From: an uncultured Thermoleophilia bacterium
GTDB taxonomy: Bacteria; Actinomycetota; Thermoleophilia; UBA2241
Length of the DNA stretch: 64,000 nucleotides
Direction: 5' to 3'
Assembly: GCA_963762125.1 (NCBI GenBank)
Contig: CAVXJO010000012.1
Coordinates: 26,392-90,391 of the forward strand
Position numbers and translations under genes: made by a program. The notes under the pieces are model-generated. The model had not been told where the DNA came from and ran no database searches. It was given only the letters and a program-made list of their open reading frames with translations. This document shows positions 1-64,000 of the stretch, one piece after another; position 1 is the first letter of the stretch; the number at the start of each line of letters is the position of its first letter.

Positions 1-767
1 TAGCTGTCGCCATCTGCGAGCACGTGGAGAGCGAGGCCGGCGACCGACAGCGCGCGGCCGTCGCCCGCCGCGGCCGGCGCAGGGTCGGCGCCGTGGCCGT
101 CCACCACGCACACCACTCCCCGGCCCATCACGGTGGCGACCCGGTCGGGCGAGATCTCGAGGCCGCAGTCCTCCTCGATGCCAAAGCCGATCGTGTCCGG
201 GTACGCCGACACCATCGCCACCAGGCGGCCGAACCGCGCGCGCGTCACGAAGTGCGTGTCCACGATACCCTCGACCAGGCCGAGTCCGGGCGCCCTGCGG
301 ATGGCCCCGACCTCGTGGAACGCGGCCGGGTCACCGCGCACGATCACCGGGTCGCCGAGCGCCATCGAGCCCGCGCTCGAGCCGCCGACGACGAGACTGG
401 GGCCGCGCCGGCGCAGCTCGGCGACGAACTCGGTGCCCATAAGGATGTCGAGCAGCCGCAGCTGGTCACCGCCGGTGAACATGACCGCGGTGGCGTCGCG
501 GAGCGCGAGCGCGGTCGCCGGCAAGTCGGCATCCGCGCGCGCGCGGACGTCGAGCACCTCCACGTGCTGCGTGTGCTCGAGTTCGAACGCCGCGAGGTAG
601 TGGGCGATCGTCTCGGCCCTCTCCTCGCTGGCTGTGGGCACCACGAGCACGCGCGCCTTGTCGGCGCCGCCGGCGAGCTCGACGAAGCGGCGCACCAGGC
701 GCCGGTCCATGCCGTCCTCGCCGGAGCCGCCGAGCAGCAGCCGCCACCCCGCGCCGGGCCCGATCAC
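1..767 (-). CDS. cphB: cyanophycinase (peptidase S51), 3' end cut by window edge
   Basis: Own translation of the minus strand from GTG at 767 gives VIGPGAGWRLLLGGSGEDGMDRRLVRRFVELAGG...MFTGGDQLRLLDILMGTEFVAAELRRRGPSLVVGGSSAGSMA. The frame is open to position 1, which explains its absence from the ORF track. Its GTG start overlaps the cphA stop as GTGA. Confidence 0.75.
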   Translation of the reverse strand, partial: MIGPGAGWRLLLGGSGEDGMDRRLVRRFVELAGGADKARVLVVPTASEERAETIAHYLAAFELEHTQHVEVLDVRARADADLPATALALRDATAVMFTGGDQLRLLDILMGTEFVAELRRRGPSLVVGGSSAGSMALGDPVIVRGDPAAFHEVGAIRRAPGLGLVEGIVDTHFVTRARFGRLVAMVSAYPDTIGFGIEEDCGLEISPDRVATVMGRGVVCVVDGHGADPAPAAAGDGRALSVAGLALHVLADGDS

Positions 768-3380
768 GCGCTGCTCTCGGCCTGCGCGCGCAGCCACTGG
801 ATGGCCTCGTGCACACGCCCGGTCATGCAGCAGACGAGGTCGCCGGGCTGCGCCAGCTCGGCCGCGCGCTCGATCGCGTCCTGCTCGACGGGCACGCGCT
901 CGATCGCGGCCGCGTCCAACCCGGCGGCCTTGAGGAAGCGCTCCTGCAGGTCCATCAGCTCGCCGGGAGCCCGGCCGCGCAGGTCGTCGGCCTCGTAGAT
1001 GACGGCCGCGTCGAAGACCGGCGCCAGCACGCCGCACACCTCCTCGATGTCCTCGTCGCGGCGGTCGCCGACCACGTCGAACACGACGATGCGGCGACGC
1101 GCGCCGAGGCGCTCGACGAGCTGCACCAGGCTCCTGTAGGCATGGGGGTTGTGGGCGTAGTCGAGCAGATAGTCCACGCCCCCGATGGTCATCAGGTTGA
1201 GGCGCCCCGGAGTCTGCAGCGGCGACGGCAAGAAGGAGAGCAGGGCGCGCCGGATCTGGTCCACGTCCACGCCGCGCGCATAGGCAGCGGCCGTGGCCGC
1301 GAGCGCGTTCTGGACGTTGAAGTCGGCGCGGCCGCCGAGCGTGATGGGGATGTCCTCCACCCGCGCCACCGGTACAAGGTGGTCGTTCTCGAGCACGGCG
1401 ATGTAGCCCTGCTCGCAGATGACCGCCGTGTGCCCGCGCTCGACGTGGTCCAGGACGATCGGGGTTGGTCGAGCGCAGCGAGAACAGCACCACGTGCTCG
1501 CGGCAGTACTTCGTCATGTCCACGCACAAGGGGTCGTCGCCGTTGAGCACCGTGGTGCCGCCTTCGCGCACGGCCTCCGCCACGACCGCCTTGACCTTGG
1601 CCAGCTCCTCGATACTGCGGATGTTCTGGAGGCCGAGGTGGTCGGGCTGCACGTTCAGCACCACGCCGACGTCGGCGGTCTTGTAGCCCAGGCCCGAGCG
1701 CAGGATGCCGCCTCGGGCCGTCTCCAGCACGGCGCAGTCGACGAGCGGGTCGCGGAGCACGACCTGGGCCGAGTACGGGCCGCTCATGTCGCCCTCGGCG
1801 ATCAGGTTGCCGCGCACGTAGATCCCGTCGGTGGTCGTCATCCCGACGCTGGAGCCGGCGTGCTCCATGATGTGTGCGATCAGGCGCACGGTCGTGGTCT
1901 TGCCGTTGGTGCCGGTGACGGCCACGATGCCGATGTCGTGCGGAGCCCCGCGCGGGAACAGCATGTCGACGATGGGCCGCGCCACGTTGCGCGGCGTGCC
2001 CCGTGCGGGAGCCAGGTGCATGCGCAGCCCCGGCGCGGCGTTGACCTCGATGACGGCGCCGCCGACCTTCTTCACCGGCTGCTCCAGGGTCGGCGCGATG
2101 ACGTCGATGCCGGCGATGTCGAGGCCGACGATGCTGGCGACGCGCTCCGCCATGAAGCGGTTGGCCTTGTGCACCGTGTGGGTGACGTCGACCGCCGAAC
2201 CGCCTGTCGAGAGGTTCGCCGTGAGTTCCAGCCGGAAGACTTCGCCTTCCGTCAACACCGTCTCGAGCGTGTACCCGGCACGCTGCAGCAGGTACGTCGT
2301 CACGTCCGAGGTCGACAGCCGCGTCATCACTTTCTCGTGGCCGTAGCCGCGGCTCGGGTCGCGGTTCTCGATGGCGATGAGCTCCTCGATGCTGTGCTCA
2401 CCGTCGCCGGTCACGGCCGCCGGCTCGCGCATGGCGGCGGCCACCAGGCGCCCGTCGACCACCAGCATGCGGTAGTCGTTGCCCGTGTAGGACTTCTCGA
2501 CGATGACCTTGTCGCTGATCTCCTTGGCGCGCGCGAACGCCTCGCGCAGGTCAGTCTCGTCGCTGATACCGGTCGTGACGCCCTTCCCGTGATGGCCGTC
2601 GTGCGGCTTGATCACGACCGGATAGCCGAGCCACTCGGCGTCCTCGATGGCGGACTCGACGCGCCGGACCACCGTGCCCTTGGGGACCGGGATGCCGGCG
2701 TCGTCAAGCATGTGCTTGGTGAGGCGCTTGTTGCCGGCCGTCTCCACACCGATCATGCTCGTCCGCGAGGTGATGGACGCCTCGATGCGACGCTGGTACT
2801 TGCCCTCGCCGAGCTGCACGAGGTTGTAGTCGTCGAGGCGGATGACGGTGATGCCTCTGTGCTCCGCCTCCTCCACGATCGCCGCCGTGGACGGGCCGAG
2901 GAAGTGATCCGCGCTGATGTCCTCCAGCTCGCGGATCACGCCCTCGAGGTCGACGCTGTCGCGGCGCCCCCCGACGAGTGCGTTGACGATGCCGATCGCG
3001 CGCTTCCCGGCCGTGATCCCCGCCTCTTCGACCCAGTAGCTGTAGATGACCTGGTAGACGCCGGGGGCGTCGGTGTCGATGGTCTTGCCGAACCCGACCT
3101 CCATGCCGGCGATGTACTGCAGCTCGAGCGCGAGGTGCTCGATGACGTGGCCGAGCAGCGTGCCCTCGCGCATGCGTTTGATGAGGCCGCCCCGCTCGTC
3201 CTCCGAGCAGCGGTGCTCCTCGAGGCTGGGCAGGAGCTCGAGCAGCGCCTCGGTGAACCCGGGCAGGGCGTTGGTGAACACCTCGTCGTACTCGCCCAGG
3301 TCGATATCGAGCACGATGACCGGGCGATAGCTGTAGTAGTTCGCGCCTCTGATGGCGCGTGCATCGAGCAGCTCGACCAT
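764..3380 (-). CDS. cphA: cyanophycin synthetase (N-terminal ATP-grasp, C-terminal Mur-ligase-like), interrupted by one +1 frameshift near 1461-1470
   Basis: The N-terminal frame translated from ATG at 3380 gives MVELLDARAIRGANYYSYRPVIVLDIDLGEYDEV...KPHDGHHGKG...GGTTVLNGDDPLCVDMTKYC. The C-terminal part is ORF 764..1396 (ENDHLVPVARVEDIPITLGGRADFNVQNALAATAAAYA...). The two frames join at the run aaccccgatcgtcctgg. Confidence 0.85.
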
Positions 3381-3543
3381 GACCCAACCCCCAGTTCGGC
3401 AGGGTGCCATCTTACATCGGGGGTGGCGGTCGCGAGACGAGCGGCGCCGGGCCCCGGGGCGGCGCTCGGCCGCTTGGGTGGGCGCCGCCTGGATGCACGT
3501 GTCCCGGCGCATCGGCTACCCGGCGACGGACTATGATCGGCGC

Positions 3544-4554
3544 ATGATGCGCTCGGCCAGACCGAAGACTCCGGCGATGCTCGGGACGCTGGCGATGCTC
3601 GCCGCGGTCATCGCGGCGTTCGCCGCATTGAGCGCCGCCGCAGTCGGCTGCGGCGGCGCGTCCGGCGCCTCCACGTCCGCGGCGAGCGCCGGGAGCGTGA
3701 CCAGCGAGTCGGGCCCGCCGCAGGCCAGCGCCGTCCACAAGGACCTGGCCTACGGGAGCGACTCCGCGGCCCAGAAGCTCGACCTCTACCTGCCGGCGAC
3801 CGGCACGCCTCCCTATCCCGTGATCGTCGCCATCCACGGCGGCGGGTTCATCAGCGGCGACAAGAACGACGTCCTGATGGGGCCGGTGCGGGAGGCGCTG
3901 GGACGCGGCTACGCCGTGGTCGGCGTCAACTACCGCCTGAGCGAGGAGGCGACGTTCCCGGCGGCCATCATCGACGTCAAGGCCGCCATCCGCTGGCTTC
4001 GCGCCCATGCCGGCGAGTACCAGCTCGATCCGGCGCGCTTCGCCGCCTGGGGCCACTCCGCCGGCGGCACCCTGGCGGCGCTGGCAGGCACTTCCGGGGG
4101 CGTCGCCGCCCTGGCCGGACCGGACCCGCAGAACGCCGACCAGTCCGATCGGCTGCAGGCCGTGATCGACTGGTACGGTCCGATCTCGTTCCTGCTCACC
4201 GACCGCGACTTCCGCGTCGCGGGCTTCGACCGCACGAGCGCCGAGGGACCACGGTCGTTCCTCTCCCAGTACCTCGGGGCTCCGCTGCGCGAGGTGCCCG
4301 GCAAGGTCAAGGACGCCGACCCCATCACCTACGTCACGCCCGACGACCCGCCGACACTGATCGAGCACGGCACCGCCGACGCGACAGTGCCGTACCCCCA
4401 GTCGCAGCGGTTCGCCAAGGCGCTGGCGGCCACGATCGGCGCGGACCAGGTGACGCTGCGGATCTTCTCAGGCGCCGGTCATGTGGACCCCGTGTTCTTC
4501 GAGCAGGGACACGTCAACGAGGTGCTCGACTGGCTCGACGCGCAGCTCGACTAG
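3544..4554 (+). CDS. alpha/beta-hydrolase esterase/lipase with lipoprotein-type signal peptide
   Basis: ORF 3352..4554, likely starting at M65 (MMRSARPKTPAMLGTLAMLAAVIAAFAALSAAAVGC). Carries the HGGGF oxyanion motif and the GHSAGG nucleophile elbow. Confidence 0.8.
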   Translation: MMRSARPKTPAMLGTLAMLAAVIAAFAALSAAAVGCGGASGASTSAASAGSVTSESGPPQASAVHKDLAYGSDSAAQKLDLYLPATGTPPYPVIVAIHGGGFISGDKNDVLMGPVREALGRGYAVVGVNYRLSEEATFPAAIIDVKAAIRWLRAHAGEYQLDPARFAAWGHSAGGTLAALAGTSGGVAALAGPDPQNADQSDRLQAVIDWYGPISFLLTDRDFRVAGFDRTSAEGPRSFLSQYLGAPLREVPGKVKDADPITYVTPDDPPTLIEHGTADATVPYPQSQRFAKALAATIGADQVTLRIFSGAGHVDPVFFEQGHVNEVLDWLDAQLD

Positions 4555-4617
4555 GGGCCGGTCGAGGTGGCGACCGGGCGGGCTGAGCGCCGGCGCCCGC
4601 CCGGTCCCCCTCGTCCG

Positions 4618-6423
4618 TCAGTGCGCGCCCGAGAGTCTCGCCGTGGTCTCGATCGCCACCTTGGTGAGCGCCACCGCGAACGGGAAGTTGATCTTGGCCG
4701 ACGTGTCGCCCATGTCGTGATACGCCGCGCGCATCAGCCGCGTGAAGTAGTTGAGGTGCTCGTTGATCAGCACCACCGGGTAGCCGTTCTCGGAGAGGAT
4801 GATCGCGTCGGTGTTGTAGAGGTAGCTGCGCACCGAGTACCTCGGCTCCAGCAGCGGCGTGAGCTGCGGGGAGACGTCCGCCTGGGCGTCGAGGGCCACG
4901 GACGCCATGTCCAGTGAAGCGGCGCTGGGACCGGGGTTGATCTGGAACTGGGTCTGCCCCACGCCGGCGAAGCCGATCATGTCGAGGAGCACCATCCCGG
5001 CGATGTCCTGGCCGTCGTCCAGCATCTGACTCACCAGCGCTCGCGCGCCGAGGTCGTCGGCGGGGAACTCCTCGCCGGTGAAGTGCACCAGCCAGATCGG
5101 GCGTTCCGGTTGCCTCGTCTTGAGGACCGCCGCCGCGCGAAGCAGGGCGGCGGTCGCCGACGCGTTGTCGTCCGCGCCGGGCACGGCCTGATAGATGCCT
5201 TTGAGGGCGAGATCCTCGTCGAACGCCGTGTCCACGTGATCGGCGATGAGCACCGGCGCGAGACGCCGCTGCGTGCCCGGGATGACGGCGACCAGGTTCG
5301 TCTGCGGCATCCCTCGCCAGGTGAACGACTGGCGCCAGGTGTCCAGCCCGAGCTGTGCGTAACGCTCCTCGAGATAGCCGAAGACGTCGGCCAGCTGGTT
5401 GTCCGCGAGCGCGTTGCTCTTGTTCGTGAACGTCACGCTACGACCGCTGACGGGGAACTCGGCCGGGGCCTCGCCGTCCATGGCGAGCAGGTCGGCCCGG
5501 TAGGCGGCGTCGAAGTCGGCCGGCCACTCGGTGATGACGGCCGAGCCGGCCGCAGGGCCGGGCGTCGTCGGCGCATCCGTCCAGACGATGTCGGACGGCC
5601 ACGTCGTCTGCGCGTCCGCGGCCGAGACCACGTAGGTGATCGGGTCCCCGTTCAGCCGCGCCGGCGGCGGCACGACGAGCGCGAGGCGGCCGGCCAGGTC
5701 CGCGCGCTGTGAGTAGGCGGCGCTCTGCGCGGACGGCAGCCAGGCCTCCCAGCAGCCGGCCAGGGCAGGATCCTCGGCGCGCTCGACCCAGATGCAGTTG
5801 CTGAAGGCCGGCTCCACGTTCCAGCCGTAGTCGTCGGGGGCGCCGAAGATGTCCGTGTAGTCCGCCGGCGCCGCCGGATCGAGGGTCTCCGGCACGAACG
5901 TGTTGGGATCGGTGTTCTGGATGTCGGCCGGGCTCAGCCAGCGCCACGGGTCGGACGCGGCGACGCGCCAGCGAGCGAAACACCAGGTGAACCGTCCGCG
6001 GTCGTCGCGGATCGGCCAAGCCTCCACCGTCAGCGCCTGCTTGTTGGCGATGACCTTCTTGGCGATCAGGCTCTGGCGGATGCCCTTGAGCTGCAGCTCA
6101 CCGAGATCCTTCAGCGTAGCCGGAAGCCTGGCGACCCTTCCGTCGACCGGCGTGAGCTTCAGCGCCAGCTCGCGTGGCGTGGAGCCGAGGTAGATGGGGG
6201 AGCGCTGGAGCGAGTTCGCCTCCAGGTGAAGCCACGGTCTGGCGTCCTTCGCCAGCGCCGCGAGCGACTCCGGTGACGTCGGGACGGTCGTCGGCGACGG
6301 CTTCGCGAGGCCGGCGGCGCCCCCAGCTCCGTCGATCTGCGCGGCGCCGGCAGCCGTCGCCATCAGCGCGGCACCGCCGATCAGCAGCAGGATGAACAGA
6401 AAGAGACGCGCTGACTTGGCCAT
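4618..6423 (-). CDS. secreted M28-family metallopeptidase (aminopeptidase-like)
   Basis: ORF 4618..6486; probable start MAKSARLFLFILLLIGGAALMATAAGAAQ, a signal peptide. Contains ADDNASATAALL, HFTGEEF and LLDMIG motifs typical of the M28 Zn-peptidase fold. Confidence 0.7.
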   Translation of the reverse strand: MAKSARLFLFILLLIGGAALMATAAGAAQIDGAGGAAGLAKPSPTTVPTSPESLAALAKDARPWLHLEANSLQRSPIYLGSTPRELALKLTPVDGRVARLPATLKDLGELQLKGIRQSLIAKKVIANKQALTVEAWPIRDDRGRFTWCFARWRVAASDPWRWLSPADIQNTDPNTFVPETLDPAAPADYTDIFGAPDDYGWNVEPAFSNCIWVERAEDPALAGCWEAWLPSAQSAAYSQRADLAGRLALVVPPPARLNGDPITYVVSAADAQTTWPSDIVWTDAPTTPGPAAGSAVITEWPADFDAAYRADLLAMDGEAPAEFPVSGRSVTFTNKSNALADNQLADVFGYLEERYAQLGLDTWRQSFTWRGMPQTNLVAVIPGTQRRLAPVLIADHVDTAFDEDLALKGIYQAVPGADDNASATAALLRAAAVLKTRQPERPIWLVHFTGEEFPADDLGARALVSQMLDDGQDIAGMVLLDMIGFAGVGQTQFQINPGPSAASLDMASVALDAQADVSPQLTPLLEPRYSVRSYLYNTDAIILSENGYPVVLINEHLNYFTRLMRAAYHDMGDTSAKINFPFAVALTKVAIETTARLSGAH

Positions 6424-6552
6424 AGTGGTACCCCCGTGGATGGCGTGGACAGCCGCCATGCTAAGGGGCTCACAGGACAACGGCAATGGACCGGCGTAGC
6501 CCGGGTGGCGACGCCGGTCTGCGACCGGGCCGCGACCGGCCCGTGGCCGTCG

Positions 6553-7049
6553 TCACGCGGCGAGTCGCAGATCCCTGCGGGAGCGGAACTCGGCCTCGGT
6601 CTTGAGGACGTGCAGGCCGTGGACCACGGCGTCGCGAAGGACGCGCTCGAGACGCTTGTGCATGAAACGAGCGGACCAGCCGCTCCACGATTCTTCCGTG
6701 GTCACGCGCGAGCCCCGCTGCGTCGGTTCGATGCGCCAGACGTGGACGGCGCGAACGCCCATGGTCGAGCCGGTCCATCCCAGCTCGCGCCCGTTCTCCA
6801 CCGAGCGGAGCACCGACGTGATCGTGTTCGGACCGGAGCGCCACACGAAGGTGCTGCCGGGCGTCAGCTCTCCCTCCAGACACCCTCTGCCACGTCAGGG
6901 TTCCATGCCGGCCAGTGGGTGATGTCCGCGAGCAAGGCCCAGACCTCGCCGGGCGACGCCGAGACGTCCACGCTGCCGCTGGCGATGATCGGCGCCGTCT
7001 GGTCGATGTCCATCTCCGGTCCTCCCCTCAACGCCTGAGTCGGTCCCAA
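6553..7049 (-). CDS. SRPBCC / polyketide-cyclase-like small protein, split by a frameshift near 6846-6870
   Basis: The N-terminal piece is 6864..7049 (SPGEVWALLADITHWPAWNPDVAEGVW). The C-terminal piece 6553..6846 continues in another frame (LTPGSTFVWRSGPNTITSVLRSVENGRELGW...). Together they match the Polyketide_cyc2/SRPBCC pattern. Confidence 0.5.
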
Positions 7050-7114
7050 GCAAGTGGAGCGTTTCTACCCAGTTCGCGGCGGCTCGCACCTGCCGGGTGA
7101 AACGGCGGAGAGAC

Positions 7115-10100
7115 CTAGAGCTGGGACGACAGATGCACCGGAGCTTCCTCGAGCGTGTCGGCGCGCACCACGCGGTCGCGGCCGCCGTCCTTGGCCGCGT
7201 ACAAGGCCCGATCGGCGCTCGCCAGCAGTTCCTCGGCGGTGTCGTGACCGGCGAGCGTGGCGACGCCGATGCTGATGGTCGTCGAGGCGTCGCCGCGTCC
7301 CACCCACAGCTCGGCGACACGCGTGCGGATGCGCTCTGCGACCTCGATCGCGGTCTCCATGTCGGCGCCATGGAGCAAGACGCCGAACTCGTCGCCGCCG
7401 TAGCGCGCCGCGATGTCCCCGCGCCGCACCGACGCCGACATGATGCGGCTCACCCGGCGCAGCACCTCATCGCCGACGAGGTGGCCGTGACGGTCGTTGA
7501 GCTGCTTGAAGTGGTCGATGTCGCAGAAGAGGAGCGCCACATCGCCGTCGTTCAGCCGCGCGCCCTCCACCGTGTCGTGCAGCAGTTCGTGGAAGCGCCG
7601 GTGGTTGTACAGGCCCGTGAGCGAGTCGGTCATCGACTCGATCTCGGCCCGCGTCTGCCGGGCGCCGGCCGTATGCATGATCTCCGAGAAGGTGTCGCTC
7701 ACGGCGCTGCGCAGCACGCCGGCCGGCAAGTCCTCACCGGGCGATCTGTTCGCGACGACGAGGCCCACGATGGCGCCATCGTCGTCGCGCAGCGGCGCCG
7801 CGGCGCCGATCCAGGTGCCCCAGCGATCGACCGTGACCACGTTGGCGTCGTTGCGGCGGCCGGCGAACGTCTCCAGCGCCAGATCGTCACAGAAGACCAC
7901 CTCGCCGGGGGCGACGACGTCGGCGTCGTCATCGTCGTCGTCGACGACGACCATGCAGCGCAGCTCATCGACCAGCGTCTCGGTCATCAGTGACTGCACC
8001 TCGCGGTGCGCCAGGCGCGTCTCTCGCAGCGCATGCAGGACGCGCGCGTACGCCGCGCTCGCGGCGTCCTCGGGGCGGCGCAACGCGGAGTGATCGGCGA
8101 TATCGATCCGCTCGGCGGCCCCGTCGGCCGCGGCCTGCAGCGCGTCGCGCTGCTCCGCCATCCTGGCGAGGACGCGCACGAACGCATCGACCAGGACCGG
8201 GTCGAACTGGGTCCCGCTGCAGTCGCGGAGCTCCGCCAGGCACTCCTCGCGAGTGAGCGCCGGGCGGTAGACGCGCCGCGAGGACATCGCGTCGTACGAA
8301 TCCACCAGGCAGAGGAGCCGGGCGATCAGCGGGATCTCCTCGCCGGCCAGGCCGTCGGGATAGCCGCCGCCGTCCCAGCGCTCGTGGTGGTGGCGCACCC
8401 CGGCCACGAAGTCGTGGTCCAGCAAAGACTCGATGATCTCGGCGCTGACGGTCGGATGCTGCTTCATCAGCGCCCACTCCTCGTCCGTGAGGGTCCCCGA
8501 CTTGAGCAGCACGCGGTCGGACACGGCGATCTTGCCGATGTCGTGCAGGTAGGTGGCTTCCTCGAGCTGCTGGATCGCCCGCGGCGTCCAGCCGAGCTCC
8601 GCCGCCAGCAGCACGGCATAGGCGGCGACGCGGGCCGTGTGGCCGATCGTGTACATGTCCTTGGCCGTGAGCGCCGAGCTCAGCGCCCGCAGGTTGCCGA
8701 GGTGCAGCCCCTTGACGTTCTCGAAGAGCTGGGCGTTGTGCATGGCCATGGCCGCCTGCTCGCCAAACCCGCGGGCGAACTCGAGGTCGTCCTCGGAGAA
8801 CGTCCGCTCGGCGGCCGTCTCCACCAGGGTGAGCATCCCGAGAGCCGCGCCTCCGAACCTCAGGGGGACGGTGAGGCAGGTCTTCTCGCCATGGCGTTCC
8901 ATGGACTTCCGCACGTCGTCGGGGAGAGACGGGTCGGAGATGGTCTCCATCACGACGTCGCCCGCCTCCAGCAGCGCCCTGTCCGAGGGGTAGTCGTCGA
9001 GCGCGTAGGGCTTGTCCATGTCCTCGTACGTCCCCGGGTGCTCCTCGTAGATGGAGCGCATCGTCAGCGTGTCCGTCTCTTCGTCGTATTCGTAGATGAG
9101 CGCTTCGGGGAAGCTGAGCGAGGCCGCGGCCGTCTTCACCAGCGCCGCGAGGACGTCCTCGATGTCCAGCGACGACGTGATCGCCCGCCCTGCTTCGAGC
9201 AGCGACGTCAGCCGTTGGGCGTGGCCTGCCTGCCGCTCGAACAGCATGGCGTTGTCGACGGCCAGGGCCGTCATGCGCGCGCACGACTCGGCGACCGCGA
9301 TCTCCTCCGCGCTGAAGACGCGCTCGCGGCCGGTCTGCGTGATCTCCAGCGTTCCCAGGATGCGCCCGCGCGCGCGCAGGGGCGTCGCAAGCAGCGCGCG
9401 CTGGTCCCACTCGCGCATGAGGGCACGCTCCGCTTCACCCAGACGCGGATCGTCGAGTGAGGCCGTCGCCACCGTCTCACCCCTCTCGATGACGCTGCAC
9501 GTCGCGGCCCAGTGCCCGAGCGGGAACCGGCGTCCCACCCAGGCCTCCACCACCTCGCCGTCGACCCACGCGGCGAGACACTCCACGTCTCCGTCGTCGT
9601 GCTGCGCCCACATCTCGCAACCGCTGGCGTCCAGCAGCGCGCAGACGCGCCGGCACGCCGAGTCCAGCACGGTCCGAGGCTCGAGGCTCGAGCTCAGTTC
9701 GAGGCTCAGCTCGTTCAGCAGCCGCTCCTGCCGGGCCCGGGCCTCAAGCTCCACGTTGCGCCGCTGGAGGTCGTGGAACACGCGGGCGTTGTGCACCGCG
9801 GCCGACGCCTGGTTGGCCAGACCCATCGCGAGGTCGAGCTCCTCGGAGGTGAAGCGGCGTTCGCGCTCGGTCTCGCAGATGACCAGCACCCCGAGCGTGA
9901 CCTCTCCGAACCGCAGCGGGAGCGAGAGGCAGGTCTTCTCTCCCCACTCCTCCATGGAGGCGCGGCTCTGCGCGTCCAGCGCTGGATCGGACAGGGTCTC
10001 GAGGACCGGCTCGCGGCTGAAGAGGATCTCCCGCTCTCTGGGCCTCTCCTCCAGCAGCAGCACGCCATCGTCGATGGTGAAGCCGTCTTCGGCCCCGAAG

Positions 10101-10969
10101 CCGGCGCGTTCCAGCAGGGTGTCCTCGTCCTGCGCGTACTCCCAGATGACGCAGTAGCTCGCGCCGAAGGTGTGCACCACCTCGCGCGCCACCGCGTCGA
10201 GCACGTCCTGCAGGACCAGGCTGGAGGTGATGCTGCGGCCGGCGTGCAGCAGGGATTCCACGTGCGCCTGCTGCTCGGCGCGCAGGCGGTCCGTCTGCAA
10301 GCGGTGCACGGCGAGCGCAGCGAGGCCGCCGAAGTCGCGCGCCAGAGCCAGGTCGCCGGGCGTCAGGCGCCCGCAGCCGGGGCCGGTGAACAGCAGGCAG
10401 CCGTTGATCGTCGTTCCGAGGCCGAAGGGCACGGCGAGCCGCGCAGGTCCATGCACCGGCTCGCCGCTGGCGAGCATCTCGCGAGCCTCCGGCCATTGGT
10501 CGAGGGGCGGCGCCAGGTCGTCCGCGCCGGAGCGGCACACGAGCGCGCCGGCCGACGGGTCGTGCTCGTAGACGAGACACTCCGCCACGCCCAGGCATGC
10601 CTCGGCGCTGCGGGCGATGAGCTCGAGAGCGACGCGCGGATCGTCTGCGCCGGCGACTTCCCGGGCCAGCTGCGCGACGGTGGATCCTCGGTGTGCATCG
10701 TTCCCGTCGCGTCCCGCGCGTTCCGGCCGGCCACTCCCGCCGTTGCCCGGTGAAAAGCTGTCTTCGCGCCCCCGTACACAATCCTCGAGGAACCGGGCCA
10801 GGTCGCTGCGCAAGAACTGCCGCTGTCCGCTCGGGGAGCGGCGGCACGGCACCATCCCCGCGTCGGCCCAGCGCCGCAAGGTGTACTCGCTCACTTCCAA
10901 TATCTCGGCTGCCGCCGCCACACGGAGCCAGCGCCGATCACGCGAGCGGCGCTCCTCTTGCTCTCTCAT
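7115..10969 (-). CDS. multidomain c-di-GMP signalling protein: MerR/Xis-type HTH, about four GAF domains, HD-GYP, GAF, GGDEF (1284 aa)
   Basis: The N-terminus [47 protein letters not shown] is a MerR/excisionase-type HTH. The HD-GYP core is [18 protein letters not shown]...[10 protein letters not shown]...[20 protein letters not shown]. The C-terminal GGDEF is [10 protein letters not shown]...GGDEFGVLL with an RxxD I-site. Confidence 0.85.
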   Translation of the reverse strand: [1284 protein letters not shown]

Positions 10970-11092
10970 ACCGGCATTGTCGGCCGAATGGCCTCATTTC
11001 TATAGCATCTCTTTGCGACTTCGGGGCTCAGCGCCGGCGCGACAGCCAACGCGAGCGTCTAGGCGGACGACGCCCGGGGGAACAACCCCGGT

Positions 11093-11578
11093 ATGGCGTT
11101 CTCCCCTGAGGACATCTCCAGGCAGGCGACACGCAGACCAGCGCAGCCGGACCGCCGTCGCCGGCGGCGGCGGCTGATCGTGAAGGAGCGGCGCTCCGGC
11201 TTTGACCGGCGCCGTTCCTTCGGCAGTTCGCGGTTGGCCGCGGCGCTGGAGGCGCCGGCTCTCCGCCTGCGCGACCAGCCGGCGCTCCTCCCCGAGTTGC
11301 TGGTGCTGGTCAATCTCTTCAGCCTGGTCGACCTTCTGATCACCCTCCAGCTCCTGCGTCGGGGCGCCGTGGAGATCAATCCGATCATGGCGCACCTGTT
11401 TGAGTCCGGCGCCGGCCCCGCCGCCGTCGCCAAGATCGGCGTCGTGCTGGCCGCGACACTCGGCTTGTGGCTGCTGCGGCGCCATCGGGCCGCGCTCACG
11501 ACTGCCATCGCCCTGGTGGCGGTCTACGGATCGCTGATCGCGTACGAGCTGGTCGGGCTCGCCTGGACGATCATCTGA
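11093..11578 (+). CDS. small membrane protein with an Arg-rich cytoplasmic N-terminus (RRRRRRRLIVKERRSGFDRRRSF) and a C-terminal 3-TM domain; DUF5658-like is a tentative family assignment
   Basis: ORF 11093..11578, encoded divergently from the c-di-GMP megaprotein. The C-terminal part LLVLVNLFSLVDLLITLQLLRRGAVEINPIM...IALVAVYGSLIAYEL is hydrophobic. The family assignment is made from memory. Confidence 0.55.
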   Translation: MAFSPEDISRQATRRPAQPDRRRRRRRLIVKERRSGFDRRRSFGSSRLAAALEAPALRLRDQPALLPELLVLVNLFSLVDLLITLQLLRRGAVEINPIMAHLFESGAGPAAVAKIGVVLAATLGLWLLRRHRAALTTAIALVAVYGSLIAYELVGLAWTII

Positions 11579-11667
11579 CGCTCGCCGGCGCCGCTGCCCG
11601 AACACTCGTTCGCATCCGTCCGCCCCCGGTGCTAGCCTGCCGGCAGCCCATCCGAGGAGGACGTCTC

Positions 11668-13711
11668 ATGCTCGTCGAGCTCAACGCCGACCAACTCGCC
11701 GCCGCCCGGCACGGCGACGGGCCGCTGCTCATCGTCGCCGGCGCCGGCACCGGCAAGACGGCCACGCTCGTCCACCGCGTCGCCCGGCTCATCGAGCGCG
11801 GCGCCGACCCAAGGCGCATGTTGCTGCTCACGTTCACGCGCCGCGCCGCCGCCGAGATGCTGCGCCGGGTCGAGGCGGTCCTCGCGGCGCGCGGCCACAG
11901 CACGGGCGGCGCGTCCGAGCGCGTCTGGGGCGGCACCTTCCACGCCGCCGCCGCCCGCCTGCTGCGCATCCACGCCCGGGACATCGGCATGCAGCCGGAC
12001 TTCACCATCATGGACCGCGGTGACTCCGAGGACCTCATACACGTCGCGCGTACGCGCCTCGGTCTCGGCCGCGGCGGAGCGCGGTTCCCGCAGAAGTCCA
12101 CCTGCCTCGACGTCTACTCGCGCTGCGTCAACGCGCAGCTCCCGCTGAACGAGGTGCTGCACACAGCGTTCCCGTGGTGCCTGCCGGCCGAGGAGGGCCT
12201 GGCGCAGCTCTTCGCCGCGTACACGGACGCCAAGGAGGAGCAGCAGGTGCTGGACTACGACGACCTGCTCCTGTTCTGGCGCGGCCTGCTCGCCGACCCC
12301 GCCGGCGGCGCCCGCGTGCGCGAACGCTTCGACCACGTGCTCGTCGACGAGTACCAGGACACGAACGCGCTGCAGGCCGACATCGTCAGCCTGCTCAGGC
12401 CCGACGGCACCGGGGTCACCTGCGTCGGCGACGACGCCCAGGCGATCTACGGTTTCCGCGCCGCCACCGTGCGCAACATCCTCGACTTCGAGCAGCGCTT
12501 TCCCGGCGCCGACGTCGTCACGCTCACGCAGAACTACCGCAGCACCGCACCCATCCTGGCCGCCACCAACGCGATCATCGGCGAGGCGGCCGAGCGGCGC
12601 GACAAAGAGCTCTGGACCGACCGGGCCGACGGCGGGCGCCCGGTCCTCGCCACCTGCCGCGACGAGGACGAGCAGACGCAGTGGATCTGCGAGCGCATCC
12701 TCGCGCACCGCGAGCAGGGCACGCAGCTCAAGCAGCAGGCCGTGCTCTTCCGCGCCCAGCACCACTCCATGGCGCTCGAGATGGAGCTCTCCCGCCGTAA
12801 CATCCCCTTCCACAAGTACGGCGGCCTGCGCTTCGTCGAGATGGCGCACGTCAAGGACCTCGTGAGCTTCCTGCGTCTCGCCGAGAACCCCAAAGACGCG
12901 ATGGCAGGACTGCGCGTCCTCGGGCTCGTGCCGGGCATCGGGCCCAAGACGGCGGCGGCGCTGCTCGAGAGCCTCGGCGCCGCCGCCGGCGACTTCGCGG
13001 CGGCGTGGGCCGGCGCCCGCGTCCCCGAGCCGGCGCGCGCAGTCTGGCCGGCCGTCGTGGAGCTCTTCGCCACGCTCACGCGCCGCCGGCCCGTCCGACG
13101 TCCCGGCCCAGGTCCACGCCGTGCGCAGCGTCTACGGGCCGCTGCTCGAGCGCCGCTACGACAACGTGCAGGCGCGCCTGCGCGACCTCGAGCAGATCGA
13201 GGGGCTCGCGGCGCGTTCACAGACGCGCTCGCAGTTCCTCGCCGAGCTGGTGCTCGACCCGCCGTCGTACACGCAGGAGCTGGCCGGCCCTCCCCTCCTC
13301 GACGAGGACTACCTCATCCTCTCCACGATGCACTCGGCCAAGGGCCTCGAGTTCGACGTCGTCTACGTCATCCACGCCGCCGACGGCAACATCCCCTCGG
13401 ACATGGCCACGGGCAGCGCCGCCGAGATCGAGGAGGAGCGGCGGCTGCTCTACGTCGCCTGCACGCGCGCCCGCGAGCAGCTCTACGTCAGCCATCCGCT
13501 GCGCTACTACACGCAGCCGTGGGCCAAGGCCGACACGCATGGCTACGCGCAGCGCTCGCGGTTTCTCACGCACGCGGTGACGGCCCACTTCGAGCAGCTC
13601 CAGACGGGGCCTGAGAGGCCGGAGGAGCAAGAAGGGCCACTCGGCCGCGTCACCACCGCCTCCATCCGCGCCGGCGTGCGCTCGCTCTGGGAGGCGCCGG
13701 CAGAGGCCTGA
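11668..13711 (+). CDS. UvrD/PcrA-family ATP-dependent DNA helicase, interrupted by a +1 frameshift near 13085-13125
   Basis: Start MLVELNADQLAAARHGDGPLLIVAGAGTGKT (Walker A) preceded by a GAGGAGG RBS. Motifs DEYQDTN and TQNYRS are present. The C-terminal domain continues in ORF 13121..13711 (HSAKGLEFDVVYVI...LYVACTRAREQL). Confidence 0.85.
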
Positions 13712-13784
13712 CCGCCCGGCTGCGGCACTCGCAGAACGTAGAGGGGGCAGCGCCCTCTGGGACTGCAGCCCTCCCGGGCCGGGG

Positions 13785-14528
13785 CTACGTCTCGGCCTGC
13801 TCGAGGTCCGCGTCGCCGTCGCGGCGGAAGTCCCAGGTGAGGTAGTCCAGGCTCATCGGCAGGCCGAACTCCAGGGTCGAGATGAACTGCACGCCGACGT
13901 GCACGCTCAACGGCCGGCAGGAGAGCAGGTGACCTCCCTTGGTCCTGTCGGCCGACAGGAAGTGCAGATGCAGGCCCGGCACGCTCAGAGACCCCAGGAA
14001 CGATGGCGTGAAGAAGCCGGCCAGCGTGCCCTCCGCCTCCGCGAACGTGAACTCCGCCTGGTGCTTCGCCACCTCGACGAGCGGCAGGTAGTTCTCCTGG
14101 CGCGACACGGAGCGCACGCGCACATCCGCGAACCTGCCCTCCACGCGCAGCGCGTAGAAGAGGTTCTGCGACGGCAGCAAGCCGTCCAGCCAGGCGAGGA
14201 ACTGCTCGTAGCTCGAGGCGGAGCCGAGATCGCCGTAGCTCACCGGCGCGTAGAACGTCACGCAGGCGAAGGGTGATGCCGCCGGCTCCGTGACCTCGTG
14301 GACCCGACCGTCGCCGGCGATCTGATAGACGCGCCCATCCAGGATCACCATCTCGCCGTCGAGGCCGTCGAAGGTGCCGATGCCGAAATCCCCGTGCTCG
14401 AGGATCTTCGCGAGCGGCACTCTCTCCCTGTAGATGCCCTCGACGAGCGCGTTCACCGGCGCACAGAGGTAGATCGTGCTCGGTCGCAGAGATCCAGCCT
14501 GGATGTCGCGCTCGACCATGGCGCGCAT
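13785..14528 (-). CDS. budA: alpha-acetolactate decarboxylase
   Basis: ORF 13785..14774; probable start MRAMVERD. Contains STIYLCAPVNALVEGIYRERVPLAKILEHGDFGIGTFDGLDGEMVILDGRVYQ, the ALDC family signature. Confidence 0.8.
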   Translation of the reverse strand: MRAMVERDIQAGSLRPSTIYLCAPVNALVEGIYRERVPLAKILEHGDFGIGTFDGLDGEMVILDGRVYQIAGDGRVHEVTEPAASPFACVTFYAPVSYGDLGSASSYEQFLAWLDGLLPSQNLFYALRVEGRFADVRVRSVSRQENYLPLVEVAKHQAEFTFAEAEGTLAGFFTPSFLGSLSVPGLHLHFLSADRTKGGHLLSCRPLSVHVGVQFISTLEFGLPMSLDYLTWDFRRDGDADLEQAET

Positions 14529-14597
14529 CCTATCAGCGGCCGCGAGGAACCCGGCGTGCGGAACCCGGCGGGGCGAAGTGAGAGCCGACTGTATGAC

Positions 14598-14640
14598 TGA
14601 GTTTTCACTATCGGTCATATGGTCATATATTAGCATCATG
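14598..14640. promoter_or_regulatory. AT-rich divergent promoter/operator between budA and the TetR gene, containing the direct repeat GGTCATATGGTCATATA
   Basis: Local AT-rich island tgactgagttttcactatcggtcatatggtcatatattagc in a ~70% GC background, lying just upstream of the TetR start. Confidence 0.35.
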
Positions 14641-15282
14641 CCCCGCGCCTTCACCGATACCGAACGCGACACCATCCGCAGGCGACTGCACACCGCCGGC
14701 CAGGACCTCTTCGTGCGGCGAGGCATCCGCGCCACCACCATCGAGCAACTCGCTCGCGCATCCGGCATCTCCAAGGGTGCCTTCTACTTCTTCTATCCAT
14801 CCAAGGAGGCGCTCTTCTTCGCCATCGTCGAAGAGATCGAGACCACCATGCAGGCGCGACTCGAGGAGCAGGTCGCAGAGGCGCCGCACGACGCCGTCCG
14901 GCTCCTCCTCCGCGCCTCCTTGCAGGCTCGCGAGGAGAACCCCCTGTTCGACGTCGCCACCTCGGAGGAGGCGCTGGCCGTCATGCGCACCATGCGACCC
15001 GAGGAGCAGGAGGCGTTTCTGCGCCGCGACATCGAGATGACGCGATCCATCGCGGCGCGCCTCGCGGCCGCGGGCGTGACCGTGAAGGTCTCGCCGGAGG
15101 TCCTCGCCGGCCTCCTGCGTGCGATGGTGTTCGTCGGCATGCACCGCGACGACCTCGGCGCCGGCATGGCCCCCGCCGTCGAGGACTTCCTCGTCGACGC
15201 GCTCTCGGCCGCGCTCTCCGGCGGCGACGCTCGCCACGCCGGCCGCCATGCCGCGCAGTCGCGGGCAGGCGGCGCGTCATGA
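14635..15282 (+). CDS. TetR-family transcriptional regulator
   Basis: MPRAFTDTERDTIRRRLHTAGQDLFVRRGIRATTIEQLARASGISKGAFYFFYPSKEALF is a canonical TetR N-terminal HTH. Confidence 0.85.
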   Translation: MMPRAFTDTERDTIRRRLHTAGQDLFVRRGIRATTIEQLARASGISKGAFYFFYPSKEALFFAIVEEIETTMQARLEEQVAEAPHDAVRLLLRASLQAREENPLFDVATSEEALAVMRTMRPEEQEAFLRRDIEMTRSIAARLAAAGVTVKVSPEVLAGLLRAMVFVGMHRDDLGAGMAPAVEDFLVDALSAALSGGDARHAGRHAAQSRAGGAS

Positions 15283-16218
15283 CCGCCATGCCCGCCATCC
15301 AGACCTCCGGCCTGTCCCGCCGCTACCGTGACGTGCTCGCCGTCGACGGCCTCGACCTCACCGTCGAGCGCGGCGAGATCTACGGCTTCCTCGGCCTGAA
15401 CGGCGCCGGCAAGACGACCACCATCCGCATGCTGCTCGGCATGATCAGGCCTTCGGCCGGCCACGTGACCCTGTTGGGCACGCCGGTCCGGCGCGGCGGC
15501 CGCGGGCCGTGGGACCAGCGTCGGCTACCTCGTCGATGCGCCGGCGCCCTATCCCGGACTGTCCGTGCTCGAGAACCTGCGCTCGGCGGCGCGCCTGCGC
15601 GGCGTCTCCGACGCCGCCGTCTCGCGCGCCGTCGAGCGCATGGGCCTCAGCCAGTACGCGGACCGCAGGGCGCGCTCCCTCTCGCAGGGCAACCGCCAGC
15701 GGCTCGGACTCGCCATGGCGCTCTTCCACGAGCCGGAGCTCGTGATCCTCGACGAGCCGGCGAACGGCCTCGACCCGGCCGGCGTCGTCGAGGTCCGCGA
15801 CCTGCTGCGGACGCTGACTGCGGACCGTGGCGTCACCATCCTCATGTCCAGCCATATCCTCGCCGAGGTCGACCGTCTGGCGACGCGCATCGGCATCATC
15901 CACCGCGGGCGCCTGATCGAGGAGCTGAGCGCGGAGGAGATGGAGAGAAAGCGGGCTCTCCGTCTCGTCGTCGAGGCTCGTGACACGGCGGGCGCGCGCG
16001 CTCTTCTCGAGGCCGCGGGCTACGAGCCCCAGCCGGTCGACGGGCGGCAGTCGGGTGACGGGCGCGTGGTCATCACGCAGACCCGCGCCGTGCAGCGTCC
16101 GGACGAGGTGTCTGCGGCCCTGGTCGCCGGCGGGCACCCGCCCACCAGGCTCGCCGTCGAGCAGGAGGACCTCGAGGAGCACTTCCTCCGCCTGACCGCT
16201 CTCGAGGAGGCGTCATGA
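15279..16218 (+). CDS. ABC transporter ATP-binding protein, interrupted by a +1 frameshift near 15485-15560
   Basis: The N-terminus has GLNGAGKTT (Walker A). The remainder lies in ORF 15565..16218 with LSQGNRQRLGLAMAL (signature) and LILDEPANGLD (Walker B). The frames join at the ggcggccgcgggccgtggg run. Confidence 0.8.
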
Positions 16219-17003
16219 GCGGGTTCGTCGCGGCGCTCCGCGTGGAACTTCTCAAGGCGAGGCGCTCGGTCGCCCCGGCGCTGACGGCGATGGCCCTCGC
16301 AATCGCGCCACTGGTCGGCGGCCTCTTCATGTACATCCTCGCCGACCCGGAGCGCGCCCGCCGCATGGGCCTGATCGGCCAGAAGGCGCAGCTGGTCGGC
16401 GGTGGCTCCGACTGGCCGGCCTACTTCGCCTTTCTCGCCCAGGCCGCCACGGTGGGCGGTTTCGTGCTCTTCGCCTTCGTCATCGCCTGGGTCTTCGGCC
16501 GTGAGTTCTCGGACGGCACCGTCCGCTACCTGCTGGCGCTGCCCACCTCGAGAGCGGCGATCATCACCGCCAAGCTCGTCGTCGTCGCGCTGTGGTGCGC
16601 CGCGCTCACCGCCCTCATCACGCTTCTGGGACTCGCCGTCGGCGCGGCCCTCGGACTGCCGGCGTGGTCGACCGGCGCCCTGTGGCTGGGGCTGGAGCAC
16701 GTCTGGGGCGGCGCCGCGCTCACGTTCCTGATCGTGGTGCCGCTGGCGCTGCTCGCCGGCGTGGGCCGCGGCTACCTCGCGCCGCTCGGCTTCGCGATGC
16801 TGATGCTCATCCTCGCGCAGGTGATCGGCGCGACCGGCCGCGGCGACTGGTTCCCCTGGTCCATCCCCGCACTCTACGCGCAGGTCGCCGGCTCGGCCGG
16901 CGGGGGAGTCACGGCGATCAGCTTCGTCATCGTCGCCGTGACCGGCCTCGCCGGCGCTGCCGGCACGTTCGCGTGGTGGCTCTACGCCGACTTCCCCCGC
17001 TGA
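16215..17003 (+). CDS. ABC-2 type transporter permease
   Basis: A 262-aa polytopic membrane protein translationally coupled to the ABC ATPase. Confidence 0.7.
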   Translation: MSGFVAALRVELLKARRSVAPALTAMALAIAPLVGGLFMYILADPERARRMGLIGQKAQLVGGGSDWPAYFAFLAQAATVGGFVLFAFVIAWVFGREFSDGTVRYLLALPTSRAAIITAKLVVVALWCAALTALITLLGLAVGAALGLPAWSTGALWLGLEHVWGGAALTFLIVVPLALLAGVGRGYLAPLGFAMLMLILAQVIGATGRGDWFPWSIPALYAQVAGSAGGGVTAISFVIVAVTGLAGAAGTFAWWLYADFPR

Positions 17004-17107
17004 CCAGGCTCCCTCGCCGCCCGCGAGGCACCCTCGCGTGGACCGGCGGGCTTGAAGAAGCGCCGCTATGGGTAAGTCAGAACTAACCGTAAGCATCGAC
17101 TGACCGA

Positions 17108-17929
17108 GTGACTATGGATGCAGCCCCTCAAGACCCAGCCGCCGCGGCGCTGGCCGCCCTCGCCGATTCCACTCGTCGCGCCATCCTGACCGAGCTTCAG
17201 GCGGGTGAGCTGGCCGTCGGCGAGCTCGCCCTCAGGCTGCCGGTGACGCGCCCGGCGGTCTCGCAGCACCTCAAGGTACTCAGAGACGCCGGCCTGGTGA
17301 GCGAGCGCGTGGAGGGGACCCGGCACCTGTGCCGGCTGGAGCCGCTCGGTCTGAAGTCGCTGCGATCGTATGTGGAAGACCTGTGGGACGTCACGCTGGA
17401 TCGTTACGCCGTCGCCGCAGAGGCGGCGCGGGACCAAGGAGGAGATATGTCCCTCACAGACATCGCGCCGGTGGTCAAGACCATCGTCGTGCCGTTACCC
17501 CCCGATCGCGCCTTCGACCTCTTCTTCGAGAAGATCGCCGACTGGTGGCCGCTGGCCACGCACTCGGTCTTCGAGACTGCCGCCGCAGACGTGGCCGTGG
17601 AGTCGCGTGAGGGGGGACACATCGTGGAACAGGCCGCGGACGGACGCCGCTCCGAGTGGGGCGAGTTCATCGTCTGGGACCGGCCGCGGCGAGCCGTGTT
17701 CACGTGGCACCCCGGCTACGATGCCGCCTCGGCGACCGAGGTCGAGGTGCGCTTCAGCGCGGAGGGAGAGCTGACCAGGGTCGACCTGGAGCATCGCGGC
17801 TGGAGCGCGCTCGGCGATCGCGCCGAGGCGACCCGCGCCGGCTATGAGACCGGCTGGAACGACGTGTTCGCGGTCCGCTACGGCTCGGCGGCTCAGGGGG
17901 CGCTGCACAAGCCGCCCCGCGGCGCCTGA
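17108..17929 (+). CDS. ArsR/SmtB-family HTH regulator fused to an SRPBCC (AHSA1-like) domain
   Basis: The HTH reads ALADSTRRAILTELQAGELAVGELALRLPVTRPAVSQHLKVLRDAGLV. The C-terminal part matches the Activator-of-Hsp90-ATPase/SRPBCC fold. Confidence 0.8.
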   Translation: MTMDAAPQDPAAAALAALADSTRRAILTELQAGELAVGELALRLPVTRPAVSQHLKVLRDAGLVSERVEGTRHLCRLEPLGLKSLRSYVEDLWDVTLDRYAVAAEAARDQGGDMSLTDIAPVVKTIVVPLPPDRAFDLFFEKIADWWPLATHSVFETAAADVAVESREGGHIVEQAADGRRSEWGEFIVWDRPRRAVFTWHPGYDAASATEVEVRFSAEGELTRVDLEHRGWSALGDRAEATRAGYETGWNDVFAVRYGSAAQGALHKPPRGA

Positions 17930-18042
17930 CGCGCCCCCCTGCGTACGCGCGTGAGCCCGGCAGCCCCTCTGCGTTGCAGGACGGCTGCCGGGCTCACGCG
18001 CTCCGGTCGTGCGGATCGGCCTCGTTCTGGCTCAGCCTCTCA

Positions 18043-18378
18043 TCACTGGGTGGCGTGACAGCTCGAGGCTGTGCAGCCGGTGGCCGGACACGTGTAGGTC
18101 TGGCCGCCGCTCGAGCTGCCGGAGCCGGACTGGCCGTAGCCGTTCCCGTTGCCGTAGCCGTTCCCGTTGCCGTAGCCGCTCGAGTCGTCGCCGTAGCCGT
18201 ACGGGTCCGTGGTGGCCGCGCTCCCCGACTGCCCGGTCGTCGTCTGCGAGCTCACGGTCTGCGCACTGGCAGTGGACGTCCCGAACAGGCGGCCTCCGAG
18301 CTGGATCGCCGTGAACACCGCGAGCCCGGTGAACAGGGTGAGGACGAGGACTGCGGTCGTGTTCCTGAAGTGCTTCAT
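18043..18378 (-). CDS. small secreted Gly/Tyr-rich protein with a C-terminal Cys-rich tail
   Basis: A GAAGGAGAA RBS is followed by MKHFRNTTAVLVLTLFTGLAVFTAIQLG (signal peptide), then GYGNGNGYGNGNGYG repeats, then ...TCPATGCTASSCHATQ. The repeats are encoded by 18-bp tandem DNA repeats at about 18136-18180. Confidence 0.55.
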   Translation of the reverse strand: MKHFRNTTAVLVLTLFTGLAVFTAIQLGGRLFGTSTASAQTVSSQTTTGQSGSAATTDPYGYGDDSSGYGNGNGYGNGNGYGQSGSGSSSGGQTYTCPATGCTASSCHATQ

Positions 18379-18399
18379 CGTTCTCCTTCTGCGGTGAAG

Positions 18400-18963
18400 T
18401 CAGGGGCGAGAGCGGGCATCGGTGTGCACCGGTACGGTGGCGTACTGCTCGCCGCGCGGCGCCTTCTCGAGGCGCCGTGTCGCGAGGCGGATGGCGATGA
18501 TGGGATCGTCGGCGACGCTCCGGCGGGGGCGCCCGAGCTTGCCGGCCGTCTTCACGATCCAGCGCCAGTGCAGCGCGAAGTGGACCAGCAGCAGCAGCAT
18601 GGTCGCGTCGGCAGACCACCGGTGCGTGGTCACCCACAGCGACGTCGGCACGATCGTGATGCCCACCGCCTTCGCCACGTACTGCGAGATGAGCAGGCCG
18701 CTCAGCATCACCGTGACCGCGGCGACGAAGAGCGCTGCATCCACCACGATGTTGGCCTTGGGCGTCGCGCGCACGATCTCGGCGAACCGGCTCAGGATGC
18801 GGAGCGTCTGGTCCCAGTTGATGATGACGTGGAAGAGCAGCGGCACGACGGCGATCACGCACAGCCACTCGTGCACGGCGATCCGGGTCCAGGCGGGGTT
18901 GTAGCCGAGGAAGAGCACGCCGAACAGCGCGAGATCCAGCCAGAGGCGGGTTCGTGCGGTCAT
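18400..18963 (-). CDS. DUF4405-like (cytochrome b-type) membrane protein
   Basis: Probable start MTARTRLWLDLALFGVLFLGYNPAWTRIAVHEWLCV...; four predicted TM helices. The family assignment is from memory. Confidence 0.55.
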   Translation of the reverse strand: MTARTRLWLDLALFGVLFLGYNPAWTRIAVHEWLCVIAVVPLLFHVIINWDQTLRILSRFAEIVRATPKANIVVDAALFVAAVTVMLSGLLISQYVAKAVGITIVPTSLWVTTHRWSADATMLLLLVHFALHWRWIVKTAGKLGRPRRSVADDPIIAIRLATRRLEKAPRGEQYATVPVHTDARSRP

Positions 18964-19058
18964 CGACGTTCCTTTCGCGGGGGGAGTGCCTTCGGCGCCA
19001 GCCCGATCGCCGAGCCTCGACCACTGTAGGAGACGGATGTGAAGCGCACGTTGAGCGG

Positions 19059-19136
19059 CGGCTACAGGTCCGTAACCGGCGCGGGCGCGAAGAGTGTCAC
19101 GCCTCCACCTGGGCGCCCGATTACGGACCCGTAGCC
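19059..19136. promoter_or_regulatory. long imperfect inverted repeat (arms of about 23 bp, about 25-nt spacer) in a divergent intergenic region
   Basis: cggctacAggtccgtaaCcggcg...cgcccgAttacggacCcgtagccg; the two arms pair with two mismatches. Confidence 0.3.
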
Positions 19137-19225
19137 GCGACGCAGACGGAGCGCAACCTCGGCCGGCGATACTCGTCACAGGCAGCCGGACGAGTCCGGC
19201 CACGACCTGACCAGTGAGGTGCGCG

Positions 19226-19807
19226 ATGTCCGATCCGACCAACGAGAACGCCGGCGCCACACCGCCGGAGAACCCGCCAGCAGGCGAGGCGCAGCAGCCG
19301 GCCGGTGAGGGCGCGGCCGCGCCGCCGGCCGCCGCCGCCGAGGCGCAGACCGCAGCCATGCCGGCCGCCGGTCCGGCGACAGAGCAGCCTGCGGCCGTTG
19401 CTCCCGAAGCGACGACCGCTGTCTACGCGGCCGCCCCTGCCGGCGCTCCCCCCGCGCCGCCGGCTCAGGCCTGGTACCGGCGACGCTGGGCCATCATCTC
19501 CGGCGCGGTCGCCGCGGCCGTGATCCTGTTCCTCGGCGGCATGGCCGTCGGCGCCGCCATCGGCGACAACGGCCGGGGTGACTTCCGCGCCCTCCACAAC
19601 GCGATACCCGGCAGCGGCCAGGGCTACGGCCACGAGGGCTGGGGTGACAACGGCATGGGCCGGCGCATGGCCCCGGGCATGGGCCAGGGCGGCCAGGGCT
19701 ACGGACACGGCTGGGACCAGGATGGCTACGGCCGGCCCCAGGCTCCGGGCGCGACCCCGGTCCCGCTCCCCAGTCAGCCCGCGTCCCCGCAGGCGCTCAC
19801 GCAGTGA
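19226..19807 (+). CDS. single-pass membrane protein with a Pro/Ala-rich cytoplasmic N-terminus and a Gly/His/Tyr/Trp-rich extracytoplasmic tail
   Basis: MSDPTNEN..., then the TM helix WAIISGAVAAAVILFLGGMAVGAAIG, then GQGYGHEGWGDNGMG...GQGYGHGWDQDGYG. It lies directly upstream of an OmpR-type two-component system. Confidence 0.5.
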   Translation: MSDPTNENAGATPPENPPAGEAQQPAGEGAAAPPAAAAEAQTAAMPAAGPATEQPAAVAPEATTAVYAAAPAGAPPAPPAQAWYRRRWAIISGAVAAAVILFLGGMAVGAAIGDNGRGDFRALHNAIPGSGQGYGHEGWGDNGMGRRMAPGMGQGGQGYGHGWDQDGYGRPQAPGATPVPLPSQPASPQALTQ

Positions 19808-19819
19808 CGCTGGCGCGGA

Positions 19820-19860
19820 AGCGCGCCCGCCCCCGCTCTCCCCGGCGGGGCGGGCGCGCC
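19820..19860 (+). terminator. GC-rich hairpin (gcgcgcccgcccc...ggggcgggcgcgc), a candidate terminator or attenuator between this protein and the response-regulator gene
   Basis: A 13-bp perfect stem seen directly in the sequence. There is no clear U-tract. Confidence 0.35.
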
Positions 19861-19879
19861 CCGTGCTACGATTCCGGCC

Positions 19880-20581
19880 ATGGCTGACCGCGCCCAGACC
19901 ATCCTCGTGATCGAGGACGACCCGGCGGTGGGCGAAGCCCTCGTCGAAGGGATCGGCACCGAGGGCTACCAAGTCCATTGGGAGACCACGGGGGAAGGCG
20001 GCGTCGCCTTCGCCCGCGACTTCTCGCCGCAGCTCATCGTCCTCGACGTGCGCCTGCCCGACGGCAACGGGTTCGACTTCTGCCGCCAACTCCGGCAACT
20101 CGGCCTCCGCCAGCCCATCCTCATGCTCACCGTCCAGTCGGACCAGATGGACAAGGTCCTCGGCCTGGAGATGGGCGCCGACGACTACCTCACCAAGCCC
20201 TACCACCTGCGCGAACTCATCGCCCGCATCCGCTCGCTGTTGCGCCGGGCCTACGGCGAGTTCGCCTCCGCCGAGGCGGACGTGCTGTACGCGGGGGATC
20301 TGACGATCGATCGCACCCGCGCCACCGTGACCCGCGAGGGCCGCTCGCTCAACCTCACGCCGACGGAGTTCCGCCTGCTGGTCTTCCTCGCCCAGCACCC
20401 CGGCCAGGTGTTCAGCCGCGGCCAGCTCATCGAGAACGTGTGGGGCAGCGACGCCGACTTCTACGACGACAAGACGGTGAGCGTCCACGTCCGCCGCCTG
20501 CGCGAGAAGATCGAGCACGAGCCGAGCGCCCCCTCGGTCATCCTCACGGTGCCCGGCATCGGGTACCGGCTCGCCACGTAG
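19880..20581 (+). CDS. OmpR-family response regulator
   Basis: REC domain (ILVIEDDPAVGEAL...LDVRLPDGNGF) plus a winged-helix domain (LTPTEFRLLVFLAQHPGQVFSRGQLIENVWG). Confidence 0.9.
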   Translation: MADRAQTILVIEDDPAVGEALVEGIGTEGYQVHWETTGEGGVAFARDFSPQLIVLDVRLPDGNGFDFCRQLRQLGLRQPILMLTVQSDQMDKVLGLEMGADDYLTKPYHLRELIARIRSLLRRAYGEFASAEADVLYAGDLTIDRTRATVTREGRSLNLTPTEFRLLVFLAQHPGQVFSRGQLIENVWGSDADFYDDKTVSVHVRRLREKIEHEPSAPSVILTVPGIGYRLAT

Positions 20582-20588
20582 GCGCGCG

Positions 20589-21977
20589 ATGCGCAGGCAC
20601 TCGCTCAGATGGAGGCTGGCGCTCACCTACGCGGGCATGGCGCTGCTCACCGCGGTGATCCTCGGCGGCATCCTCATCGGCGTGCTCGCCGGCCACTATT
20701 CCAAGGCCGAGGACTCCTACCTGACCGCCAGCGCCAAGCTCATCGTGGCCGACCCGCCGCCGCTCACCACGGTGCAGGACCTGACCTCGTGGGCCCAGGC
20801 GGCGGCGCTCACCACCCAGACACGCGTGCAGGTGTACTCGCAGAGCGGCAGACTGGTGGTCGACTCCGGCTCGCCCAACACGCTCGACGCGGAGACGTTG
20901 CTCGGCCGCGGCGAGGGCTTCGGCCGCCGCGACCACGGCGGACTGCCGAACCCACTCGGCAACGGCCTGTTCGGCAGCGCCGGCGGCGCGCGCTCCAGCC
21001 GTTCACTCACCATGGACATGGGCAACGGCGCCTACGTGAAGTTGTCCGAGGGACCCGCCTCGGGCCGCGACGCGCTGATGAGCGCGGTCCTGGCCTGGAT
21101 CCTGGCGGCCGCGCTCGCCGTCGGCCTCGCGGCCCTCGCCGGCTACCTGGTCGCCGCACGCATCGCGCGGCCGGTGGTCGCGCTCACGGAGGCCAGCGAC
21201 AAGATGGCCACCGGCGATCTCGGCGCCCGCGCCCCTGTGGCCGGAGGCGACGAGGTCGGGCGCCTCGGCGAGTCCTTCAACGGCATGGCGGCCCGCGTGC
21301 AGACCACCGTGACCTCCCTGCGCCGCTTCGTGGCCGACGCGGCGCACGAGATCGGCACGCCTCTCACGGCGCTCCAGGCCGACCTGGAACTGGCCCAGCG
21401 CAAGGCGACGGGTGACGACGAGCGCCGGCTCGTCGACCGGGCGCTGGTCCAGACCGGACGCCTCGCGAACCTTTCGGACAACCTGCTGCAACTCTCGCGC
21501 CTCGAAGCCGGCGAGCCGGCCGGCGAGCCGCAGAGCTCAGACCTCGCCGTCGTCGCTCACGAGCTCGTCGACGGCGTGGCCTCCCGCGCCGAACAGGCCG
21601 GCGTCGAGCTCGTGGTCGACGTCGCCCCGGGGCCTCTCCGTGTGCCCGTCGAGCAGGCGCGGCTCCAGACCGTCCTCGTCAACCTGCTCGACAACGCCGT
21701 GAAGTTCACGCCCGAGGGCGGCGCCGTGACGCTCTCCGTGCGGCAGCAAGCGGGCCAGGCCGTGACCACGGTGGCGGACACGGGCGTCGGCATCCCGGCG
21801 GAGGAGCAGCGCGCCGTGTTCGAGCGCTTCCACCGCGCGCGCAACGTCTCCGCCTACCCGGGCAACGGTCTTGGGCTGGCGATCGTGAGAGCCGCCGTGG
21901 AGCAGAGTGGCGGCCGCGTGTCGTTCGCCAGCTCGGAGGCCGGCACGACCTTCAGCGTCTCGCTTCCGCTGGTCTAG
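20589..21977 (+). CDS. sensor histidine kinase (HAMP, HisKA, HATPase_c)
   Basis: H-box FVADAAHEIGTPLTAL; N, G1 and G2 boxes near the C-terminus (GVGIPAEEQRAVFERF, GNGLGLAIV). Confidence 0.9.
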   Translation: MRRHSLRWRLALTYAGMALLTAVILGGILIGVLAGHYSKAEDSYLTASAKLIVADPPPLTTVQDLTSWAQAAALTTQTRVQVYSQSGRLVVDSGSPNTLDAETLLGRGEGFGRRDHGGLPNPLGNGLFGSAGGARSSRSLTMDMGNGAYVKLSEGPASGRDALMSAVLAWILAAALAVGLAALAGYLVAARIARPVVALTEASDKMATGDLGARAPVAGGDEVGRLGESFNGMAARVQTTVTSLRRFVADAAHEIGTPLTALQADLELAQRKATGDDERRLVDRALVQTGRLANLSDNLLQLSRLEAGEPAGEPQSSDLAVVAHELVDGVASRAEQAGVELVVDVAPGPLRVPVEQARLQTVLVNLLDNAVKFTPEGGAVTLSVRQQAGQAVTTVADTGVGIPAEEQRAVFERFHRARNVSAYPGNGLGLAIVRAAVEQSGGRVSFASSEAGTTFSVSLPLV

Positions 21978-21978
21978 T

Positions 21979-24348
21979 CTAGACGGCGTCGGGGGGGCGG
22001 GTGCCGGTCTCGGCCTGATCCGCGGACGCTGCGGGCGGCCGGGGCGGCCCCTCGGAGCGCTCCAGCCCGGCCGGCTCGACACCGCTCCCATCAGGCGCCT
22101 TCTCCGCACCCTGTCGGGCGGGAAGGTAGCGGCTCAGCCGCAGACCCTGCGCCCGCCGACCGGCGCGCTCCGGCGAATCCACCGCATCCTCCGCGGTCGC
22201 CGGGAACCGGCCCGGCACGGCCGCAGAGGTGACCACCGTCGCGCCGGCGGCGCCGGCTGCGGTCGCGCCGGTCTTCGCGTGCTTGGGGATCACGTTGATG
22301 ATCGCCTCACACGGCAGGTTGTCGAGCACGTAGTCGATCGTGCGGCCGAAGACCTTGTCGGCAATGCGGCGCTTGCTCTGCGAGCCGAGGATGATCACCT
22401 CGGAGCGGCGGGCGATGGCTTCTTCGACGATCGCCCGGCCGGCCGACCGCGCCGTGACCACGACCGGGGTGAGCTTCACGTTGAACATGTCGGCGGCCTG
22501 CGCCGCGCGTTCGAGGATCCGGCCGGCCCGCTGGCGTTCCTCCGGCAAGCTCGCGTCGATCGGCAGGTTCAGCGGCACCTCGATCACGTAGAGCGCGTCG
22601 ATGGAGGAGTTGCGCTCCGTGGCCAGCTGGCAGGCGAGCACCATCATCTCCTCGCTCACCGCGGTGTCGCGCACCGGCACCAGGAGCTGGTCGTAGACCA
22701 CGTCCTCCTGCAGAGTCGTCGGCAGGGTCGGCGACTTCACCGTCTTGGTGAGCGAATAGCCCTGCGCCTTGCGGAAGATCACGTAGGCGACGATGCCGAT
22801 CCCCACCCAGGCGATGCCGATGAAGCCGCTCAGCGGCTTGAAGTAGAGGATGATGCACCAGACGGCGAAGGTGCAGATCCCGCCGATGACGGCGGTGAGG
22901 GGGACCGACACGCCTCGGAAGTCGAAGTTGAGCGGCGGACGGAACGGCCGCGGCAGATCAGGTTCCTTGCGCCTCAGGACGACCACGGAGATGTGGGCGG
23001 CGGTGAACGAGATCATCGAGCCGAACGCGTAGAGGTCGGCCAGCAGCGTGACCTGGCCGGGCAGGATGAGGATCACGGCGATGATGCCGAAGAAGATGAC
23101 CGCGACGTAGGGCGTGAGGCGGGTCGGATGCACGCGTCCGAGGATGCGGGGCAACTGGCGGTGCTGCCCCAGGGAGAAGGCGAGCCGCGACACGCCGATG
23201 ATCCCGGCGTTCGTGGCGATGAACAGGATCGTCGCCGCGAGGATGCCGACCCAGGGACCGAGGATCCAGCGCAGCCAGGCGACGTTGTCCGGCAGGAAGC
23301 GAACCATGCCGAGCACCGGATCGGCCACGTAGTTGCTGCCCAACTGGGTGCCGTAGAGCTTGGTCACCTGCCGGCCGCCGACGGTCACGACCTCCCCGGT
23401 CGGCTCCTGGGCAGGGATGACCACGGTGCCGTCGGAGAGCGTCTCCAGGGGCACGTAGGCCGTGATCCTGGGGTCGGACTTGAGCACATACGTGCCCTCC
23501 GGCTTGCCGGGAATGACCACCACGGGAACCGTCTCGCCGGTCGCCGGGTCCACCGGGACGGTGTTGAAGTCGACGTTCATCGACGAGAGCGCCGCCAGCG
23601 GCATGCCGATGTACACGACCAGTACGGCGATGATGACGAAGTTCATCGAGCGCGGTACGTCCTTGTCCGGGTGGTGCGCTTCCTCCGCCATGTTGGAGAT
23701 GGTCTCGATGCCCGTGTAGGCCACCGTGCCGATGGCGAGGCCGTACAGGAACTGGCCCCAGGTCGGCGCGACGCCCCAGTGGATCTGCGACAGCAGGATC
23801 GTGGGCTCGAACAGGAGCACAAGCGCGATGATCATGATCAGGACCTGCGTCCCCAGGTCGAGGAGCGCAAGGACGACGTTGAGGGCAGCCGCCTCCTTGA
23901 TGCCGACGATGTTGATCACGACCAGGACGGCGATGGCGATGGCGCCGCCGATGATGTTGTACGGCGGCTGCTTGAGGACCGGCCAGAAGATCGAAAGATA
24001 CTGCGGCACGAACAGCGCCGAGATGGCGATCGTGGCCGTGTAGGTCAGCATCTGCGCCCAGCCGATGCCGAAGCTGGCGAACTCGTTGAAGGCGCGCCGC
24101 GTGAAGCTCGAGGCGCCGCCCGCCTCGGGCATGGCTGCAGTCGCCTCCGAGTACGACCACGCCGTGCAGACGAAGAGTGCACCGGTGATGACGAAGACCG
24201 CCGGGGTCAGGCCGAGGGCGGCCACGGCGACGACGCCGAGGGCGTAGTAGATGGAGGACCCTACGTTGCCATACGCGGTGCTGAAGAGGGCTCCCACCCC
24301 CAGCACCTTGTGCAGCGATTGTCCTTCTCGACGTTTACGGCGTGCCAC
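21979..24348 (-). CDS. APC-family amino-acid permease fused to tandem C-terminal universal stress protein (UspA) domains
   Basis: The N-terminus SLHKVLGVGALFSTAYGNVGSSIYYALG is an APC signature, followed by about 12 TM helices and two Usp-like modules at the C-terminus. A probable GTG start lies near 24348. Confidence 0.8.
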   Translation of the reverse strand: MARRKRREGQSLHKVLGVGALFSTAYGNVGSSIYYALGVVAVAALGLTPAVFVITGALFVCTAWSYSEATAAMPEAGGASSFTRRAFNEFASFGIGWAQMLTYTATIAISALFVPQYLSIFWPVLKQPPYNIIGGAIAIAVLVVINIVGIKEAAALNVVLALLDLGTQVLIMIIALVLLFEPTILLSQIHWGVAPTWGQFLYGLAIGTVAYTGIETISNMAEEAHHPDKDVPRSMNFVIIAVLVVYIGMPLAALSSMNVDFNTVPVDPATGETVPVVVIPGKPEGTYVLKSDPRITAYVPLETLSDGTVVIPAQEPTGEVVTVGGRQVTKLYGTQLGSNYVADPVLGMVRFLPDNVAWLRWILGPWVGILAATILFIATNAGIIGVSRLAFSLGQHRQLPRILGRVHPTRLTPYVAVIFFGIIAVILILPGQVTLLADLYAFGSMISFTAAHISVVVLRRKEPDLPRPFRPPLNFDFRGVSVPLTAVIGGICTFAVWCIILYFKPLSGFIGIAWVGIGIVAYVIFRKAQGYSLTKTVKSPTLPTTLQEDVVYDQLLVPVRDTAVSEEMMVLACQLATERNSSIDALYVIEVPLNLPIDASLPEERQRAGRILERAAQAADMFNVKLTPVVVTARSAGRAIVEEAIARRSEVIILGSQSKRRIADKVFGRTIDYVLDNLPCEAIINVIPKHAKTGATAAGAAGATVVTSAAVPGRFPATAEDAVDSPERAGRRAQGLRLSRYLPARQGAEKAPDGSGVEPAGLERSEGPPRPPAASADQAETGTRPPDAV

Positions 24349-24370
24349 GGCGTGTCCTGTGCGAACCCGG

Positions 24371-24697
24371 TCAGACCCTGAAGCCGGGCTCGCGCACGAC
24401 CACGACCGGGCAGCCCGCCCGCATGACGACTGCAGGCGACACATTGCCCGTGGACGCGTGGCGGAGGCGTGACCGTGGCCGGCGGCTCATGGCGATGAGC
24501 CCAGCGCCGCCGGTCTCAGCCTCATTGCCACGCACTACCTCGACCTCGACGGGGTCTTGGGTGGAGGCGACGAGATCGGCCGCGGCAGCCGTCCGGGCGC
24601 CGGGGCCGCCGCATGCGAGCATGCTCCTCTCGATCACCTCAACCCTCCTCGCACGACGGACCAGGACTGCTTCCCTCCTCAATTGAAGCAGTCCCAC
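24371..24697 (-). CDS. short universal-stress-protein-like ORF (C-terminal USP motif; N-terminal half missing or degenerate)
   Basis: ...GGAGLIAMSRRPRSRLRHASTGNVSPAVVMRAGCPVVVVR matches the USP C-terminal G-x2-G-x9-G(S/T) and CPVLVV motif. An upstream in-frame stop lies immediately 5' of the GTG. Confidence 0.4.
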   Translation of the reverse strand: MGLLQLRREAVLVRRARRVEVIERSMLACGGPGARTAAAADLVASTQDPVEVEVVRGNEAETGGAGLIAMSRRPRSRLRHASTGNVSPAVVMRAGCPVVVVREPGFRV

Positions 24698-24829
24698 TCA
24701 CGCCCTACATCGAGCGCGAGAAGGAGCATGCCTCCATTCGTTAGACTGAGAAATCGGTCATCCGAAAGGCTGAGCGTCACAACTGGTCCCTGAGCCTTGA
24801 GTGAGCGTCGCGATGCCGGCGTCGGCGCG

Positions 24830-25492
24830 TCAGACGAGGCCGCGTCGGATGGCGATGGCCGTGGCCTCCGTGCGCGTGGAGACGCCGAGCTTGGACATGA
24901 CGCTGCTCACGTGCGTCTTGACGGTGGCGACGCCGATGACCAGGCGCCCGGCGATGTCGGCGTTGGTGAGCCCGTCCGCCATGAGCTTGAGCACCTGCTG
25001 CTCGCGTGCCGTGAGCGAGTCGGCGCCCGGCTGCGGCGCGGACACCGAGCGCACGAGCGCGTCGGCGGCCTCGGGCGCCAGCGTGGAGCGCCCGGCGTGG
25101 GCATTGCGCACGGCGTCGGCGAGCTGGTCGGCCGACACGTTCTTCATCAGGTAGCCGATCGCGCCGGCGCGGAGCGTCTCCCCGATCAGGTCTTCCTCCG
25201 TGAAGCTGGTCAGGGCGACGACCTTGGTGCCCGGGCACGAGGCGAGGATCCGCCGCGTCGCCTCGATCCCGGAGGTGCCGGGCATCACGAGGTCCATGAG
25301 CACGACGTCCGGCCGCAGTCCTTCGCAGAGCCGGACCGCATCCTCGCCGTCGCCCGCCTGTCCGACCAGTTCGATGTCGTCGAACATCCCGAGCACGACC
25401 TCGAGCCCGCTCCGCACCAGCACGTGATCGTCGACGATGACGACCCGGATCTTGCCCTCGCCGGCGTCCGGCACCGCGCCTCCCTCAGTCAT
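24830..25492 (-). CDS. NarL/LuxR-family response regulator
   Basis: MTEGG...IRVVIVDDHVLVRSGLEVVL (REC domain) and a C-terminal LuxR HTH (LTAREQQVLKLMADGLTNADIAGRLVIGVATVKTHV). ATGA overlap with the upstream kinase gene. Confidence 0.9.
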   Translation of the reverse strand: MTEGGAVPDAGEGKIRVVIVDDHVLVRSGLEVVLGMFDDIELVGQAGDGEDAVRLCEGLRPDVVLMDLVMPGTSGIEATRRILASCPGTKVVALTSFTEEDLIGETLRAGAIGYLMKNVSADQLADAVRNAHAGRSTLAPEAADALVRSVSAPQPGADSLTAREQQVLKLMADGLTNADIAGRLVIGVATVKTHVSSVMSKLGVSTRTEATAIAIRRGLV

Positions 25493-26982
25493 GCTTCTCC
25501 GTCCTGACGCCATTCCGCCGTCACCGTCGTGCCGGCGCCCGGGGCGCTGTCGACGGTGACCGCCACTCCGGCCTCCAGAGCGCGCTCGCGCATGATGGCG
25601 AGCCCGAAATGCTCGGGGGTCACCGTGGCCTCGTCGAACCCGCGCCCGTCGTCGCGCACCGTGAGGCGCGCTGCCGGTCCCGTGAGGTCGAGCATAACCC
25701 ACGCCTCGCCCGCGCCGGAATGACGACTCACGTTCTGGAGGGCCTCCTGGGCGATGCGGAACAGCGCCACAGCGACCTGCTGCGGCACCCGGACGCTCCC
25801 CCGCACCTCGTGGTGTACGGTGACGCGCGACCCGCCTTCGGTGGCCGCGGCCAGCTGCTCCAGCAGCGTGGTGAGCGACGCTTCGGCCAGCGTGACGGGG
25901 CGCATCTCCATCAACAGCGTGCGCATCTCGGCGAGCGCGCCACGCGCCAGCCGCTCCACGTCTTCGACGTTCTCGCGCGCCTCGTCGGTCGTCGGCCGCC
26001 AGCGGCGGCGGATGGCCTCGGCCTTGAGGCTCGCCGCGAACAGCGACTGCGTGACGGAGTCGTGCAGGTCACGCGCCAGCCGCGAGCGCTCGGTCGCCGC
26101 CGCGGCCTGGCCGATCTCGTCCCGCAGGCGCGCGTTCTCGATGGCCAGCGCGACCTGGCCGCCGAACGACGCCGCCAGACGCACGTCGAGGTCGGTGAAC
26201 TCGCGCTCGCGCCGATAGGTCAGCGCGAGCACCCCGTAGGCCTCGCTGCGCACCAGCAGCGGCACGGCGAGGAGCGCGCCGCCCGTCTCGCCCTTGGCCA
26301 CCGGTACCGGCGCGCGCTCGGCGAGCGCGCGCACGACGGCGTCGTCGCGCCGCGACACGGGCAGCGCACCATCGCACGACAGCGAGCCGGTCGCGGCGGC
26401 GACCTCGAGGACCTCGGCCTCCGGATCGAAGCGGTAGACACAGCAGCCGTCGCTGCCCAGCAGCTGGCTCGCCTGATCGATCACCCGGCCGAGCAGGTCC
26501 GACAGCGGCCGGTCCGAGTCCAGCACCACGACCTCCTGCAGCGTCTGCAGTTGCGCCGCCAGCGACTCCAGCATCACGGTGGTGGAGCGCTCGGTCTCGT
26601 AGAGCTGGTCCACCTGCTTGAACAGGTAGGAGAGGGCGATGAGCGCGACCCCGCTGAGCACGCTGAAGCAGACGACGGTGATGGTGGGGCCGTCGACCCG
26701 GTCCTGGATGATGATCACGTAGACGGCGAGCCCGAGACAGACCAGGGCAACGGCGATGGTCGTGCGCACGCGGAGCGTCAGCGCCGCCAGGGTGACCGGT
26801 ACGAGATAGAAGCCCGCGATCGGATAGCTGGGGATCGCAAGGTCGAGCACCAGGGCGCCGGCGATCGTCGCCGCCACCAGCACGGTCACCAGGAAGCGGT
26901 GGCTGCCCAACGCCGACACCCGCCCCACAAGGCGGGGGAACCGCCGCTGGTGATAGGCCGGGTCGCCGGCCGTCGTCGTCAC
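25489..26982 (-). CDS. membrane sensor histidine kinase with a GAF domain (HisKA_3/NarX-type)
   Basis: An N-terminal TM region, GAF domain, ARDLHDSVTQSLFAASLKAE (HisKA_3 H-box), and a C-terminal HATPase domain (DDGRGFD...GLAIMRERA). Confidence 0.85.
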   Translation of the reverse strand: MTTTAGDPAYHQRRFPRLVGRVSALGSHRFLVTVLVAATIAGALVLDLAIPSYPIAGFYLVPVTLAALTLRVRTTIAVALVCLGLAVYVIIIQDRVDGPTITVVCFSVLSGVALIALSYLFKQVDQLYETERSTTVMLESLAAQLQTLQEVVVLDSDRPLSDLLGRVIDQASQLLGSDGCCVYRFDPEAEVLEVAAATGSLSCDGALPVSRRDDAVVRALAERAPVPVAKGETGGALLAVPLLVRSEAYGVLALTYRREREFTDLDVRLAASFGGQVALAIENARLRDEIGQAAAATERSRLARDLHDSVTQSLFAASLKAEAIRRRWRPTTDEARENVEDVERLARGALAEMRTLLMEMRPVTLAEASLTTLLEQLAAATEGGSRVTVHHEVRGSVRVPQQVAVALFRIAQEALQNVSRHSGAGEAWVMLDLTGPAARLTVRDDGRGFDEATVTPEHFGLAIMRERALEAGVAVTVDSAPGAGTTVTAEWRQDGEA

Positions 26983-27066
26983 TCAGGACCTCCCCGACGA
27001 TTGCCGCCTCAGCCTACCGCCCACACCCGGCAGCACCAAGGGGGCGCGCAGGACGCTGCTCCAGCG

Positions 27067-27627
27067 TCAGAAGAGGTGCTCGATGAGGATGTTGACGCCG
27101 ATGCCGATGAGGATGAGGCCACCGACGACCTCCATGCGCCTGCCGAGGAGCGCCCCGAAGCGCCGGCCGAGGTGCAAGCCGACGGCGGTGAAGACGAAGG
27201 CGACGACGCCGATCACGATCGCCGGGAACCAGATCGAGACGCCGAGGATCGCCAGCGACAGACCGACGGCGAACGCGTCGATGCTCGTCGCCACGGAGAG
27301 CACGACGAGCGAGGCTCCGCGCGTGGCGTCCCTGGCCGCGCGCTCCGCCTCGTCCCCCCAGACGGCCTCGTAGATCATGTGGCCGCCGATGGCGGCCAGC
27401 AGGGCGAAGGCGACCCAGTGGTCGACGCTGCTGATCCAGCGCTCGACCGACCGGCCGGCTAGCCACCCGACGATCGGCATGAGCGCCTGGAACAGGCCGA
27501 AGTGCCAGGCAAGCCGCAGCGTCGTGCGGCGGCTCACCCGGGTCGCGTTCAAGCCGATGCCGATCGACACGGCGAACGCGTCCATGGCGAGGCCGACGGC
27601 GATACCGAGGAGCGTGAGGGGGTTCAC
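27067..27627 (-). CDS. mntP: manganese efflux pump MntP
   Basis: GTG start; (M)NPLTLLGIAVGLAMDAFAVSIGIGL...SIDAFAVGLSLAIL shows the duplicated DAFAV motif of the MntP/DUF204 family. Confidence 0.85.
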   Translation of the reverse strand: MNPLTLLGIAVGLAMDAFAVSIGIGLNATRVSRRTTLRLAWHFGLFQALMPIVGWLAGRSVERWISSVDHWVAFALLAAIGGHMIYEAVWGDEAERAARDATRGASLVVLSVATSIDAFAVGLSLAILGVSIWFPAIVIGVVAFVFTAVGLHLGRRFGALLGRRMEVVGGLILIGIGVNILIEHLF

Positions 27628-27687
27628 GGGCGGCTGCGCTCGGCGCTCACTGGGATCACGGCACCTCCAAGGCTCTGCCCCCGCCGG

Positions 27688-27835
27688 GGAAGAAGAAAAG
27701 ACCCCGGCACCTGTCGTGCCGAAGGTCTTGCCGCGAAGTGCGCGACCGGGGCGAGGCCCGGGATGTCGATCGCGCCGCCCGTGGTGGCAGGCCGGCTACT
27801 CCCCAACGGAACGCTGAGTCTAGCCGCGCGGCCGA
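27688..27835 (-). promoter_or_regulatory. yybP-ykoY (Mn2+) riboswitch in the mntP 5' leader, with an intrinsic-terminator expression platform
   Basis: The minus-strand leader contains the conserved GGGGAGUAGCC motif and a downstream GGCAAGACC segment. These are followed by a 14-bp hairpin aagaccuucggcac-gacag-gugccggggucuu plus a U-tract UUUUCUUCUUCC, about 60 nt before the mntP GTG. Confidence 0.65.
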
Positions 27836-28017
27836 GGAGGGGTCAACTGGCGCCGGCCGGACGGGACCGCCGTCACCGGGTCGCCCAGGAGGCTGGCCGG
27901 CCGGCCGGAAGTAGGCGTTGCCGGCATCCTGCTCCGGAGCTACGCTGCCGGCAGGTCACCGAAACGGAGGGTGACAACGCCAGCGAGCCGCACAAGGCCG
28001 TCGTCAGGAGGAACAGC

Positions 28018-28479
28018 ATGACCGCATCGACAGTGGCTGCATCGGGGTTCCTCACCGCGCATAGCAGCCTTGGGGCCGACCTGACGCTGCTGGTGTCGGT
28101 GGCGGCCATCGTCCTGCTCAGCGCCGGCGTCTTCCTCGCCCGGCGGCGGCGCTACGACGCACACCGCTGGACGCAGACCGTGGCAGTGCTCCTCAACGCC
28201 GTCATGGTCGTCACCTGGATGCTGCGCTCGCTGGTGCAGTACATCCTCCCGGGGATACCGGGGAGCCTCAGCGAGCGCGGACACGCCCTCGCCGCCGTGC
28301 ACGCCGCGACCGGCGCCGTCGGCGTGGCGCTCGGTCTCTTCCTCCTCGTGCGCGCCAACCAGCTCACGCGCCGCCACGAGAGCGTGAGCCGCTACAAGCC
28401 GGTCATGCGCATCGCCTACCTGGTCTACCTGGCCGGGTTCTTGCTCGGCGTCGCGCTGTACGTGGTGACCTATGGCTGA
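28018..28479 (+). CDS. small 4-TM membrane protein (possibly DUF420-like), first gene of the B12-radical-SAM operon
   Basis: An AGGAGG RBS precedes MTASTVAASGFLTAHSSLGADLTLLVSVAAIVLL... Its stop overlaps the next gene's start by 8 bp (ATGGCTGA). Confidence 0.6.
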   Translation: MTASTVAASGFLTAHSSLGADLTLLVSVAAIVLLSAGVFLARRRRYDAHRWTQTVAVLLNAVMVVTWMLRSLVQYILPGIPGSLSERGHALAAVHAATGAVGVALGLFLLVRANQLTRRHESVSRYKPVMRIAYLVYLAGFLLGVALYVVTYG

Positions 28480-29938
28480 GGCCCGGGACGTCCTACTCGT
28501 CTTCCCGGGCCGGCAGCGCGCGCCCGATCCCCAGGTGCCGCTCCAACTGCTCCACGTGGCGTCCGCGCTGCGCCGCGCCGGCTACCGCCCGCGCATCGCC
28601 GACCTGCGCCTCGGCGACTTCCGCACCCTGCCCCTCGGCGACCCCGTGTTCGTCGGCATCACCGCCATGAGTGGTCCTCAGATCCGCTACGGCCTCGAGT
28701 TCGCAGGGCGAGTCAGAGCGGAGCTGCCGGGCACGCCCATCGTCTGGGGGGGTGTGCACCCGACCCTGCTGCCCGAGCAGACGGCCGCGGACGCGCGTGT
28801 CGACGTCGTCGTCCGCGGCGAGGCCGAACTCGTCGTCGGACCGCTGGCCGATGCACTCGCGGCCGGCGAGCCACTCGACGCCGTCGCCGGCATCACCTAC
28901 AGGGAAGGAGGCGCCGCCGGCGCCGACGTCGTGCGCTCCACCGCGGACGCCGCGCTCGTCGACCTCGACGAAATCCCGCTGGGGCTGCCCTACGAGCTCC
29001 TGCCTCTGCAGCTCTATCCGACGCTCCAGGCCGGCCGCGTCCACCTGCAGACCAGTCGCGGCTGCCCGAACCGCTGCGGGTTCTGCTACAACACCGCCTT
29101 CAACAAGCGGCGCTGGCGCGGCAAGAGCCCGGAGCGCGTGGTCGACGAGATGGAGTGGCTGCTGCGCCGCTTTCCGCAGGCGAAGATCCTCGATCCGGTC
29201 GACGACAATCTCTTCGTCGACCGCAAACGGGTGGAGGCCATCTGCGAGCTCATCCTCAGCCGCGGCCTCAAGTTCCGCTGGCGCGCCAACTGCCGGTTCG
29301 ACTACCTCGCCCGCTACGACGCGGAGTTCCTGCGCCTCGTCGAGCGCGCCGGCTGCATGGAGCTCGACTTCGGCGGCGAGAGCGGCTCGGCGCGCATGCA
29401 GGACTTCGTCTGCAAGGACGTCTCCGCCGACGAGATCCTCGCGGCCGTGGCCAGCCTCCGCCGCTGGGCGCCGAGCATCGACCCCTTCGTCTCGTGGCTG
29501 AGCGGGCTTCCCGGCGAGACCTACGCGGACATGGAGAAGACGTTCGACCTCATGGATGCGATGGGGCGCGCCAACCCGCGCACGCAGCACTACGGGATCT
29601 TCCTCTACACGCCCTTCCCCAGCCCGCTGCTCGACGAGCTGCCGCCTGAGTTCACGCCACCGGCGTCGCTGGAGGAGTGGGGCCGGATCGAGGTGTTCCA
29701 CTTCCTGCCGCCGTGGCACACCCCCGAGTATGTGAAGAAGCTGCGCTCGATCTCGGCGGTGACCCGCTGGGCCTTCTACCCGCGCTCCCGGATCGACGAG
29801 CACGGCGCCGCCTTCAAGACCGCCTACGGCGCGATGTGCGCGGCGGCCCGGGTGCGCTGGCGTCACCGGGCTTTCGGCTTCCCTGTGGAACTGCGTCTCG
29901 CGAACGCGGCCGCGCAGCACCTCCGCGGGTTCCTGTGA
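28472..29938 (+). CDS. B12-binding-domain radical SAM enzyme (class B rSAM), paralog 1
   Basis: The N-terminal cobalamin-binding fold is VLLVFPG...IADLRLGDFRT...VFVGITAMSG. The radical SAM cluster motif is SRGCPNRCGFC, followed by an extended C-terminal domain. Confidence 0.85.
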   Translation: MAEARDVLLVFPGRQRAPDPQVPLQLLHVASALRRAGYRPRIADLRLGDFRTLPLGDPVFVGITAMSGPQIRYGLEFAGRVRAELPGTPIVWGGVHPTLLPEQTAADARVDVVVRGEAELVVGPLADALAAGEPLDAVAGITYREGGAAGADVVRSTADAALVDLDEIPLGLPYELLPLQLYPTLQAGRVHLQTSRGCPNRCGFCYNTAFNKRRWRGKSPERVVDEMEWLLRRFPQAKILDPVDDNLFVDRKRVEAICELILSRGLKFRWRANCRFDYLARYDAEFLRLVERAGCMELDFGGESGSARMQDFVCKDVSADEILAAVASLRRWAPSIDPFVSWLSGLPGETYADMEKTFDLMDAMGRANPRTQHYGIFLYTPFPSPLLDELPPEFTPPASLEEWGRIEVFHFLPPWHTPEYVKKLRSISAVTRWAFYPRSRIDEHGAAFKTAYGAMCAAARVRWRHRAFGFPVELRLANAAAQHLRGFL

Positions 29939-31416
29939 GCGCTGAGGAGCCGGCTGCGCTGAGCAGGCGCGGCGCCGGCGGCGGCAGCCGCGGCGGTGTG
30001 GCCCGCAGCTCGCCCTGGGCGAGCGGCGCCTGGGCGTGGCCGCGGACACCGGACCGGCGGCTGCTGGCGCTCGGCGTCCTCCTCCAGATCGCCCTAGCGC
30101 TGCTGGCGTTCGATCACGCGCACGACATGCGACTCTTCCAGGCGACCGGGTACCTCGTCGCGACCGGCCACAGTCCCTACGCGCCGCTCGACCTCAGCGC
30201 CGTGTTCCACGACGCGGTGTTCCAGGGGCGCCTCGCGATCGGCTATCCGCCGCCGTGGCCGTTGCTGCTCGGCGGCATCTACCGGGTGACCTACGCGCTC
30301 GTGCCCGACCTCCACCTGTACGCGGCGGCGATCCGGCTGCCGGTGATCGCGGCCGACGTCGGGCTCGCTTACCTAGCCGGCGCGGCGCTCCAGAACCTCG
30401 GCGCCGCGCCCTCCGTCGTGCGCCGCGCCTGGCTGGCGCTCCTCTTCAATCCCTTTCTGCTCTACGTGGGCGCCGTCTGGGGCCAGATCGACGCCGTGGT
30501 CGCGCTTCTCTCCCTGGCCGCCCTCCTGCTGGCGGCCTCCGGCCGGCGCGACCTCTCCGCCGTGACGCTGGCGCTGGCCGTCTGCGTCAAACCGACGGCG
30601 GCCCCGATGCTGCTCGCCGTGCTCCTCTTCGTCGGCGCGCCCTCCTTGCTCCGCGCGGCGCGCTATGCGTCCGTCTTCGCCGTCGGCGCCTTCGTCTTCT
30701 ACGTCCTGCCCTTCCTCGTCCTCGGATGGGACGCCTCTCCGGCCCACATGGCTAACGCACAGCTGTCCATGATCGGAGCGATGTCCCTCACGGCGGTCGC
30801 GCGCCTCTGGACCGAGTCGCTCGCCTTGGGCGGCCACTGGTGGCTTCTGGGCCTGCTCTGGGCGCCCGCGCTCCTCGTCGCCGCGCTCGTCGCGCGCGGC
30901 AGGTCACGCGAGCCCGCCGGCCTTCTTGCCGTCGGCGCGGCGCTGACGCTCGTGTTCTTCCTCTTCCGCACCTGGCTGGCCGAACCGAACGTGATCGTCG
31001 TGCTGGCGCCGGTGCTCGTACTGGCCGCGCTCGACCGGCTGGACCGGCGGCTCTTCACCGCACTATGGGTCGTCCCGCTCGCCTTCGTCGCGGCCGACGC
31101 CTCGCCGCTGCGACTGCTGTGGCGGTTGTTCCCCGCAGCCGCGGACGAGGCGCTGGCGTTCGCCGGGGCTCACGGCGACGTCACGACGGCCGTGAGAGCG
31201 GCCCTGGTCATCGTGTGGCAGGTCGTCGGCTGGTGGATCGTCGTCGCCTGTCTGCGTAAGCCGGGAGCCGAAACAGCGGGGTCCGGCGCGGCCGAGGCGG
31301 CCGCGAAGTCCTCCTCGCCGGGCCCCGGGCTGCCGCAGGCCAGGCGCGTGGGTGCCGGCTCGGCGGGCGCCGCGCCGGCAGGTGCGGCCGATCCCGTGCA
31401 GGATGTCCTGCCGTGA
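29935..31416 (+). CDS. polytopic membrane protein resembling GT-C / DUF2029-type glycosyltransferases (about 12 TM helices)
   Basis: GTG start overlapping the rSAM1 stop as GTGA. The sequence LFNPFLLYVGAVWGQIDAVVALLSLAALLLA...LALAVCVKPTAAPMLLAVLLF is typical of GT-C mannosyl/arabinosyl-transferase-like membrane domains. This is family-level only. Confidence 0.5.
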   Translation: MSAEEPAALSRRGAGGGSRGGVARSSPWASGAWAWPRTPDRRLLALGVLLQIALALLAFDHAHDMRLFQATGYLVATGHSPYAPLDLSAVFHDAVFQGRLAIGYPPPWPLLLGGIYRVTYALVPDLHLYAAAIRLPVIAADVGLAYLAGAALQNLGAAPSVVRRAWLALLFNPFLLYVGAVWGQIDAVVALLSLAALLLAASGRRDLSAVTLALAVCVKPTAAPMLLAVLLFVGAPSLLRAARYASVFAVGAFVFYVLPFLVLGWDASPAHMANAQLSMIGAMSLTAVARLWTESLALGGHWWLLGLLWAPALLVAALVARGRSREPAGLLAVGAALTLVFFLFRTWLAEPNVIVVLAPVLVLAALDRLDRRLFTALWVVPLAFVAADASPLRLLWRLFPAAADEALAFAGAHGDVTTAVRAALVIVWQVVGWWIVVACLRKPGAETAGSGAAEAAAKSSSPGPGLPQARRVGAGSAGAAPAGAADPVQDVLP

Positions 31417-32291
31417 GGACCGTCTTCGAGCTGGGCGACGGCCTCGCGCTGGCGCTGGCGGAGACGGCCGGCGCGGGAGAGCAGCCTGATCACGGCGCCG
31501 TCGGGCCGTACCCCACGAGCGGATTGCAGAAGGGGCTCCTGCTGCTCGACGAGGGGCGGGAGCTCAGCAGCGAGGGCGTCGGCTTCGGCGTCCCGATCCT
31601 CAAACGCGGACCGCGGGCGGTGTTCCCCGGCAGTGGTGAGGCCGTCGTCCATCCCGGGACCCCGCGCGCGATCACGATGACCTACGCGATGGACCGCGTC
31701 GAACGGCTCGGCGGGCGCCGCCACCGCAGCTTCTTCCACAGGCCGCTCGATGAGGCGCGCGAGGCATTCGCCCTTCTCTACCGGCGCGCTCCGCTGCTTC
31801 GTCGTCCGCTGCTGGCCGCGTCCAACGGGATCCGCTGGCTGCTGCACGTGCGCACGCGGTTCGAGCCGACCGCCCCGGTCGCAGTCGTGCCCGTCACCTA
31901 TCGGGCCGGCGATCGCCCCGGCGAGGTCGTGGTCAGCGCCGATCTGAGCCGCCTGCCCGACGCCGTGACCGAGGTCGTGCTGATGAACGAGCTCGGGGCC
32001 GACGTGTTCGACCACTACCGGGACAGCGACGGGGCCGACCTGCAAGGGACGGGCATCGGCGCCTGGAACCAGGTCGGCGCCGCCACGGCCTCGTTCGTCG
32101 CCGAGGAGAGCGGCGTCTCATTCACTCTCGAGAGCGGTCCAGACCCGGATGCGCCCGGCGTGCGCCTCTACCGTGGCCGCGAGGTCGCCAAGGGCCGGCT
32201 CGCGTGGGCCGGGTTCGGCTACACCCTGCGGCCCGGCCCGCCGACGTTCACGTACACGCTGCACGTCGCACGCCGCGAGGTCCGGCGGTGA
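31413..32291 (+). CDS. hypothetical protein (292 aa, soluble, no recognised domain) within the rSAM operon
   Basis: GTGA overlaps at both ends place it inside the coupled operon. There are no TM segments. Confidence 0.5.
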   Translation: MRTVFELGDGLALALAETAGAGEQPDHGAVGPYPTSGLQKGLLLLDEGRELSSEGVGFGVPILKRGPRAVFPGSGEAVVHPGTPRAITMTYAMDRVERLGGRRHRSFFHRPLDEAREAFALLYRRAPLLRRPLLAASNGIRWLLHVRTRFEPTAPVAVVPVTYRAGDRPGEVVVSADLSRLPDAVTEVVLMNELGADVFDHYRDSDGADLQGTGIGAWNQVGAATASFVAEESGVSFTLESGPDPDAPGVRLYRGREVAKGRLAWAGFGYTLRPGPPTFTYTLHVARREVRR

Positions 32292-33640
32292 GCTCGGTGC
32301 TCCTCGTCTATCCGTTCTTCCGTCGCTCGCTCGACCGCTCGCGGTTCCGCTTTCCGCCGCTCGGGCCGGCGTACGTGGCGGCGAGCCTGCGCCGGGCCGG
32401 TCACGAGGTGAGGCTCCTCGACTGCACGTTCCTGAGCCGCGAGCGGGCGTGGGAGCTGGCCCTCGCGGCCCGGGCGGACGTCGCCGGCGTGTACTGCATG
32501 GCGACCATGCGCGAGGACGCCCTGTGGTTCGCGCGGCGACTGCGCGGCAGGTGCGACCTGCTCATCGCCGGCGGCCCCCTGCCGACCTGCGAGCCGGAGT
32601 CGTTCCTCGCCGACTTCGACGTGGTCGTGCGCGGCGAGGGCGAACAGACGATGGTCGAGGCCCTCGCCGCGCGCGCAGCAGGAGCGGACCTGGACGCCGT
32701 GCCCGGCGTGGTAGCCCGGAGTACGGGCGGCGCAGCCGGCGCGGCTCCGGAGCGACCGCTCGCCGCCGATCTCGACGCCCTCCCCTTCCCCGCTCGCGAC
32801 CTGCTGCCCAACGCCGCCTACGTCAAGCACGGGCGGCGGCGCTACGGCTACGCCGTCACTACGGTGATGAGCAGCCGCGGCTGCCCGTTCGCCTGCGAGT
32901 TCTGCAGTAACGTCGTCTTCGGCGCCTCCTACCGCGAGCGTTCACCGTCAAGCGTCGTCGACGAGGTCGAGGAGGCGCTCGCGCTGGGCTACGACCGCAT
33001 CGCCTTCGCCGACGACGTCTTCACCCTGCGCCGCGAGCGCGTTGCCGCCGTCTGCGCCGAGATCGAGCGACGCGGGCTGCGCTTCGCCTGGGAGTGCCTC
33101 GCCCGGGTGGACGGCATCGACCGGGCGACCGCCGAGACGATGCGCAGCGCGGGCTGCCGGACCGTCTTCTTCGGCATCGAGTCCGGCAGCGACGAGGTCC
33201 TGCGCATGATGCGCAAAGGCATCACCGCGGCCCAGGCCCGCAAGGCCGTCTGGGCCGCTCACGCGGCCGGCCTCGAAGTCGGCGCGTTCTTCATCCTGTG
33301 TTACCCGGGCGAGACCGACGAGACGGTGCTCGAGACCCTCCGCTTCGCCGCATCCCTGCCGCTCGACTACATCGGCCTCTCGATGCCATACCCGCTGCCG
33401 GGGACCCCCCTGGGAGAGCGGATGAAGAGCCGCGTGACGGGCGAGTCGCGGCCCGACGGCAGCCCGCTCATGAACCAGCAGCTGACCTACGAGGGCGAGT
33501 TCTCGGCGGCCAAGATGCGCTTCGCCATCCTCGCCGGCAAAGGACAGTTCGTGCTGCGCCGGCGGCTGGGGCGCTTCGGCCCCGCCGCCCTCCGGCTCAC
33601 GCAGGCGCCGGTCGAAGCGCTCTTCCGGCGCCTGCGCTGA
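32288..33640 (+). CDS. B12-binding-domain radical SAM enzyme, paralog 2
   Basis: VSSVLLVYPFF...VRLLDCTF... (B12 domain) and SSRGCPFACEFC (rSAM motif), with the same architecture as paralog 1. Confidence 0.85.
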   Translation: MSSVLLVYPFFRRSLDRSRFRFPPLGPAYVAASLRRAGHEVRLLDCTFLSRERAWELALAARADVAGVYCMATMREDALWFARRLRGRCDLLIAGGPLPTCEPESFLADFDVVVRGEGEQTMVEALAARAAGADLDAVPGVVARSTGGAAGAAPERPLAADLDALPFPARDLLPNAAYVKHGRRRYGYAVTTVMSSRGCPFACEFCSNVVFGASYRERSPSSVVDEVEEALALGYDRIAFADDVFTLRRERVAAVCAEIERRGLRFAWECLARVDGIDRATAETMRSAGCRTVFFGIESGSDEVLRMMRKGITAAQARKAVWAAHAAGLEVGAFFILCYPGETDETVLETLRFAASLPLDYIGLSMPYPLPGTPLGERMKSRVTGESRPDGSPLMNQQLTYEGEFSAAKMRFAILAGKGQFVLRRRLGRFGPAALRLTQAPVEALFRRLR

Positions 33641-33743
33641 CGGCCGGGCCGACGGAGCCGATCCCGGTTCGGGACCGGCCACTCCGGAGGGCGCCGGACC
33701 CGCGGCCCGCGACCGGCGCCGCGGTCGCCGGCCGCCGCTCGCC

Positions 33744-35078
33744 TCAGGCGGCGGTCGTCTGCTTGGCAGCGAACGCCGTCATCGTCTCGTCGATGCGGCG
33801 CCGCAGCCAGCTCTCGTCGATGTCGGAACCGAAGACGAAGGTGACCTCGTTCTCGTGCGTCCAGTCGCGGCCCTCGTCGTCACCACCCAGACGCTCCCAC
33901 AGCCGCGACCCCGGGAGGGGCATGGGCACGTTGAAGGAGATCTCCGCGAGCGGCAGGTCGAGCGCGAAGGCCAAGGTCTGCTCGATGTCGGCCGCGGTCT
34001 CGCCCGGATAGCCGACGATGAAGAAGGCGGCGACCTCGATGCCCGCCTCCCGATACACCGTCGCCGCCCGCACCCCCTGCTCCACCGTGGTCTCCTTCTG
34101 CATCAGGTCCAAGGTCGCCTGGCTGCCCGACTCGAGACCCAGGTAGACCCTCCGGCACCCGGAGGCTCGCATGAGCCGCGCCGTCGAATGGTCGATCCCG
34201 CTGACGCGTGAGAGGCAGCTCCACGTGAGTCCGAGGGGCGTCATCCGCCGGCAGAACTCCTCCAAGTAGTCGCGCCGCAGCGTGAACGTGTCGTCGGCGA
34301 TCCACAAGCCGTCGTACCCGAAGTGGACGATCTCGTCGATCTCGGCGAACACGGCGTCCAGCGGGCGCAGGCGTACCTCGCGACCGAAGACGGGCTTGGA
34401 GCAGAACTCGCACCCGAAGGGACAGCCGAGCGTCGCGAGGAGCGTCGTCGGCCGATGGCCGGTGCGCGCCCACTCCCGCTGGTAGGCGCGGTGGTCGAAG
34501 TCGCCGCGGTCCGGCAGGGGAAAGCCGGCGATCTGCTCCTGCGTGTGATGCACCGGCGGATTGTCGACCCGAGAGCCGCGCCGATCCGTGACGAGGCCGG
34601 CATAGTCTTCGAGCGGCAGATCGCCGGCCGTGACCGGCGTCGCCCCGCGCTCCAGGTACTCGCGGCAGAATGCGGGGAAGCTCAGGTCGGCTTCGCCGCG
34701 GAACACGACGTCGACATGGGGAAGGAAGCGCCCCGGGAAGACGGTCGGCAGCGGGCCGCCGGCCACCAGCAAGGCGTCGGGCAACCGTTCACGCACCGCG
34801 GCGGCGAGGCGGACCGCGTTGCCGGTGAGGCTTACCATGGCCGAGATGCCGACGACCGCCGGCTGCCAGGCGACCAGGTCGTCGAGGAGCGCGTCGAGCG
34901 AACTGAACGTGCCGTCGAAGACCCGCGCCTCGACGCCGGCACGCTTGAGGTGGGCGCTGAGCAGTGCGAGGCCGAGGGGCGGGAACAGGACCTCGGTCCT
35001 CGCCCTGGTGCGGAAATAGGGAAACACCAAGGCCACGCCTCGTTGCCGCATGAGCCCCGGTGTCTCGACCATGAGCAA
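33744..35078 (-). CDS. B12-binding-domain radical SAM enzyme, paralog 3 (convergent with paralog 2)
   Basis: VALVFPYF...ARVFDGTF (B12 domain) and TLGCPFGCEFC (rSAM motif). An alternative start at MRQRG near 35051 is possible. Confidence 0.85.
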   Translation of the reverse strand: MLMVETPGLMRQRGVALVFPYFRTRARTEVLFPPLGLALLSAHLKRAGVEARVFDGTFSSLDALLDDLVAWQPAVVGISAMVSLTGNAVRLAAAVRERLPDALLVAGGPLPTVFPGRFLPHVDVVFRGEADLSFPAFCREYLERGATPVTAGDLPLEDYAGLVTDRRGSRVDNPPVHHTQEQIAGFPLPDRGDFDHRAYQREWARTGHRPTTLLATLGCPFGCEFCSKPVFGREVRLRPLDAVFAEIDEIVHFGYDGLWIADDTFTLRRDYLEEFCRRMTPLGLTWSCLSRVSGIDHSTARLMRASGCRRVYLGLESGSQATLDLMQKETTVEQGVRAATVYREAGIEVAAFFIVGYPGETAADIEQTLAFALDLPLAEISFNVPMPLPGSRLWERLGGDDEGRDWTHENEVTFVFGSDIDESWLRRRIDETMTAFAAKQTTAA

Positions 35079-35174
35079 TGCTGGCCCGCCACGACGCGCG
35101 CGTCAACATCGACTTCCCTCGGCGCGGTACGCGGGGCTGCGCACGGTGCACGCGCTGTGGCAGTATCGTCGGCG

Positions 35175-36026
35175 ATGGACGTGCGCGCACTCATCGACCG
35201 GCGCTACTCGTGCCGCGCTTACCTCGAACGGCCGATCGCCGCGGGGGACCGCGATGCGCTCGCGACGTTCATGGCGGCGAAGACGGCGGGACCGCTCGGT
35301 TCGGCGGTGCGCTTCGGCCTCATCGCCGCCTCGTCGGACGACGAGGGCGCTCTCAAGCGTCTCGGGACCTACGGCTTCATCAAGGGCGCCAGGGGGTTCC
35401 TCGTCGGCGCCGTGCGCAAGGGGTCACGCGACCTCGAGGACTACGGCTATCTCCTCGAAGGGCTCGTCCTGCGCGCCACCGAGCTCGGGCTGGGCACCTG
35501 CTGGCTGGGTGGGACCTTCACGCGCAGCACCTTCACGTCCCGCTTCGGCGGCGTCGACCGCGACGAGACGATCCCCGCCGTCGTCTCCGTCGGCTACCCG
35601 GGAGACGACGGCACGGAGCGCATCCGCGAGCGCGAGGAGGGCACGCGGCGCTACCCGCCCGACGAGCTCTTCTTCGGCGACGAGTGGGGCGTGCCGCTCG
35701 GCCGCCAGGGCACGGACGGCTACGCCCCGGCGCTCGAGGCCGTACGCATGGGCCCCTCCGCGACCAACAAGCAGCCCTGGCGCATCGTCCGTCGCGGCGG
35801 CGACTGGCACTTCTACCTCGAACGCACGAAGGGCTACGGCAAGGGCAGCCCGTGGTTCAAGCTGCTGCGCATCGCCGACCTGCAGCGCGTCGACCTCGGC
35901 ATCGCCATGTGCCACTTCGATCTTGTGGCGCGCGAGTCCGGCCGCGACGGCCGCTGGATCGTCGAGGACCCGGGCCTCTCGTTGCCGGGCCCGGGCATCG
36001 AGTACACGGCCACCTGGCGCGGCTGA
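35175..36026 (+). CDS. nitroreductase-superfamily protein (TM1586-type putative nitroreductase)
   Basis: MDVRALIDRRYSCRAYLERPIAAGDRDAL...GLGTCWLGG...PWRIV. Encoded divergently from rSAM3. Confidence 0.7.
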   Translation: MDVRALIDRRYSCRAYLERPIAAGDRDALATFMAAKTAGPLGSAVRFGLIAASSDDEGALKRLGTYGFIKGARGFLVGAVRKGSRDLEDYGYLLEGLVLRATELGLGTCWLGGTFTRSTFTSRFGGVDRDETIPAVVSVGYPGDDGTERIREREEGTRRYPPDELFFGDEWGVPLGRQGTDGYAPALEAVRMGPSATNKQPWRIVRRGGDWHFYLERTKGYGKGSPWFKLLRIADLQRVDLGIAMCHFDLVARESGRDGRWIVEDPGLSLPGPGIEYTATWRG

Positions 36027-36155
36027 CGACCGGGCCCGACCGGGCCGGCCCGGGCGACGTTCATCTCCCGTTCATGCACTGGCGGAGACACCCCACCTCA
36101 GATGGGTGGATAGTCCCCGACCGCGCCGTCCCCCACGGCGCACAAGGAGCACGAC

Positions 36156-37592
36156 ATGGAAGCAGAATGGGAAGGCGCCGGGCTGCCGGCGAGTGACGCC
36201 GCCCGGTGGGAGGCGCGCGAGCGCGACCGGGCGCGGACGCGCCCGTGGACGCTCGCGCGCCCCGCCGGGGCGACGGCCAGGTCCAACAGGTTCCTGGCCA
36301 AGGTGCTCGGCGTCCTCGCCGCGGTCGGCATGTTCGTCAGCGTGGCGCTCGTCGTGCCCGTGACGTCACTGTCGTCACTCGCCGGCCCCGGCGGTGCGCT
36401 CACGGCCGTCGGCCGCGTCACCGCCATGTCGGGCACGTACCTGCTGCTCGTCACGCTGCTCCTGATCGCGAGAATACCAGCGGTCGAACGGGCTATCGGC
36501 CAGGACCGCCTCGTCAAGCTGCACCGTCGACTGGGACCGGCGATCCTCGGCCTCATCAGTGTGCACGTGGTCGCCGTCGTCCTGGGCTACGCCGCCCAGG
36601 TGTCCGCCGGCCCGTGGCACGAGCTCATCATCCTGGCCACGACGTTCCCGGGCATGATGCTCGCCGTCGCCGGCCTCGGCCTGCTCTTCCTGGCCGCGTT
36701 CACGTCCTACCGGTACGTGCGTCGCCACATGAAGTACGAGACCTGGTGGGCGGTCCACCTGTACACCTACCTGGCAGTCGCGCTTTCGATCCCGCATCAG
36801 GTCCTGACCGGCGCGCCCTTCATGGGTCACCCGCTGGCGATGGCCTGGTGGCTGACGCTCTGGTTCGCGACCGCCGGCGCCGTCATCGTCTATCGCTGGG
36901 GCCTGCCGATCGCGCGCAGCCTCCAGCACAGGGTGACGGTCCACAGCGTCGAGCAGGAGGCGCCGGGCGTGGTCTCGGTGACCATGACAGGCCGGAACCT
37001 GCACAAGCTGGAGGCCTCCGGCGGCCAGTTCCTGCACTGGCGCTTCATGAAGCGCGGCATGTGGTGGCAGGCGCACCCGTACTCGCTGTCGGCCGTGCCG
37101 ACCACCAGCCGGATGCGGATCACCGTCAAGGACCTCGGCGACCACAGCAGTTCGTTGGCGGCCATCGCGCCCGGGACGCGCGTGGCCATCGAAGGCCCCT
37201 ACGGAGCCTTCACGCATCGTGCGCGGCACACCGACCAGGTCGTGCTCGTCGCGGCCGGCGTCGGGGTCACGCCCGTCAGGGCGCTGCTCGAGGACCTGCC
37301 GCGTCACGTCGACGTCGTCGCGATCCTGCGCGGCGCCAGCCGGCGCGACCTGGTCCTGCGCGACGAGCTGGCCCACCTGGTGGGCGAGCGCGGCGGGCAA
37401 CTCCACGAGGTCATAGGGCCGCGCTCGCACGCGCGTCTCGACGAGCAAGGCCTGGCCGGGCTCGTCCCCGACATCGCCGACCGGGACCTGTACGTCTGCG
37501 GCCCCAACGGCTTCATGCAGGGCGTCATCGCCGCCGCCCGCAACCTGGGCGTCCGCGGCGAGCGCATCCACCACGAGGACTTCGCCTTCTAG
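36156..37592 (+). CDS. ferric-reductase-like transmembrane domain protein with C-terminal FAD- and NAD(P)H-binding domains (NOX/FRE-like)
   Basis: An AAGGAG RBS; a 6-TM domain with His pairs (HVVAVVLGY...HLYTYLAVALSIPH); an FAD-binding HPYS motif; and an NAD-binding GVGVTP motif. Confidence 0.8.
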   Translation: MEAEWEGAGLPASDAARWEARERDRARTRPWTLARPAGATARSNRFLAKVLGVLAAVGMFVSVALVVPVTSLSSLAGPGGALTAVGRVTAMSGTYLLLVTLLLIARIPAVERAIGQDRLVKLHRRLGPAILGLISVHVVAVVLGYAAQVSAGPWHELIILATTFPGMMLAVAGLGLLFLAAFTSYRYVRRHMKYETWWAVHLYTYLAVALSIPHQVLTGAPFMGHPLAMAWWLTLWFATAGAVIVYRWGLPIARSLQHRVTVHSVEQEAPGVVSVTMTGRNLHKLEASGGQFLHWRFMKRGMWWQAHPYSLSAVPTTSRMRITVKDLGDHSSSLAAIAPGTRVAIEGPYGAFTHRARHTDQVVLVAAGVGVTPVRALLEDLPRHVDVVAILRGASRRDLVLRDELAHLVGERGGQLHEVIGPRSHARLDEQGLAGLVPDIADRDLYVCGPNGFMQGVIAAARNLGVRGERIHHEDFAF

Positions 37593-37626
37593 GCGTCCGC
37601 GACCAGACCCGACCACGGGAGGAGTC

Positions 37627-38133
37627 ATGAAGCGTTCAGCAATCGTCATCGCCGCCACCGCCGCCGGTCTGGCCGCCGTGATCAGCTTCAAGCCGCACGG
37701 CGTCGCCGGCGGCGTCACCACGGCGGCGTCCACCGCCGCTCTCACCACCGGCAACGCCAACGTCTCCGGCGCCCAGACGGTCGTCGGCAGCGTGCAGCAG
37801 CTCAGCGGCGGCCTCGGCGACATCCAGGTCAAGGTCACCGCCGCGAACGGCAAGATCGTGAGCGTCGGCATGGCCCAGATGAATCTCCACGGGCCGCAGA
37901 GCCAGCAGATCTCGAACAACGTCATCCCGCAGCTGGAGCAGCAGGTCATGGCCTCCAACGGCGGCCCCATCCACGGCGTCTCCGGCGCCACGTACACGAG
38001 CCGTGCCTTCGGTTCATCCCTGCAGGCCGCGCTCAGCCAACTGAAGGGAGGGGCAAATGCGCAACTGGCAGCAGCAGGTAATGGGAACGGTGGTCTCGTT
38101 CAGTCTCCGGGAGGACAGGAGCACGACGACTGA
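37627..38133 (+). CDS. secreted FMN-binding domain protein (FMN_bind; predicted ApbE flavinylation target)
   Basis: Signal peptide MKRSAIVIAATAAGLAAVISF...; the domain ends with ...VSGATYTSRAFGSSLQAAL (Thr in the S/T-GAT flavinylation motif). A low-complexity C-terminal tail overlaps apbE by 77 nt. Confidence 0.75.
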   Translation: MKRSAIVIAATAAGLAAVISFKPHGVAGGVTTAASTAALTTGNANVSGAQTVVGSVQQLSGGLGDIQVKVTAANGKIVSVGMAQMNLHGPQSQQISNNVIPQLEQQVMASNGGPIHGVSGATYTSRAFGSSLQAALSQLKGGANAQLAAAGNGNGGLVQSPGGQEHDD

Positions 38134-38866
38134 GCGCGGCGAGGTGCAAGCCCAGCGCGAGCTCATCGCTGAAGGAGTGGAGCGCGCCCGGGCCAAGCTG
38201 CAGTGGGTCGACGACGTGTTCAGCACCTGGAAGCCAGGGAGCCCGGTAAGCCGGCTGCGCCGGGGTGAGATCCGGCTCGAGGACACGCCGCCCGAAGTCG
38301 CCGAGGTGCTGGAGCTCTGCCGCCGCGTGCGGGTCGCGTCGGACGGCTGGTTCGACCCGTGGGCGATGCCGGGCGGCGTCGACCCGACGGGGCTCGTCAA
38401 GGGCTGGGCGGTCGAGCGCGCCCTCGACGAACTGAAGACGGCCGGGGCGCCGGCGGCGATGATCAACGCCGGAGGCGACATCGCCGCGTTCGGACAGCCT
38501 GCCCCCGGCCAGCCCTGGCGCATCGCGATCGAGAATCCGCTCTCGATGCAGCGGATCCTCCTCACGGCCGATCTGGCCGCAGCGGGCGCCGTGGCCACCT
38601 CCGGCTCGTACCAGCGCGGCGCGCATCTGGTCGATCCGCGCAGCGGCGGCCCCACGACTGCGCTTCTCTCGGCCACGGTGATCGGGCACGACCTGGCGTT
38701 CGCCGACGCGCTCGCGACCGCCCTGTACGCGTCCGGCGGCGACCTGCTCGAGCGCCTGTCGCTGATCACCGGCTACCACGGGTTCATCGTGGACGGCCGC
38801 GGCGACATCCACGCCTCGCGGGGCTTTCCCATCGTGCTCCGCGGCGTGGAGGCGGTGCCGGCCTGA
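38057..38866 (+). CDS. apbE: FAD:protein FMN transferase ApbE
   Basis: AGGGAGGGG RBS; VMGTVVSFSL...DPTGLVKGWAVERALDEL...SGSYQRGAHLVDPRSGGP are ApbE family hallmarks. Confidence 0.8.
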   Translation: MRNWQQQVMGTVVSFSLREDRSTTTERGEVQAQRELIAEGVERARAKLQWVDDVFSTWKPGSPVSRLRRGEIRLEDTPPEVAEVLELCRRVRVASDGWFDPWAMPGGVDPTGLVKGWAVERALDELKTAGAPAAMINAGGDIAAFGQPAPGQPWRIAIENPLSMQRILLTADLAAAGAVATSGSYQRGAHLVDPRSGGPTTALLSATVIGHDLAFADALATALYASGGDLLERLSLITGYHGFIVDGRGDIHASRGFPIVLRGVEAVPA

Positions 38867-39051
38867 GGCCCCCGGGGGCAGCAGACGCACCGCGGCACAA
38901 GGCCGGCCGGACTCCGCCAAGGGAGTGCGGCCGGCCGTCCATCGTCGTTGGGGGGAGCCGGCGTCTCGGCTGCCGCGGCGACCGGCAGCTGCCGCGGCGC
39001 CGGTGCCGGACCAGCAGCCGTGACCGGCGGCGGCCCGCCGCCCGCCGCGGT

Positions 39052-40035
39052 TCAGGTCGCCGGCAAGGTGAGCGTCACGCGGGTGCCGGCGCCGACCTCG
39101 CTCGCCACCGTCAGGTCGCCGCCCATCCCGCGCAGCGCCCAGTGCGCGATGGCGAGCCCGAGTCCCGAACCCCCTCGTGCGCGCGAGCGTGCCTCGTCGC
39201 CGCGGTAGAAACGGTCGAACACGTGCTCGAGCACCTCGGGCGGCATGCCCTCACCGTGGTCCGTCACCACCACCTGTGAGCCGGCAACGACGCGCAGTAC
39301 CGCGATCTCCACGGTCGCTCCTGCCGGAGAGTGCTCCACCGCGTTGCGCAGCACGTTGCGCAGGGCGCGGCGCACGTGGCCCTCGTCGCCGACGGCGGGC
39401 GCCACGCCGGCGGCCTCGGCCCGGAGCGTCACGCCGGTGGTCGCGGCCAGCGCGCCCAGCTCGTCCGCGGTCTGGCGCGCCAGCGCGACCAGGTCGATCG
39501 GCTCACGTGCCAGGGGCTCCTGATGGGCGTCGATCCGGGAGAGCGTCAGCAGGTCCTCGACCATCCCCGACATCCTGTCGACCTCCTCGAGCCCGCTCGC
39601 CAGCACCGGCCGGGTCGCCGCGTCGAGGTCCGCCCCCCGGAGCGCCACCTCGAACTCGGCCTTCATGATCGCCAGCGGCGTGCGCAGGTCGTGCGAGGCG
39701 TCGGCCACGAAGCGCTTCTGCGCCGCCACACTCTCCCGGATGGGGCTCAGCGTCCGGCGCGCGTACAGCAGACCCCCGGCCCCCACCACGACCACGATGA
39801 CCGCATCCACCACGACCAGCTGCCAGCGCAGCGACCCCAGCGAGCGGGAGACGAACGCCTGCTCCGATTCCGTGTCCCGGTAGGCGCCGGACGCCGCCGT
39901 CCGGATGTCGGCGCGCACGGTGAGGTACATGAAGACGCTCGAGACGACGACCAGTACGACGACCAGCGCCGCGAACAGCAGCGCGAGCCGGCGACGGGCG
40001 CGTACGAAGACGTCCGGGCGTCCGGGCTCAGTCAC
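39052..40035 (-). CDS. sensor histidine kinase (OmpR-partner type)
   Basis: FVADASHDLRTPLAIMKAEFEV (H-box); HATPase motifs at the C-terminus. The probable GTG start at 40035 overlaps the response-regulator stop. Confidence 0.85.
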   Translation of the reverse strand: MTEPGRPDVFVRARRRLALLFAALVVVLVVVSSVFMYLTVRADIRTAASGAYRDTESEQAFVSRSLGSLRWQLVVVDAVIVVVVGAGGLLYARRTLSPIRESVAAQKRFVADASHDLRTPLAIMKAEFEVALRGADLDAATRPVLASGLEEVDRMSGMVEDLLTLSRIDAHQEPLAREPIDLVALARQTADELGALAATTGVTLRAEAAGVAPAVGDEGHVRRALRNVLRNAVEHSPAGATVEIAVLRVVAGSQVVVTDHGEGMPPEVLEHVFDRFYRGDEARSRARGGSGLGLAIAHWALRGMGGDLTVASEVGAGTRVTLTLPAT

Positions 40036-40810
40036 GCGGCCGGCCCGTGTCGCCCTCGCCGTCCGCTTGTCCGCCGTCCGTCTCGTCGGCACGCAGCACG
40101 TACCCGACTCCGCGCACGGTCTCGAGCCGCACGCCGCCGCCCGGCCGGTCGAGCTTGCGCCGCAGCCGGCCGGCGTAGACGTCGACGATGTTGGAGAAGG
40201 AATCGAACTCGTCGTCCCAGGCGTGATCGAGGATCCAGTCGCGGCTCAGGACCTCGCCCGGGTGCAACAGGAAGAGGCGCAGCAGGCTGAACTCCTTCGG
40301 GCTCAGAACGAGCGGCTCGCCACCGTACCTGGCCACCCGCGCCGCGGGGTCCAGGGTGAGCGTGCCCATCGTCAGGACCGGCGGCAGCGCCCGGCGCGGC
40401 CGGCGCAGCAGCGTGCGGATGCGCGCCAGCAGTTCCTCGAAGGCGAACGGCTTCACCAGGTAGTCGTCGGCGCCGGCGTCGAGGCCGGTCACCTTGTCGG
40501 CCGTCGCGTCCCGCGCCGTCAGCATCAGCACCGGCAGGGTCAGACCCTGCTGGCGCAGCTCCTTGCAGAGCGTGAACCCGTCGACCACGGGCAGCATCAC
40601 GTCGAGGATCACGAGGTCGTAGGGCAGCTGCCCGGCGGAGCCTCCGGAGTCGGGGGCGCCGCGCCGGGCCGCGAAGCGGCGGCGCGCGGCGCCCCCGTCG
40701 TAGAGCACGTCCACGGCGTAGCCCTCGGCCTCAAGCCCCGTCTTGAGGGCCTGGGCCAGCTTCTCGGCATCTTCCACGACCAGGATCCGCACGCGACCCA
40801 GCCTCCACAC
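40028..40810 (-). CDS. OmpR-family response regulator
   Basis: VRILVVEDAEKLAQALKTGLEAEGYAVDV...LPYDLVILDVMLP, plus a winged-helix C-terminus (LSPKEFSLLRLFLLHPGEVLSRDWILDHAW). Confidence 0.9.
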   Translation of the reverse strand: MWRLGRVRILVVEDAEKLAQALKTGLEAEGYAVDVLYDGGAARRRFAARRGAPDSGGSAGQLPYDLVILDVMLPVVDGFTLCKELRQQGLTLPVLMLTARDATADKVTGLDAGADDYLVKPFAFEELLARIRTLLRRPRRALPPVLTMGTLTLDPAARVARYGGEPLVLSPKEFSLLRLFLLHPGEVLSRDWILDHAWDDEFDSFSNIVDVYAGRLRRKLDRPGGGVRLETVRGVGYVLRADETDGGQADGEGDTGRPRD

Positions 40811-40994
40811 TCGGCGTGACGTTCTCTACAGCCTTCCCCGCCGCCGCCCTGCGGTCAAGCGCGCCGTAGACTCCACGGCGAGCTGCCGGTCCCGACGGTC
40901 GCATATGATGTGAGGTGGTCCGCAGCGCAGCCCCGAAGGAGTCCGCACGTCCCGTCCGACCCGCAAGGTCCAGCGCGCCCAGAACATCAGCCGC

Positions 40995-41510
40995 ATGTGC
41001 CTGGTCTGCGGTCGCGACAATCCCTTCGGCCTCCACGCGCGCTACTACGAGCTGGCGCCGGACGAGCCCGCGGCCGCCGGCGCCGACCCCAGACTCGCGT
41101 CTCTCAAGTCCGGCGCCGAACTCCTCGGCATCTTCACTCCGCGCGAGGAGCACCAGAGCTACCCGGGACGGCTGCACGGCGGCGTGAGTTCGGCCATCCT
41201 CGACGAGACGATCGGGCGCGCCATCCTCCTCGATCAGCCCGACACCTGGGGCGTCACCGTCGAGTTCAGCGTGCGCTTTCGCCGTCCGCTGCCCCTGGGC
41301 GAGGAGATCCGCTGCGTCGCGCGCATCACCCGCGACACGAGCCGGCTCTTCGAGGGCTCGGGAGAGATCGTCCTCGCCGACGGCTCCGTGGCCGCCGAGG
41401 CGCAGGGCAAGTACCTCAAGCAGACGCTGCCCGACATCACCGACGGCGACTTCGCCGAGCGCGAGTGGTTCGCCGACCAACGCGAGCGGCCCGAGGACGT
41501 CGAGCTCTAG
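40995..41510 (+). CDS. hotdog-fold thioesterase-superfamily protein (PaaI/YiiD-like) with an N-terminal CxxC
   Basis: MCLVCGRDNPFGLHARYYE...GRLHGGVSSAILDETIGRAI. Confidence 0.7.
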   Translation: MCLVCGRDNPFGLHARYYELAPDEPAAAGADPRLASLKSGAELLGIFTPREEHQSYPGRLHGGVSSAILDETIGRAILLDQPDTWGVTVEFSVRFRRPLPLGEEIRCVARITRDTSRLFEGSGEIVLADGSVAAEAQGKYLKQTLPDITDGDFAEREWFADQRERPEDVEL

Positions 41511-41582
41511 GGAGCGTCGCATGCGCGACGCTCCCCGAAACGGCCGAGGGCGGGCCGTCCTCCAGGACGGCCCGCCCTCGGC
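41511..41582. terminator. tandem GC-rich perfect palindromic hairpins between convergent genes (bidirectional terminator candidate)
   Basis: ggagcgtcgcatgcgcgacgctcc is a 24-nt perfect palindrome. gccgagggcgggccgtcc-tcc-aggacggcccgccctcggc is a 19-bp perfect stem. Confidence 0.5.
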
Positions 41583-41618
41583 GCTTTCACCCTCCGGCCT
41601 GCGCGGCCGGAAGAAGCT

Positions 41619-42383
41619 TCACTTCACCTTGAACGTCATCGCCCTCGACTTGGAGGCCTTGGACGTCGCGGTCTTCGCGATGGACGCGGTCATGCGGTAG
41701 GTGCCTTTCTTGCCGGGCTTGTACTTCCAGGCGTAGGCCCCGGTGGCCTTCCCGGTGACGCGGGCCGTCTTGACCTTGACCCACTTCGCGCCCTTCTTGC
41801 GGTCGACCCTGACGGTGACCTTCTTGCCTGCCACCGTGGTCGCAGGCGTAGCTACACCCGAGGCCTTGACGGTCTTACGAAGCCTGATCGTCTTCGGCGT
41901 CACCTTCAGCGTGACCTTCGTAGCGATGACAGTCGCCGTCGCTGTCGGCGTCGGGGTCGGCGTCGCGGTCGCGCTCGGGGTCGGAGTCGGCGACGCATAG
42001 CCGTGGCAGCCATTCGTCGTCCCGCAGCCCGCGGTCCCGTGCAGAGTCTGGGCGGCGATGATGGTGGCCGTGGCACCGTGGCAACTCACGCACGCGCTCG
42101 GCAGGGGCGGGGTCGCCGTGCTGAGCGTGTGGCACGTACCGCAGGCCTGAGCTTTGTGGGTTGTCTTGTTGTGGAAGGCGTCATTGAACGAGTAGCTGTG
42201 GCAACTGCTGCACGGCCCAACCCCGTTCACGGCGGTGTCGAACGTGGGCAGCGCCTGGGCGTTCTGGGCGCCGATCGATGCGCTCACGGCGATGACCGCC
42301 AGCATGATCAGCAGAGCGGTAGTGGCCATCAGGATGGGAGTGGAGACTCCCCGCCTGCCGGCGTGTGCACGCACGATCCCCAT
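41619..42383 (-). CDS. secreted small multiheme c-type cytochrome (3 CxxCH plus 1 variant) with a Thr/Pro linker and a Lys-rich C-terminal beta-rich domain
   Basis: AAGGAG RBS; signal peptide MGIVRAHAGRRGVSTPILMATTALLIMLAVIAV; heme motifs CSSCH, CGTCH, CVSCH and CGTTNGCH; linker PTPTPSATATPTPTPTATAT; then a KVTLKVTPK...TFKVK tail. Confidence 0.7.
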   Translation of the reverse strand: MGIVRAHAGRRGVSTPILMATTALLIMLAVIAVSASIGAQNAQALPTFDTAVNGVGPCSSCHSYSFNDAFHNKTTHKAQACGTCHTLSTATPPLPSACVSCHGATATIIAAQTLHGTAGCGTTNGCHGYASPTPTPSATATPTPTPTATATVIATKVTLKVTPKTIRLRKTVKASGVATPATTVAGKKVTVRVDRKKGAKWVKVKTARVTGKATGAYAWKYKPGKKGTYRMTASIAKTATSKASKSRAMTFKVK

Positions 42384-42537
42384 GTAGCTCCTTTGGTTGT
42401 GTCTCATGTCACAAGCGTCTTCGGGTGACACTTTACCGGGTATTGAGCGTCTCCGCCACCGAAACTCCCTGGTCGTGCACGAGCGTGCGCGACGGGGTAA
42501 AGTGTCCGCGCGCGACCGTCTCGAGAAGGAGCAGCCC

Positions 42538-42984
42538 GTGCCCGTCGCAGACCGCCCCCGCCCCCCCGTCACCGCCTGGGTCCTGCTCGTCCTTCTGCTG
42601 ATCCAGGGCTTGGGTGGACTCGCCGGCGGGCTCTCGCTCACCATCGCACCCGACGGATCGATCCTGCAGATGTCGACGTCTCTGCTCGACGGCTCGCCCT
42701 TCCCTGACTTCCTCGTCCCGGGCCTCATCCTCATGCTCGTGCTTGGGGTGCTGCCGCTGGTCGCGGCCGTCGGCCTGTGGCTGCGCCGCAACTGGGCCTG
42801 GTACGCGGCGTTCGTCGTCGGCTGTGGCCTCATGATCTGGATCCTCGTGGAGATCGTCATCATCCCCTACAACTGGCTGCAGCCCCTCTTCGGCGGCGTC
42901 GGATTGCTGATCTTCGTCGTCTCACTGCTCAAGCCGGTGCGCCGCTTCTACGGTGTCAGCCTGCCGGGAGATGCCGGCGCCTGA
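42538..42984 (+). CDS. 4-TM membrane protein of unknown function
   Basis: AAGGAG RBS plus GTG; WVLLVLLLIQGLGGLAGGLSL...LILMLVLGVLPLVAAVGLWL...IWILVEIVIIPY... Confidence 0.55.
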   Translation: MPVADRPRPPVTAWVLLVLLLIQGLGGLAGGLSLTIAPDGSILQMSTSLLDGSPFPDFLVPGLILMLVLGVLPLVAAVGLWLRRNWAWYAAFVVGCGLMIWILVEIVIIPYNWLQPLFGGVGLLIFVVSLLKPVRRFYGVSLPGDAGA

Positions 42985-43060
42985 TCTCGATGTGCCGGCG
43001 GCGCCCGGCATCGTCAGCGCCGACAACACAGGTCCCTGCAGACCGGCGGCGAACATGCCG

Positions 43061-43582
43061 ATGCACACCGGGCAGAAGAGGCCAGCGGGAGCTTCCGTGC
43101 GCAGAGAGAGCACCAGACAGCGAGTGTTCCTTACCTTCGCCGCGGGCGACCTTGCGTGCGCGCGGCCAGAGACTGCGCGCCTCCTGGCCGGCGGAGGGAT
43201 CTGCCTCGATCAAGCACTGACCGGCGAGCCCTTCGCGAGCGAACGCGGCGCCATCATCCGCGCCAGCCTGCTGACGCGTCTGCGCCACTGCACCAGCGCC
43301 CTCTGCCTGTACGGGGCGCGCACGGCCGACGATGACTGGGTGCGCTGGGCGCTGGAGACCGCGGCCGAGCTCAGGCTCCCCCTGCTCGGCGCCGCCCTGC
43401 CCGGCCAGAAGTCGAAGGACGCGGAGCGCTACCTGACGCGGCTCGGCGCCGAACTGATCCCGCTGAATCGCGATGCGATCGTCACGCGCACGCGAGCGTT
43501 CTCCACTCGCCGCATCGCACCGGCGATCGACGCGGCGTCCATCGCCGAGACGCTGCATCTCATGCGCCACCAGGTGCGCTAG
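43061..43582 (+). CDS. small cytoplasmic protein with a TIR-like (DUF1863-like) pattern; the assignment is tentative
   Basis: RVFLTFAAGDLACARPETARLLAGGGICLDQALTGEPFASERGAIIRASLLTRLRHCTSALCLYGARTADDDWVRWALETAAELRLPLL follows the TIR βA-αA-βB...S-x-W-x-x-E layout. Confidence 0.4.
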   Translation: MHTGQKRPAGASVRRESTRQRVFLTFAAGDLACARPETARLLAGGGICLDQALTGEPFASERGAIIRASLLTRLRHCTSALCLYGARTADDDWVRWALETAAELRLPLLGAALPGQKSKDAERYLTRLGAELIPLNRDAIVTRTRAFSTRRIAPAIDAASIAETLHLMRHQVR

Positions 43583-43614
43583 CCGCGCGGCGGTTTCCCG
43601 CGGCCACGGCCGCG

Positions 43615-44517
43615 CTACGTCCCCGCGAGAACGACCAGATCCCGGCCACGCGCCTTCGCTTCGTACAGCGCATCGTCGGCGCGTGCGATGAGCGCGTCCA
43701 TGGACCCTCCGGCGTACACGGCCCCGCCCAGGCTCACCGTGACGGCGAGATCGCGTTCAGACGCCGTGAACGGCGCTTCGGAGGCGGCACGGCGAAGGCG
43801 TTCGAGAAGTTCGCTGAACTCGGCCGATGAGACTCCCGGCACGACGACGAGAAACTCCTCGCCGCCGAAGCGCCCGACGCTGTCGCAGGGCCGCAGCGTG
43901 GACTCCATCCTGCGCGCCAGCTCACACAGCACGTCGTCGCCGGCAGCGTGCCCGAACTCGTCGTTCACCAGCTTGAAGTGGTCGATGTCGAGCATGCCGA
44001 CGGCCAGCCGCGTGCCTTCGCGCGCGGAGCGCTGGAGTTCCTCGTCGAGAGCCTCCACGATGGCGCGACGGTTGGGCAGGCCCGTCAGGGGATCGGTATG
44101 CGCCTGCACCTCCAACCTCGTCTGCGTCTCGATCAGCTCCTCATTCAGCTCGACCAGCCGGCGACCCACCCCGATCCTCGCGCGCAGTTCGGCGGGGTCG
44201 TAGGGCTTGCCGACGTAGTCATCCGCGCCCGCTTCGAAGCCGGTCATCATGTGATCCTTCTCCCCGAGAGCGGTGAGGAGGATCACGTAGGGGGGCTGGC
44301 GCGTGTCGAGGGCCCGGACGCGGCGGCACACATCGATCCCGTCCATCTCCGGCATCATCCAGTCGAGGATGGCGATCCTGGGGGCGTCGTCTGCCTGCAG
44401 CACCCGCCAGGCGTCGGCGCCGTTGGTCGTCACCGCGACATCGTAGCCCCACTTCTCGAGCACCTTCTTGAGGAGCACGCGAGAGGTGATGTCGTCCTCT
44501 GCGATCAGCACCCTCAT
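43615..44517 (-). CDS. response regulator with a GGDEF output domain (PleD-like REC-GGDEF)
   Basis: [27 protein letters not shown]...[11 protein letters not shown] (REC domain), then LTGLPNRRA...[13 protein letters not shown] (GGEEF active site). Confidence 0.9.
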
Positions 44518-47500
44518 GACCGCCCTACTTTCCGTGAGAGGTCTTCCCGCAACCGTTCGAGTTCGCCCTCGAGACGGGCGGCGAGCCCGCGGCAGGCGTC
44601 CATGTCCCCCGCGGAGGCGGCGCGTTCGACGTCGTGAGCGGCTGCGCACACGGCTTCGGCCCCGATGCTCGCCGACGCGCCTTTGATCGTGTGCGCCTGA
44701 CGGCGGGCGGCTTCCGCATCACCGCCGGCCAGGTCCTCCTTCAGCAGGTCGACCTGACGCGGCACGTCCACGAGGTACTCGGCGAGGATCTCACTGACGG
44801 CCTCGCGGTCGCCGTCCAGCAGGACGAGGAGAACGTCCGGGTCGAACACGACCGACCAGGGAGCAGCGGCCTCGTGCCTGATGACCTGCGCCTCACCGAC
44901 ACTGGCTTCATCGGGCGGACCCTCTTCGCGCCGCATCCAGAGGGCGATCACGGCGGCGAGCTTGTCCGGCTGGATCGGCTTCGACAGGTAGTCGTTCATG
45001 CCGGCCGCCAGACAGGCGGCGCGGTCGTCGGCCATGGCGTGCGCGGTCAGGGCGACGATGGGCACCTCATGATCGAGGATCGGTGACGCCGCGTCGCGGA
45101 TCCGCCGGGTCGCGGTGACGCCATCCATGAGCGGCATCTGCACGTCCATGAGGACGAGATCGAAGCGTCGTCGCGACAGCGCCTCCACGGCCGCCAGCCC
45201 ATCGTCCACCGCCTCAGCTGTGTATCCCATTCGCTCGAGAGTCTTCAGCGCCACCTTGCGGTTGATGGCATTGTCCTCGGCCAGCAGGATGTGCGCCTTG
45301 CGCTTCTCTCTCCGCCAGGCTGTGGCGCGTGACGATGCGCCGGACCCCGGCCTCGGCCGAGTCTCCGCGGTGCATGACGACCATGAGACAGTCGAAGAGC
45401 TGAGACTGCTTCACCGGCTTCGTGAGGTAGGCAGCGAAGCCAAGGCCCTCAAGACGGCCGGCGTCGCCGCGGGCCCCCATGGAGGTCATCATGATGAGAT
45501 GCACGCCGGCAATGGCGGGGTCGGCCTTGATCAGGCGCCCGAGCTCCTCGCCGTTCATCTCCGGCATCATCATGTCCAGGATGGCGACGTCGTAGGGCTC
45601 CCCCAGGACGACAGCCGCGCGCAGCTTCTCCAGCGCCGCCGCCCCACTGCTCACCTCACGATGCTCGCACTCCCACGACTCGAGCATGCCGGAGACCACT
45701 TTGCGGTTGGTCTCGTTGTCGTCGACGGCGAGCACTCGAGCTCCGACCGTGCGTCCGGCGTCCATGTCGTCCAGTGCCATGACCAAGCCCGGGCCCTGGC
45801 GCGAGAACGCCGCGGTGAACCAGAAGGTCGAGCCGGAGCCCGGTTCGCTCTCCACGCCGATCTCGCCGCCCATCAACACCGCGAGGCGCTTCGAGATCGT
45901 CAGCCCAAGGCCCGTGCCGCCGAAACGGCGCGTCGTCGAGGCATCGGCCTGGGCGAACGCCTCAAAGAGGCCATCCGCCTTCGCGGGGCTGATGCCGATC
46001 CCCGTGTCCGCCACCGCGAAGCGGAGCGTCGCGCCGTCACCGGTCTCCTCGACCAGACTCACGGTCACGGCGATCTCGCCGTGATCCGTGAACTTCACCG
46101 CGTTCCCGAGAAGGTTCGTGAGCACCTGGCGCAGCCGCCCCGGGTCCCCGCGAAGCGCAGAAGGCACGTCCGCCTGCACCAGCGCGGCGAGCTCGAGGCC
46201 CTTTGCCTGCGCCTGCAGAGCCGGGAGGTCGCAGGTGTCCTCGACGGTGGTGCGCAGGTCGAAGTCCAGCACCTCCATCTCGAGCTTGCCGGCCTCGATC
46301 TTCGAGAAGTCGAGGATGTCGTTGATGATCGTGAGCAGCGCGTCGGCGCTGTTGCGCACCGTCTGCGCGTAGTCGCGCTGCTCAGCGTCGAGGTCGGTGT
46401 CCATCAGCAGCGCCGTCATCCCGATCACGCCGTTCATCGGCGTGCGGATCTCGTGGCTCATGTTGGCGAGGAACTCGCTCTTCGCGGCGTTGGCCGACTC
46501 GGCTTCAACGGCGAGCTGGTTGGCCCGCGTCATGGCGGTCTGGAGGTCGCGGTTGGCGGCGTCGGTCTGCTCCTTCGCCCTCTGCAGAGCGTCCTCAGCT
46601 GCGCGCCTTTCGCTGATGTCCCGGCAGAACGAGACGTCGAAGGCCTCACCGTCGAACTCGAGGTACATGGCCGTGACCTCCACCGGGACGATGCTGCCGT
46701 CCCGGTGCAGGTGCCGCGACTCAAAGGTCAGAGAGCCCGCATCTCGCAACTCGGCGATGTGCTCCGGCCAGTGCTCCAGGGGAACATGCGCGTCGATGTC
46801 GTGGATCGTGAGCGCGTTGAACTCTTCCGCCGAGTAGCCGAGCGACTCGAGCGCAGTGCGGTTGCCGTGGAGAAGGGAGCCGTGTGCGTCCATCCAGAAC
46901 ACGATGTCGGCGGCGTGCTCCACGACGAAGGTCGCGAAGCGCAGGTCTTCCTCAGCCCTGCGGCGTTCGCTGATGTCCCAGGTGACACCGCTGAGTGAGA
47001 CCGGCACGCCCGCCTCGTCGCGGCGCACCTGGGCCCGCGCCGCCACGTAGGCGACGGAGCCGTCGTCACGGATGACGCGGAACTCCGCCTCGCGGGACGC
47101 ACCAGTCTCGCGCGCCTGTGTGGCCGCGGCTTCGACCGACGCCACGTCATCGGGATGGATGCCCGCCTTGAACACTGACCACGGCGCAGAGTGTGCGTCG
47201 CCCGGCAGGCCGTACAGCGCCGCGACCGTCTCGTCCCACTCGATCACATCCGACCCGGTCTCCCACTCCCAGACGCCGACCTGCGCCGCGCGCAGCACCA
47301 AGTCGAGCCGCTCACGACTCTCACGCAGCGCCTCCTCGGCGGCCCGCCGCTCAGTGACGTCGCGAAAGGAGATGATCGCCCCGGTGACGAGCGCCGTCCT
47401 TCACGAGCGGCCGGGCGATGTACTCGACGGGGAAGCAGGTGCCGTCCTTGCGCCAGAGGACCTCGCCATCCACGCGGCACTCCAGACCGTCAACGTAGGC

Positions 47501-49423
47501 GCCCTGCTGTGGGCACTTGTCCGCGAGGGTAGGCGCTGCCGTCCTCGTAGCGCATAGTGGATGGCGTCGTGGACCCGGACCCCGTGCAGGTCCGCCGCCG
47601 TCCAGCCGAGCATCTCCTCGGCGACCGGATTCATGAAGGTCACCTGGCCCCGATGGTCGACGCCGAAGAGGCCTTCGCCGACCGACTCCAGCAGGTGACG
47701 GGCGCGCTCCTCCGCCTCCACGAGAGCGGCCTCGGCTCGCTTGCGCTGGGTCGTATCGCGCAGGACGCCTTCTACGCCCTGCACTTCTCCGCTGGGATCA
47801 CGGTAGAAGTTGGCCGTGACCGCGCCCTCGACGATCGTGCCGTCACGTCGCAGGAGGGTCACCTCGAAGTCGCTCGCCGAGCCGTCGCGCTCGATGCGCT
47901 CGAGAAGAGCGACGCGCTGAGACGGGTCTCTGTAGAACTCCTGCGCGAGGTCCATGCCGATGGCATCGTCCACTGAGTCGTAGCCGAGGACGCGCGCGAA
48001 CGATGGGCTGGCCATGATCAGCCGGCCTTCGCGGTCGGAGCGGTAGAAGACGTCGCCCATGCTCTCGAGCACCGAGCGGTGCTCCCGCTCGCTCTCGGCA
48101 AGCGTGAGCGCGTCGATGCGACGGCGCTCCTGCACGACGGAGAACCCGATCACCATGAGCGCGAGCAGCAGAGTGATGAGCAGCGGCACCAGGCGCTGCT
48201 CCGCCACTGTCCGGCGCCCACTCCGAGGCGTCGACGTCGACCCCCAGCACGCCGAGCACCCGCCCGCTGTACGGCTCGCGGACGGGGACGAACGCAGACG
48301 CCTCGACACCCCTTTCGTCCGAGTACGGACCGACGAGGACCGCCCGGCCGCCTCGAAACACCTCAGCCATGGCCGGTGACGCATCCCGGGCAGGAGACCC
48401 GGGCTCGGCGTGGGCCCTGTCGTTGGCTGGGAGCCCGTCGACGGCGAGCAAGATAGCGTCGCCCTTCTCCTGCATCAGGTAAAGCCGGCGGACGTCCGGG
48501 CTCGCCATGGTCATGAGCAGGAGCTGCTCGCGCAGCCGCTGGTAGTCCTTCGTACCGACGTCGGCCGGCGTCGCGGTCTCGGCGGCGAGCCTGTCGGGAT
48601 TGATCCCCCCGGTCACCAGCTGCGCTCTCCCCAGCAGGCTCTGTCTGGCATCGGAGTCGGCGTGGCGCCCCACGCGGGTCGCCGCATACAGGCCGCCGGC
48701 CAGCACCACGGCGAGGGTGAGGGCGACTCCGGCCTCGACCAGCAGCCCCTTACGGCCGAGAAGTCCCGGATGCTCTTCCTTGAGAAGGGTCCGAAAGCGG
48801 TACCAGAGGGCGAGCACGAACGGCACGGCGAAGCCCATGGCCAAGAGGTGGACGGGGAACCCTGACGCGTCGTGGAACCACGGCCGATTGATCCATTCCG
48901 CCGGCGGGAACGACGCCGGAGCGGGCACGCCGAACTCGACGACCACGACGCCGATCAGGCTCGCGGCTGCGACCATGAGAGGGCGCCGTTGTCTGTCGCC
49001 GCGGCGGGCGAACCGCCACATCCCCGCCGCCGCCCAGAGACCACCCACGACTCCCAGGAAGTAGCTCGCCGCGGCTTCGAACCCGGCAACCCCGGCGAGG
49101 AGGCCCGACGCGGAGAGGGCGGCCAGGACGGCGACCACCCACGGGCCGACCCTTCTGCCGCCGGCCGCGGCCCAGCAGCGTCGCGCGAACTCGAGGAGCA
49201 GCAAGCAGCCGACCGTGTAGGACGCCGTGTGGACGACCCCCGTAGCGGTCCAGCCCGGGAGCCCCACCGCGAGCAGATCGGCCGTGGATGAGATCGCCAT
49301 GCTCGCGGCAGACAGACCGAGCCAGCGCCACGGCAGCGGCGATGAGACCGTGGTCGAGAGCCCGAGCAACGCGGCCGCGACGACCGCCAGGCCGAGTGCA
49401 CTCACGAGGAGGACGAAGTCCAT
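44514..49423 (-). CDS. large hybrid sensor histidine kinase (membrane sensor domain, at least three PAS domains, HisKA, HATPase_c, two REC domains, Hpt), interrupted by at least five +1 frameshifts; this may be sequencing error or a pseudogene
   Basis: The track splits it into ORFs 47843..49516, 47401..48384, 45214..47301 and 44514..45254. My read-through gives these junctions. ...[24 protein letters not shown] joins at about 48203-48217. PAS ...[72 protein letters not shown] spans three shifts at 47383-47560. ...[40 protein letters not shown] joins at about 45296-45312. The H-box is [17 protein letters not shown] and the Hpt motif is [12 protein letters not shown]. Confidence 0.75.
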
Positions 49424-49688
49424 CTCGACCTGTGCCACCACGCACCACCCGCCTGTAGCCTGGATCGGTCGTCGCTCCCGGACTCTCTTGTGTGCTATCG
49501 GGGCAACGCGACTCACACTTGAACGTCAAGGTGAGAGGTTCGCGACCCGCGAGTGAGGGCGGGGGAGCGCCGGGTCTGCTACCGGAGCCGGCGCCCCGCA
49601 TGACACACAGAGCCTACGGGCAACAGAAGCCCAAGGGACCGGCGCCGCGGGCTCCGGCGACCCGAGCGCCACTCGCAAGGAGGACGAC

Positions 49689-50384
49689 ATGGACATCGGC
49701 ATCATCGGTTCGGGCCGCGTGGCACAGACTCTGGCCACGAAGCTGCTCGAGCTCGGCCACGCGGTCATGATCAGCTCCCGCGACCCGGCCAAGACCAAAG
49801 ACCTGGGCGACCGGGGCACGGTCCCCTCCGCGGACGAGTTCGCGGCGGCACAGCGAGCGGCCGGCCGCAAGGCGGCGGCGGGGAGCTTCGCCGCTGCCGC
49901 TGCCCACGGCGAAGTGGTCATGAACGCGACTCTCGGCGGCCGCTCCCTGGAGGCGTTGGAGGCCGCCGGCGCGGCCGATCTTGCGGGCAAGATCCTCATC
50001 GACGTCTCCAACCCACTCGACTTCTCCCAGGGCATGCCGCCCACACTGCTGTTCTGCAACAGCGACTCGCTCGGCGAGCGCGTCCAGGCGGCCTTGCCCG
50101 ACGCTCGCGTCGTGAAGTCGCTCAACACCGTGACCGCGCAGGTCATGGTCGACCCGCGCCAGCTGACCGAACCGACGACGATGTTCGTGTCCGGCAACGA
50201 CCAGCAGGCCAAGGACTGGGTCCAGCACGAGCTCCTCGAGGACTGGTTCGGCTGGGAGCAGGTGCTCGACCTCGGCGACATCACCTCCGCGCGTGCGCAG
50301 GAGATGTGGTTGCCTCTCTGGTTGCGGCTCATCGGTGCGACCGGGACCGCGGCCTTCAACCTTCGCATCGTCGCGTCGACCTAG
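49689..50384 (+). CDS. NADPH-dependent F420 reductase-like oxidoreductase (F420_oxidored family)
   Basis: MDIGIIGSGRVAQTLATKLLELGHAVMISSRDPAKT shows an N-terminal Rossmann GxGxxA motif typical of Npd/F420 reductases. Confidence 0.75.
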   Translation: MDIGIIGSGRVAQTLATKLLELGHAVMISSRDPAKTKDLGDRGTVPSADEFAAAQRAAGRKAAAGSFAAAAAHGEVVMNATLGGRSLEALEAAGAADLAGKILIDVSNPLDFSQGMPPTLLFCNSDSLGERVQAALPDARVVKSLNTVTAQVMVDPRQLTEPTTMFVSGNDQQAKDWVQHELLEDWFGWEQVLDLGDITSARAQEMWLPLWLRLIGATGTAAFNLRIVAST

Positions 50385-50459
50385 GCTCGGGCGCCACTCT
50401 GTGCCACAACCGCCCGCAGTGGGTACAAGGGCGTCAATCCACAGCCCCGAGGAGGATGC

Positions 50460-51515
50460 GTGCCCGAGGTCACCGATACCAGCGCCCGCGGCGAGCGGGC
50501 GGGCGAGAGTCTCGCCGAGTTCGTCCGGCGGCTGCCCAAGGCGGAGCTGCACCTGCACATCGAGGGCACGCTCGAACCCGAGCTTCTGCTGGAACTCGGC
50601 CGCCGCAACGGTGTCGACCTGCAGTGCTCCACGGCCGAGGAATGCCGCGCCCGGTACCGCTTCAGCGACCTCCGGAACTTCCTCGACATCTACTATGAGG
50701 GCGTGGCCGTCCTGGTCGAGGAACAGGACTTCCACGACCTGGCCGCGGCCTACGTGCGCAGGGTCGCCGCCGACGGCGCGAGACACGTGGAGGTGTTCTT
50801 CGACCCGCAGAGCCATGTGCCCAGGGGCGTCCCGTTCGGCGACGTCGTCGGCGGCATCACCCGGGCGCTGCGCCACGGTGAGACGGAGCTCGGCGTGACC
50901 TGGCGGCTCATCATGTGCTTCCTGCGCGACCGGCCGGCCGCCGAGGCCATGGAGATGCTCGAGCTGGCGCTGCCCCACCGGGACGTGATCGTGGGAGTCG
51001 GGCTCGACTCGGCCGAGCTGGGCCACCCTCCGGGCGAGTTCGCGGAAGTGTACGAGGCGGCCCGGGCGGCGGGCTTCGTCGCCGTCGCCCACGCCGGCGA
51101 GGAGGGCCCGCCCGAGTACATCACGGATGCCCTCGACCTGCTCAAGGTGCGCCGCATCGACCACGGGGTGGCCGCGATCGAGGACCTCTCGCTGCAGCAG
51201 CGACTCGCCGGTCTGCGTACCGCCCTCACCATGTGCCCACTCAGCAACCTCGGACTGCAGGTGACGCCCGATCTCTCGCAGCACCCACTCAAGAGGCTGC
51301 TCGACGCCGGGCTCGTCGTGACGGTGAACTCGGACGACCCGGCCTACTTCGGCGGCTACCTGCTTGACAACTACCTCGCCGTCCAGCGGGCGCTGGGGCT
51401 GAGCCGCACCGACCTCGCGCAGCTGGCCCGCAACTCGATCGCCGCGTCACTCCTGCCCGAGGCGCGCAAGGCCGAGCTCGACGCCGAGATCGACCAGGTG
51501 CTCGCAGGGAGCTGA
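50460..51515 (+). CDS. add: adenosine/adenine deaminase-family amidohydrolase
   Basis: LPKAELHLHIEGTLEPELLLELGRRNG...HAGEEGPPEYI...VNSDDPAYFG shows the conserved ADA metal-binding motifs. Confidence 0.85.
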   Translation: MPEVTDTSARGERAGESLAEFVRRLPKAELHLHIEGTLEPELLLELGRRNGVDLQCSTAEECRARYRFSDLRNFLDIYYEGVAVLVEEQDFHDLAAAYVRRVAADGARHVEVFFDPQSHVPRGVPFGDVVGGITRALRHGETELGVTWRLIMCFLRDRPAAEAMEMLELALPHRDVIVGVGLDSAELGHPPGEFAEVYEAARAAGFVAVAHAGEEGPPEYITDALDLLKVRRIDHGVAAIEDLSLQQRLAGLRTALTMCPLSNLGLQVTPDLSQHPLKRLLDAGLVVTVNSDDPAYFGGYLLDNYLAVQRALGLSRTDLAQLARNSIAASLLPEARKAELDAEIDQVLAGS

Positions 51516-51603
51516 GCCCGCGGGGCGGCTGCGTCGCCGCGGCCGCCGGCCGGTTCCGCCGGAGCCAGAAGACAACCGCGCCCGTCCGGAGTAAAGTCCG
51601 CGG

Positions 51604-52923
51604 ATGAGCTCCGAACCTGGACCCGAACCGGGCCACGGAAGCGAGCCGGAGCGTCCGCCGCGCCGGCGGCGACGCCGGCGCGCACTCCGCATCGGCATCG
51701 TGCTCGTCGTGATCGCCGCGATCTTCGCCGGTGCGTCCCTGGCCGCGGCCGCCTACACCGAGCGCAACAGCTTCTGCGAGCACGCCTGCCACGAGATGGC
51801 GCCCTACGGCGCGACCTGGGAGAAGTCGGCCCACCACCAGGTGGCCTGCGTGCACTGCCACATCAAGCCGGGCACGGTGCAGTTCGTGAAGGCCAAGGGC
51901 TCGGCGCTGCGCGAGGTCTGGGTCCACTTCACCGGCGACGTCAAGGCCCCGATCGCCGTGACCCGCCACATCCCGGACGCGACCTGCACCACCAGCGACT
52001 GCCACCCGAGCGGGAGCGTCCCCAGCCCGATCACCCTCGTCAGCGCGGCCGCCGCCAGCGCTTCGCCCTCGCCGGCCGCGTCCTCAGCCCCGCCTGTGAC
52101 CTTCTCCCACACGCAGCATCAGGACGGCATACCCTGCATCGACTGCCACTCCCAGGTAGTGCACACGAACGTCCCCGGCAAGCCCTTCATCGACCCGGCG
52201 AGCATGGCGTTCTGCCTGCGCTGCCACGACGGCAAGCAGGCCTCCGGCGCCTGCCAGACCTGCCACAAGGCACCCCACGCCCAGCGCGGGCCGTGCACGG
52301 ATTGCCACGAGCTCGGCTCCTGGACGTCCACCTTCAAGCATCCCGTGACTTTGGGTCCGCAGCACCAGAAGATCGTCTGCGAGAAGTGCCATACCAAGGC
52401 GAGCGCGTTGGAGGTCGGCTTTCCGGCCGGCTGCGTGAGCTGCCACGCCAAGGAGCACAAGACCGTCAAGCAGGTCCTCTGCGCACGCTGCCACGTCGCC
52501 ACGCACTGGAAGCCCTCGACGTTCGAGCACCCGCAGGCCGGCTGCCAAGACTGCCACACTCGTCCCCACCCAGACCGCGGCGCTTGCCTGCGCTGTCACA
52601 CCACGTCGTCGTGGGCCAACCACTTCCGGCACCCGGTGGCGCTCGGCGGTCCCCACGCGAGCTTCTCCTGTGAGAAGTGCCACACGAGCGGGCTCGACGC
52701 GCCCGGCAGGGACTGCAGCAGCTGCCACGGCAGCCGGCACGGCGGCCTCACCGACTGCGCCCGCTGCCACACGACCGGCTCGTTCGTCCCGTCGACCTTC
52801 GACCACCCGCCGGCAGGCGAGCACAGCGCCGGGTCGTTCCCGTGCAGCGCCTGCCACCCGAACGGGAACTTCACCGGCGCCTACTGCTCCTGCCACGGCG
52901 GCAACCCGCCGTCCGGCGACTGA
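51604..52923 (+). CDS. membrane-anchored multiheme c-type cytochrome (about 14 CxxCH plus variants; NapC/NirT-like N-terminal anchor module)
   Basis: Arg-rich N-terminus, then a TM helix, then CEHACH/CVHCH, then repeated units CxxCH...HP... (CIDCH, CLRCH, CQTCH, CTDCH, CEKCH, CVSCH, CARCH, CQDCH, CLRCH, CEKCH, CSSCH, CARCH, CSACH). Confidence 0.8.
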   Translation: MSSEPGPEPGHGSEPERPPRRRRRRRALRIGIVLVVIAAIFAGASLAAAAYTERNSFCEHACHEMAPYGATWEKSAHHQVACVHCHIKPGTVQFVKAKGSALREVWVHFTGDVKAPIAVTRHIPDATCTTSDCHPSGSVPSPITLVSAAAASASPSPAASSAPPVTFSHTQHQDGIPCIDCHSQVVHTNVPGKPFIDPASMAFCLRCHDGKQASGACQTCHKAPHAQRGPCTDCHELGSWTSTFKHPVTLGPQHQKIVCEKCHTKASALEVGFPAGCVSCHAKEHKTVKQVLCARCHVATHWKPSTFEHPQAGCQDCHTRPHPDRGACLRCHTTSSWANHFRHPVALGGPHASFSCEKCHTSGLDAPGRDCSSCHGSRHGGLTDCARCHTTGSFVPSTFDHPPAGEHSAGSFPCSACHPNGNFTGAYCSCHGGNPPSGD

Positions 52924-53011
52924 CGCCGCGGCCAGAGCGGCCGGACGGCCGGCGTCACTGCACTCCAGTCCTCTTCGCGGCCGTCGCCCAGCCCGACGAC
53001 GCCCGTCAGCG

Positions 53012-53785
53012 TCAGGCCGTGGCGCCGCCGTCGACGACCATGGTGCGGCCGGTGACGAAGCTGCCGTCGTCGCTCGCCAGAAAGGCGACGGCGGCGGCGA
53101 GCTCCTCCGGCCGGCCGATGCGCTTGAGCGGGTAGACGTCCTCCATGCCGGCCGTGTATGCGACCGGGTCGGGCGCCGCGGCGATGGCGTTCGCCAGCAT
53201 CGGCGTGTCGAAGATCGCCGGGCTGACGCTGCAGACGCGGATGCCGTCCGGGCCGTGGTCGATGGCCAAGGCGCGCGTCATCATCACGACCCCGGCCTTG
53301 GCGGCCGAGTAGACGGCCGCTCCCGGTTCGCCGTGGATGCCCGAGTCGCTGGCCAGATTGACGATGACGCCGGCCCGCCTCGGCACCATGTGCCGCAGCG
53401 CCGCCCTGCACATGAAGTAGGCGCCCTTGAGGCAGACGCCGACGCACCACTCCCAGTCCTCCTCACCGGTGTCGAGAATGGACTTCTCGAGCCAGACGCC
53501 GGCAGAGTTCACGAGGATGTCGAGACGTCCGTGGCAGGCGACGGTCTCGGCCACGAGGCGATCGCAGTCGGCCACCGAGCTCACGTCTCCCAGGACCACC
53601 GAGTGCTCGCCCGCGTGTGCGCGCGCTCGCGCCGCCGCGCGCGCGGCGACCGTCTCGGTCTTCTGACGGTCGCGACCGGCGATCGCGACCGTCACTCCCT
53701 CCTCCGCCAGCCGGTAGACGATCGCCTCACCAAGGCCCGAGGAGCCGCCGGTGACGAGGGCAACCTTGCCGTCCAGTCCGCGCAT
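53012..53785 (-). CDS. short-chain dehydrogenase/reductase (SDR)
   Basis: AGGAGG RBS; MRGLDGKVALVTGGSSGLGEA (TGxxxGxG); catalytic YSAAK. Confidence 0.85.
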   Translation of the reverse strand: MRGLDGKVALVTGGSSGLGEAIVYRLAEEGVTVAIAGRDRQKTETVAARAAARARAHAGEHSVVLGDVSSVADCDRLVAETVACHGRLDILVNSAGVWLEKSILDTGEEDWEWCVGVCLKGAYFMCRAALRHMVPRRAGVIVNLASDSGIHGEPGAAVYSAAKAGVVMMTRALAIDHGPDGIRVCSVSPAIFDTPMLANAIAAAPDPVAYTAGMEDVYPLKRIGRPEELAAAVAFLASDDGSFVTGRTMVVDGGATA

Positions 53786-53793
53786 ACTTCCTC

Positions 53794-54615
53794 CTACTGC
53801 GCCACGTAGCCGCCGTCGACCGGCAGCAACACGCCGGTGACGAAGCTCGCGTCGTCGCTGGCCAGGAACGCGACCGCCGCGGCCGCCTCGGAGGGCAGGC
53901 CGATGCGGCCGATCGGGTGCGCCTCGTTCAGCAGTTCCCGGTACGATTCGGGTGTCATGCCGATCTGGCACGACTCGCGCTCGAACAACGGCGTGTCGAT
54001 CTCGCCGCAACAGATGGCGTTGACGCGGATGCCGCGGGCGGCGTAGTCGAGCGCCATCTGCTTGGTGAGCAGGGCCACGCCGCCCTTGCTCGCGCAGTAG
54101 GCGGCCGCGGCGCGGTCGCCGACGAGGGCGGCGACGGAGGCGTTGTTGACGATCGCGCCGCCGCCCTGCGCGAGCATGACCGGCACCACGTGGTGGGCCA
54201 CGAGGTAGACCGCCCGCAGATTGACGCCGACCTGGCGGTCCCACGACTCCTCGTCGACCTCGTGCACCTCGCCGGGCTCGAAGATGCCGGCGTTGTTGAA
54301 GAGCACGTCGAGGCGCTCGTAGCGGGTGGCCACTCCCTCCACGAGCACCTTCACCTGATCGCCGCGCGTCACGTCGCAGCGCGCGGCGCTCGCAAGCTCG
54401 AGCCCGCGGTCGCGCAGCGCGACCGCCGCGGCCTCGCCGGTCTCACCGTCCAGGTCGGCGATCACGACCGCGGCTCCCTCTTCGAGGAGCCGCTCCGCCG
54501 TCGCCAGCCCGATGCCCGAGGCTCCGCCGGTGACCAGGGCGACCCTGCCCTCGAACCGGCGACAGGATGCGCGATCGGACCCGGACCCGGCGGCGGCGCC
54601 CCCCGCGCCGCTCAC
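53794..54615 (-). CDS. short-chain dehydrogenase/reductase (SDR), second paralog
   Basis: GRVALVTGGASGIGLATAERL; YCASK. The GTG start overlaps the upstream gene's stop as GTGA. Confidence 0.85.
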   Translation of the reverse strand: MSGAGGAAAGSGSDRASCRRFEGRVALVTGGASGIGLATAERLLEEGAAVVIADLDGETGEAAAVALRDRGLELASAARCDVTRGDQVKVLVEGVATRYERLDVLFNNAGIFEPGEVHEVDEESWDRQVGVNLRAVYLVAHHVVPVMLAQGGGAIVNNASVAALVGDRAAAAYCASKGGVALLTKQMALDYAARGIRVNAICCGEIDTPLFERESCQIGMTPESYRELLNEAHPIGRIGLPSEAAAAVAFLASDDASFVTGVLLPVDGGYVAQ

Positions 54616-55169
54616 GCGCCACTCTCCTGGACGGGCGCGACGGAGCCGGCGTGGTCGCGGGCCCTCTTGTACTCGGAGTCCATCTCGAGCGCACCGCCGG
54701 GGAACCCGTACTCCCTCTGCAGGCCCACGAAGTCGTCGCAGGTGAACGCCTGCGCCGGGAAGACCCCGGCCTCCGGATTGCCCTTGTACCCCGCCAGTCT
54801 GCCGGTAGCGAGGAGCTCCAGCGCGATCACGCCCGGGAACGCTGTCTGCGCCACCACGCCCTGCGTGCCGTAGAGCGCGACGCTCTCCTGGTTGTCGGCC
54901 ACCTGATAGAGATAGACCTGACGCTCCAACCCGTCCTTGCGCCCGCGGACCCAGGTGCCGGCGCAGGTCTGACCCACGTACCGCTTGCCGATCTCGTTGG
55001 GATCGGGCGCGGCGGCCTCGATCACGTCCCGCGGCCGCACCTCTTTGCCGCGCACGCTGACGGGCTTCAGCGCCATCGTCTCGAAGAGTTCGCCGCCCGG
55101 GTCGCGCCGTTTGGCGATCGCCGTCGTGGACTCCCCCACCCCGCCGCTGCCGACGATGAGCACCTTCAT
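54612..55169 (-). CDS. NAD(P)-binding Rossmann-fold protein (saccharopine-dehydrogenase-like N-terminal domain), 185 aa
   Basis: MKVLIVGSGGVGESTTAIAKRRDPGGEL...; first gene of the SDR operon. Confidence 0.5.
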   Translation of the reverse strand: MKVLIVGSGGVGESTTAIAKRRDPGGELFETMALKPVSVRGKEVRPRDVIEAAAPDPNEIGKRYVGQTCAGTWVRGRKDGLERQVYLYQVADNQESVALYGTQGVVAQTAFPGVIALELLATGRLAGYKGNPEAGVFPAQAFTCDDFVGLQREYGFPGGALEMDSEYKRARDHAGSVAPVQESGA

Positions 55170-55424
55170 GATCCATCCCCCCGACTTCCGTCGCTTCACG
55201 CGTCCGTTCCGGGCGCGTGGCCTCACGATACGTCGCGCCGGGCCGTCGTCAACGAGCGATTCTTGGGCAAACTGAGCGGCCGCGGCGCAGTCCGGCCGGA
55301 TGCGGCGGCCTCTTGGCAACTCGGCGCCCGGCGAGGGATCCGGCATGCAGGATGCGCCTCTCGGGTGGGGAACACCGACGAAACGCCCGCGAGGGCGTGC
55401 AGGGCACCTGAGGAGGAGCACGCC

Positions 55425-56576
55425 ATGTCCATCGGAGATATCTTTTCAAAGGCCTTCGAGCTGTGGAAACGCGACGTCCTGTGGTTGATACTCGCCGCGT
55501 TCGTCGTGGGCATCATCATGTTCGCGATCGTGCTGGTCGCAGGCGTCATCGTCATCGCCATCGGTGGCGCGGCGTTCGGACTCAGCTCGGGCAGCGACAC
55601 CATCACCGGGCTGAGCGTGGGCGTGATCGTGCTCGGCGTCGTCGTCTATATCGTCGCGCTGTTCCTTGTCGCGGCGATCGGGCTCGCCTTCTACGGCGGC
55701 GTGTTCGAGATGGTCATCGGCGCGGCCAAGGAGAACCGGCCGGTGGTCTTCGGCGACCTCTTCAGCGGTTTCAGGAAGTTCAGCTCCTACCTGGTGTTCG
55801 CCCTCGTGCTGGCCGGCATCGGCATCGGCTTCGTGATCTTGTCCGTCACCATCATCGGTATCCCGATCGCTCTCGTCCTCGGCATCTGGATCTCGGTGCT
55901 GTGGCTCTACGTGCTGCCGCTCATCGCCGACAAAGGTCTGACCTTCGGGGAGGCAGCCGGACGCAGCCGCGCCATGGTCAAGTCCGTCGGCTGGTGGAAG
56001 ACCTTCGGCATGATCATCCTGCTCGAGGTGGCGATCTGGGCCGTGCTGATCATCGCCCAGCTCATCACGAGCCCCCTCGGAAGCGACCCGGAGAGCGCCG
56101 GCTACGTCTTCCGCAACATCCTCTATGCCGTGGTGCAGGCAGTCGTCGTGCCCTACGCCATCTGCTACATCAGCGTGATGTACCTCGGGTCCGGTGGGGT
56201 CGCCGAGCCGGCCATCGCCGCGCCGCCGGCGCCGGGCGGTGGCTATGCGGTCCCTGCCGCGCCGCCGGCGCCGCCGGCTCCTCCCCAGGCGCCGGTGACG
56301 CCGGCCGCGGCCGCGACTCCCGCCGCGCCGGTCACGGCGCAGACGGCGGCGCTGCCGCCGACGCCGCCCCCGCCGGCGACCGGACCGGCCGGAGCCGCGG
56401 CCTCAGACGCCCGGACGACGGTGACCGAGGCTTCCGCCGAGGCCGAGACCGCCGAGGCCGACGCAGCTCAGACCGAGGCGACGGAGGCCACCGAGTCGGC
56501 GGTGCCCGAGCCGCCGGCCACGCCCGAGGCGCCTTCGGCGCCGACCAACCCGCCGGTACCACCACCGCTCAGCTGA
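55425..56576 (+). CDS. polytopic membrane protein (DUF975-like) with a long Pro/Ala-rich C-terminal tail
   Basis: GAGGAGGA RBS; MSIGDIFSKAFELWKRDVLWLILAAFVVGIIMF...; the tail is PAPGGGYAVPAAPPAPPAPPQAPVTPAAAATPAAP...NPPVPPPLS. Confidence 0.55.
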   Translation: MSIGDIFSKAFELWKRDVLWLILAAFVVGIIMFAIVLVAGVIVIAIGGAAFGLSSGSDTITGLSVGVIVLGVVVYIVALFLVAAIGLAFYGGVFEMVIGAAKENRPVVFGDLFSGFRKFSSYLVFALVLAGIGIGFVILSVTIIGIPIALVLGIWISVLWLYVLPLIADKGLTFGEAAGRSRAMVKSVGWWKTFGMIILLEVAIWAVLIIAQLITSPLGSDPESAGYVFRNILYAVVQAVVVPYAICYISVMYLGSGGVAEPAIAAPPAPGGGYAVPAAPPAPPAPPQAPVTPAAAATPAAPVTAQTAALPPTPPPPATGPAGAAASDARTTVTEASAEAETAEADAAQTEATEATESAVPEPPATPEAPSAPTNPPVPPPLS

Positions 56577-56599
56577 GGGGCCACGCAGCCCGACTTCCG

Positions 56600-56640
56600 C
56601 AGGGCCGGGGCTGCGTGCGCAGCCCCGGCCCTGTCTTTCG
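56600..56640 (+). terminator. perfect GC-rich palindromic hairpin followed by UCUUUCG
   Basis: cagggccggggctgcg-tg-cgcagccccggccctg, then tctttcg. Confidence 0.45.
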
Positions 56641-56784
56641 AGTCCGGTCGCGCCCACGACGTCCTTCCTCGGCACGCGCGCCACTGCCGGCCGCCGCACA
56701 AAGGCCAAGGCGGCGGCCGGCGGGACGGGGCAGCCGGGCCGGAGGCGAGGCGCGAACCGGCCGGACGCGGCGGCCTCCCGGCCC

Positions 56785-57483
56785 TCAGCCCCGGGTGAAG
56801 CGAGCGCGGAAGCGCGCGGCGGCCCGCGGGGCCAACGGGCGCCCGTGCGAGAACAGCGCCGTCTCGAACGACAGCTCCGCCAGACGGCGCAGGCTCGTCA
56901 TCCCCTCGTCCACGTCCTCGTAGATGGGACCGAAACCGAGGCGCAGGAAGTTCGTGGCGGCGTCGCCGGTGAAGAGCACGCCGCCGTCCCGGGGCAGCAG
57001 CAGCGCCAGGTGCCCGGCCGTGTGGCCCGGGGTGTGGACGGCGGTCGCGCCGAACGGCAGGAGGTCGCCGTCCGCGACGTCGTGCTCGACTGCGATGGGG
57101 TCGCCGCTGCCCGTAGCGGTCCTGCCGCCCAGCACGCGGACGAGCAGCGACCGCAGCAGGCCCGGTCCAGGCTCGAGCGGCCGGCCGCGCACACCCTCGC
57201 GCAGGGCCGCGGCGTCCTCGGCCTGCATCCAGACCTCCGCGCCCGTGTGCGTCTTCACGGCGGCGAGACCGCCGACATGGTCGCCGTGCAGGTGCGTGAC
57301 GACGACGCCGCGAAGCTCCTGCGGTGCGCGCCCCAGAGTCCTCAGCCCTGCGCCGATGCGCTCCGCCCCCGCCTCGATACCCGCGTCGATGAGCCACAGT
57401 CCGCCGTCGTCATCCTCGACGAAGAACACGTTCACGGCCCCGAGCCCCAGCTGGTACACGCCCGTCGCGACCTGCCTCGGCAT
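56785..57483 (-). CDS. MBL-fold metallo-hydrolase
   Basis: THLHGDHVGG (HxHxDH motif); ...HTPGHTAGH. Confidence 0.8.
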   Translation of the reverse strand: MPRQVATGVYQLGLGAVNVFFVEDDDGGLWLIDAGIEAGAERIGAGLRTLGRAPQELRGVVVTHLHGDHVGGLAAVKTHTGAEVWMQAEDAAALREGVRGRPLEPGPGLLRSLLVRVLGGRTATGSGDPIAVEHDVADGDLLPFGATAVHTPGHTAGHLALLLPRDGGVLFTGDAATNFLRLGFGPIYEDVDEGMTSLRRLAELSFETALFSHGRPLAPRAAARFRARFTRG

Positions 57484-57662
57484 CGCCCTTCTCATTGCCG
57501 ACTCCTTTCCCCGCTCACGGTGCCCGGTTCAAGTATGCCACCGGCTCTGCCGATTTGGTCGTACCAGTCCCGTCCCAACGGGCATGGAGGATGCTTCCAT
57601 CGGGCAGGGAACACCTTCACTACGCCCCAGAGGGCAGAAGGGCACTCGAGGAGGAAACCAAC

Positions 57663-58409
57663 ATGGACTATAGCTACAGCTACAACGGAGGAGGCGCGGC
57701 CGCCGTCTTCTTCGCCTTGATATGGATCGCGTTCGCAGTCGTCACGATCGTCGGCCTGTGGAAGACCCTCAGCAAGGCCGGGCTGCCCGGGTGGGCGGCG
57801 ATCATTCCCTTCTACAACGAATACAACGTCGTGAAGATGTCGAACCGCCCCACGTACTTCTTCTGGGCCATCCTGGGCTGCACGTTGTTCTCCTGGATCC
57901 CCTTGCTCGGGTTCCTTCTGATCATCGGTGCCTTCGTGCTCTGGGTCTTCATCGCCCTGGACATCGCCGCCAACTTCGGGCAGGGCACCGGTTTTGCGAT
58001 CCTGCTCATCATCTTCCCGTGGATCATGTTCCTGATCCTGGGCTTCGGGAGCGCGACGTACAACCGCATCGCAGCCCCCGGCTCCGCCGGCTTCGGAGCG
58101 CCGCCGATGCCGGCTGGCGGCGGCTACTCTGCAGCGGCTCCTGCCGCGGGTACCTTCGCCGCCCCGCCGGCGCCGCCGGCCCCGCCGAGCCCGCCGGCCA
58201 CTCCGGTCCAGCCTGCGACGCCGTCTGCGCCAGTCACGCAGCAGGCTTCGCCGTCGGCGCCGGTCACGCCCGCCGAGGCCGCACCCACGGCGGCGCCGGA
58301 GCAGGGCGCGCCGGAGCAGGGCGCGGTGCCCGACGCTCCCCAGGCGCCTGATGTGCCGCCGGCCGAGCCGCCGGCCACCTCGCCGCCGCCTCCCCCGCCG
58401 CTCGCCTGA
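57663..58409 (+). CDS. membrane protein with a Pro/Ala-rich C-terminal tail (architecture parallels the protein at 55425-56576)
   Basis: GAGGAGGAAACCA RBS; MDYSYSYNGGGAAAVFFALIWIAFAVVTIVGLW...IIPFYNEYNVVKM...; the tail is PPAPPAPPSPPATPVQPATPSAP...PPPPPPLA. Confidence 0.5.
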   Translation: MDYSYSYNGGGAAAVFFALIWIAFAVVTIVGLWKTLSKAGLPGWAAIIPFYNEYNVVKMSNRPTYFFWAILGCTLFSWIPLLGFLLIIGAFVLWVFIALDIAANFGQGTGFAILLIIFPWIMFLILGFGSATYNRIAAPGSAGFGAPPMPAGGGYSAAAPAAGTFAAPPAPPAPPSPPATPVQPATPSAPVTQQASPSAPVTPAEAAPTAAPEQGAPEQGAVPDAPQAPDVPPAEPPATSPPPPPPLA

Positions 58410-58433
58410 GGCGGGATCACAGAACGAGACCCG

Positions 58434-58469
58434 GACGGGCCGGGGCCGCATCCGCGGCCCCGGCCCGTC
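58434..58469 (+). terminator. 16-bp perfect-stem GC hairpin (gacgggccggggccgc-atcc-gcggccccggcccgtc)
   Basis: Seen directly in the sequence, immediately after the stop of the preceding gene. Confidence 0.5.
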
Positions 58470-58611
58470 CGTCGTATGTCGTGCCGCCGGCCCCACCCGC
58501 GTAGCGGCCATCACGGCAAGGCGTTTCCAGCCGTCCGACCTCGGGCAGGCACTTCCGTATCGGACTAAATGACTCCGGCTTCCGCTGGAGGCCGTTCACG
58601 GAAGGAACACC

Positions 58612-60882
58612 ATGCGACTCTCCACCACCGCGCTGGCGCGGGGCTCCGCGAGGCGGCCGTGGTTGACGCTGGCACTCTGGGCCGCCGCCCTCGGCGCCGC
58701 CGCCGCGATCATCGCGCTCGTGCTCCCCGGCACGTTGACGGCGCAGTACAGTTTCCTCGGCAACCCGGACTCGCAGCGCGGCCGCGACCTCCTGCAGCAA
58801 CGCCTGAACATGCCCCAGAAGGCCAACGAGATCGTGATCGTGCGCTCCGCGGCGACGAGCGCGTCCGCCCCGGCCTTCCGCGCTGAAGTGCTGGGGCTGC
58901 AGAAGCAGATCATGGCCCTGGGGCCGGGCGTCGTCGACGGCGCCTCGAGCGCCTACCAGGGCGGCGACAAGACGCTCATCTCCGCCGACGGCCACACGGC
59001 GATCATCCCGGTCGTCATGGCCGGCGATCTGACGCGGGCGGAGAACAACATCGACAAGGTCCACGCGATCGTGCACGCGGCCGACGGCAAGGGCGGGTTC
59101 GACACGCTCATCACAGGCACCGCGAGCATCAACAGCGACTTCAGTCAAACGGCGCAGACCGACCTGCGCAAGGGCGAGGGCATCGGGGTCCCGATCGCGC
59201 TGGTCATCCTGCTCATCGTGTTCGGCGCCGTGGTGGCGGCCGGCCTGCCGATCCTCCTGAGCCTCCTCGCCATCACCATGGCAGTCGGTCTCACGGCCTT
59301 GGTCGGCCAGACCTTCGACGTCTCGGTGTTCGCCATCAACATGGTGAGCATGATGGGCCTGGCGACGGGCATCGACTACTCGCTGTTCATCATCTCGCGT
59401 TTCCGCGAGGAGCGGGCGCGGGGGCGCGACAAACTCGACGCCATCGCCGTCACCGGCGGCACCGCCAGCCGCGCCGTGCTGTTCAGCGGCCTGACCGTGG
59501 TGCTGGCTCTGCTCGGCCTGCTCATCGTGCCGACCAACATCTTCGCCAGCCTCGCGATCGGCGCCATCCTCGTGGTCAGCATGTCGGTCTTGGCGGCGCT
59601 GACGCTGCTGCCCGCGGTCCTCAGCATCCTCGGCGACCGCGTCAACAGCCTCAAGCTGCCGTATCTGGGCCGGCGCATCATCGACAACAGAGCGGCCGGA
59701 CGCACCTCCTGGATCGCACGGGTCGCCTTCCGGGCCATGAAGCGGCCGGCGATCGCCCTCACCGCCGGGGTGGCCGTGCTGCTGCTGCTCGCCTACCCGG
59801 CGCTCGACATGAAGACCGGGGTCTCGGGCGTGAACACGTTCCCGAACGGCTTCGAGAGCAAGCAGGGCTTCGCCGTGCTCGAGAAGCAGTTCTCGGCCGG
59901 CGGGGTGAGCCCCGTGCAGATCGTCGTCGACGGCAAGGTGAACACGCCGGCCGTCCAGTCGGCCGTGGCCCGTCTCACGCAGGAACTCGCGACCGACCCG
60001 GCGTTCGGACCGGTCCAGACGCAGACGGCGAAGTCGGGTGACCTCGCGCTGCTCTCCGTGCCGGTGAACGGCGACTCTGTCGGGAGTCTCGCGCTGGACA
60101 AGGTGCGCGAACTGCGCGGCACGCTCATCCCGAGGGCCTTCAACGGTTCGGGATCGTCCGTGTACGTGACCGGCCAGACCGCGGGCAACCTCGACTACAT
60201 CAACATCGTGAACAGCTACTTCCCATGGGTCGTGGCGCTCGTCCTCAGCCTGAGCTTTGTGCTGCTCCTGGTGGCCTTCCGCTCGGTCGTCATCCCGCTC
60301 AAGGCGATCATCATGAACCTGCTCAGCGTGGGCGCGGCCTACGGCCTCATCACGCTGGTGTCCCTGAAGGGCTACGGCGCCGGGGTGCTCGGGTTCCAGC
60401 AGGTCCCGGTGGTGGAACAGTGGGTGCCGCTGCTGCTCTTCGCCGTGCTGTTCGGCCTCTCCATGGACTACCAGGTCTTCCTGCTCAGCCGCATCAAGGA
60501 GGCGTGGGACCGGACCGGGGACAACACCCTGGCCGTGACCGAGGGCGTCGGCGCCACCGCCGGCATCATCACCGGCGCCGCGCTGATCATGGTCGCCGTG
60601 TTCGCGGGCTTCGCCGCCGGCGACCTGGTGATGTTCCAGCAGATGGGCTTCGGGCTCGCGGTCGCCGTCCTGCTCGACGCGACGCTCATCCGCACGATCC
60701 TGGTGCCGGCGGCGATGAAGCTGCTCGGCCGCTGGAACTGGTACCTGCCGAGCTGGCTCGAGTGGCTGCCGCACCTGAGCATCGAGGGCGCGCCGCCGGA
60801 CGTGGCGCCGGCGCCGGCGGGGCCGGAAGCGCCAGGCGGCCCTGGTCTCGAGCCGGTCCCTGCGGACGAGCGCGCGGCCTGA
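58612..60882 (+). CDS. MMPL-family (RND superfamily) membrane transporter
   Basis: 756 aa with two 6-TM bundles and two large extracytoplasmic loops, the typical MmpL architecture. Confidence 0.85.
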   Translation: MRLSTTALARGSARRPWLTLALWAAALGAAAAIIALVLPGTLTAQYSFLGNPDSQRGRDLLQQRLNMPQKANEIVIVRSAATSASAPAFRAEVLGLQKQIMALGPGVVDGASSAYQGGDKTLISADGHTAIIPVVMAGDLTRAENNIDKVHAIVHAADGKGGFDTLITGTASINSDFSQTAQTDLRKGEGIGVPIALVILLIVFGAVVAAGLPILLSLLAITMAVGLTALVGQTFDVSVFAINMVSMMGLATGIDYSLFIISRFREERARGRDKLDAIAVTGGTASRAVLFSGLTVVLALLGLLIVPTNIFASLAIGAILVVSMSVLAALTLLPAVLSILGDRVNSLKLPYLGRRIIDNRAAGRTSWIARVAFRAMKRPAIALTAGVAVLLLLAYPALDMKTGVSGVNTFPNGFESKQGFAVLEKQFSAGGVSPVQIVVDGKVNTPAVQSAVARLTQELATDPAFGPVQTQTAKSGDLALLSVPVNGDSVGSLALDKVRELRGTLIPRAFNGSGSSVYVTGQTAGNLDYINIVNSYFPWVVALVLSLSFVLLLVAFRSVVIPLKAIIMNLLSVGAAYGLITLVSLKGYGAGVLGFQQVPVVEQWVPLLLFAVLFGLSMDYQVFLLSRIKEAWDRTGDNTLAVTEGVGATAGIITGAALIMVAVFAGFAAGDLVMFQQMGFGLAVAVLLDATLIRTILVPAAMKLLGRWNWYLPSWLEWLPHLSIEGAPPDVAPAPAGPEAPGGPGLEPVPADERAA

Positions 60883-60907
60883 CCGGCGCGAAAGCAGGCC
60901 CGTCCAC

Positions 60908-60952
60908 ATGGATGCAGCGGCGGGAGGCCGAAACCGCCTCCCGTCGCTGCAT
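60908..60952. terminator. 19-bp hairpin between convergent MMPL and MFS genes
   Basis: gatgcagcggcgggaggc-cgaaac-cgcctcccgtcgctgcatc. Confidence 0.45.
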
Positions 60953-60967
60953 CGAAGCGCCCGCGGC

Positions 60968-62449
60968 TCAGTGCGCCTGCGGCGCTCCCGCGGCCGCGGC
61001 GGTGTGCGCGCCCCGCGTGAGAGAGATGAGCGCGCCGATCAGCGCGAGCGCGGCGCCGGTGGCCATCGCGTAGCGATAGCCCTGCGCGTAGGCGTCCACG
61101 GCGCGCCCAGCTACCGCGCCTCCACCGTGCCCGTGCGTGAGCAGCAGACGGCCGCCAACGGCGCCCAGTTGGCTGGCCGCGATCCCTCCAAGCAGCGCGA
61201 CACTGAGCGCCTGCCCGGAGGTCCGCATCGTGCTCAGGAAGGCGCTGGCCTGGCTGAGCTGGTCGCGGCGCACGCTGCCCATGATGGCCGACGTGTTCGG
61301 TGCGCTGAACGCCGCCATTCCGAGCCCTACCACGCCGAGGCAGGCGGCGATGCGCCAGAGAGGCGCCGTCTCCGGGGTAAGCGCGAGCAGCACCATGCCG
61401 GCGGCTATGGCGACCATCCCGCCGCTGGTCAGGACGCGCGAGCCGATGCGGTCGCTCAGACGACCGCTGAACGGGCTGAGCACGGCCATCAGCAGCGGCA
61501 TACTCAGCAGCAGCCATCCGGTGAGCGACGCGGAACTGTCCTGGACGAGCTCGAGGTAGATGGCGGTGAGCAGGCCGATGCCGTACAGCGCCATGTAGTT
61601 GAGCAAGGCGGCCATGTTCGCTGCAGCGAACAGGCGGTTCTTGAGGACGAGGTCCAGGTCGAGGATCGGCGACTCGACACGCCGTTCCGTGACCACGAAA
61701 GCGACGAACGACGCCGCCGAGATGGCCAGCAGGCCGATGGTAGACGGTGAAGCCCAGCCCCACTCGGGCGAGAACGTCAGCGGAACGAGCAGGCAGACCA
61801 GGAACACCCCGAGCAGCACGGAACCGACCACGTCGAGTCGAAGGGCCCCTGCCACGCGGTCGCTGCGCGGAAGCATGAACCAACCCCATAGCAACACGAC
61901 GATCCCGATAGGCACGTTGATGAGGAAGATCCAGCGCCAGCCGACCGCGTCGACGATGAAGCCGCCGAGGGGTGGCCCGACGGTCAAGCCGATGTACACG
62001 GCCATGACGTTGATGCCAAGGGCCCGACCGCGTTCGGTCGGGGGGAAGACCGCCGTCACGATGGCGGCCGAGGTCGCCCCCATGAACGCCGCGCCGCCAC
62101 CCTGGATGATGCGGGAGACGATGAGCCAGGAGCCGTTCATGCTGACCGCACACAGCACCGAGGCGACGGTGAACACGGCGATGCCGAGCAGGTAGTAGCG
62201 CACCCGGCCGTGCTGGTCGGCGAGGCGACCGGCGGGGATGAGGAGGACCGCTGTGGTGAGCAGGAACGCCGCCGAGACCCACACCGCTGCGGTGAAGCTG
62301 AGGTGAAGCTCGGGGCCCATGACCGGAAGGGCGACGCTGACGATCGACCCGTCCAGCGGCCACATGAAGGCTCCCACCGACGTCAGCGCGAGCAGTTGCC
62401 AGCGGCGCCGGTGAAGGTCCTCCTCGGTGATGCGTTTGACCAGGCTCAC
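60968..62449 (-). CDS. MFS transporter (14-TM DHA2/EmrB-QacA-like)
   Basis: 493 aa; MFS signature motifs; 14 predicted TM helices. Confidence 0.85.
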   Translation of the reverse strand: MSLVKRITEEDLHRRRWQLLALTSVGAFMWPLDGSIVSVALPVMGPELHLSFTAAVWVSAAFLLTTAVLLIPAGRLADQHGRVRYYLLGIAVFTVASVLCAVSMNGSWLIVSRIIQGGGAAFMGATSAAIVTAVFPPTERGRALGINVMAVYIGLTVGPPLGGFIVDAVGWRWIFLINVPIGIVVLLWGWFMLPRSDRVAGALRLDVVGSVLLGVFLVCLLVPLTFSPEWGWASPSTIGLLAISAASFVAFVVTERRVESPILDLDLVLKNRLFAAANMAALLNYMALYGIGLLTAIYLELVQDSSASLTGWLLLSMPLLMAVLSPFSGRLSDRIGSRVLTSGGMVAIAAGMVLLALTPETAPLWRIAACLGVVGLGMAAFSAPNTSAIMGSVRRDQLSQASAFLSTMRTSGQALSVALLGGIAASQLGAVGGRLLLTHGHGGGAVAGRAVDAYAQGYRYAMATGAALALIGALISLTRGAHTAAAAGAPQAH

Positions 62450-63114
62450 GACACCCAGGTCACGATCTCGTCCAAGTCGGCGCGGGAGCGCTCGAAAGTG
62501 TTGGCGGGCGCCTCAGGGTCAGGCCAGCCAAGTGTGACGGCGGCGACCATCCGCTTCTCCTTGGAGCTCGGGAGGATGCTGCGCAGCAGCCCCGGATAAC
62601 GGACCAGTGTCGTGGAGATGCAGGTGCCGAGCCCCTTGTCGTGGGCGGCGAGGCACACGTTCTGTACGAGGGAGGCGGTGTCGTAGCTCGCGTACGCCGG
62701 CGCCAGGCAGTCCTCGAAGCCGAACACGAGAAGCACGGGCGCGCCGAAACAGTCGGCCATGCGCGCCATCGAGGCGGCCGGACCCGATGCCTCGCCGGCC
62801 GCCTCCAGCGTCTCGGCGCGCTTCTTCATGAGGGCCACCGCGCGCGCCGAGCACACCTGCGGCCAGTCGCCGGTCTGCGTCCCCGACAGGTCGGAGGCGT
62901 CATCCTCCTCGCGCTCGAGCGCCGCCTTGAACGCGGCCTTGAAGCGCTCGAGCGCCTCTCCCGTGACCACCCAGACGCTCCAGGCCTGGGTGTTGCGCGA
63001 TGAGGGCGCCCAGCGCGCCTCGTCGAGGATCTCGCGCACGAGTTCCGCGGGGACCGGCTCCATTGTGTAGGCACGGATGCTCCGGCGTCCGCGGATGACG
63101 TTCTCGAATTCCAT
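62446..63114 (-). CDS. nitroreductase-family oxidoreductase
   Basis: MEFENVIRGRRSIRAYTMEPVPAELVREILDEARWAPSSRNTQAW; 4-bp overlap with the MFS gene. Confidence 0.8.
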   Translation of the reverse strand: MEFENVIRGRRSIRAYTMEPVPAELVREILDEARWAPSSRNTQAWSVWVVTGEALERFKAAFKAALEREEDDASDLSGTQTGDWPQVCSARAVALMKKRAETLEAAGEASGPAASMARMADCFGAPVLLVFGFEDCLAPAYASYDTASLVQNVCLAAHDKGLGTCISTTLVRYPGLLRSILPSSKEKRMVAAVTLGWPDPEAPANTFERSRADLDEIVTWVS

Positions 63115-63179
63115 GAACTCTTCTCCTTCGTTCCAGCGGTCGGCCAAGCGTACTACGTGCGTCGCGCCAGTGCCCGGTC

Positions 63180-63225
63180 ACCTTGACACCTGAGCCGCCC
63201 TCAATCTATCTTTCATATAATGACT
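63180..63225. promoter_or_regulatory. AT-rich promoter island (TTGACA ... TATAAT elements) in a divergent intergenic region
   Basis: ccttgacacctgagccgccctcaatctatctttcatataatgactagacaaatg is markedly AT-rich against the ~70% GC background. Confidence 0.35.
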
Positions 63226-63447
63226 AGACAAATGTCGACAGGCCCGCGTGTCCCTCCACGGAGCGTGGTCCTCGCCCTCCACCCCGTGCACCCCCTCGAC
63301 ACCTCCTCCGGTGCATGACAAAGGCACGTCTCCGACATCGCGAACGGCGCGGAGCGGCGTCCCCCCTGACACAGCTGCCCGCGCCCTCACGCCTCGCCAC
63401 CCACCGTCCCCGGCGCTTCCGGCGCCGCCACAGGCAAGGAGGATCAG

Positions 63448-64000
63448 TTGACTGAGACCCTGACCAGCGCGCTCGTCGAGATGCGCGAGGAGGACGTCCT
63501 CAGCGCCGTCCGCGCCGCCAGAGAAGATGGCGCGACCTCGGCCGACATCATCGCCTCCCTGCAAGTGGGCATGAAGACCATCGGCGACAAGTACGAGAGC
63601 GGCGAGTTCTTCCTCTCCGAGCTCATCATGTCGGCCGAGATCTTCAAGAGCGCGCTCGCGGAGCTGGGGCTCGACCAGGCGGCGGCGGACACGGGCAGGC
63701 GCGGCGCCGTCGTGCTCGGAACCGTGCACACGGACATCCACGACATCGGCAAGAACATCGTCGCCAGTGTGCTCTCGGCCAACGGATTCACGGTCGTGGA
63801 CCTGGGCGTCGACGTGCCGGCGCAGCGGTTCGTCGACGCCGCCCGCGAGAGCGGCGCCAAAGTCGTCGGCCTCTCGTGCCTGCTCACGACCGCCTTCCCC
63901 GCCATGCAGGAGACCGTCGCGGCCTTCGCCGAAGCAGGCCTTCGCGATAAGGTGACCATCGTGATCGGCGGCGGCCCGGTGAACAAGGACCTGGCGCTGC
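63448..64000 (+). CDS. cobalamin-binding corrinoid protein (B12-binding_2 cap plus B12-binding Rossmann domain), 3' end cut by window edge
   Basis: AGGAGGA RBS plus TTG; LTETLTSALVEMREEDVLSAVRAAREDGATSADIIASLQVGMKTIGDKYESGEFFLSELIMSAEIFKSA...VVLGTVHTDIHDIGKNIVASVLSANGFTVVDLG carries the DxHxxG His-on motif. It is absent from the ORF track because it has no in-window stop. Confidence 0.7.
   Translation, partial: MTETLTSALVEMREEDVLSAVRAAREDGATSADIIASLQVGMKTIGDKYESGEFFLSELIMSAEIFKSALAELGLDQAAADTGRRGAVVLGTVHTDIHDIGKNIVASVLSANGFTVVDLGVDVPAQRFVDAARESGAKVVGLSCLLTTAFPAMQETVAAFAEAGLRDKVTIVIGGGPVNKDLAL

Follow-up and report, generated by a model that had tools for sequence, protein, structure and literature searches.

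Polyprenyl-phosphate-sugar glycosylation systems such as GtrA/B/C, ArnC/ArnD/ArnE-F/ArnT and DprE1/E2 with Emb/Aft tailor their sugars at the lipid-linked stage. GtrA and ArnE/F act in these analogous systems as small, flippase-like membrane partners, and glycosyltransferases of the GT-C superfamily use polyprenyl-phosphate-sugar donors on the outer face of the membrane. Radical SAM chemistry on lipid-linked sugars is represented by the hopanoid cyclitol-ether branch (the GT2 enzyme HpnI, HpnK and the B12-binding radical SAM enzyme HpnJ) and by the archaeal calditol synthase Cds; there, a hexose is added to a membrane lipid by a glycosyltransferase before a radical SAM enzyme remodels the lipid-linked sugar, with HpnJ being the proposed ring-contraction enzyme acting on lipid-linked glucosamine (PMC13459092). 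More than 200,000 class B radical SAM enzymes exist, very few of which have known substrates (PMC12931638).

Here we analysed a 64,000-nucleotide stretch of DNA from an uncultured Thermoleophilia bacterium (the window). It carries a cassette of B12-binding radical SAM genes (rSAM1–3) that is real, widely conserved and uncharacterised, and no description of which was found in any paper.

Layout of the locus

Gene calls, backed by third-position GC frame analysis and an ORF listing (Table 1), reproduced the genes and start/stop overlaps of the original prediction in full: ATGGCTGA at 28472, followed by GTGA at 29935, 31413 and 32288. No precursor peptide gene was evident in the 390-bp region upstream of the cassette. 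The corrinoid-binding protein that had been pointed out at 63448 does carry B12-binding_2 and B12-binding domains and, as had been said, shows no link to the cassette, from which it is 27 kb away.

Table 1 Genes of the cassette and their positions in the window
Feature	Position	Strand	Remarks
DUF420 4-TM membrane protein	28018–28479	+	Operon gene 1; AGGAGG ribosome-binding site upstream
rSAM1, B12-binding radical SAM	28472–29938	+	Pfam B12-binding and Radical_SAM
GT87/DUF2029-like polytopic GT-C membrane protein	29935–31416	+	Pfam GT87
U292 (292-aa protein), new cytoplasmic family	31413–32291	+	Predicted galactose-mutarotase-like beta-supersandwich and Arg-rich helical hairpin
rSAM2, core B12-binding radical SAM	32288–33640	+	Pfam; translationally coupled to U292
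rSAM3, B12-binding radical SAM	33744–35078	-	Convergent with rSAM2; Pfam B12-binding and Radical_SAM
TM1586-type nitroreductase-fold flavoprotein	35175–36026	+	Divergent from rSAM3; Pfam TM1586_NiRdase

Three B12-binding radical SAM paralogues

All three radical SAM proteins exceeded the Pfam cut-offs for PF02310 B12-binding (rSAM1, 45.3 bits; rSAM2, 64.8; rSAM3, 59.0; cut-off 32.1) and PF04055 Radical_SAM (51.3, 96.5 and 85.4 bits, respectively; cut-off 29.5). A CxxxCxxC motif for the [4Fe-4S] cluster lies at residue 198 of rSAM1 (CPNRCGFC), 199 of rSAM2 (CPFACEFC) and 219 of rSAM3 (CPFGCEFC). With pairwise identities of 34% (rSAM1/2), 29% (rSAM1/3) and 40% (rSAM2/3), the predicted trio of paralogues was confirmed. 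Judged by sequence, each has the attributes of a class B (cobalamin-binding) radical SAM enzyme, namely an N-terminal B12-binding Rossmann domain, a radical SAM core and CxxxCxxC.

None reached a curated whole-protein cut-off in NCBIfam, the best scores being 126–160 bits against 360–750 for the equivalogues compared (HpnJ, HpnR, BchE, ladderane B12-rSAM, ApyD, QCMT, PhpK, AprD4 and BzaD), which places the three outside the well-characterised families, in line with the original prediction; archaeal and Chloroflexota orthologues likewise stayed below these cut-offs. The top NCBIfam match was ApyD for rSAM1 (158 bits; cut-off 750) and HpnJ for rSAM2 (160 bits; cut-off 578), and HpnJ was again first for the rSAM2 orthologue of Longilinea (170 bits). 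The C-terminal tail of rSAM2 is basic, amphipathic and conserved in bacteria and archaea.

The closest solved structure to rSAM2 by sequence was QCMT (9CCB; 95.6 bits over residues 90–382), and ApyD and RiPP C-methyltransferase models were among the NCBIfam matches, as would be expected if the enzymes C-methylated a ribosomal peptide or a protein side chain in a RiPP-like or QCMT-like manner. However, all of these scores are far below family cut-offs (rSAM2 against the QCMT model TIGR04014, 130 bits; cut-off 360), and the cassette carriers are mostly non-methanogens. No small ORF (25–95 aa) was conserved around the cassette over 85 loci, the only clusters being shadow ORFs inside a GT2 gene, which agrees with the earlier statement that no precursor-peptide-like ORF is present. 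The loci examined also contained no protease or RiPP-type transporter genes, and there was no domain match suggesting a peptide-recognition element. We therefore regard a peptide or protein substrate as very unlikely indeed.

A conserved core of U292 and rSAM2

Neighbourhood analysis found strong synteny of the cassette across 85 loci; these belong to Thermoleophilia, other Actinomycetota and Chloroflexota, the cultured Chloroflexota member Longilinea arvoryzae KOME-1 (L066) among them. Methanoperedens and Methanothrix have a reduced form (the U292 and rSAM2 core, usually with DUF420). The carriers come from peat, fen, permafrost and soil. The gene arrangement is far above chance, as the order recurs in 85 independent loci together with a recurrent U292/rSAM2 overlap. 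Across all loci, rSAM2 retains 49–90% identity (53–59% to the archaeal orthologues).

The original prediction had treated the three radical SAM genes and the nitroreductase as one unit. Instead, what stays invariant is the pair of U292 and rSAM2, which DUF420 usually accompanies; bacterial cassettes mostly add rSAM3 and a GT87-type GT-C protein, and those of Chloroflexota also a GT2. Of the 73 bacterial loci, 58 carry rSAM3, again placed convergently; archaeal loci lack it. rSAM1 is a lineage-specific accessory paralogue, confined to Actinomycetota (20 of 34 loci) and variable in position.

The TM1586 nitroreductase is also lineage-specific. The window protein scored 108.1 bits for PF14512 TM1586_NiRdase (cut-off 27) and 50.5 bits for PF00881, bearing out the predicted family, and counterparts were found in 11 of 85 loci by HMM and in 8 of 24 classified loci by tblastn, the latter only in Thermoleophilia or Thermoleophilia-like loci. 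Archaeal cassettes adjoin FMN_red, with or without a rubredoxin domain, and Pyr_redox_2 adjoins the cassette in some Chloroflexota and in L087/L088. The nitroreductase is possibly a redox partner.

U292, an obligate partner of rSAM2

U292 had been described as having no recognisable domain. That held for domain databases, with zero Pfam or NCBIfam matches, but modelling did recognise a fold: a confident galactose-mutarotase-like beta-supersandwich with an Arg-rich helical hairpin. Foldseek matches (TM about 0.4–0.5, 7–13% identity) apply at the level of the fold only. Alignment of 29 sequences revealed many invariant Arg and Glu residues and no His among the invariant or nearly invariant columns; with no Pfam match and no invariant His, the resemblance to galactose mutarotase is one of fold. 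A canonical mutarotase or aldose-1-epimerase was rejected on the same grounds, as the catalytic His/His/Glu set is missing and Pfam gave no match. U292 has no TM segment or signal peptide and, going by its model, represents a new cytoplasmic protein family with a carbohydrate-enzyme-type fold.

U292 is an obligate partner of rSAM2. Its stop codon and the rSAM2 start overlap by 4 nt in 64 of 70 evaluable loci, and a natural U292::rSAM2 fusion (P0145) is located in an otherwise normal cassette. Two further fusions join U292 to glycosyltransferases: GT87::U292 (P0249) and a short Glycos_transf_2::U292 (P0251), the GT2 part of which scored 110 bits for PF00535 and weakly matched ArnC, PgfS, PpgS and AglJ. 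Some of the fusions could have arisen artificially from indels at the 4-nt overlap; a 742-aa member of the rSAM2 cluster, for example, has exactly 292 + 450 residues. An AF2 model of the natural U292–rSAM2 fusion gave a pTM of 0.48 and therefore does not demonstrate a defined interface.

The sugar-enzyme-type fold of U292 would also suit a soluble pathway to a cyclitol or aminoglycoside-like product, in which the radical SAM enzymes act on a free or nucleotide-activated sugar, like AprD4, GenK and OxsB, before a glycosyltransferase attaches the product. AprD4 was the second-best PDB sequence match (94 bits) and scored about 100 bits in NCBIfam. Yet the aminotransferases, dehydrogenases and nucleotidyltransferases typical of such clusters are not conserved beside the cassette, and a substrate in the membrane is suggested both by the amphipathic rSAM2 tail and by how closely the cassette is tied to membrane proteins. 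We regard this route as very unlikely.

Glycosyltransferases of the cassette

The GT-C-like protein matched Pfam GT87 at 30.8 bits (cut-off 25), as the predicted GT-C/DUF2029-like identity required, and had no NCBIfam match. Hydropathy gave about 10–11 TM segments rather than the 12 or so first counted. Among 18 sequences scanned (the window protein and 17 orthologues), 14 matched GT87 and others ALG6/8, PIG-U, PIG-M or PMT_2, each of them a GT-C family; a PDB profile search returned only ALG6 (E = 0.057). His21 and Asp24 (FGHAYD), directly past TM1, are invariant in the 18-sequence alignment, and the conserved acidic residue would sit in the first extracytoplasmic loop if we infer sidedness correctly. 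These sequence features assign the protein to the GT-C superfamily. Its gene was found in 70 of 73 bacterial loci, and archaeal loci had no GT-C gene nearby; the glycosyltransferase is therefore not obligatory for the core reaction.

The additional GT2 of Chloroflexota cassettes is cellulose-synthase-like. Its DDS, DAD, TLAEDLD and QQxRW motifs are at least 90% conserved (32 ORFs, 31 loci), in agreement with the D, DxD, TED and QxxRW motifs and TM helices of processive GT2 synthases (CesA/PgaC/NodC type). It scored 122 bits against the CelA domain model (cut-off 699) and 94 bits against PgaC, with no match to the HpnI model. Neither this GT2 nor a short polyprenyl-phosphate-synthase-like one is present in the window, and a scan of 10 kb around the cassettes of the other 84 loci found no short GT2 either, so that the link to a polyprenyl-phosphate sugar comes from one fusion protein, whose GT2 domain matches polyprenyl-phosphate glycosyltransferases weakly.

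Several observations could also fit tailoring of a hydrocarbon chain, with the radical SAM enzymes methylating, cyclising, cross-linking or desaturating alkyl or isoprenoid chains like Gmm, GrsA/B, Ted and HpnP/R, U292 helping to handle the lipid, and membrane scaffolds formed by the GT87-like and DUF420 proteins. Most characterised lipid-modifying radical SAM enzymes bind B12 (PMC13459092), the tail of rSAM2 is of a membrane type, and there were modest matches to the ladderane-lipid B12-rSAM and HpnR models. The habitats of the carriers abound in unusual tetraether lipids (PMC11214058), and the closest architectural precedent is archaeal: the gene of the B12-rSAM Ted overlaps that of Hgs, a beta-rich partner protein (bioRxiv 10.1101/2025.10.20.683597). 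However, rSAM2 is 53–59% identical between Bacteria and Archaea despite their acyl versus isoprenoid ether chains, and U292 resembles carbohydrate-enzyme domains, with no AttH/CrtC-type protein among the structural matches listed. The fusions of U292 to glycosyltransferases and the QxxRW-motif GT2 also argue against a chain substrate, and the loci examined showed no Tes, Mss, Gms or hopanoid genes. We consider hydrocarbon tailoring unlikely.

DUF420 and the case for a cofactor

The DUF420 protein scored 32.7 bits in Pfam (cut-off 30.5) and has four hydrophobic segments. Its gene was found in 66 of 85 loci, 3 of them archaeal; the archaeal orthologues, at 19–23 bits, fall below the Pfam cut-off and were recovered with a cassette-specific HMM. 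H49, M68, H95 and M130 are invariant in 62 orthologues, and such His and Met residues are not in keeping with a simple flippase.

DUF420, also named the CtaM family, is a relative of one half of the haem A synthase CtaA (PMC8239418), and its His2/Met2 set suits a metal or haem. Combined with the redox flavoproteins that adjoin the cassette and with the presence of BchE among the top NCBIfam matches of rSAM1–3 (126–140 bits), this raises the idea that BchE/BchQ-like B12-rSAMs anaerobically alter a DUF420-bound haem or another membrane cofactor. Tetrapyrrole or cofactor modification nevertheless seems quite unlikely: every BchE score is far under the cut-off of 481, the current proposal for CtaM itself is a role in copper export, not in haem chemistry (PMC13344008), and the GT-C protein, the GT2 and the GT–U292 fusions would be left unexplained.

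A proposed pathway for lipid-linked sugars

Our preferred reading, which we hold tentatively, is that the cassette encodes a membrane-associated pathway that tailors a lipid-anchored sugar by B12-radical chemistry, followed by GT-C transfer or extension outside. It draws on the synteny of 85 loci over several phyla with the U292/rSAM2 overlap, and on the fusions of U292 to rSAM2, GT87 and a short GT2, which tie the parts together. The supersandwich fold of U292 with its invariant Arg and Glu, the GT-C membership of the GT87-like protein with an invariant Asp past TM1, and the motifs and CelA score of the Chloroflexota GT2 also count in its favour. The basic amphipathic tail of rSAM2, its HpnJ match and the different flavoproteins that flank the cassette in each lineage are consistent with the same pathway. 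The original preference for an envelope lipid or glycoconjugate over a RiPP is partly supported. The U292 fold, the glycosyltransferase fusions, the Chloroflexota GT2 and the lack of a conserved small ORF favour it; on the other side, archaeal loci have no GT-C gene nearby and the supposed radical SAM–nitroreductase unit is not conserved.

Such a pathway would begin at the cytoplasmic face, where a GT2 encoded elsewhere in the genome would load a hexose onto polyprenyl phosphate or a membrane lipid. The conserved Arg and Glu of U292 would bind the sugar or phosphate head group and present it to rSAM2, itself held at the membrane through its C-terminal helix. The sugar would then be C-methylated, or its ring rearranged or contracted, by rSAM2, joined by rSAM3 in bacteria and rSAM1 in Actinomycetota, with electrons from the adjoining flavoproteins (here, the TM1586 nitroreductase). 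After a flip, the GT-C protein would transfer or extend the modified sugar at the outer face, and the end product would be an altered glycolipid or glycan of the envelope. DUF420 might be a flippase-like small membrane partner or, as its pairs of invariant His and Met residues would allow, a redox partner that binds a metal or haem.

More specifically, U292 and rSAM2 (with DUF420) may form a previously unrecognised two-component enzyme common to Bacteria and Archaea, which carries out B12-radical C-methylation of a sugar head group on a membrane lipid or polyprenyl carrier, or its contraction to a carbocyclic ether-linked cyclitol. The envelope glycolipids thus made would form a new class, produced by Methanoperedens and Methanothrix as well as by Thermoleophilia and Anaerolineae that are abundant and uncultured in soil and peat, a possibility that we rate as somewhat unlikely in this precise form.

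What emerges is a compact, strongly conserved module that is clearly linked to glycosyltransferases and has a new obligate partner family in U292. Its carriers are methane-cycling archaea and the dominant lineages of soil, peat and wetland communities. Because at least one of them, L. arvoryzae, is in culture, the module is experimentally tractable. Were the product a modified lipid-linked sugar, radical SAM head-group chemistry would reach beyond HpnJ and Cds, GT-C glycosylation pathways would gain a new tailoring step, and orphan polar lipids or biomarkers in peat could be accounted for; a cyclitol or C-methyl head group could serve as an acid-stable biomarker and might be adaptive in wetlands that are anoxic and acidic. 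Even with a cofactor or a hydrocarbon chain as the substrate, conservation across the two domains would remain informative.

Comparison with known systems

The cassette shares single features with several described systems. rSAM2 (450 aa) is similar in length to QCMT/MgmA (9CCB), the B12-rSAM glutamine C-methyltransferase of methyl-coenzyme M reductase, but most carriers of the cassette are bacteria and have no MCR. As in the GT87 family of PimE-type mycobacterial polyprenyl-phosphate-mannose-dependent mannosyltransferases, the GT-C protein exceeds the Pfam gathering score, is polytopic and has a conserved Asp that would lie in the first outer loop, whereas its score is weak and no PIM/LAM genes are nearby. 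With the Ted–Hgs pair of archaeal tetraether lipid modification, in which both proteins act on one membrane lipid, the cassette has in common the overlap of a B12-rSAM gene with the gene of a beta-rich partner. However, Hgs is an AttH/CrtC-type hydratase and U292 a predicted supersandwich; the comparison with Ted, Gmm and Grs is one of described properties.

The pathway proposed here resembles the hopanoid cyclitol-ether branch and Cds in joining a glycosyltransferase to a radical SAM enzyme that would remodel a lipid-linked sugar. Unlike the hopanoid branch, the cassette loci examined are without squalene-hopene cyclase, HpnH and HpnK, the cassette has the extra partners U292, GT-C and DUF420, and its scores are far under the HpnJ cut-off. 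Polyprenyl-phosphate-sugar systems provide the parallel of a GT2 and a GT-C protein combined with a small 4-TM protein, with a sugar that would be tailored before GT-C transfer, and the short GT2 to which one U292 homologue is fused weakly matches ArnC, PgfS, PpgS and AglJ. The cassette departs from them in having no short GT2 in the window and a 4-TM protein that is DUF420 rather than GtrA/SMR, and in that its tailoring enzymes are B12-radical SAM proteins together with a new protein family.

Gene content of the cassette

Genes were called across the window from open reading frames together with third-position GC, the latter because the G+C content is about 71%. The five plus-strand genes from DUF420 to rSAM2 form an operon with an AGGAGG site 5′ of the first ATG and junctions that read, in order, ATGGCTGA, GTGA, GTGA and GTGA, the layout and overlaps of the original prediction. 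Domain searches bore out its other assignments as well: a small 4-TM protein as the first gene, a GT-C/DUF2029-like membrane protein, three paralogous B12-binding radical SAM enzymes (rSAM1, rSAM2 and rSAM3) and a TM1586-type nitroreductase divergent from rSAM3. The CxxxCxxC motif is present in all three rSAMs, which share 29–40% pairwise identity.

Features of the cassette and of the surrounding window (scores in bits; GA, gathering score)
Feature	Position	Strand	Evidence and remarks
Signalling protein, ~1290 aa	7115-10993	-	MerR-type HTH, three GAF, HD(-GYP-like), GGDEF
Sensor kinase, response regulator, permease	21979-26982	-	GAF/HisKA_3 (DosS/DevS-like architecture); LuxR/GerE; Usp-fused amino-acid permease
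mntP	27067-27627	-	
RF00080 match	27672-27806	-	19.6, GA 45; E = 0.002 (521-nt search); within mntP leader
Terminator-like hairpin	27724-27702	-	in mntP leader
DUF420, 153 aa	28018-28479	+	4-TM; Pfam DUF420 32.7, GA 30.5
rSAM1	28472-29938	+	Pfam B12-binding, Radical_SAM
GT87-like polytopic membrane protein	29935-31416	+	Pfam GT87 30.8, GA 25
U292, 292 aa	31413-32291	+	no Pfam or NCBIfam match
rSAM2	32288-33640	+	Pfam B12-binding, Radical_SAM
rSAM3	33744-35078	-	Pfam B12-binding, Radical_SAM; convergent with the operon
TM1586-type nitroreductase	35175-36026	+	Pfam TM1586_NiRdase 108; divergent from rSAM3
Flavoprotein trio	36156-38866	+	ferric-reductase-like TM flavocytochrome (Ferric_reduct, FAD_binding_8, NAD_binding_1); FMN_bind protein; ApbE flavin transferase
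Multihaem cytochrome	51595-52923	+	NapC/NirT and cytochrome c7 domains
MMPL-family transporter	58573-60882	+	
Corrinoid-protein or B12-sensor type protein	63448-64000	+	B12-binding_2, B12-binding; cut at window end

Elsewhere in the window, the MMPL protein could be a candidate for lipid export, with no linkage to the cassette seen, and no link was found between the cassette and the B12-binding protein 27 kb away. The flavoprotein trio directly 3′ of the cassette is probably a separate extracytoplasmic module, as its synteny with the cassette is limited to close Thermoleophilia relatives and locus L024.

A U292–rSAM2 core is conserved across domains

U292, which had been described as lacking a recognisable domain, indeed matched nothing in Pfam or NCBIfam. 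Its detectable homologues number 304, nearly all metagenomic, in a 5.8-billion-cluster collection, and when 1.84 billion representatives were searched in full with a profile, only 566 clusters were returned, nearly all of them of stand-alone proteins of about 280 aa. Diverse homologues have the same cassette in their neighbourhoods, so the synteny that the original prediction presupposed was found; a one-genome-per-species scan yielded 80 loci, and the window proteins were mapped onto 85 loci in all.

Cassette genes by group (77 of 80 classified loci; short contigs account for many absences)
Group	Loci	U292	rSAM2	rSAM3	rSAM1	DUF420	GT87	GT2	Nitroreductase
Thermoleophilia	24	24	24	17	12	21	22	0	8
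Other Actinomycetota	10	10	9	9	8	7	10	0	0
Chloroflexota	36	36	36	31	0	29	36	31	0
Archaea	7	7	7	0	0	3	0	0	0

The remaining three classified loci, one MAG each of Bacteroidota, Chitinivibrionales and Spirochaetota, all carry the U292–rSAM2 pair. Cultured Longilinea arvoryzae KOME-1 is among the Chloroflexota, and the archaeal carriers are Methanoperedens, Methanothrix/Methanotrichaceae and one unclassified archaeon. The nearest relatives of the window cassette are in Thermoleophilia MAGs from Danish soils (83–84% U292 identity); bog, fen, palsa, permafrost and groundwater yielded further carriers.

Among the cassette proteins, conservation is highest for rSAM2, with 53–59% identity between the window bacterium and archaea, and in 64 of 70 evaluable loci a 4-nt overlap joins the U292 stop to the rSAM2 start. 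Together with the presence of both genes across groups, this identifies U292 and rSAM2, usually accompanied by DUF420, as the invariant core, with rSAM3 and the GT-C protein as the bacterial standard. Thus, the proposal of three rSAMs and a nitroreductase as one cassette holds for the window but not in general: rSAM1 is confined to Actinomycetota, where it lies 5′ of GT87, 3′ of rSAM3 or 5′ of DUF420, and the nitroreductase accompanies the cassette in only part of the Thermoleophilia.

One MAG (MFD02134.bin.3.466) holds two cassette copies (L010 and L014), which may represent strain heterogeneity or duplication. Locus L011, a 2.5-kb contig that carries a Deltaproteobacteria label, has a U292 79% identical to that of the window and is probably mis-binned Thermoleophilia DNA.

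A search for small ORFs around the cassette at the 85 loci found none that was conserved, extending the earlier remark that no precursor-peptide-like ORF is present. Without a conserved precursor, RiPP or protein methylation is the least probable of the functions we considered.

U292 fold, invariant residues and natural fusions

The galactose-mutarotase-like model of U292 includes an extra helical hairpin (residues 106–144). Arginines (R98, R124, R130, R141, R256 and R262) and glutamates (E97, E187 and E257) dominate its invariant positions, which suggests an anionic, phosphate-bearing ligand. No conserved histidine was found in the U292 alignment, and with Arg and Glu at the invariant positions this rules out a canonical mutarotase. 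The fold argued against an AttH/Hgs analogue of the kind in the Ted–Hgs system, and this reading was rejected. U292 lacks both a TM segment and a signal peptide, and because it occurs fused to a radical SAM enzyme it is predicted to be cytoplasmic.

That fusion, U292::rSAM2 in the homologue P0145, lies in an otherwise normal cassette. Two other homologues are joined to glycosyltransferases: P0249 is a GT87::U292 fusion, and P0251 carries a short Glycos_transf_2 domain (110 bits, motif DSDLQHPPE; weak NCBIfam matches to ArnC, PgfS, PpgS and AglJ) and has its gene behind those for a GT87 protein and a cellulose-synthase-like GT2. Given the 4-nt gene overlap, some fusions may have arisen as indel artefacts: a 742-aa member of the rSAM2 cluster is exactly 292 + 450 residues long. 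An AF2 model of P0145 (pLDDT 75, pTM 0.48), with only four aligned sequences over the rSAM half, gave no confident U292–rSAM2 interface. At the GT2::U292 locus L086, the gene after U292 is not rSAM2 but a 220-aa ORF (3404-4063, +) that is cut at the contig end and resembles no cassette protein.

The glycosyltransferase fusions also bear on whether the cassette tailors the chains of membrane lipids, a reading that agrees with the habitats of the carriers and with the Ted–Hgs analogy. It fits these fusions poorly, and rSAM2 is as similar across domains as noted although the lipid chains differ; we therefore regard chain tailoring as rather unlikely.

The radical SAM enzymes fall outside curated families

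No cassette rSAM attained a cut-off of a curated NCBIfam family, nor did one archaeal and one Longilinea orthologue. The best match of rSAM1 was ApyD (158 bits versus a cut-off of 750); rSAM2 matched HpnJ (160 versus 578), ApyD (147 versus 750), BchE (140 versus 481) and QCMT (130 versus 360), and rSAM3 matched BchE (132 versus 481). By these profile scores, far under every cut-off, the enzymes belong to no known curated family, in keeping with the uncharacterised system originally proposed. In the databases, homologues carry generic labels (such as 'anaerobic Mg-protoporphyrin cyclase' or 'radical SAM protein'), and the solved structures closest in sequence are QCMT (9CCB, 95.6 bits; PMC12931638) and AprD4 (94 bits). 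In bacteria and archaea alike, the C terminus of rSAM2 is a conserved helix, basic and strongly amphipathic (hydrophobic moment 0.44–0.75), which would fit an enzyme acting at the membrane surface.

In a Methanoperedens locus (L029 8152-9813, +) and an unclassified archaeal locus (L038 8245-9882, +), a radical SAM protein of 545–553 aa with a C-terminal HHH_3 motif is encoded directly 5′ of U292–rSAM2. It has no Pfam B12-binding match and only weak similarity to TIGR04013/TIGR04014; the candidate assignment as Gms or Tes was not adopted, given no SPASM match and only weak matches to B12-rSAM families.

In the DUF420 proteins of the cassette, H49, M68, H95 and M130 are invariant. DUF420 is the CtaM family; one proposal derives each half of haem A synthase from it (PMC8239418), and a recent one makes it a copper exporter (PMC13344008). 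The link from DUF420 to CtaA and the BchE-like matches of the rSAMs would agree with modification of a cofactor or haem, but this leaves the glycosyltransferases unexplained and is very unlikely.

Glycosyltransferases and flavoproteins

Among the GT87-like window protein and its 17 orthologues, 14 of 18 match Pfam GT87, and the rest include matches to ALG6/8, PIG-U, PIG-M and PMT_2, all GT-C families. A PDB search with the single sequence returned nothing, and one with the profile returned only ALG6 (E = 0.057). An invariant His...Asp pair immediately follows TM1, where GT-C enzymes have their catalytic acidic residue. GT-C enzymes use polyprenyl-phosphate sugars as donors at the outer face. 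In Chloroflexota, a 538-aa GT2 with TM helices and conserved DDS, DAD, TLAEDLD and QQxRW motifs (CelA domain model, 122 bits) is inserted between DUF420 and GT87. The window contains no GT2 gene, and outside Chloroflexota most cassettes have none nearby; no GT-C gene lies near the archaeal cassettes. A soluble sugar natural product would disregard this membrane context, and the usual sugar-tailoring genes are absent; we consider it highly improbable.

The flavoprotein beside the cassette varies with lineage: the TM1586 nitroreductase in the window, FMN_red with or without a rubredoxin domain in archaea, Pyr_redox_2 in some Chloroflexota, and Pyr_redox_2 with NMO at L087 and L088. At three archaeal loci (L029 12325-13179, L048 12437-13438 and L079 575-1147), an NADPH-dependent FMN reductase, fused to a rubredoxin-like domain in two, adjoins the pair where Thermoleophilia have the nitroreductase. 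This variation resembles non-orthologous displacement among redox partners and would fit interchangeable electron donors for the Fe–S and cobalamin cofactors.

Upstream region

On its 5′ side the cassette is flanked by genes for MntP, a GAF/HisKA_3 kinase, a LuxR-type regulator and a Usp-fused permease. The kinase recurs beside the cassette in Thermoleophilia loci L002, L006, L007, L009 and L012–L014, which hints at hypoxia control of the oxygen-sensitive enzymes by a DosS/DosR-like system. A DosR-box-like palindrome (GGGACN4GTCCC, at most one mismatch) matched four times in the window, once 5′ of the operon, versus 6.4 expected, and was rejected as not significant. Rfam searches of the window yielded no family reaching its gathering score and no cobalamin riboswitch 5′ of the operon. 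The sub-threshold match to RF00080, the yybP-ykoY manganese riboswitch, takes up part of the intergenic region common to mntP and the cassette promoter; because the gene is mntP, a manganese riboswitch is plausible.

A tentative model and its precedents

The best-supported reading, which we hold tentatively, is that radical chemistry tailors a lipid-anchored sugar. A GT2 would add a sugar to a membrane lipid or polyprenyl phosphate at the cytoplasmic face; U292 would bind the sugar-phosphate head group and hand it to rSAM2, which, joined by rSAM3 in bacteria and by rSAM1 in Actinomycetota, would catalyse C-methylation or ring rearrangement; the lipid-linked product would then be flipped, and the GT-C enzyme would transfer or extend it outside. 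Its substrate, reaction type and topology, the electron donors and whatever DUF420 contributes we infer from the observed gene content, coupling, fusions, fold and family memberships. The original prediction of envelope lipid or glycoconjugate tailoring thus stands in part: the GT-C family, the glycosyltransferase–U292 fusions and the lack of a conserved precursor speak for it, but the core proved to be U292 with rSAM2.

Our literature search found no paper describing this combination of genes, none pairing DUF2029 or DUF420 with radical SAM or DUF420 with B12-binding, and none joining GT-C, polyprenyl phosphate and radical SAM. The cassette is real and conserved, spans both domains and has so far gone undescribed; at its core, a new protein family, U292, is coupled to a B12-radical SAM enzyme. 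Each step of the model has a precedent when taken by itself, among them ArnC/ArnD/ArnT, DprE1/E2–Emb and GtrABC, and the overlapping archaeal gene pair Ted–Hgs. HpnI/HpnJ and Cds are further precedents of this kind (PMC13459092). The kind of system, tailoring of lipid-linked sugars combined with glycosylation, is already known, and we rate the cassette as a variant of it.

Follow-up and report, generated by a model that had tools for sequence, protein, structure and literature searches.

A probable transmembrane electron wire from NAD(P)H to a flavoprotein, of the MsrQ-like flavinylation-associated type, encoded by a three-gene operon in a Thermoleophilia bacterium

The stretch of DNA analysed here (64,000 nucleotides, hereafter the window) comes from an uncultured soil actinobacterium of the class Thermoleophilia and contains a three-gene operon at 36156-38866. 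All three genes lie on the + strand and encode, in order, a NOX-type flavocytochrome (FRD), an FMN_bind protein and the flavin transferase ApbE. We read the locus, with a probability of about 0.7, as an operon for a transmembrane electron wire from NAD(P)H to a flavoprotein, of the type named the MsrQ-like flavinylation-associated system by Meheust, Huang, Rivera-Lugo, Banfield and Light (eLife 2021; PMC8238504). Cytoplasmic NAD(P)H would reduce the FAD carried by the dehydrogenase domain at the C-terminus of the 478-residue FRD, as its NOX homology and conserved residues suggest. Single electrons would then pass over the membrane by way of a stacked pair of b hemes, whose ligands are His123/His137 and His201/His214, and arrive on the outer face at an FMN covalently bound to Thr122 of a single-pass anchored FMN_bind protein. 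The co-encoded ApbE would attach this FMN from FAD, most likely in the cytoplasm and ahead of translocation of the FMN_bind domain. An adjacent OmpR-type two-component system most likely controls transcription through an upstream GTTCAT-N5-GTTCAT box. The operon itself has no gene for the terminal acceptor. Electrons most likely go to a small oxidant outside the cell, for example ferric iron or its chelates, another metal, a quinone, humics or oxygen; in the Thermoleophilia lineage of the window, a nearby small surface multiheme cytochrome is also a plausible acceptor.

The trio is one further example of a cluster class catalogued in 2021, ordinary and well formed, and adds no new kind of system. 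The passages of PMC8238504 on this class define it operationally by a PF01794 gene with an ApbE or FMN_bind gene no more than five genes away, and report 1,797 clusters, mostly from Actinobacteria, of which 1,437 carry an NAD-binding fusion, and 1,468 genomes. In the window, the PF01794 ORF at 36156-37592 is followed immediately by the FMN_bind and ApbE genes and carries the C-terminal PF00175 domain of the common variant. The locus thus shares with the described clusters a six-helix bis-heme PF01794 protein with PF00175, its place beside FMN_bind and apbE, and an actinobacterial host. The same path from NAD(P)H through hemes to an extracytosolic flavin is proposed in the relevant parts of PMC8238504 and PMC11334425 (mSystems 2024), so that the "minimal kit" for passing electrons from NAD(P)H in the cytoplasm to a flavinylated protein outside it, which a sequence-only reading of the window had proposed, corresponds to a model already published for MsrQ-like clusters. 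Unlike in those clusters, a VIT1 iron transporter and a NuoF-like gene are absent here. The leaderless ApbE, the conserved FMN_bind anchor and the two-component system with its direct-repeat box, which are described below, are not discussed in the parts of these two papers that treat the class. MsrQ-like clusters are among the most widespread predicted routes by which Actinobacteria move cytoplasmic reducing power over the membrane, and their candidate roles include iron acquisition, O2 and reactive oxygen chemistry, humic or metal reduction, and extracellular respiration.

The operon and its NOX-type flavocytochrome

The third-codon-position GC of the FRD, FMN_bind and ApbE ORFs (0.93, 0.85 and 0.91, respectively, in a window of ~71% GC) marks all three as coding frames, and Shine-Dalgarno-like sequences precede all three start codons. 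Pfam matches agree with the earlier assignment of the genes as a ferric reductase with FAD/NAD(P)H modules, an FMN_bind protein and ApbE. The gene order is kept on one strand in about 75 of 80 related loci, drawn from Thermoleophilia, Acidimicrobiia, Solirubrobacterales and Streptosporangiaceae, and a search with the FRD protein returned more than 6,000 matches.

FRD (36156..37592, + strand) is a NOX-type flavocytochrome b of 478 residues that combines Ferric_reduct (PF01794; residues 91-211, E 2e-15, 57 bits against a cutoff of 28), FAD_binding_8 (residues 272-351) and NAD_binding_1 (PF00175; residues 364-457, 26.7 bits against a cutoff of 22). Six hydrophobic transmembrane helices span residues 45-258 approximately and follow an Arg-rich, strongly basic N-terminal extension of 45 residues, an arrangement that points to a cytoplasmic NAD(P)H domain. 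The heme ligands are His123/His137 on TM3 and His201/His214 on TM5. In an alignment of 13 homologues (alignment A1; 56-81% identity), these histidines are invariant and have NOX spacing, as are the motifs HPYSLS (residue 307) in the FAD domain and GVGVTP (residue 368) and CGP (residue 448) in the NAD(P)H domain. The start codon is kept in an alignment of nine relatives.

Several features place FRD in the NOX fold class. Firstly, phmmer matches include the NOX of Streptococcus pneumoniae (SpNOX; 8qt6 and 8qq7, E 5e-9) and the transmembrane domain of NOX5. The second feature is the AlphaFold model, of moderate confidence (pLDDT 67.6, pTM 0.58), whose best full-length Foldseek matches are SpNOX, NOX2, DUOX1 and NOX5. 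Finally, FRD has the two His-X12/14-His pairs on separate transmembrane helices at least 20 residues apart that serve as a NOX filter in Hajjar et al. 2017 (PMC5676040), and its GVGVTP satisfies a further sequence filter from that study. SpNOX, which provides the best PDB sequence and fold matches, shares with FRD six transmembrane helices, His-X13-His and His-X12-His pairs on helices 3 and 5, and a fused FAD/NAD(P)H dehydrogenase. The two proteins differ in that they are only ~14% identical, FRD has the 45-residue basic extension, and FRD is accompanied by conserved FMN_bind and ApbE partners. FRD also departs from the NOX FAD filter of Hajjar et al., H[PSA]F[TS][LIMV]: where SpNOX has HPF[ST], FRD has HPYSL, with a Tyr in place of Phe that is invariant in the family.

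This kinship raises a different reading, in which the locus encodes a true bacterial NADPH oxidase. Extracellular O2 would then be turned into superoxide or peroxide at the outer heme or the covalent FMN, with a role in signalling, competition or the redox cycling of metals and without a dedicated metal or protein acceptor. The nearest solved full-length relatives of FRD are SpNOX and eukaryotic NOX/DUOX enzymes, and no conserved terminal-acceptor gene stands beside the operon among the recurrent neighbours in 82 loci. In addition, the pertinent sections of PMC10339131 describe O2 consumption by one multi-FMN protein; the closest structural homologue of the FMN_bind domain belongs to the same family. 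However, NOX enzymes need neither FMN_bind nor ApbE, and the strict conservation of both partners (~75 of 80 loci) argues that electrons must leave through the flavoprotein, towards an acceptor other than O2 at the heme. The divergent FAD motif also speaks against an oxidase. We consider an oxidase of this kind unlikely, and the conserved partners suggest that electrons probably leave through the flavoprotein rather than to O2 at the outer heme.

The upstream direct repeat, the two-component system and the multiheme cytochromes

A direct repeat, GTTCATctcccGTTCAT (36059..36075, + strand), precedes the FRD start codon by 81-97 nt. It has the form GTTCAT-N5-GTTCAT, with hexamers 11 bp apart, and is a putative site for an OmpR/PhoB-type regulator. 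The repeat has a single match in the 64-kb window, even with two mismatches allowed, and forms the one conserved block of an otherwise divergent upstream region in nine of nine close relatives. Across 1.55 Mb of related sequence, all 23 exact occurrences are on the + strand, a short distance ahead of the FRD gene; eight more loci carry a CTTCAT-N5-CTTCAT variant in the same place.

Convergent with the operon, on the - strand, is a sensor histidine kinase (39052..40035) in which two transmembrane helices surround a loop of ~30 residues and are followed by HisKA and HATPase_c domains (Pfam). The loop contains no Cys, His or Met. Its start is probably the GTG at 40035, as judged from an alignment of orthologue N-termini, within a longest ORF that extends to 40092. 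Orthologues with 59-89% identity occupy the same position in ~20 loci. The partner response regulator (40028..40810, - strand; Response_reg and Trans_reg_C) belongs to the OmpR/PhoB family; its best NCBIfam models are cztR/silR/copR and RppA, both of which score under the cutoff. The response regulator is co-located with the trio in ~32 loci. Two-component systems no more than 6 kb from the trio occur in ~35 loci, in convergent, divergent and co-directional layouts. The conserved position of the repeat and this recurrent proximity suggest that the box likely serves the adjacent OmpR-type system. The assignment to this response regulator is circumstantial: its own promoter carries no second box, and 11 loci keep the box without an adjacent two-component system. 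Together, the candidate regulator and its DNA box offer a handle for finding the inducing signal.

Two multiheme cytochrome ORFs in the window, to which the sequence-only reading had drawn attention, are borne out by motif counts: a small one at 41619-42383, on the opposite strand to the operon, with three CXXCH motifs and a CGTTNGCH, and a large 14-heme one at 51604-52923, with 14 CXXCH and two variant motifs. These raise the possibility of a lineage-specific feeder of cytochrome-based extracellular electron transfer (EET), in which the flavinylated protein would pass electrons to the small surface cytochrome and onward. With its signal anchor, Pro/Thr linker and Ig-like tail, the small cytochrome has a build that fits a wall-spanning protein. 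A homologue lies ~5.3 kb downstream of the operon in 10 close relatives, and in two loci of one sister lineage (L023 and L024) it sits directly upstream of the operon and divergent from it; in L024, the GTTCAT box falls inside the 200-nt intergenic region that the two share.

The wider survey argues against such a feeder. The suggested co-occurrence of operon and multiheme cytochromes did not hold: an ORF with at least three CXXCH motifs occurs within 10 kb in 8 of 83 sequences (82 loci and the window), leaving 75 without one. Small-cytochrome homologues are confined to the nearest relatives, are poorly conserved (33-62% identity) and are missing from most loci in which FRD identity falls below ~77%. 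In the window itself, the two-component system and a thioesterase stand between the small cytochrome and the operon, a hairpin of its own closes off the cytochrome gene, and no box lies upstream of it. The 14-heme cytochrome is 12.7 kb away, behind unrelated signalling and nucleotide-metabolism genes, and its NapC/NirT quinol-dehydrogenase-type N-terminus suggests an electron source of its own. Overall, the link between the operon and multiheme cytochromes is weak, and a dedicated feeder role is improbable to a similar degree as an oxidase.

The FMN_bind protein and the leaderless ApbE

The FMN_bind protein (37627..38133, + strand; 168 residues) contains an FMN_bind domain at residues 64-137 (Pfam E 1.4e-7) and only marginally matches the RnfG model (16 bits against a cutoff of 205). 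From its N-terminus, the protein comprises MKR, an 18-residue hydrophobic helix, a conserved His, a short linker and the FMN_bind domain with its SGAT motif. The predicted flavinylated residue is Thr122 of this motif (codon 37990-37992). Alignment with the best PDB match, the covalent-FMN crystal domain SaFMN3-D2 (8p2a; E 1.4e-12), pairs HGVSGATYTS with DAVSGATYTS and places Thr122, within VSGATYTS, in the flavinylation motif of a solved domain, as the sequence-only reading had anticipated. The motif [ST]GA[ST][YF][ST] is present in 76 of 78 homologues, with Thr in 38 and Ser in 38.

The N-terminal helix is probably a membrane anchor kept in place, with the protein not freely secreted. Across 28 distant loci, the transmembrane segment is 60% identical against 38% for the domain, a degree of conservation that suggests a retained anchor rather than a cleaved signal. 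The residues ahead of the helix are KR here and RR, NR, QR or TR in homologues, and the N-terminus is therefore not a canonical twin-arginine signal. An invariant Arg and an N-terminus more basic than the stretch past the helix favour an N-in, C-out orientation according to the positive-inside rule, although for these sequences the rule gives only a moderately clear answer.

ApbE (38057..38866, + strand) is a short, leaderless FAD:protein FMN transferase of 269 residues (PF02424; E 1.2e-41, 143 bits), whose ORF shares 77 nt, read in a different frame, with the 3' end of the FMN_bind gene. Its PDB matches include the Pseudomonas stutzeri (5mgy) and Vibrio cholerae (6nxi) enzymes. The catalytic His of the V. 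cholerae enzyme (His257, in SHIIDP of 6nxi) has its aligned counterpart in His190 of GAHLVDP. The ADxLAT segment, which we take to be part of the Mg2+ site, is kept as ADALAT, aligned with ADGLAT of 6nxi. The protein starts eight residues ahead of the conserved MGT strand and has no hydrophobic N-terminal stretch, and an in-frame stop upstream rules out a longer ORF. In ~70 related loci, the upstream frame never codes for a hydrophobic segment, and in several ApbE begins straight after the FMN_bind stop codon. Among the best 150 matches to representatives of ApbE clusters at 50% identity, 149 lack a hydrophobic N-terminus, with a median of 12 residues ahead of the MGT motif. The remaining sequence (P0280) looks like a calling error, with the ORF extended through the FMN_bind gene that overlaps it.

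The lack of a signal peptide across the clade suggests that the operon's ApbE probably attaches FMN in the cytoplasm. Of the earlier picture of a secreted FMN_bind protein with an ApbE target Thr, the Thr stands and free secretion looks unlikely; a simple scheme in which ApbE works outside the cell probably does not apply here. Cytoplasmic flavinylation would account for the absent FAD exporter: the scan of ORFs around the operon (~25-57 kb) gave no Pfam family expected for export of flavin or FAD. A precedent for cytosolic action is the ApbE of Klebsiella pneumoniae, which has no signal peptide and flavinylates a soluble fumarate reductase in the cytoplasm (PMC12052999); that substrate stays cytoplasmic, whereas the substrate here is anchored and predicted to face outside. 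Our literature search found no precedent for a flavinylate-then-translocate order in an exported ApbE substrate, and such an order, if true, would alter the picture of how these proteins mature. A broader, clade-wide scheme, tentative and somewhat less than an even bet, would join these elements. The leaderless ApbE would flavinylate inside; the FMN_bind protein would then be exported by its x-Arg anchor, possibly through Tat, onto the outer face of the NOX-type wire, with no need for an FAD exporter; the two-component system and GTTCAT-N5-GTTCAT box would act as the switch, and in some Thermoleophilia the wire would feed a surface multiheme cytochrome.

The FMN_bind domain might instead be cytoplasmic, as an extra redox module or alternative electron entry for FRD rather than an extracytoplasmic exit. 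A leaderless ApbE could reach a domain on that side throughout the clade, and the charge bias is modest in many homologues, where two basic residues precede the helix and a His with one or two basic residues follows it. Several observations make this arrangement very doubtful. A single-pass N-out anchor with just three or four residues outside would be unusual, and the invariant basic N-terminus points to N-in. Past the helix, homologues have linkers rich in Ser, Thr, Pro and Gly that are typical of extracytoplasmic tethers, and electrons can already enter FRD through the cytoplasmic FAD/NAD(P)H module that it carries. Furthermore, a metagenomic ORF (P0013) joins the cytoplasmic C-terminus of FRD to the FMN_bind N-terminus, a fusion that, if real, would force the N-in, C-out orientation. 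The models in the corresponding sections of PMC11334425 also put the domain outside.

Other flavinylation and ferric-reductase systems

To our knowledge, E. coli MsrQ has no fused dehydrogenase. A role like that of MsrQ in MsrPQ, supplying electrons to an extracytoplasmic repair or reductase enzyme whose gene would lie at another genomic site, is suggested by the Ferric_reduct domain common to MsrQ/YedZ and is highly improbable, given the NOX bis-heme pattern and fused dehydrogenase of FRD and the lack of any MsrP-like molybdoenzyme (molybdopterin oxidoreductase) or other exported enzyme beside the operon or among the recurrent neighbours in 82 loci. The flavinylated Nqr, Rnf and NosR complexes were likewise rejected: NqrB/RnfD (PF03116), RnfB, NqrF and NosZ were not detected near the operon, and no Nos, Rnf or Nqr partner lies nearby that would mark the FMN_bind protein as a NosR/RnfG-type paralog, an alternative that the sequence-only reading had itself raised.

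That reading had also likened the locus to the flavin-based EET of Firmicutes. In Listeria monocytogenes (Light et al. 2018), the system comprises Ndh2, EetA, EetB, DmkA/B, PplA, FmnB and FmnA/RibU, and in the portions of PMC8238504 and PMC9973259 devoted to it is described as a type-II NADH dehydrogenase, a dedicated quinone, a lipoprotein that carries two FMN_bind domains, FmnB as an exported ApbE, and an FAD-exporting ECF transporter. The likeness extends to an ApbE-family enzyme that flavinylates an extracytoplasmic FMN_bind protein sending NADH electrons outward. It goes no further, as the membrane step here is a bis-heme NOX-type wire rather than a quinone relay, ApbE is leaderless, and the Pfam families expected for Ndh2 (Pyr_redox), EetA/EetB, Dmk quinone synthesis and the ECF FAD exporter were not detected in the ORFs scanned (~25-57 kb). 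A Listeria-type system was rejected on these grounds.

The nearest solved counterpart of the FMN_bind domain is SaFMN3 of Streptomyces azureus (8p2a), which, in the sections of PMC10339131 that describe it, has the same SGATYTS motif, an N-terminal anchor and a flanking ApbE gene, and which differs in having three FMN domains rather than the single one found here.

Gene content and class of the operon

Three genes occupy the + strand at 36156-38866, where the sequence-only reading had placed an electron-transfer operon: an FRD gene (36156-37592; 478 aa; Pfam Ferric_reduct, FAD_binding_8 and NAD_binding_1), an FMN_bind gene (37627-38133; 168 aa; Pfam FMN_bind) and an ApbE gene (38057-38866; 269 aa; Pfam ApbE, E 1e-41). 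At a window GC of ~71%, shadow ORFs are numerous, and it is third-position GC (0.93, 0.85 and 0.91 for FRD, FMN_bind and ApbE, respectively) that marks these three as true coding frames; together with the ORF coordinates and Pfam assignments, it confirms the trio. Each start codon is preceded by a Shine-Dalgarno-like sequence, and that of FRD is kept in nine relatives. Uncultured Thermoleophilia (Actinomycetota), represented by metagenome-assembled genomes, are the nearest relatives, with FRD identity of up to 93% (contig CAWIDR010000027). We assembled 82 related loci, 80 from a one-genome-per-species scan and 2 from metagenome contigs. The order FRD-FMN_bind-ApbE on a single strand holds in ~75 of the 80, which belong to Thermoleophilia, Solirubrobacterales, Acidimicrobiia and Streptosporangiaceae.

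The FRD protein is built from a 45-residue, arginine-rich N-terminus, six hydrophobic helices and two dehydrogenase subdomains. Two histidines on helix 3 (His123 and His137) and two on helix 5 (His201 and His214) follow NOX spacing, and all four are invariant in 13 homologues (56-81% identity), as are the HPYSLS (FAD), GVGVTP (NAD(P)H) and CGP motifs. By sequence, the only full-length relatives of solved structure are Streptococcus pneumoniae NOX (8qt6/8qq7, E 5e-9) and the membrane domain of NOX5. For an AlphaFold model (moderate quality, pLDDT 67.6), the best full-length matches are SpNOX, human NOX2, DUOX1 and NOX5. FRD fails one of the three NOX filters of Hajjar et al., carrying HPYSL where HPF[ST] is required in the FAD motif, and we therefore call it NOX-type instead of NOX. 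Its dehydrogenase domain must be cytoplasmic, with the proposed electron wire directed outward.

This arrangement fits a system that has already been described. In Meheust et al. 2021 (PMC8238504), the MsrQ-like flavinylation-associated system is defined as a PF01794 gene within an apbE/FMN_bind cluster, is counted at 1,797 clusters in 1,468 genomes and called "broadly conserved in Actinobacteria", and carries a PF00175 fusion in 1,437 clusters, with NAD(P)H proposed as the cytosolic donor. The 2024 follow-up (PMC11334425) models its bis-heme core. The window locus has the defining genes and is thus a further member of this class. The defining genes of Listeria extracellular electron transfer (EET), Nqr, Rnf, Nos and MsrPQ were not detected among the ORFs scanned near the operon, and we reject assignment to any of these systems, including the NosR/RnfG-type paralogy that the sequence-only reading had named as its own possible undoing. 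The core of that reading is right; its analogy with Firmicute EET was overstated, as was the link it drew to nearby cytochromes.

We found no experimental studies of this cluster type in the literature. In Bifidobacterium breve under iron limitation, an FMN_bind membrane protein and apbE are tied to growth under iron chelation (PMC5449479). Their EfeUO-like context differs from that of the window operon; these B. breve mutants indirectly support a possible part for FMN_bind/ApbE proteins of actinobacteria in acquiring iron. What the locus adds to the described class is a clade of leaderless ApbE proteins whose substrate is probably anchored, a conserved box for a candidate regulator and an occasional divergent small cytochrome, putatively of the cell surface.

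A putative anchored flavin carrier and a leaderless ApbE

The FMN_bind domain aligns with Streptomyces azureus SaFMN3-D2 (8p2a; E 1.4e-12), its HGVSGATYTS matching DAVSGATYTS; the crystallised SaFMN3-D2 is a covalently flavinylated domain (PMC10339131). Thr122 is the predicted modified residue, which bears out the expected ApbE target threonine, and the flavinylation motif is present in 76 of 78 FMN_bind homologues (Thr in 38, Ser in 38). At the N-terminus, MKR is followed by an 18-residue hydrophobic helix, which across 28 distant loci is more conserved than the domain itself (60% vs 38% identity) and is followed by a conserved histidine. From these features, it looks like a retained transmembrane subunit helix, as in NqrC/RnfG, and not a cleaved signal. 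A Tat signal was suggested by the invariant arginine ahead of the helix and by the leaderless ApbE; we did not make it the main claim, as the residue preceding that arginine varies among K, R, N, Q and T (KR in 38, RR in ~30, NR/QR/TR in 7). An outside location suits the FMN_bind domain best, given a cytoplasmic dehydrogenase domain and an outward-directed wire. In one 610-aa protein from a JGI metagenome contig (P0013), the FRD stop codon is gone and an 18-residue linker leads in frame into the FMN_bind protein; this may be an indel or sequencing artefact or a natural fusion, and if real, it would fix the FMN_bind helix as N-in, C-out.

ApbE itself is alignable to solved ApbE proteins, with the catalytic histidine (His257 in V. 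cholerae) and the ADxLAT segment conserved. It starts eight residues ahead of the conserved MGT strand, without a hydrophobic segment, and an in-frame stop just upstream means that it cannot be longer. Across ~70 related loci, the frame upstream of ApbE is arginine-rich, out-of-frame sequence of the overlapping FMN_bind gene, and at several loci the ApbE start follows immediately on the stop codon of FMN_bind. When 1.84 billion cluster representatives were searched in full with HMMER, 301 ApbE relatives came up at E<=1e-30; among the 150 best of these, 149 have no hydrophobic segment at the N-terminus, and the median stretch ahead of MGT is 12 residues. The sole exception, P0280, reads as an FMN_bind::ApbE fusion and resembles a miscalled out-of-frame ORF running through the FMN_bind gene. 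Neither this fusion nor P0013 is taken as proof of topology; both were weighed as weak evidence.

With the FMN_bind domain placed outside and ApbE inside, the simplest reconciliation is flavinylation before translocation: the leaderless ApbE would attach FMN in the cytoplasm, and the FMN_bind domain would be translocated afterwards, through either Tat or Sec. We hold this order of events tentatively, at a probability of roughly 40%. It would account for our detecting none of the Pfam families expected of an FAD exporter among the ORFs scanned near the operon. The precedent for a cytosolic ApbE concerns a cytoplasmic substrate only (PMC12052999).

A two-component pair and a conserved upstream repeat

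In the window, a histidine kinase and an OmpR-type response regulator are encoded on the - strand at 39052-40810, in convergent orientation to the operon. Elsewhere, the pair may be upstream of the trio, divergent from it or co-directional, and this varied placement argues for a functional tie to the operon rather than mere inherited synteny. Close relatives differ in the region 5' of the FRD gene, and a single block there is conserved, the direct repeat GTTCAT-N5-GTTCAT, located at 36059-36075 on the + strand, 81-97 nt ahead of the FRD start codon. This box is unique in the 64-kb window even with two mismatches allowed, and all 23 of its exact occurrences in 1.55 Mb of related sequence share the coding strand of an FRD gene and sit just ahead of it; eight further loci carry CTTCAT-N5-CTTCAT at the corresponding place. 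Two hexamers 11 bp apart form the classic layout of OmpR/PhoB-family sites, and the box resembles GTTCAYYYRSG, the actinobacterial PHO-box repeat unit. The most evident candidate for binding the box is the adjacent response regulator. Within the window, neither the promoter of the response regulator nor those of the two cytochrome genes has a second box; there was no Rfam match to an FMN riboswitch or other RNA element, and a scan of 35900-41100 for sigma-70 promoters and intrinsic terminators found nothing.

Neighbouring genes and multiheme cytochromes

All-against-all clustering of 1,226 ORFs flanking the trio loci identified three recurrent neighbours besides ApbE and FMN_bind: the histidine kinase (35 loci), the response regulator (32 loci) and a hotdog thioesterase (20 loci). 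Among these ORFs, there was no conserved terminal acceptor, whether a recurrent transporter, exported enzyme, VIT1 or other candidate. The thioesterase (4HBT; 40995-41510, + strand; N-terminal CxxC) is no more than 6 kb from the FRD cluster in 18 loci, at positions that vary between them; its NCBIfam match is limited to a generic hotdog domain and falls below cutoff, and we do not assign it a specific role such as naphthoquinone shuttle synthesis. At 7-8 distant loci (L031, L019 and 5-6 others), genes for a NuoF-like NADH-binding Fe-S flavoprotein and an Fdh/NuoG-like protein precede the FRD gene by 3-6 kb, which hints at alternative electron inputs and echoes the NuoF association reported by Meheust et al. 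(PMC8238504).

Directly 5' of the operon, a TM1586-type nitroreductase-fold gene (35130-36026, + strand) is syntenic in 13 close relatives and is probably a separate transcription unit, since the box-containing intergenic region lies between it and the FRD gene. Farther upstream, three B12-binding radical SAM paralogues (28472-29938, +; 32204-33640, +; 33744-35078, -; 29-40% mutual identity) cluster with a GT87-family glycosyltransferase (29677-31416, +), and close relatives keep this cluster in synteny upstream of their FRD locus. On the other side, an ORF at 42953-43582 (+ strand) has a weak ThsB-like TIR domain match (E 6e-4, just under the Pfam cutoff) and belongs to a family conserved in 14 related loci.

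Both multiheme cytochromes noted near the operon are real, and it is their general partnership with it that fails: tblastn of the two proteins and a CXXCH scan across the 82 loci rule this out, with an ORF of at least three CXXCH motifs within 10 kb in only 8 of 83 sequences (the 82 loci plus the window). The large cytochrome (51604-52923, + strand; 439 aa) has a NapC/NirT-type membrane anchor, implying its own quinol supply, and 14 CXXCH motifs plus two variants (CEHACH and CTTSDCH). A multiheme cytochrome of such size is unusual for an actinobacterium. It lies 12.7 kb from the operon as a stand-alone gene after an adenosine deaminase gene, and has a 77% homologue in one related locus (L005). 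The intervening region also holds an F420-type oxidoreductase and a phosphorelay cluster (43615-48384, - strand) of a PAS protein, a PAS/HisKA/HATPase/receiver hybrid kinase, a receiver-Hpt protein and a receiver-GGDEF diguanylate cyclase.

The small cytochrome (41619-42383, - strand) combines a signal anchor, three CXXCH motifs and CGTTNGCH, a Pro/Thr linker and a lysine-rich Ig-like tail, an architecture that suggests a wall-spanning surface protein. Ten close relatives have a homologue (33-62% identity) downstream of the locus. In two other loci, L023 and L024 (FRD 61-62% identical), a homologue is directly upstream of the FRD operon and divergent from it; such proteins carry 3-4 heme motifs. 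In L024, the cytochrome gene is at 8923-9691 (- strand), and the box, at 9786-9802, falls in the middle of the 200-nt intergenic region between the two divergent units. These arrangements provide modest evidence for a lineage-specific link between the operon and the small cytochrome, and not for a general mechanism. In the window, a hairpin at 41537-41588 (25-nt arms, 92% complementary, 2-nt loop) separates the convergent thioesterase and small-cytochrome genes; not listed by the T-run-based terminator scan, it is probably a bidirectional terminator.

Follow-up and report, generated by a model that had tools for sequence, protein, structure and literature searches.

A ThsB-type TIR-like protein with a replaced catalytic glutamate, encoded in a conserved gene block of uncultured Thermoleophilia

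TIR-like domains of bacteria are usually regarded as NAD-cleaving immune enzymes, and the catalytic glutamate of TIR NADases is thought to sit at a position structurally equivalent to that of nucleoside 2-deoxyribosyltransferase (NDT)-type glycosidases. Thoeris systems of types I to IV are defined by an adjacent ThsA effector, which is a SIR2-SLOG, a Macro plus transmembrane (TM), a SLOG, or a caspase protein. The TIR component of such a system is represented by ThsB of B. cereus MSX-D12 (PDB 6LHY and 9B7D), a stand-alone small TIR-like domain, in which the substitution E85Q abolishes both Thoeris defense and the synthesis of the cADPR isomer, and in which the consumption of NAD+ needs E85 (bioRxiv 10.1101/2021.01.06.425286; PMC10022894). 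The WxxxE motif is also required in a type II ThsB2. A second described protein, BcTir of the BcTir/BcTpr anti-phage system (B. cereus, PDB 8FZ9), keeps the glutamate (WVPHE), adjoins the gene of a TPR/glycosidase partner, and is reported to act in complex with this enzymatic partner, which sets a precedent: a ThsB-like TIR need not be the NADase itself.

Here we analyzed a 64,000-nucleotide stretch of DNA from an uncultured Thermoleophilia bacterium (the whole stretch is hereafter called the window), in which a preliminary description had proposed a small TIR-like protein encoded directly after a protein with four TM segments (4-TM). The features discussed below are, by position in the window:

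42525-42531, + strand: Shine-Dalgarno-like GAAGGAG, 6 nt 5' of the GTG of the membrane-protein gene (read from the sequence)
42538-42984, + strand: membrane-protein gene, 148 aa, start GTG (ORF list)
42963-43010, + strand: GC-rich hairpin across the stop codon of the membrane gene (RNA fold and alignment of upstream regions)
43022-43096, + strand: conserved non-coding leader of the TIR-like gene, 75 nt (alignments of 26 unique loci)
43097-43582, + strand: TIR-like gene, 161 aa from its most likely start GTG 43097, or 173 aa from ATG 43061 (ORF list and homolog lengths)
43337-43351, + strand: codons W81-V82-R83-W84-A85, remnant of the ThsB WxxxE motif (alignments)
43349-43351, + strand: Ala85 codon, at the place of the catalytic Glu (E85 of B. 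cereus ThsB; profile alignment to 6lhy and 9b7d, hhalign to ThsB and BcTir)

The upstream gene was confirmed as described, with its ribosome-binding site and with four hydrophobic segments in a Kyte-Doolittle scan of the 148-aa protein (at about residues 9-37, 53-84, 86-112, and 113-135). The downstream open reading frame (ORF), described as 173 aa long and 77 bp away, is real and ends at 43582; its ATG 43061 lies 76 bp beyond the stop of the membrane gene, but the true start is most likely GTG 43097 rather than this ATG. This is because the 147 homologous clusters of the protein are mostly 160-161 aa long, because a GGGAG sequence lies 6 nt upstream of the GTG, and because several orthologs have no usable upstream ATG: in one ortholog (L008), the upstream in-frame ATG is directly followed by a stop (ATG-TAA), and it is absent in two others (L024 and L030). 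On the same grounds, the upstream in-frame ATGs at 43055 and 43061 were ruled out as starts.

Given that many spurious long ORFs overlap the TIR-like region in other frames, and that a catalytic residue has been lost (see below), the gene could be suspected of being a chance ORF in a GC-rich genome or the decaying pseudogene of a former defense gene. This we consider extremely improbable, since full-length conservation across the 147 clusters is 50-94%, dN/dS is 0.17-0.28 with internal stops in none of nine orthologs, the AlphaFold2 fold is confident, and both the Shine-Dalgarno sequence and the leader are conserved. The observed purifying selection implies that the gene is functional.

The TIR-like layout that had been read from a few motifs was upheld by sequence profiles and by structure prediction. 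The protein matched the Pfam family PF08937 (ThsB_TIR, formerly DUF1863) at 21.2 bits in its 173-aa form and 21.4 bits in its 161-aa form, a marginal pass of the gathering cutoff of 21.2; however marginal for the single protein, this family was matched independently by 38 of 39 family members at E <= 1 (best, 2.8e-5), and TIR_2 was also touched by 17 of the 39. The ThsB1 model of PADLOC matched at E = 5.3e-6; neither the membrane protein nor the ten neighbors had any PADLOC match. An AlphaFold2 model built with 39 homologs (mean pLDDT 84.9) contains alternating strands (residues 8-14, 35-39, 67-72, and 96-100) and helices (16-31, 49-63, and 80-91) in TIR order, followed by two additional C-terminal helices of lower confidence. 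Foldseek agreed with the model in the order of elements and placed the fold as TIR/flavodoxin-like, with ThsB-type proteins as the nearest solved structures and BcTir as the best structural match. When the PDB was searched by sequence with the single protein or a narrow family profile, only a chance match to a PHD finger was returned; once the profile was widened by distant relatives drawn from a library of 1.84 billion proteins, it matched 8fz9 at E = 9e-23 and ThsB1 at 2e-12. A match to phrog_6988 (PHROGs; annotated as unknown function) was also found at E = 5e-4, but was uninformative. Nucleoside 2-deoxyribosyltransferase, DNPH1, and MilB N-glycosidases scored below the TIR/ThsB structures, and the protein has neither a sequence-profile match to this superfamily nor a glutamate at the equivalent position. 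By profile and predicted model, then, the protein is a TIR-like domain of the ThsB_TIR/DUF1863 type (core, residues 8-121) and continues into a C-terminal tail of about 37 residues that is peculiar to the family (residues 125-161) and ends in ...ETLHLMRHxxR. The lack of any TIR-fold match, named in the preliminary description as grounds for refutation, was accordingly not observed.

The catalytic residue, by comparison, is missing. The motif 'S-x-W-x-x-E' of the preliminary description is not literally present: the actual local sequence is T-A-D-D-D-W81-V-R-W84-A85-L-E87, and the glutamate of the canonical ThsB motif, W-V-x-W/Y-E, pairs with Ala85 rather than with E87. In the profile-to-PDB alignment, the column after W84 falls on the Glu of 'WVRYE', which is residue 85 of B. 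cereus ThsB counted from Met1, and when the family was aligned by hhalign to ThsB and to BcTir, the register was identical, with A85 opposite the Glu in both. Within the clade, this residue is A, T, S, G, V, or I in all 21 members of the family alignment, versus E in 26, Q in three, and A in one of 30 distant relatives. The Glu of WxxxE in helix C, by which catalytic TIR NADases of the ThsB, AbTir, and SARM1 type are recognized, is thus not found in this protein, so the check for this residue proposed in the preliminary description came out negative.

Nearby acids were considered as substitutes and rejected. E87 and E91 both vary in the clade (the E87 column holds E, D, Q, T, A, G, S, and H), and E87 is two residues off register; Asp79, two residues before W81, is invariant, but canonical relatives carry Ser, Asn, or Asp there, as expected of a helix N-cap. 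No acidic residue of helix C is conserved in the clade alignment. Because the catalytic Glu is replaced by a small residue, the protein is most likely unable to cleave NAD+ by the TIR mechanism, and from this one missing residue we infer that NADase activity is most likely absent.

An enzyme with a relocated acid was weighed against this conclusion. The protein might be a divergent N-glycosidase of the TIR/NDT superfamily with, for example, Asp38 as the acid, whose substrate would be NAD+ or a different nucleotide and whose role would lie in ordinary metabolism and not in defense. Asp38, at the end of strand B, is the sole clade-specific invariant acid; like Ser57, it does not vary within the clade but does so among canonical relatives. 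The strong purifying selection would also fit. Furthermore, a gene for an adenosine/AMP-deaminase lies directly after the TIR-like gene in one locus (L032, 5561-6580) and one to three genes away in four others (L001-L003 and L076; L001:11576-12631 and L076:4452-5441). This proximity could be a hint of a nucleotide link, or could reflect just shared ancestry of the block, and in the window the deaminase gene is absent from that position, where a convergent GGDEF gene is found instead. The position thought to be catalytic in both NDT glycosidases and TIR NADases is, however, the very one that was lost, and the placement of Asp38 in the pocket is without geometric support, so we regard a relocated-acid enzyme as unlikely.

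An exhaustive profile search of 1.84 billion proteins returned 87 representatives at E <= 1e-3, which split into a distant canonical group and a nearer group. The distant group consists of short DUF1863/ThsB-like proteins with 'S-x-W-V-x-W-E', whereas the nearer group (P0121-P0139 and the window family) has 'D-x-W-V-x-W-[A/T/S]' and a C-terminal tail that ends in '...MRHPLR'. Motifs kept in the Glu-less family are FLTF..D, EPF in the BB-loop region, IRASL, and W81/W84. The family probably descends from canonical ThsB-like proteins with 'WVxWE', in which the catalytic Glu was swapped for a small residue (Ala85 here). Five Glu-containing distant relatives (P0148, P0155, P0168, P0174, and P0177) have a TIR-like domain preceded by a fused module of about 60 residues at the N-terminus; the shared module reads '…RKRxDTLxxTxExxYGIDLxxRxDxKLG.LL..RGF.S…' and looks like a recurrent architecture.

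At the genome level, the TIR-like protein was found in 27 loci, all from uncultured Thermoleophilia or Actinomycetota metagenome-assembled genomes (MAGs), with one labelled Acidobacteria. In that one (L025; MWBB01000040.1, labelled Acidobacteria bacterium ADurb.Bin340), the TIR-like and surrounding ORFs are almost residue-for-residue like those of an Actinomycetota MAG (L024), and this near-identity across two phylum labels suggests a mis-binned contig. A Rhizobium locus (L031) returned by the genome scan was dropped as a 31-residue chance match.

Compared with ThsB, the window protein shares the F-L-S/T-F..D start, the W-V-x-W/Y at the start of helix C, and the predicted order of strands and helices in a likewise stand-alone small domain. 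It differs in having Ala in place of E85, the extra conserved tail of about 37 residues, and no ThsA gene, and its family is confined to a single actinobacterial lineage, in which it shows synteny and vertical inheritance rather than patchiness; its similarity to ThsB is only at the Pfam threshold. Versus BcTir, which has no C-terminal extension, the window locus has no TPR protein. The protein is best described as a Glu-less, C-terminally extended, lineage-restricted offshoot of ThsB-like TIR domains.

The membrane protein gave few clues of its own. The sole family signal was a sub-threshold match to Pfam DUF2127 (E = 4e-4; 21 bits against a cutoff of 24.3), PADLOC returned zero matches for the 148-aa protein, and neither Pfam nor PADLOC found a Macro, SLOG, or SIR2 domain in it, the protein being almost purely TM segments. 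Its 333 homologs are all close.

The two genes often travel together, but not always. Of the 26 eligible loci in the close clade, 19 have a complete membrane gene directly upstream, one has part of it, and six lack it (L010, L016, L024, L025, L028, and L030); three of the six (L016, L028, and L030) still show a C-terminal '...VRRFYGV' remnant of it (on the + strand in L028 and L030). Among 34 eligible contigs of the divergent 'WVRWT' subclade, known from metagenomes, just seven carry the intact gene, two retain short remnants, and 25 lack it, although these contigs are not all independent lineages; two contigs of this kind, L047 and L043, have like neighbors and differ in that the membrane gene is present in the former and missing in the latter. 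Co-occurrence is thus not obligate, as it would be for a module made of a TIR and a membrane effector. Where present, the membrane gene is always directly upstream of the TIR-like gene on the same strand, and the pair is adjacent also in L032, L036, L044, L047, and others. In L032, it is kept amid surroundings that otherwise differ, and the membrane protein is 66% identical versus 40% for the TIR-like protein; in both loci sampled from the side of the membrane gene, the TIR-like gene is next. This constant adjacency, together with L032 and the two sampled loci, makes some functional link between the genes plausible. The simplest history is probably that of an ancestral pair from which the membrane gene was lost repeatedly; since the TIR-like gene was kept each time, the TIR-like protein does not need it, and the 4-TM gene would probably be an ancestral neighbor rather than an obligate partner.

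At two of the loci without the membrane gene, its place is filled by an unrelated antisense ORF (L028:4862-5923 and L030:4621-5403, both on the - strand), whose product combines a zinc-ribbon-like N-terminus with a proline-rich middle part and a single segment of strong hydrophobicity. A further observation concerns three members of the divergent subclade (L043:3566-4756, L047:3566-4756, and L039:2742-3932), in which the product of the gene directly downstream is 396 aa long and resembles glutaredoxin at its N-terminus (…YTKQWCPFCAKAK…).

Part of the sequence between the two genes is conserved. The 75-nt leader consists of three near-invariant blocks, ACACAGGTYCCTGCAG, GCGAACATGCCGATG, and GAAGCCAGCGGGAGCTTC, with variable spacers between them, and conservation in the blocks exceeds that in much of the coding sequence. 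The last of them (GAAGCCAGCGGGAGCTTC) contains a 5-bp hairpin with the Shine-Dalgarno sequence in its loop. The leader sequence occurs once in the window and is retained in loci that have no membrane gene (L024, L025, L028, and L030). A scan of 42300-43700 against Rfam yielded no family, only sub-threshold chance matches, and no sigma-70 consensus was found in the leader. RNAalifold proposed an anti-Shine-Dalgarno helix, which we do not claim, as all of its paired columns are invariant, covariation is absent, and the window breaks one pair.

Just upstream, the GC-rich hairpin across the stop codon of the membrane gene (42963-43010) is weak evidence for a terminator, because the z-score of the whole region is not significant; at the equivalent spot, eight other loci (L012-L014, L019-L021, and L026-L027) have other, variable hairpin-forming insertions. 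These hairpins at the stop of the membrane gene may be factor-independent terminators without a U-tract. Because the leader is conserved and persists without the membrane gene, and because of the hairpins, the arrangement points to a separate promoter/leader for the TIR-like gene and not to tight operonic coupling with the membrane gene. The leader itself may be a promoter/operator or an RNA switch.

The surroundings of the pair are those of signaling genes, in agreement with the preliminary description. Upstream are an OmpR-type histidine kinase/response regulator (HK/RR) pair, a 4HBT thioesterase, and, on the opposite strand, a cytochrome c7-like protein; downstream and convergent are a GGDEF response regulator, an RR-HPt protein, and a PAS hybrid kinase. 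The Pfam domains of the ten neighbors are signaling or redox domains (HisKA/HATPase, Response_reg, 4HBT, cytochrome c7-like, GGDEF, Hpt, and PAS). It was also rightly noted that no defense island is obvious, as PADLOC gave zero matches for the ten neighboring proteins, none of the ThsA-defining domains (SIR2, SLOG, Macro, or caspase) occurs among them, GC content is even across the region (0.66-0.75), and the window has no tRNA genes. A block of nitroreductase, ferric reductase, FMN_bind, ApbE, HK, RR, 4HBT, cytochrome c7-like, (membrane), and TIR-like genes is common to the 27 genome loci, and the identity of the TIR-like protein to that of the window tracks the identities of the 4HBT, RR, HK, and membrane genes (Spearman 0.57-0.68). 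The TIR-like gene is chromosomal, passes vertically, and sits in a block of conserved synteny.

These observations bear on the original proposal of a two-gene Thoeris-like abortive-infection module, in which the TIR protein would sense phage and make an NAD-derived signal or act directly, and would thereby activate the 4-TM protein to disrupt the membrane. The ThsB-like fold, the adjacency on one strand (seen in the majority of close loci as well as in L032, L036, L044, L047, and others), and the fact that membrane-anchored ThsA does occur in type II Thoeris speak for such a module. Against it, the glutamate that is essential in ThsB is missing clade-wide, no ThsA-type effector is adjacent (the membrane protein itself having no Macro, SLOG, SIR2, or PADLOC match), the membrane gene was repeatedly lost while the TIR-like gene was retained, a conserved leader of its own precedes the TIR-like gene, and the locus shows a vertical syntenic block with even GC and no defense genes nearby instead of a defense-island or mobile context with patchy distribution. 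We therefore abandon this part of the preliminary description as very improbable.

The account that we favor, and think probable, is that of a Glu-less ThsB-type TIR with a family-specific C-terminal tail, vertically inherited, which serves as a non-enzymatic binding or scaffold protein and is not part of a Thoeris or abortive-infection module. We infer that it would bind a partner protein or a nucleotide through the TIR surface, the retained pocket, and the conserved C-terminal tail. If the Glu-less clade is indeed a functional non-enzymatic TIR, it would exemplify the reuse of an immune enzyme fold as a core, vertically inherited bacterial binding protein.

A more far-reaching version, which we put forward only tentatively as possible, is that a ThsB-type immune TIR was domesticated in an uncultured actinobacterial class, where it lost the Glu, gained the tail and the regulatory leader, became fixed, and took up work as a non-enzymatic receptor or scaffold outside phage defense. 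Such a domesticated TIR might bind NAD-derived nucleotides or gate a partner such as the 4-TM protein. If true, it would be a bacterial counterpart, outside phage defense, of the animal adaptor-type TIRs, although the non-catalytic adaptors MyD88 and MAL/TIRAP have no detectable sequence relation to the window protein beyond the fold and differ from it in domain context (a death domain and others).

For annotation, the PADLOC and Pfam ThsB_TIR models would label this gene ThsB, and a match to a TIR model alone is insufficient to call Thoeris; such calls also require a look at whether the catalytic Glu and a ThsA partner are present and at the phyletic pattern. Practical value today is modest, as the organisms are uncultured and the function is putative.

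Finally, some genes of the wider neighborhood deserve mention. The cytochrome c7-like protein with a repeat-rich C-terminal part (41619-42386, - strand) and a NapC/NirT-plus-c7 multiheme cytochrome (51604-52923, + strand) occur in the window together with ferric-reductase/FMN_bind/ApbE genes at about 36-39 kb, which suggests a redox/electron-transfer neighborhood of a kind that is, to our knowledge, uncommon in Actinomycetota.
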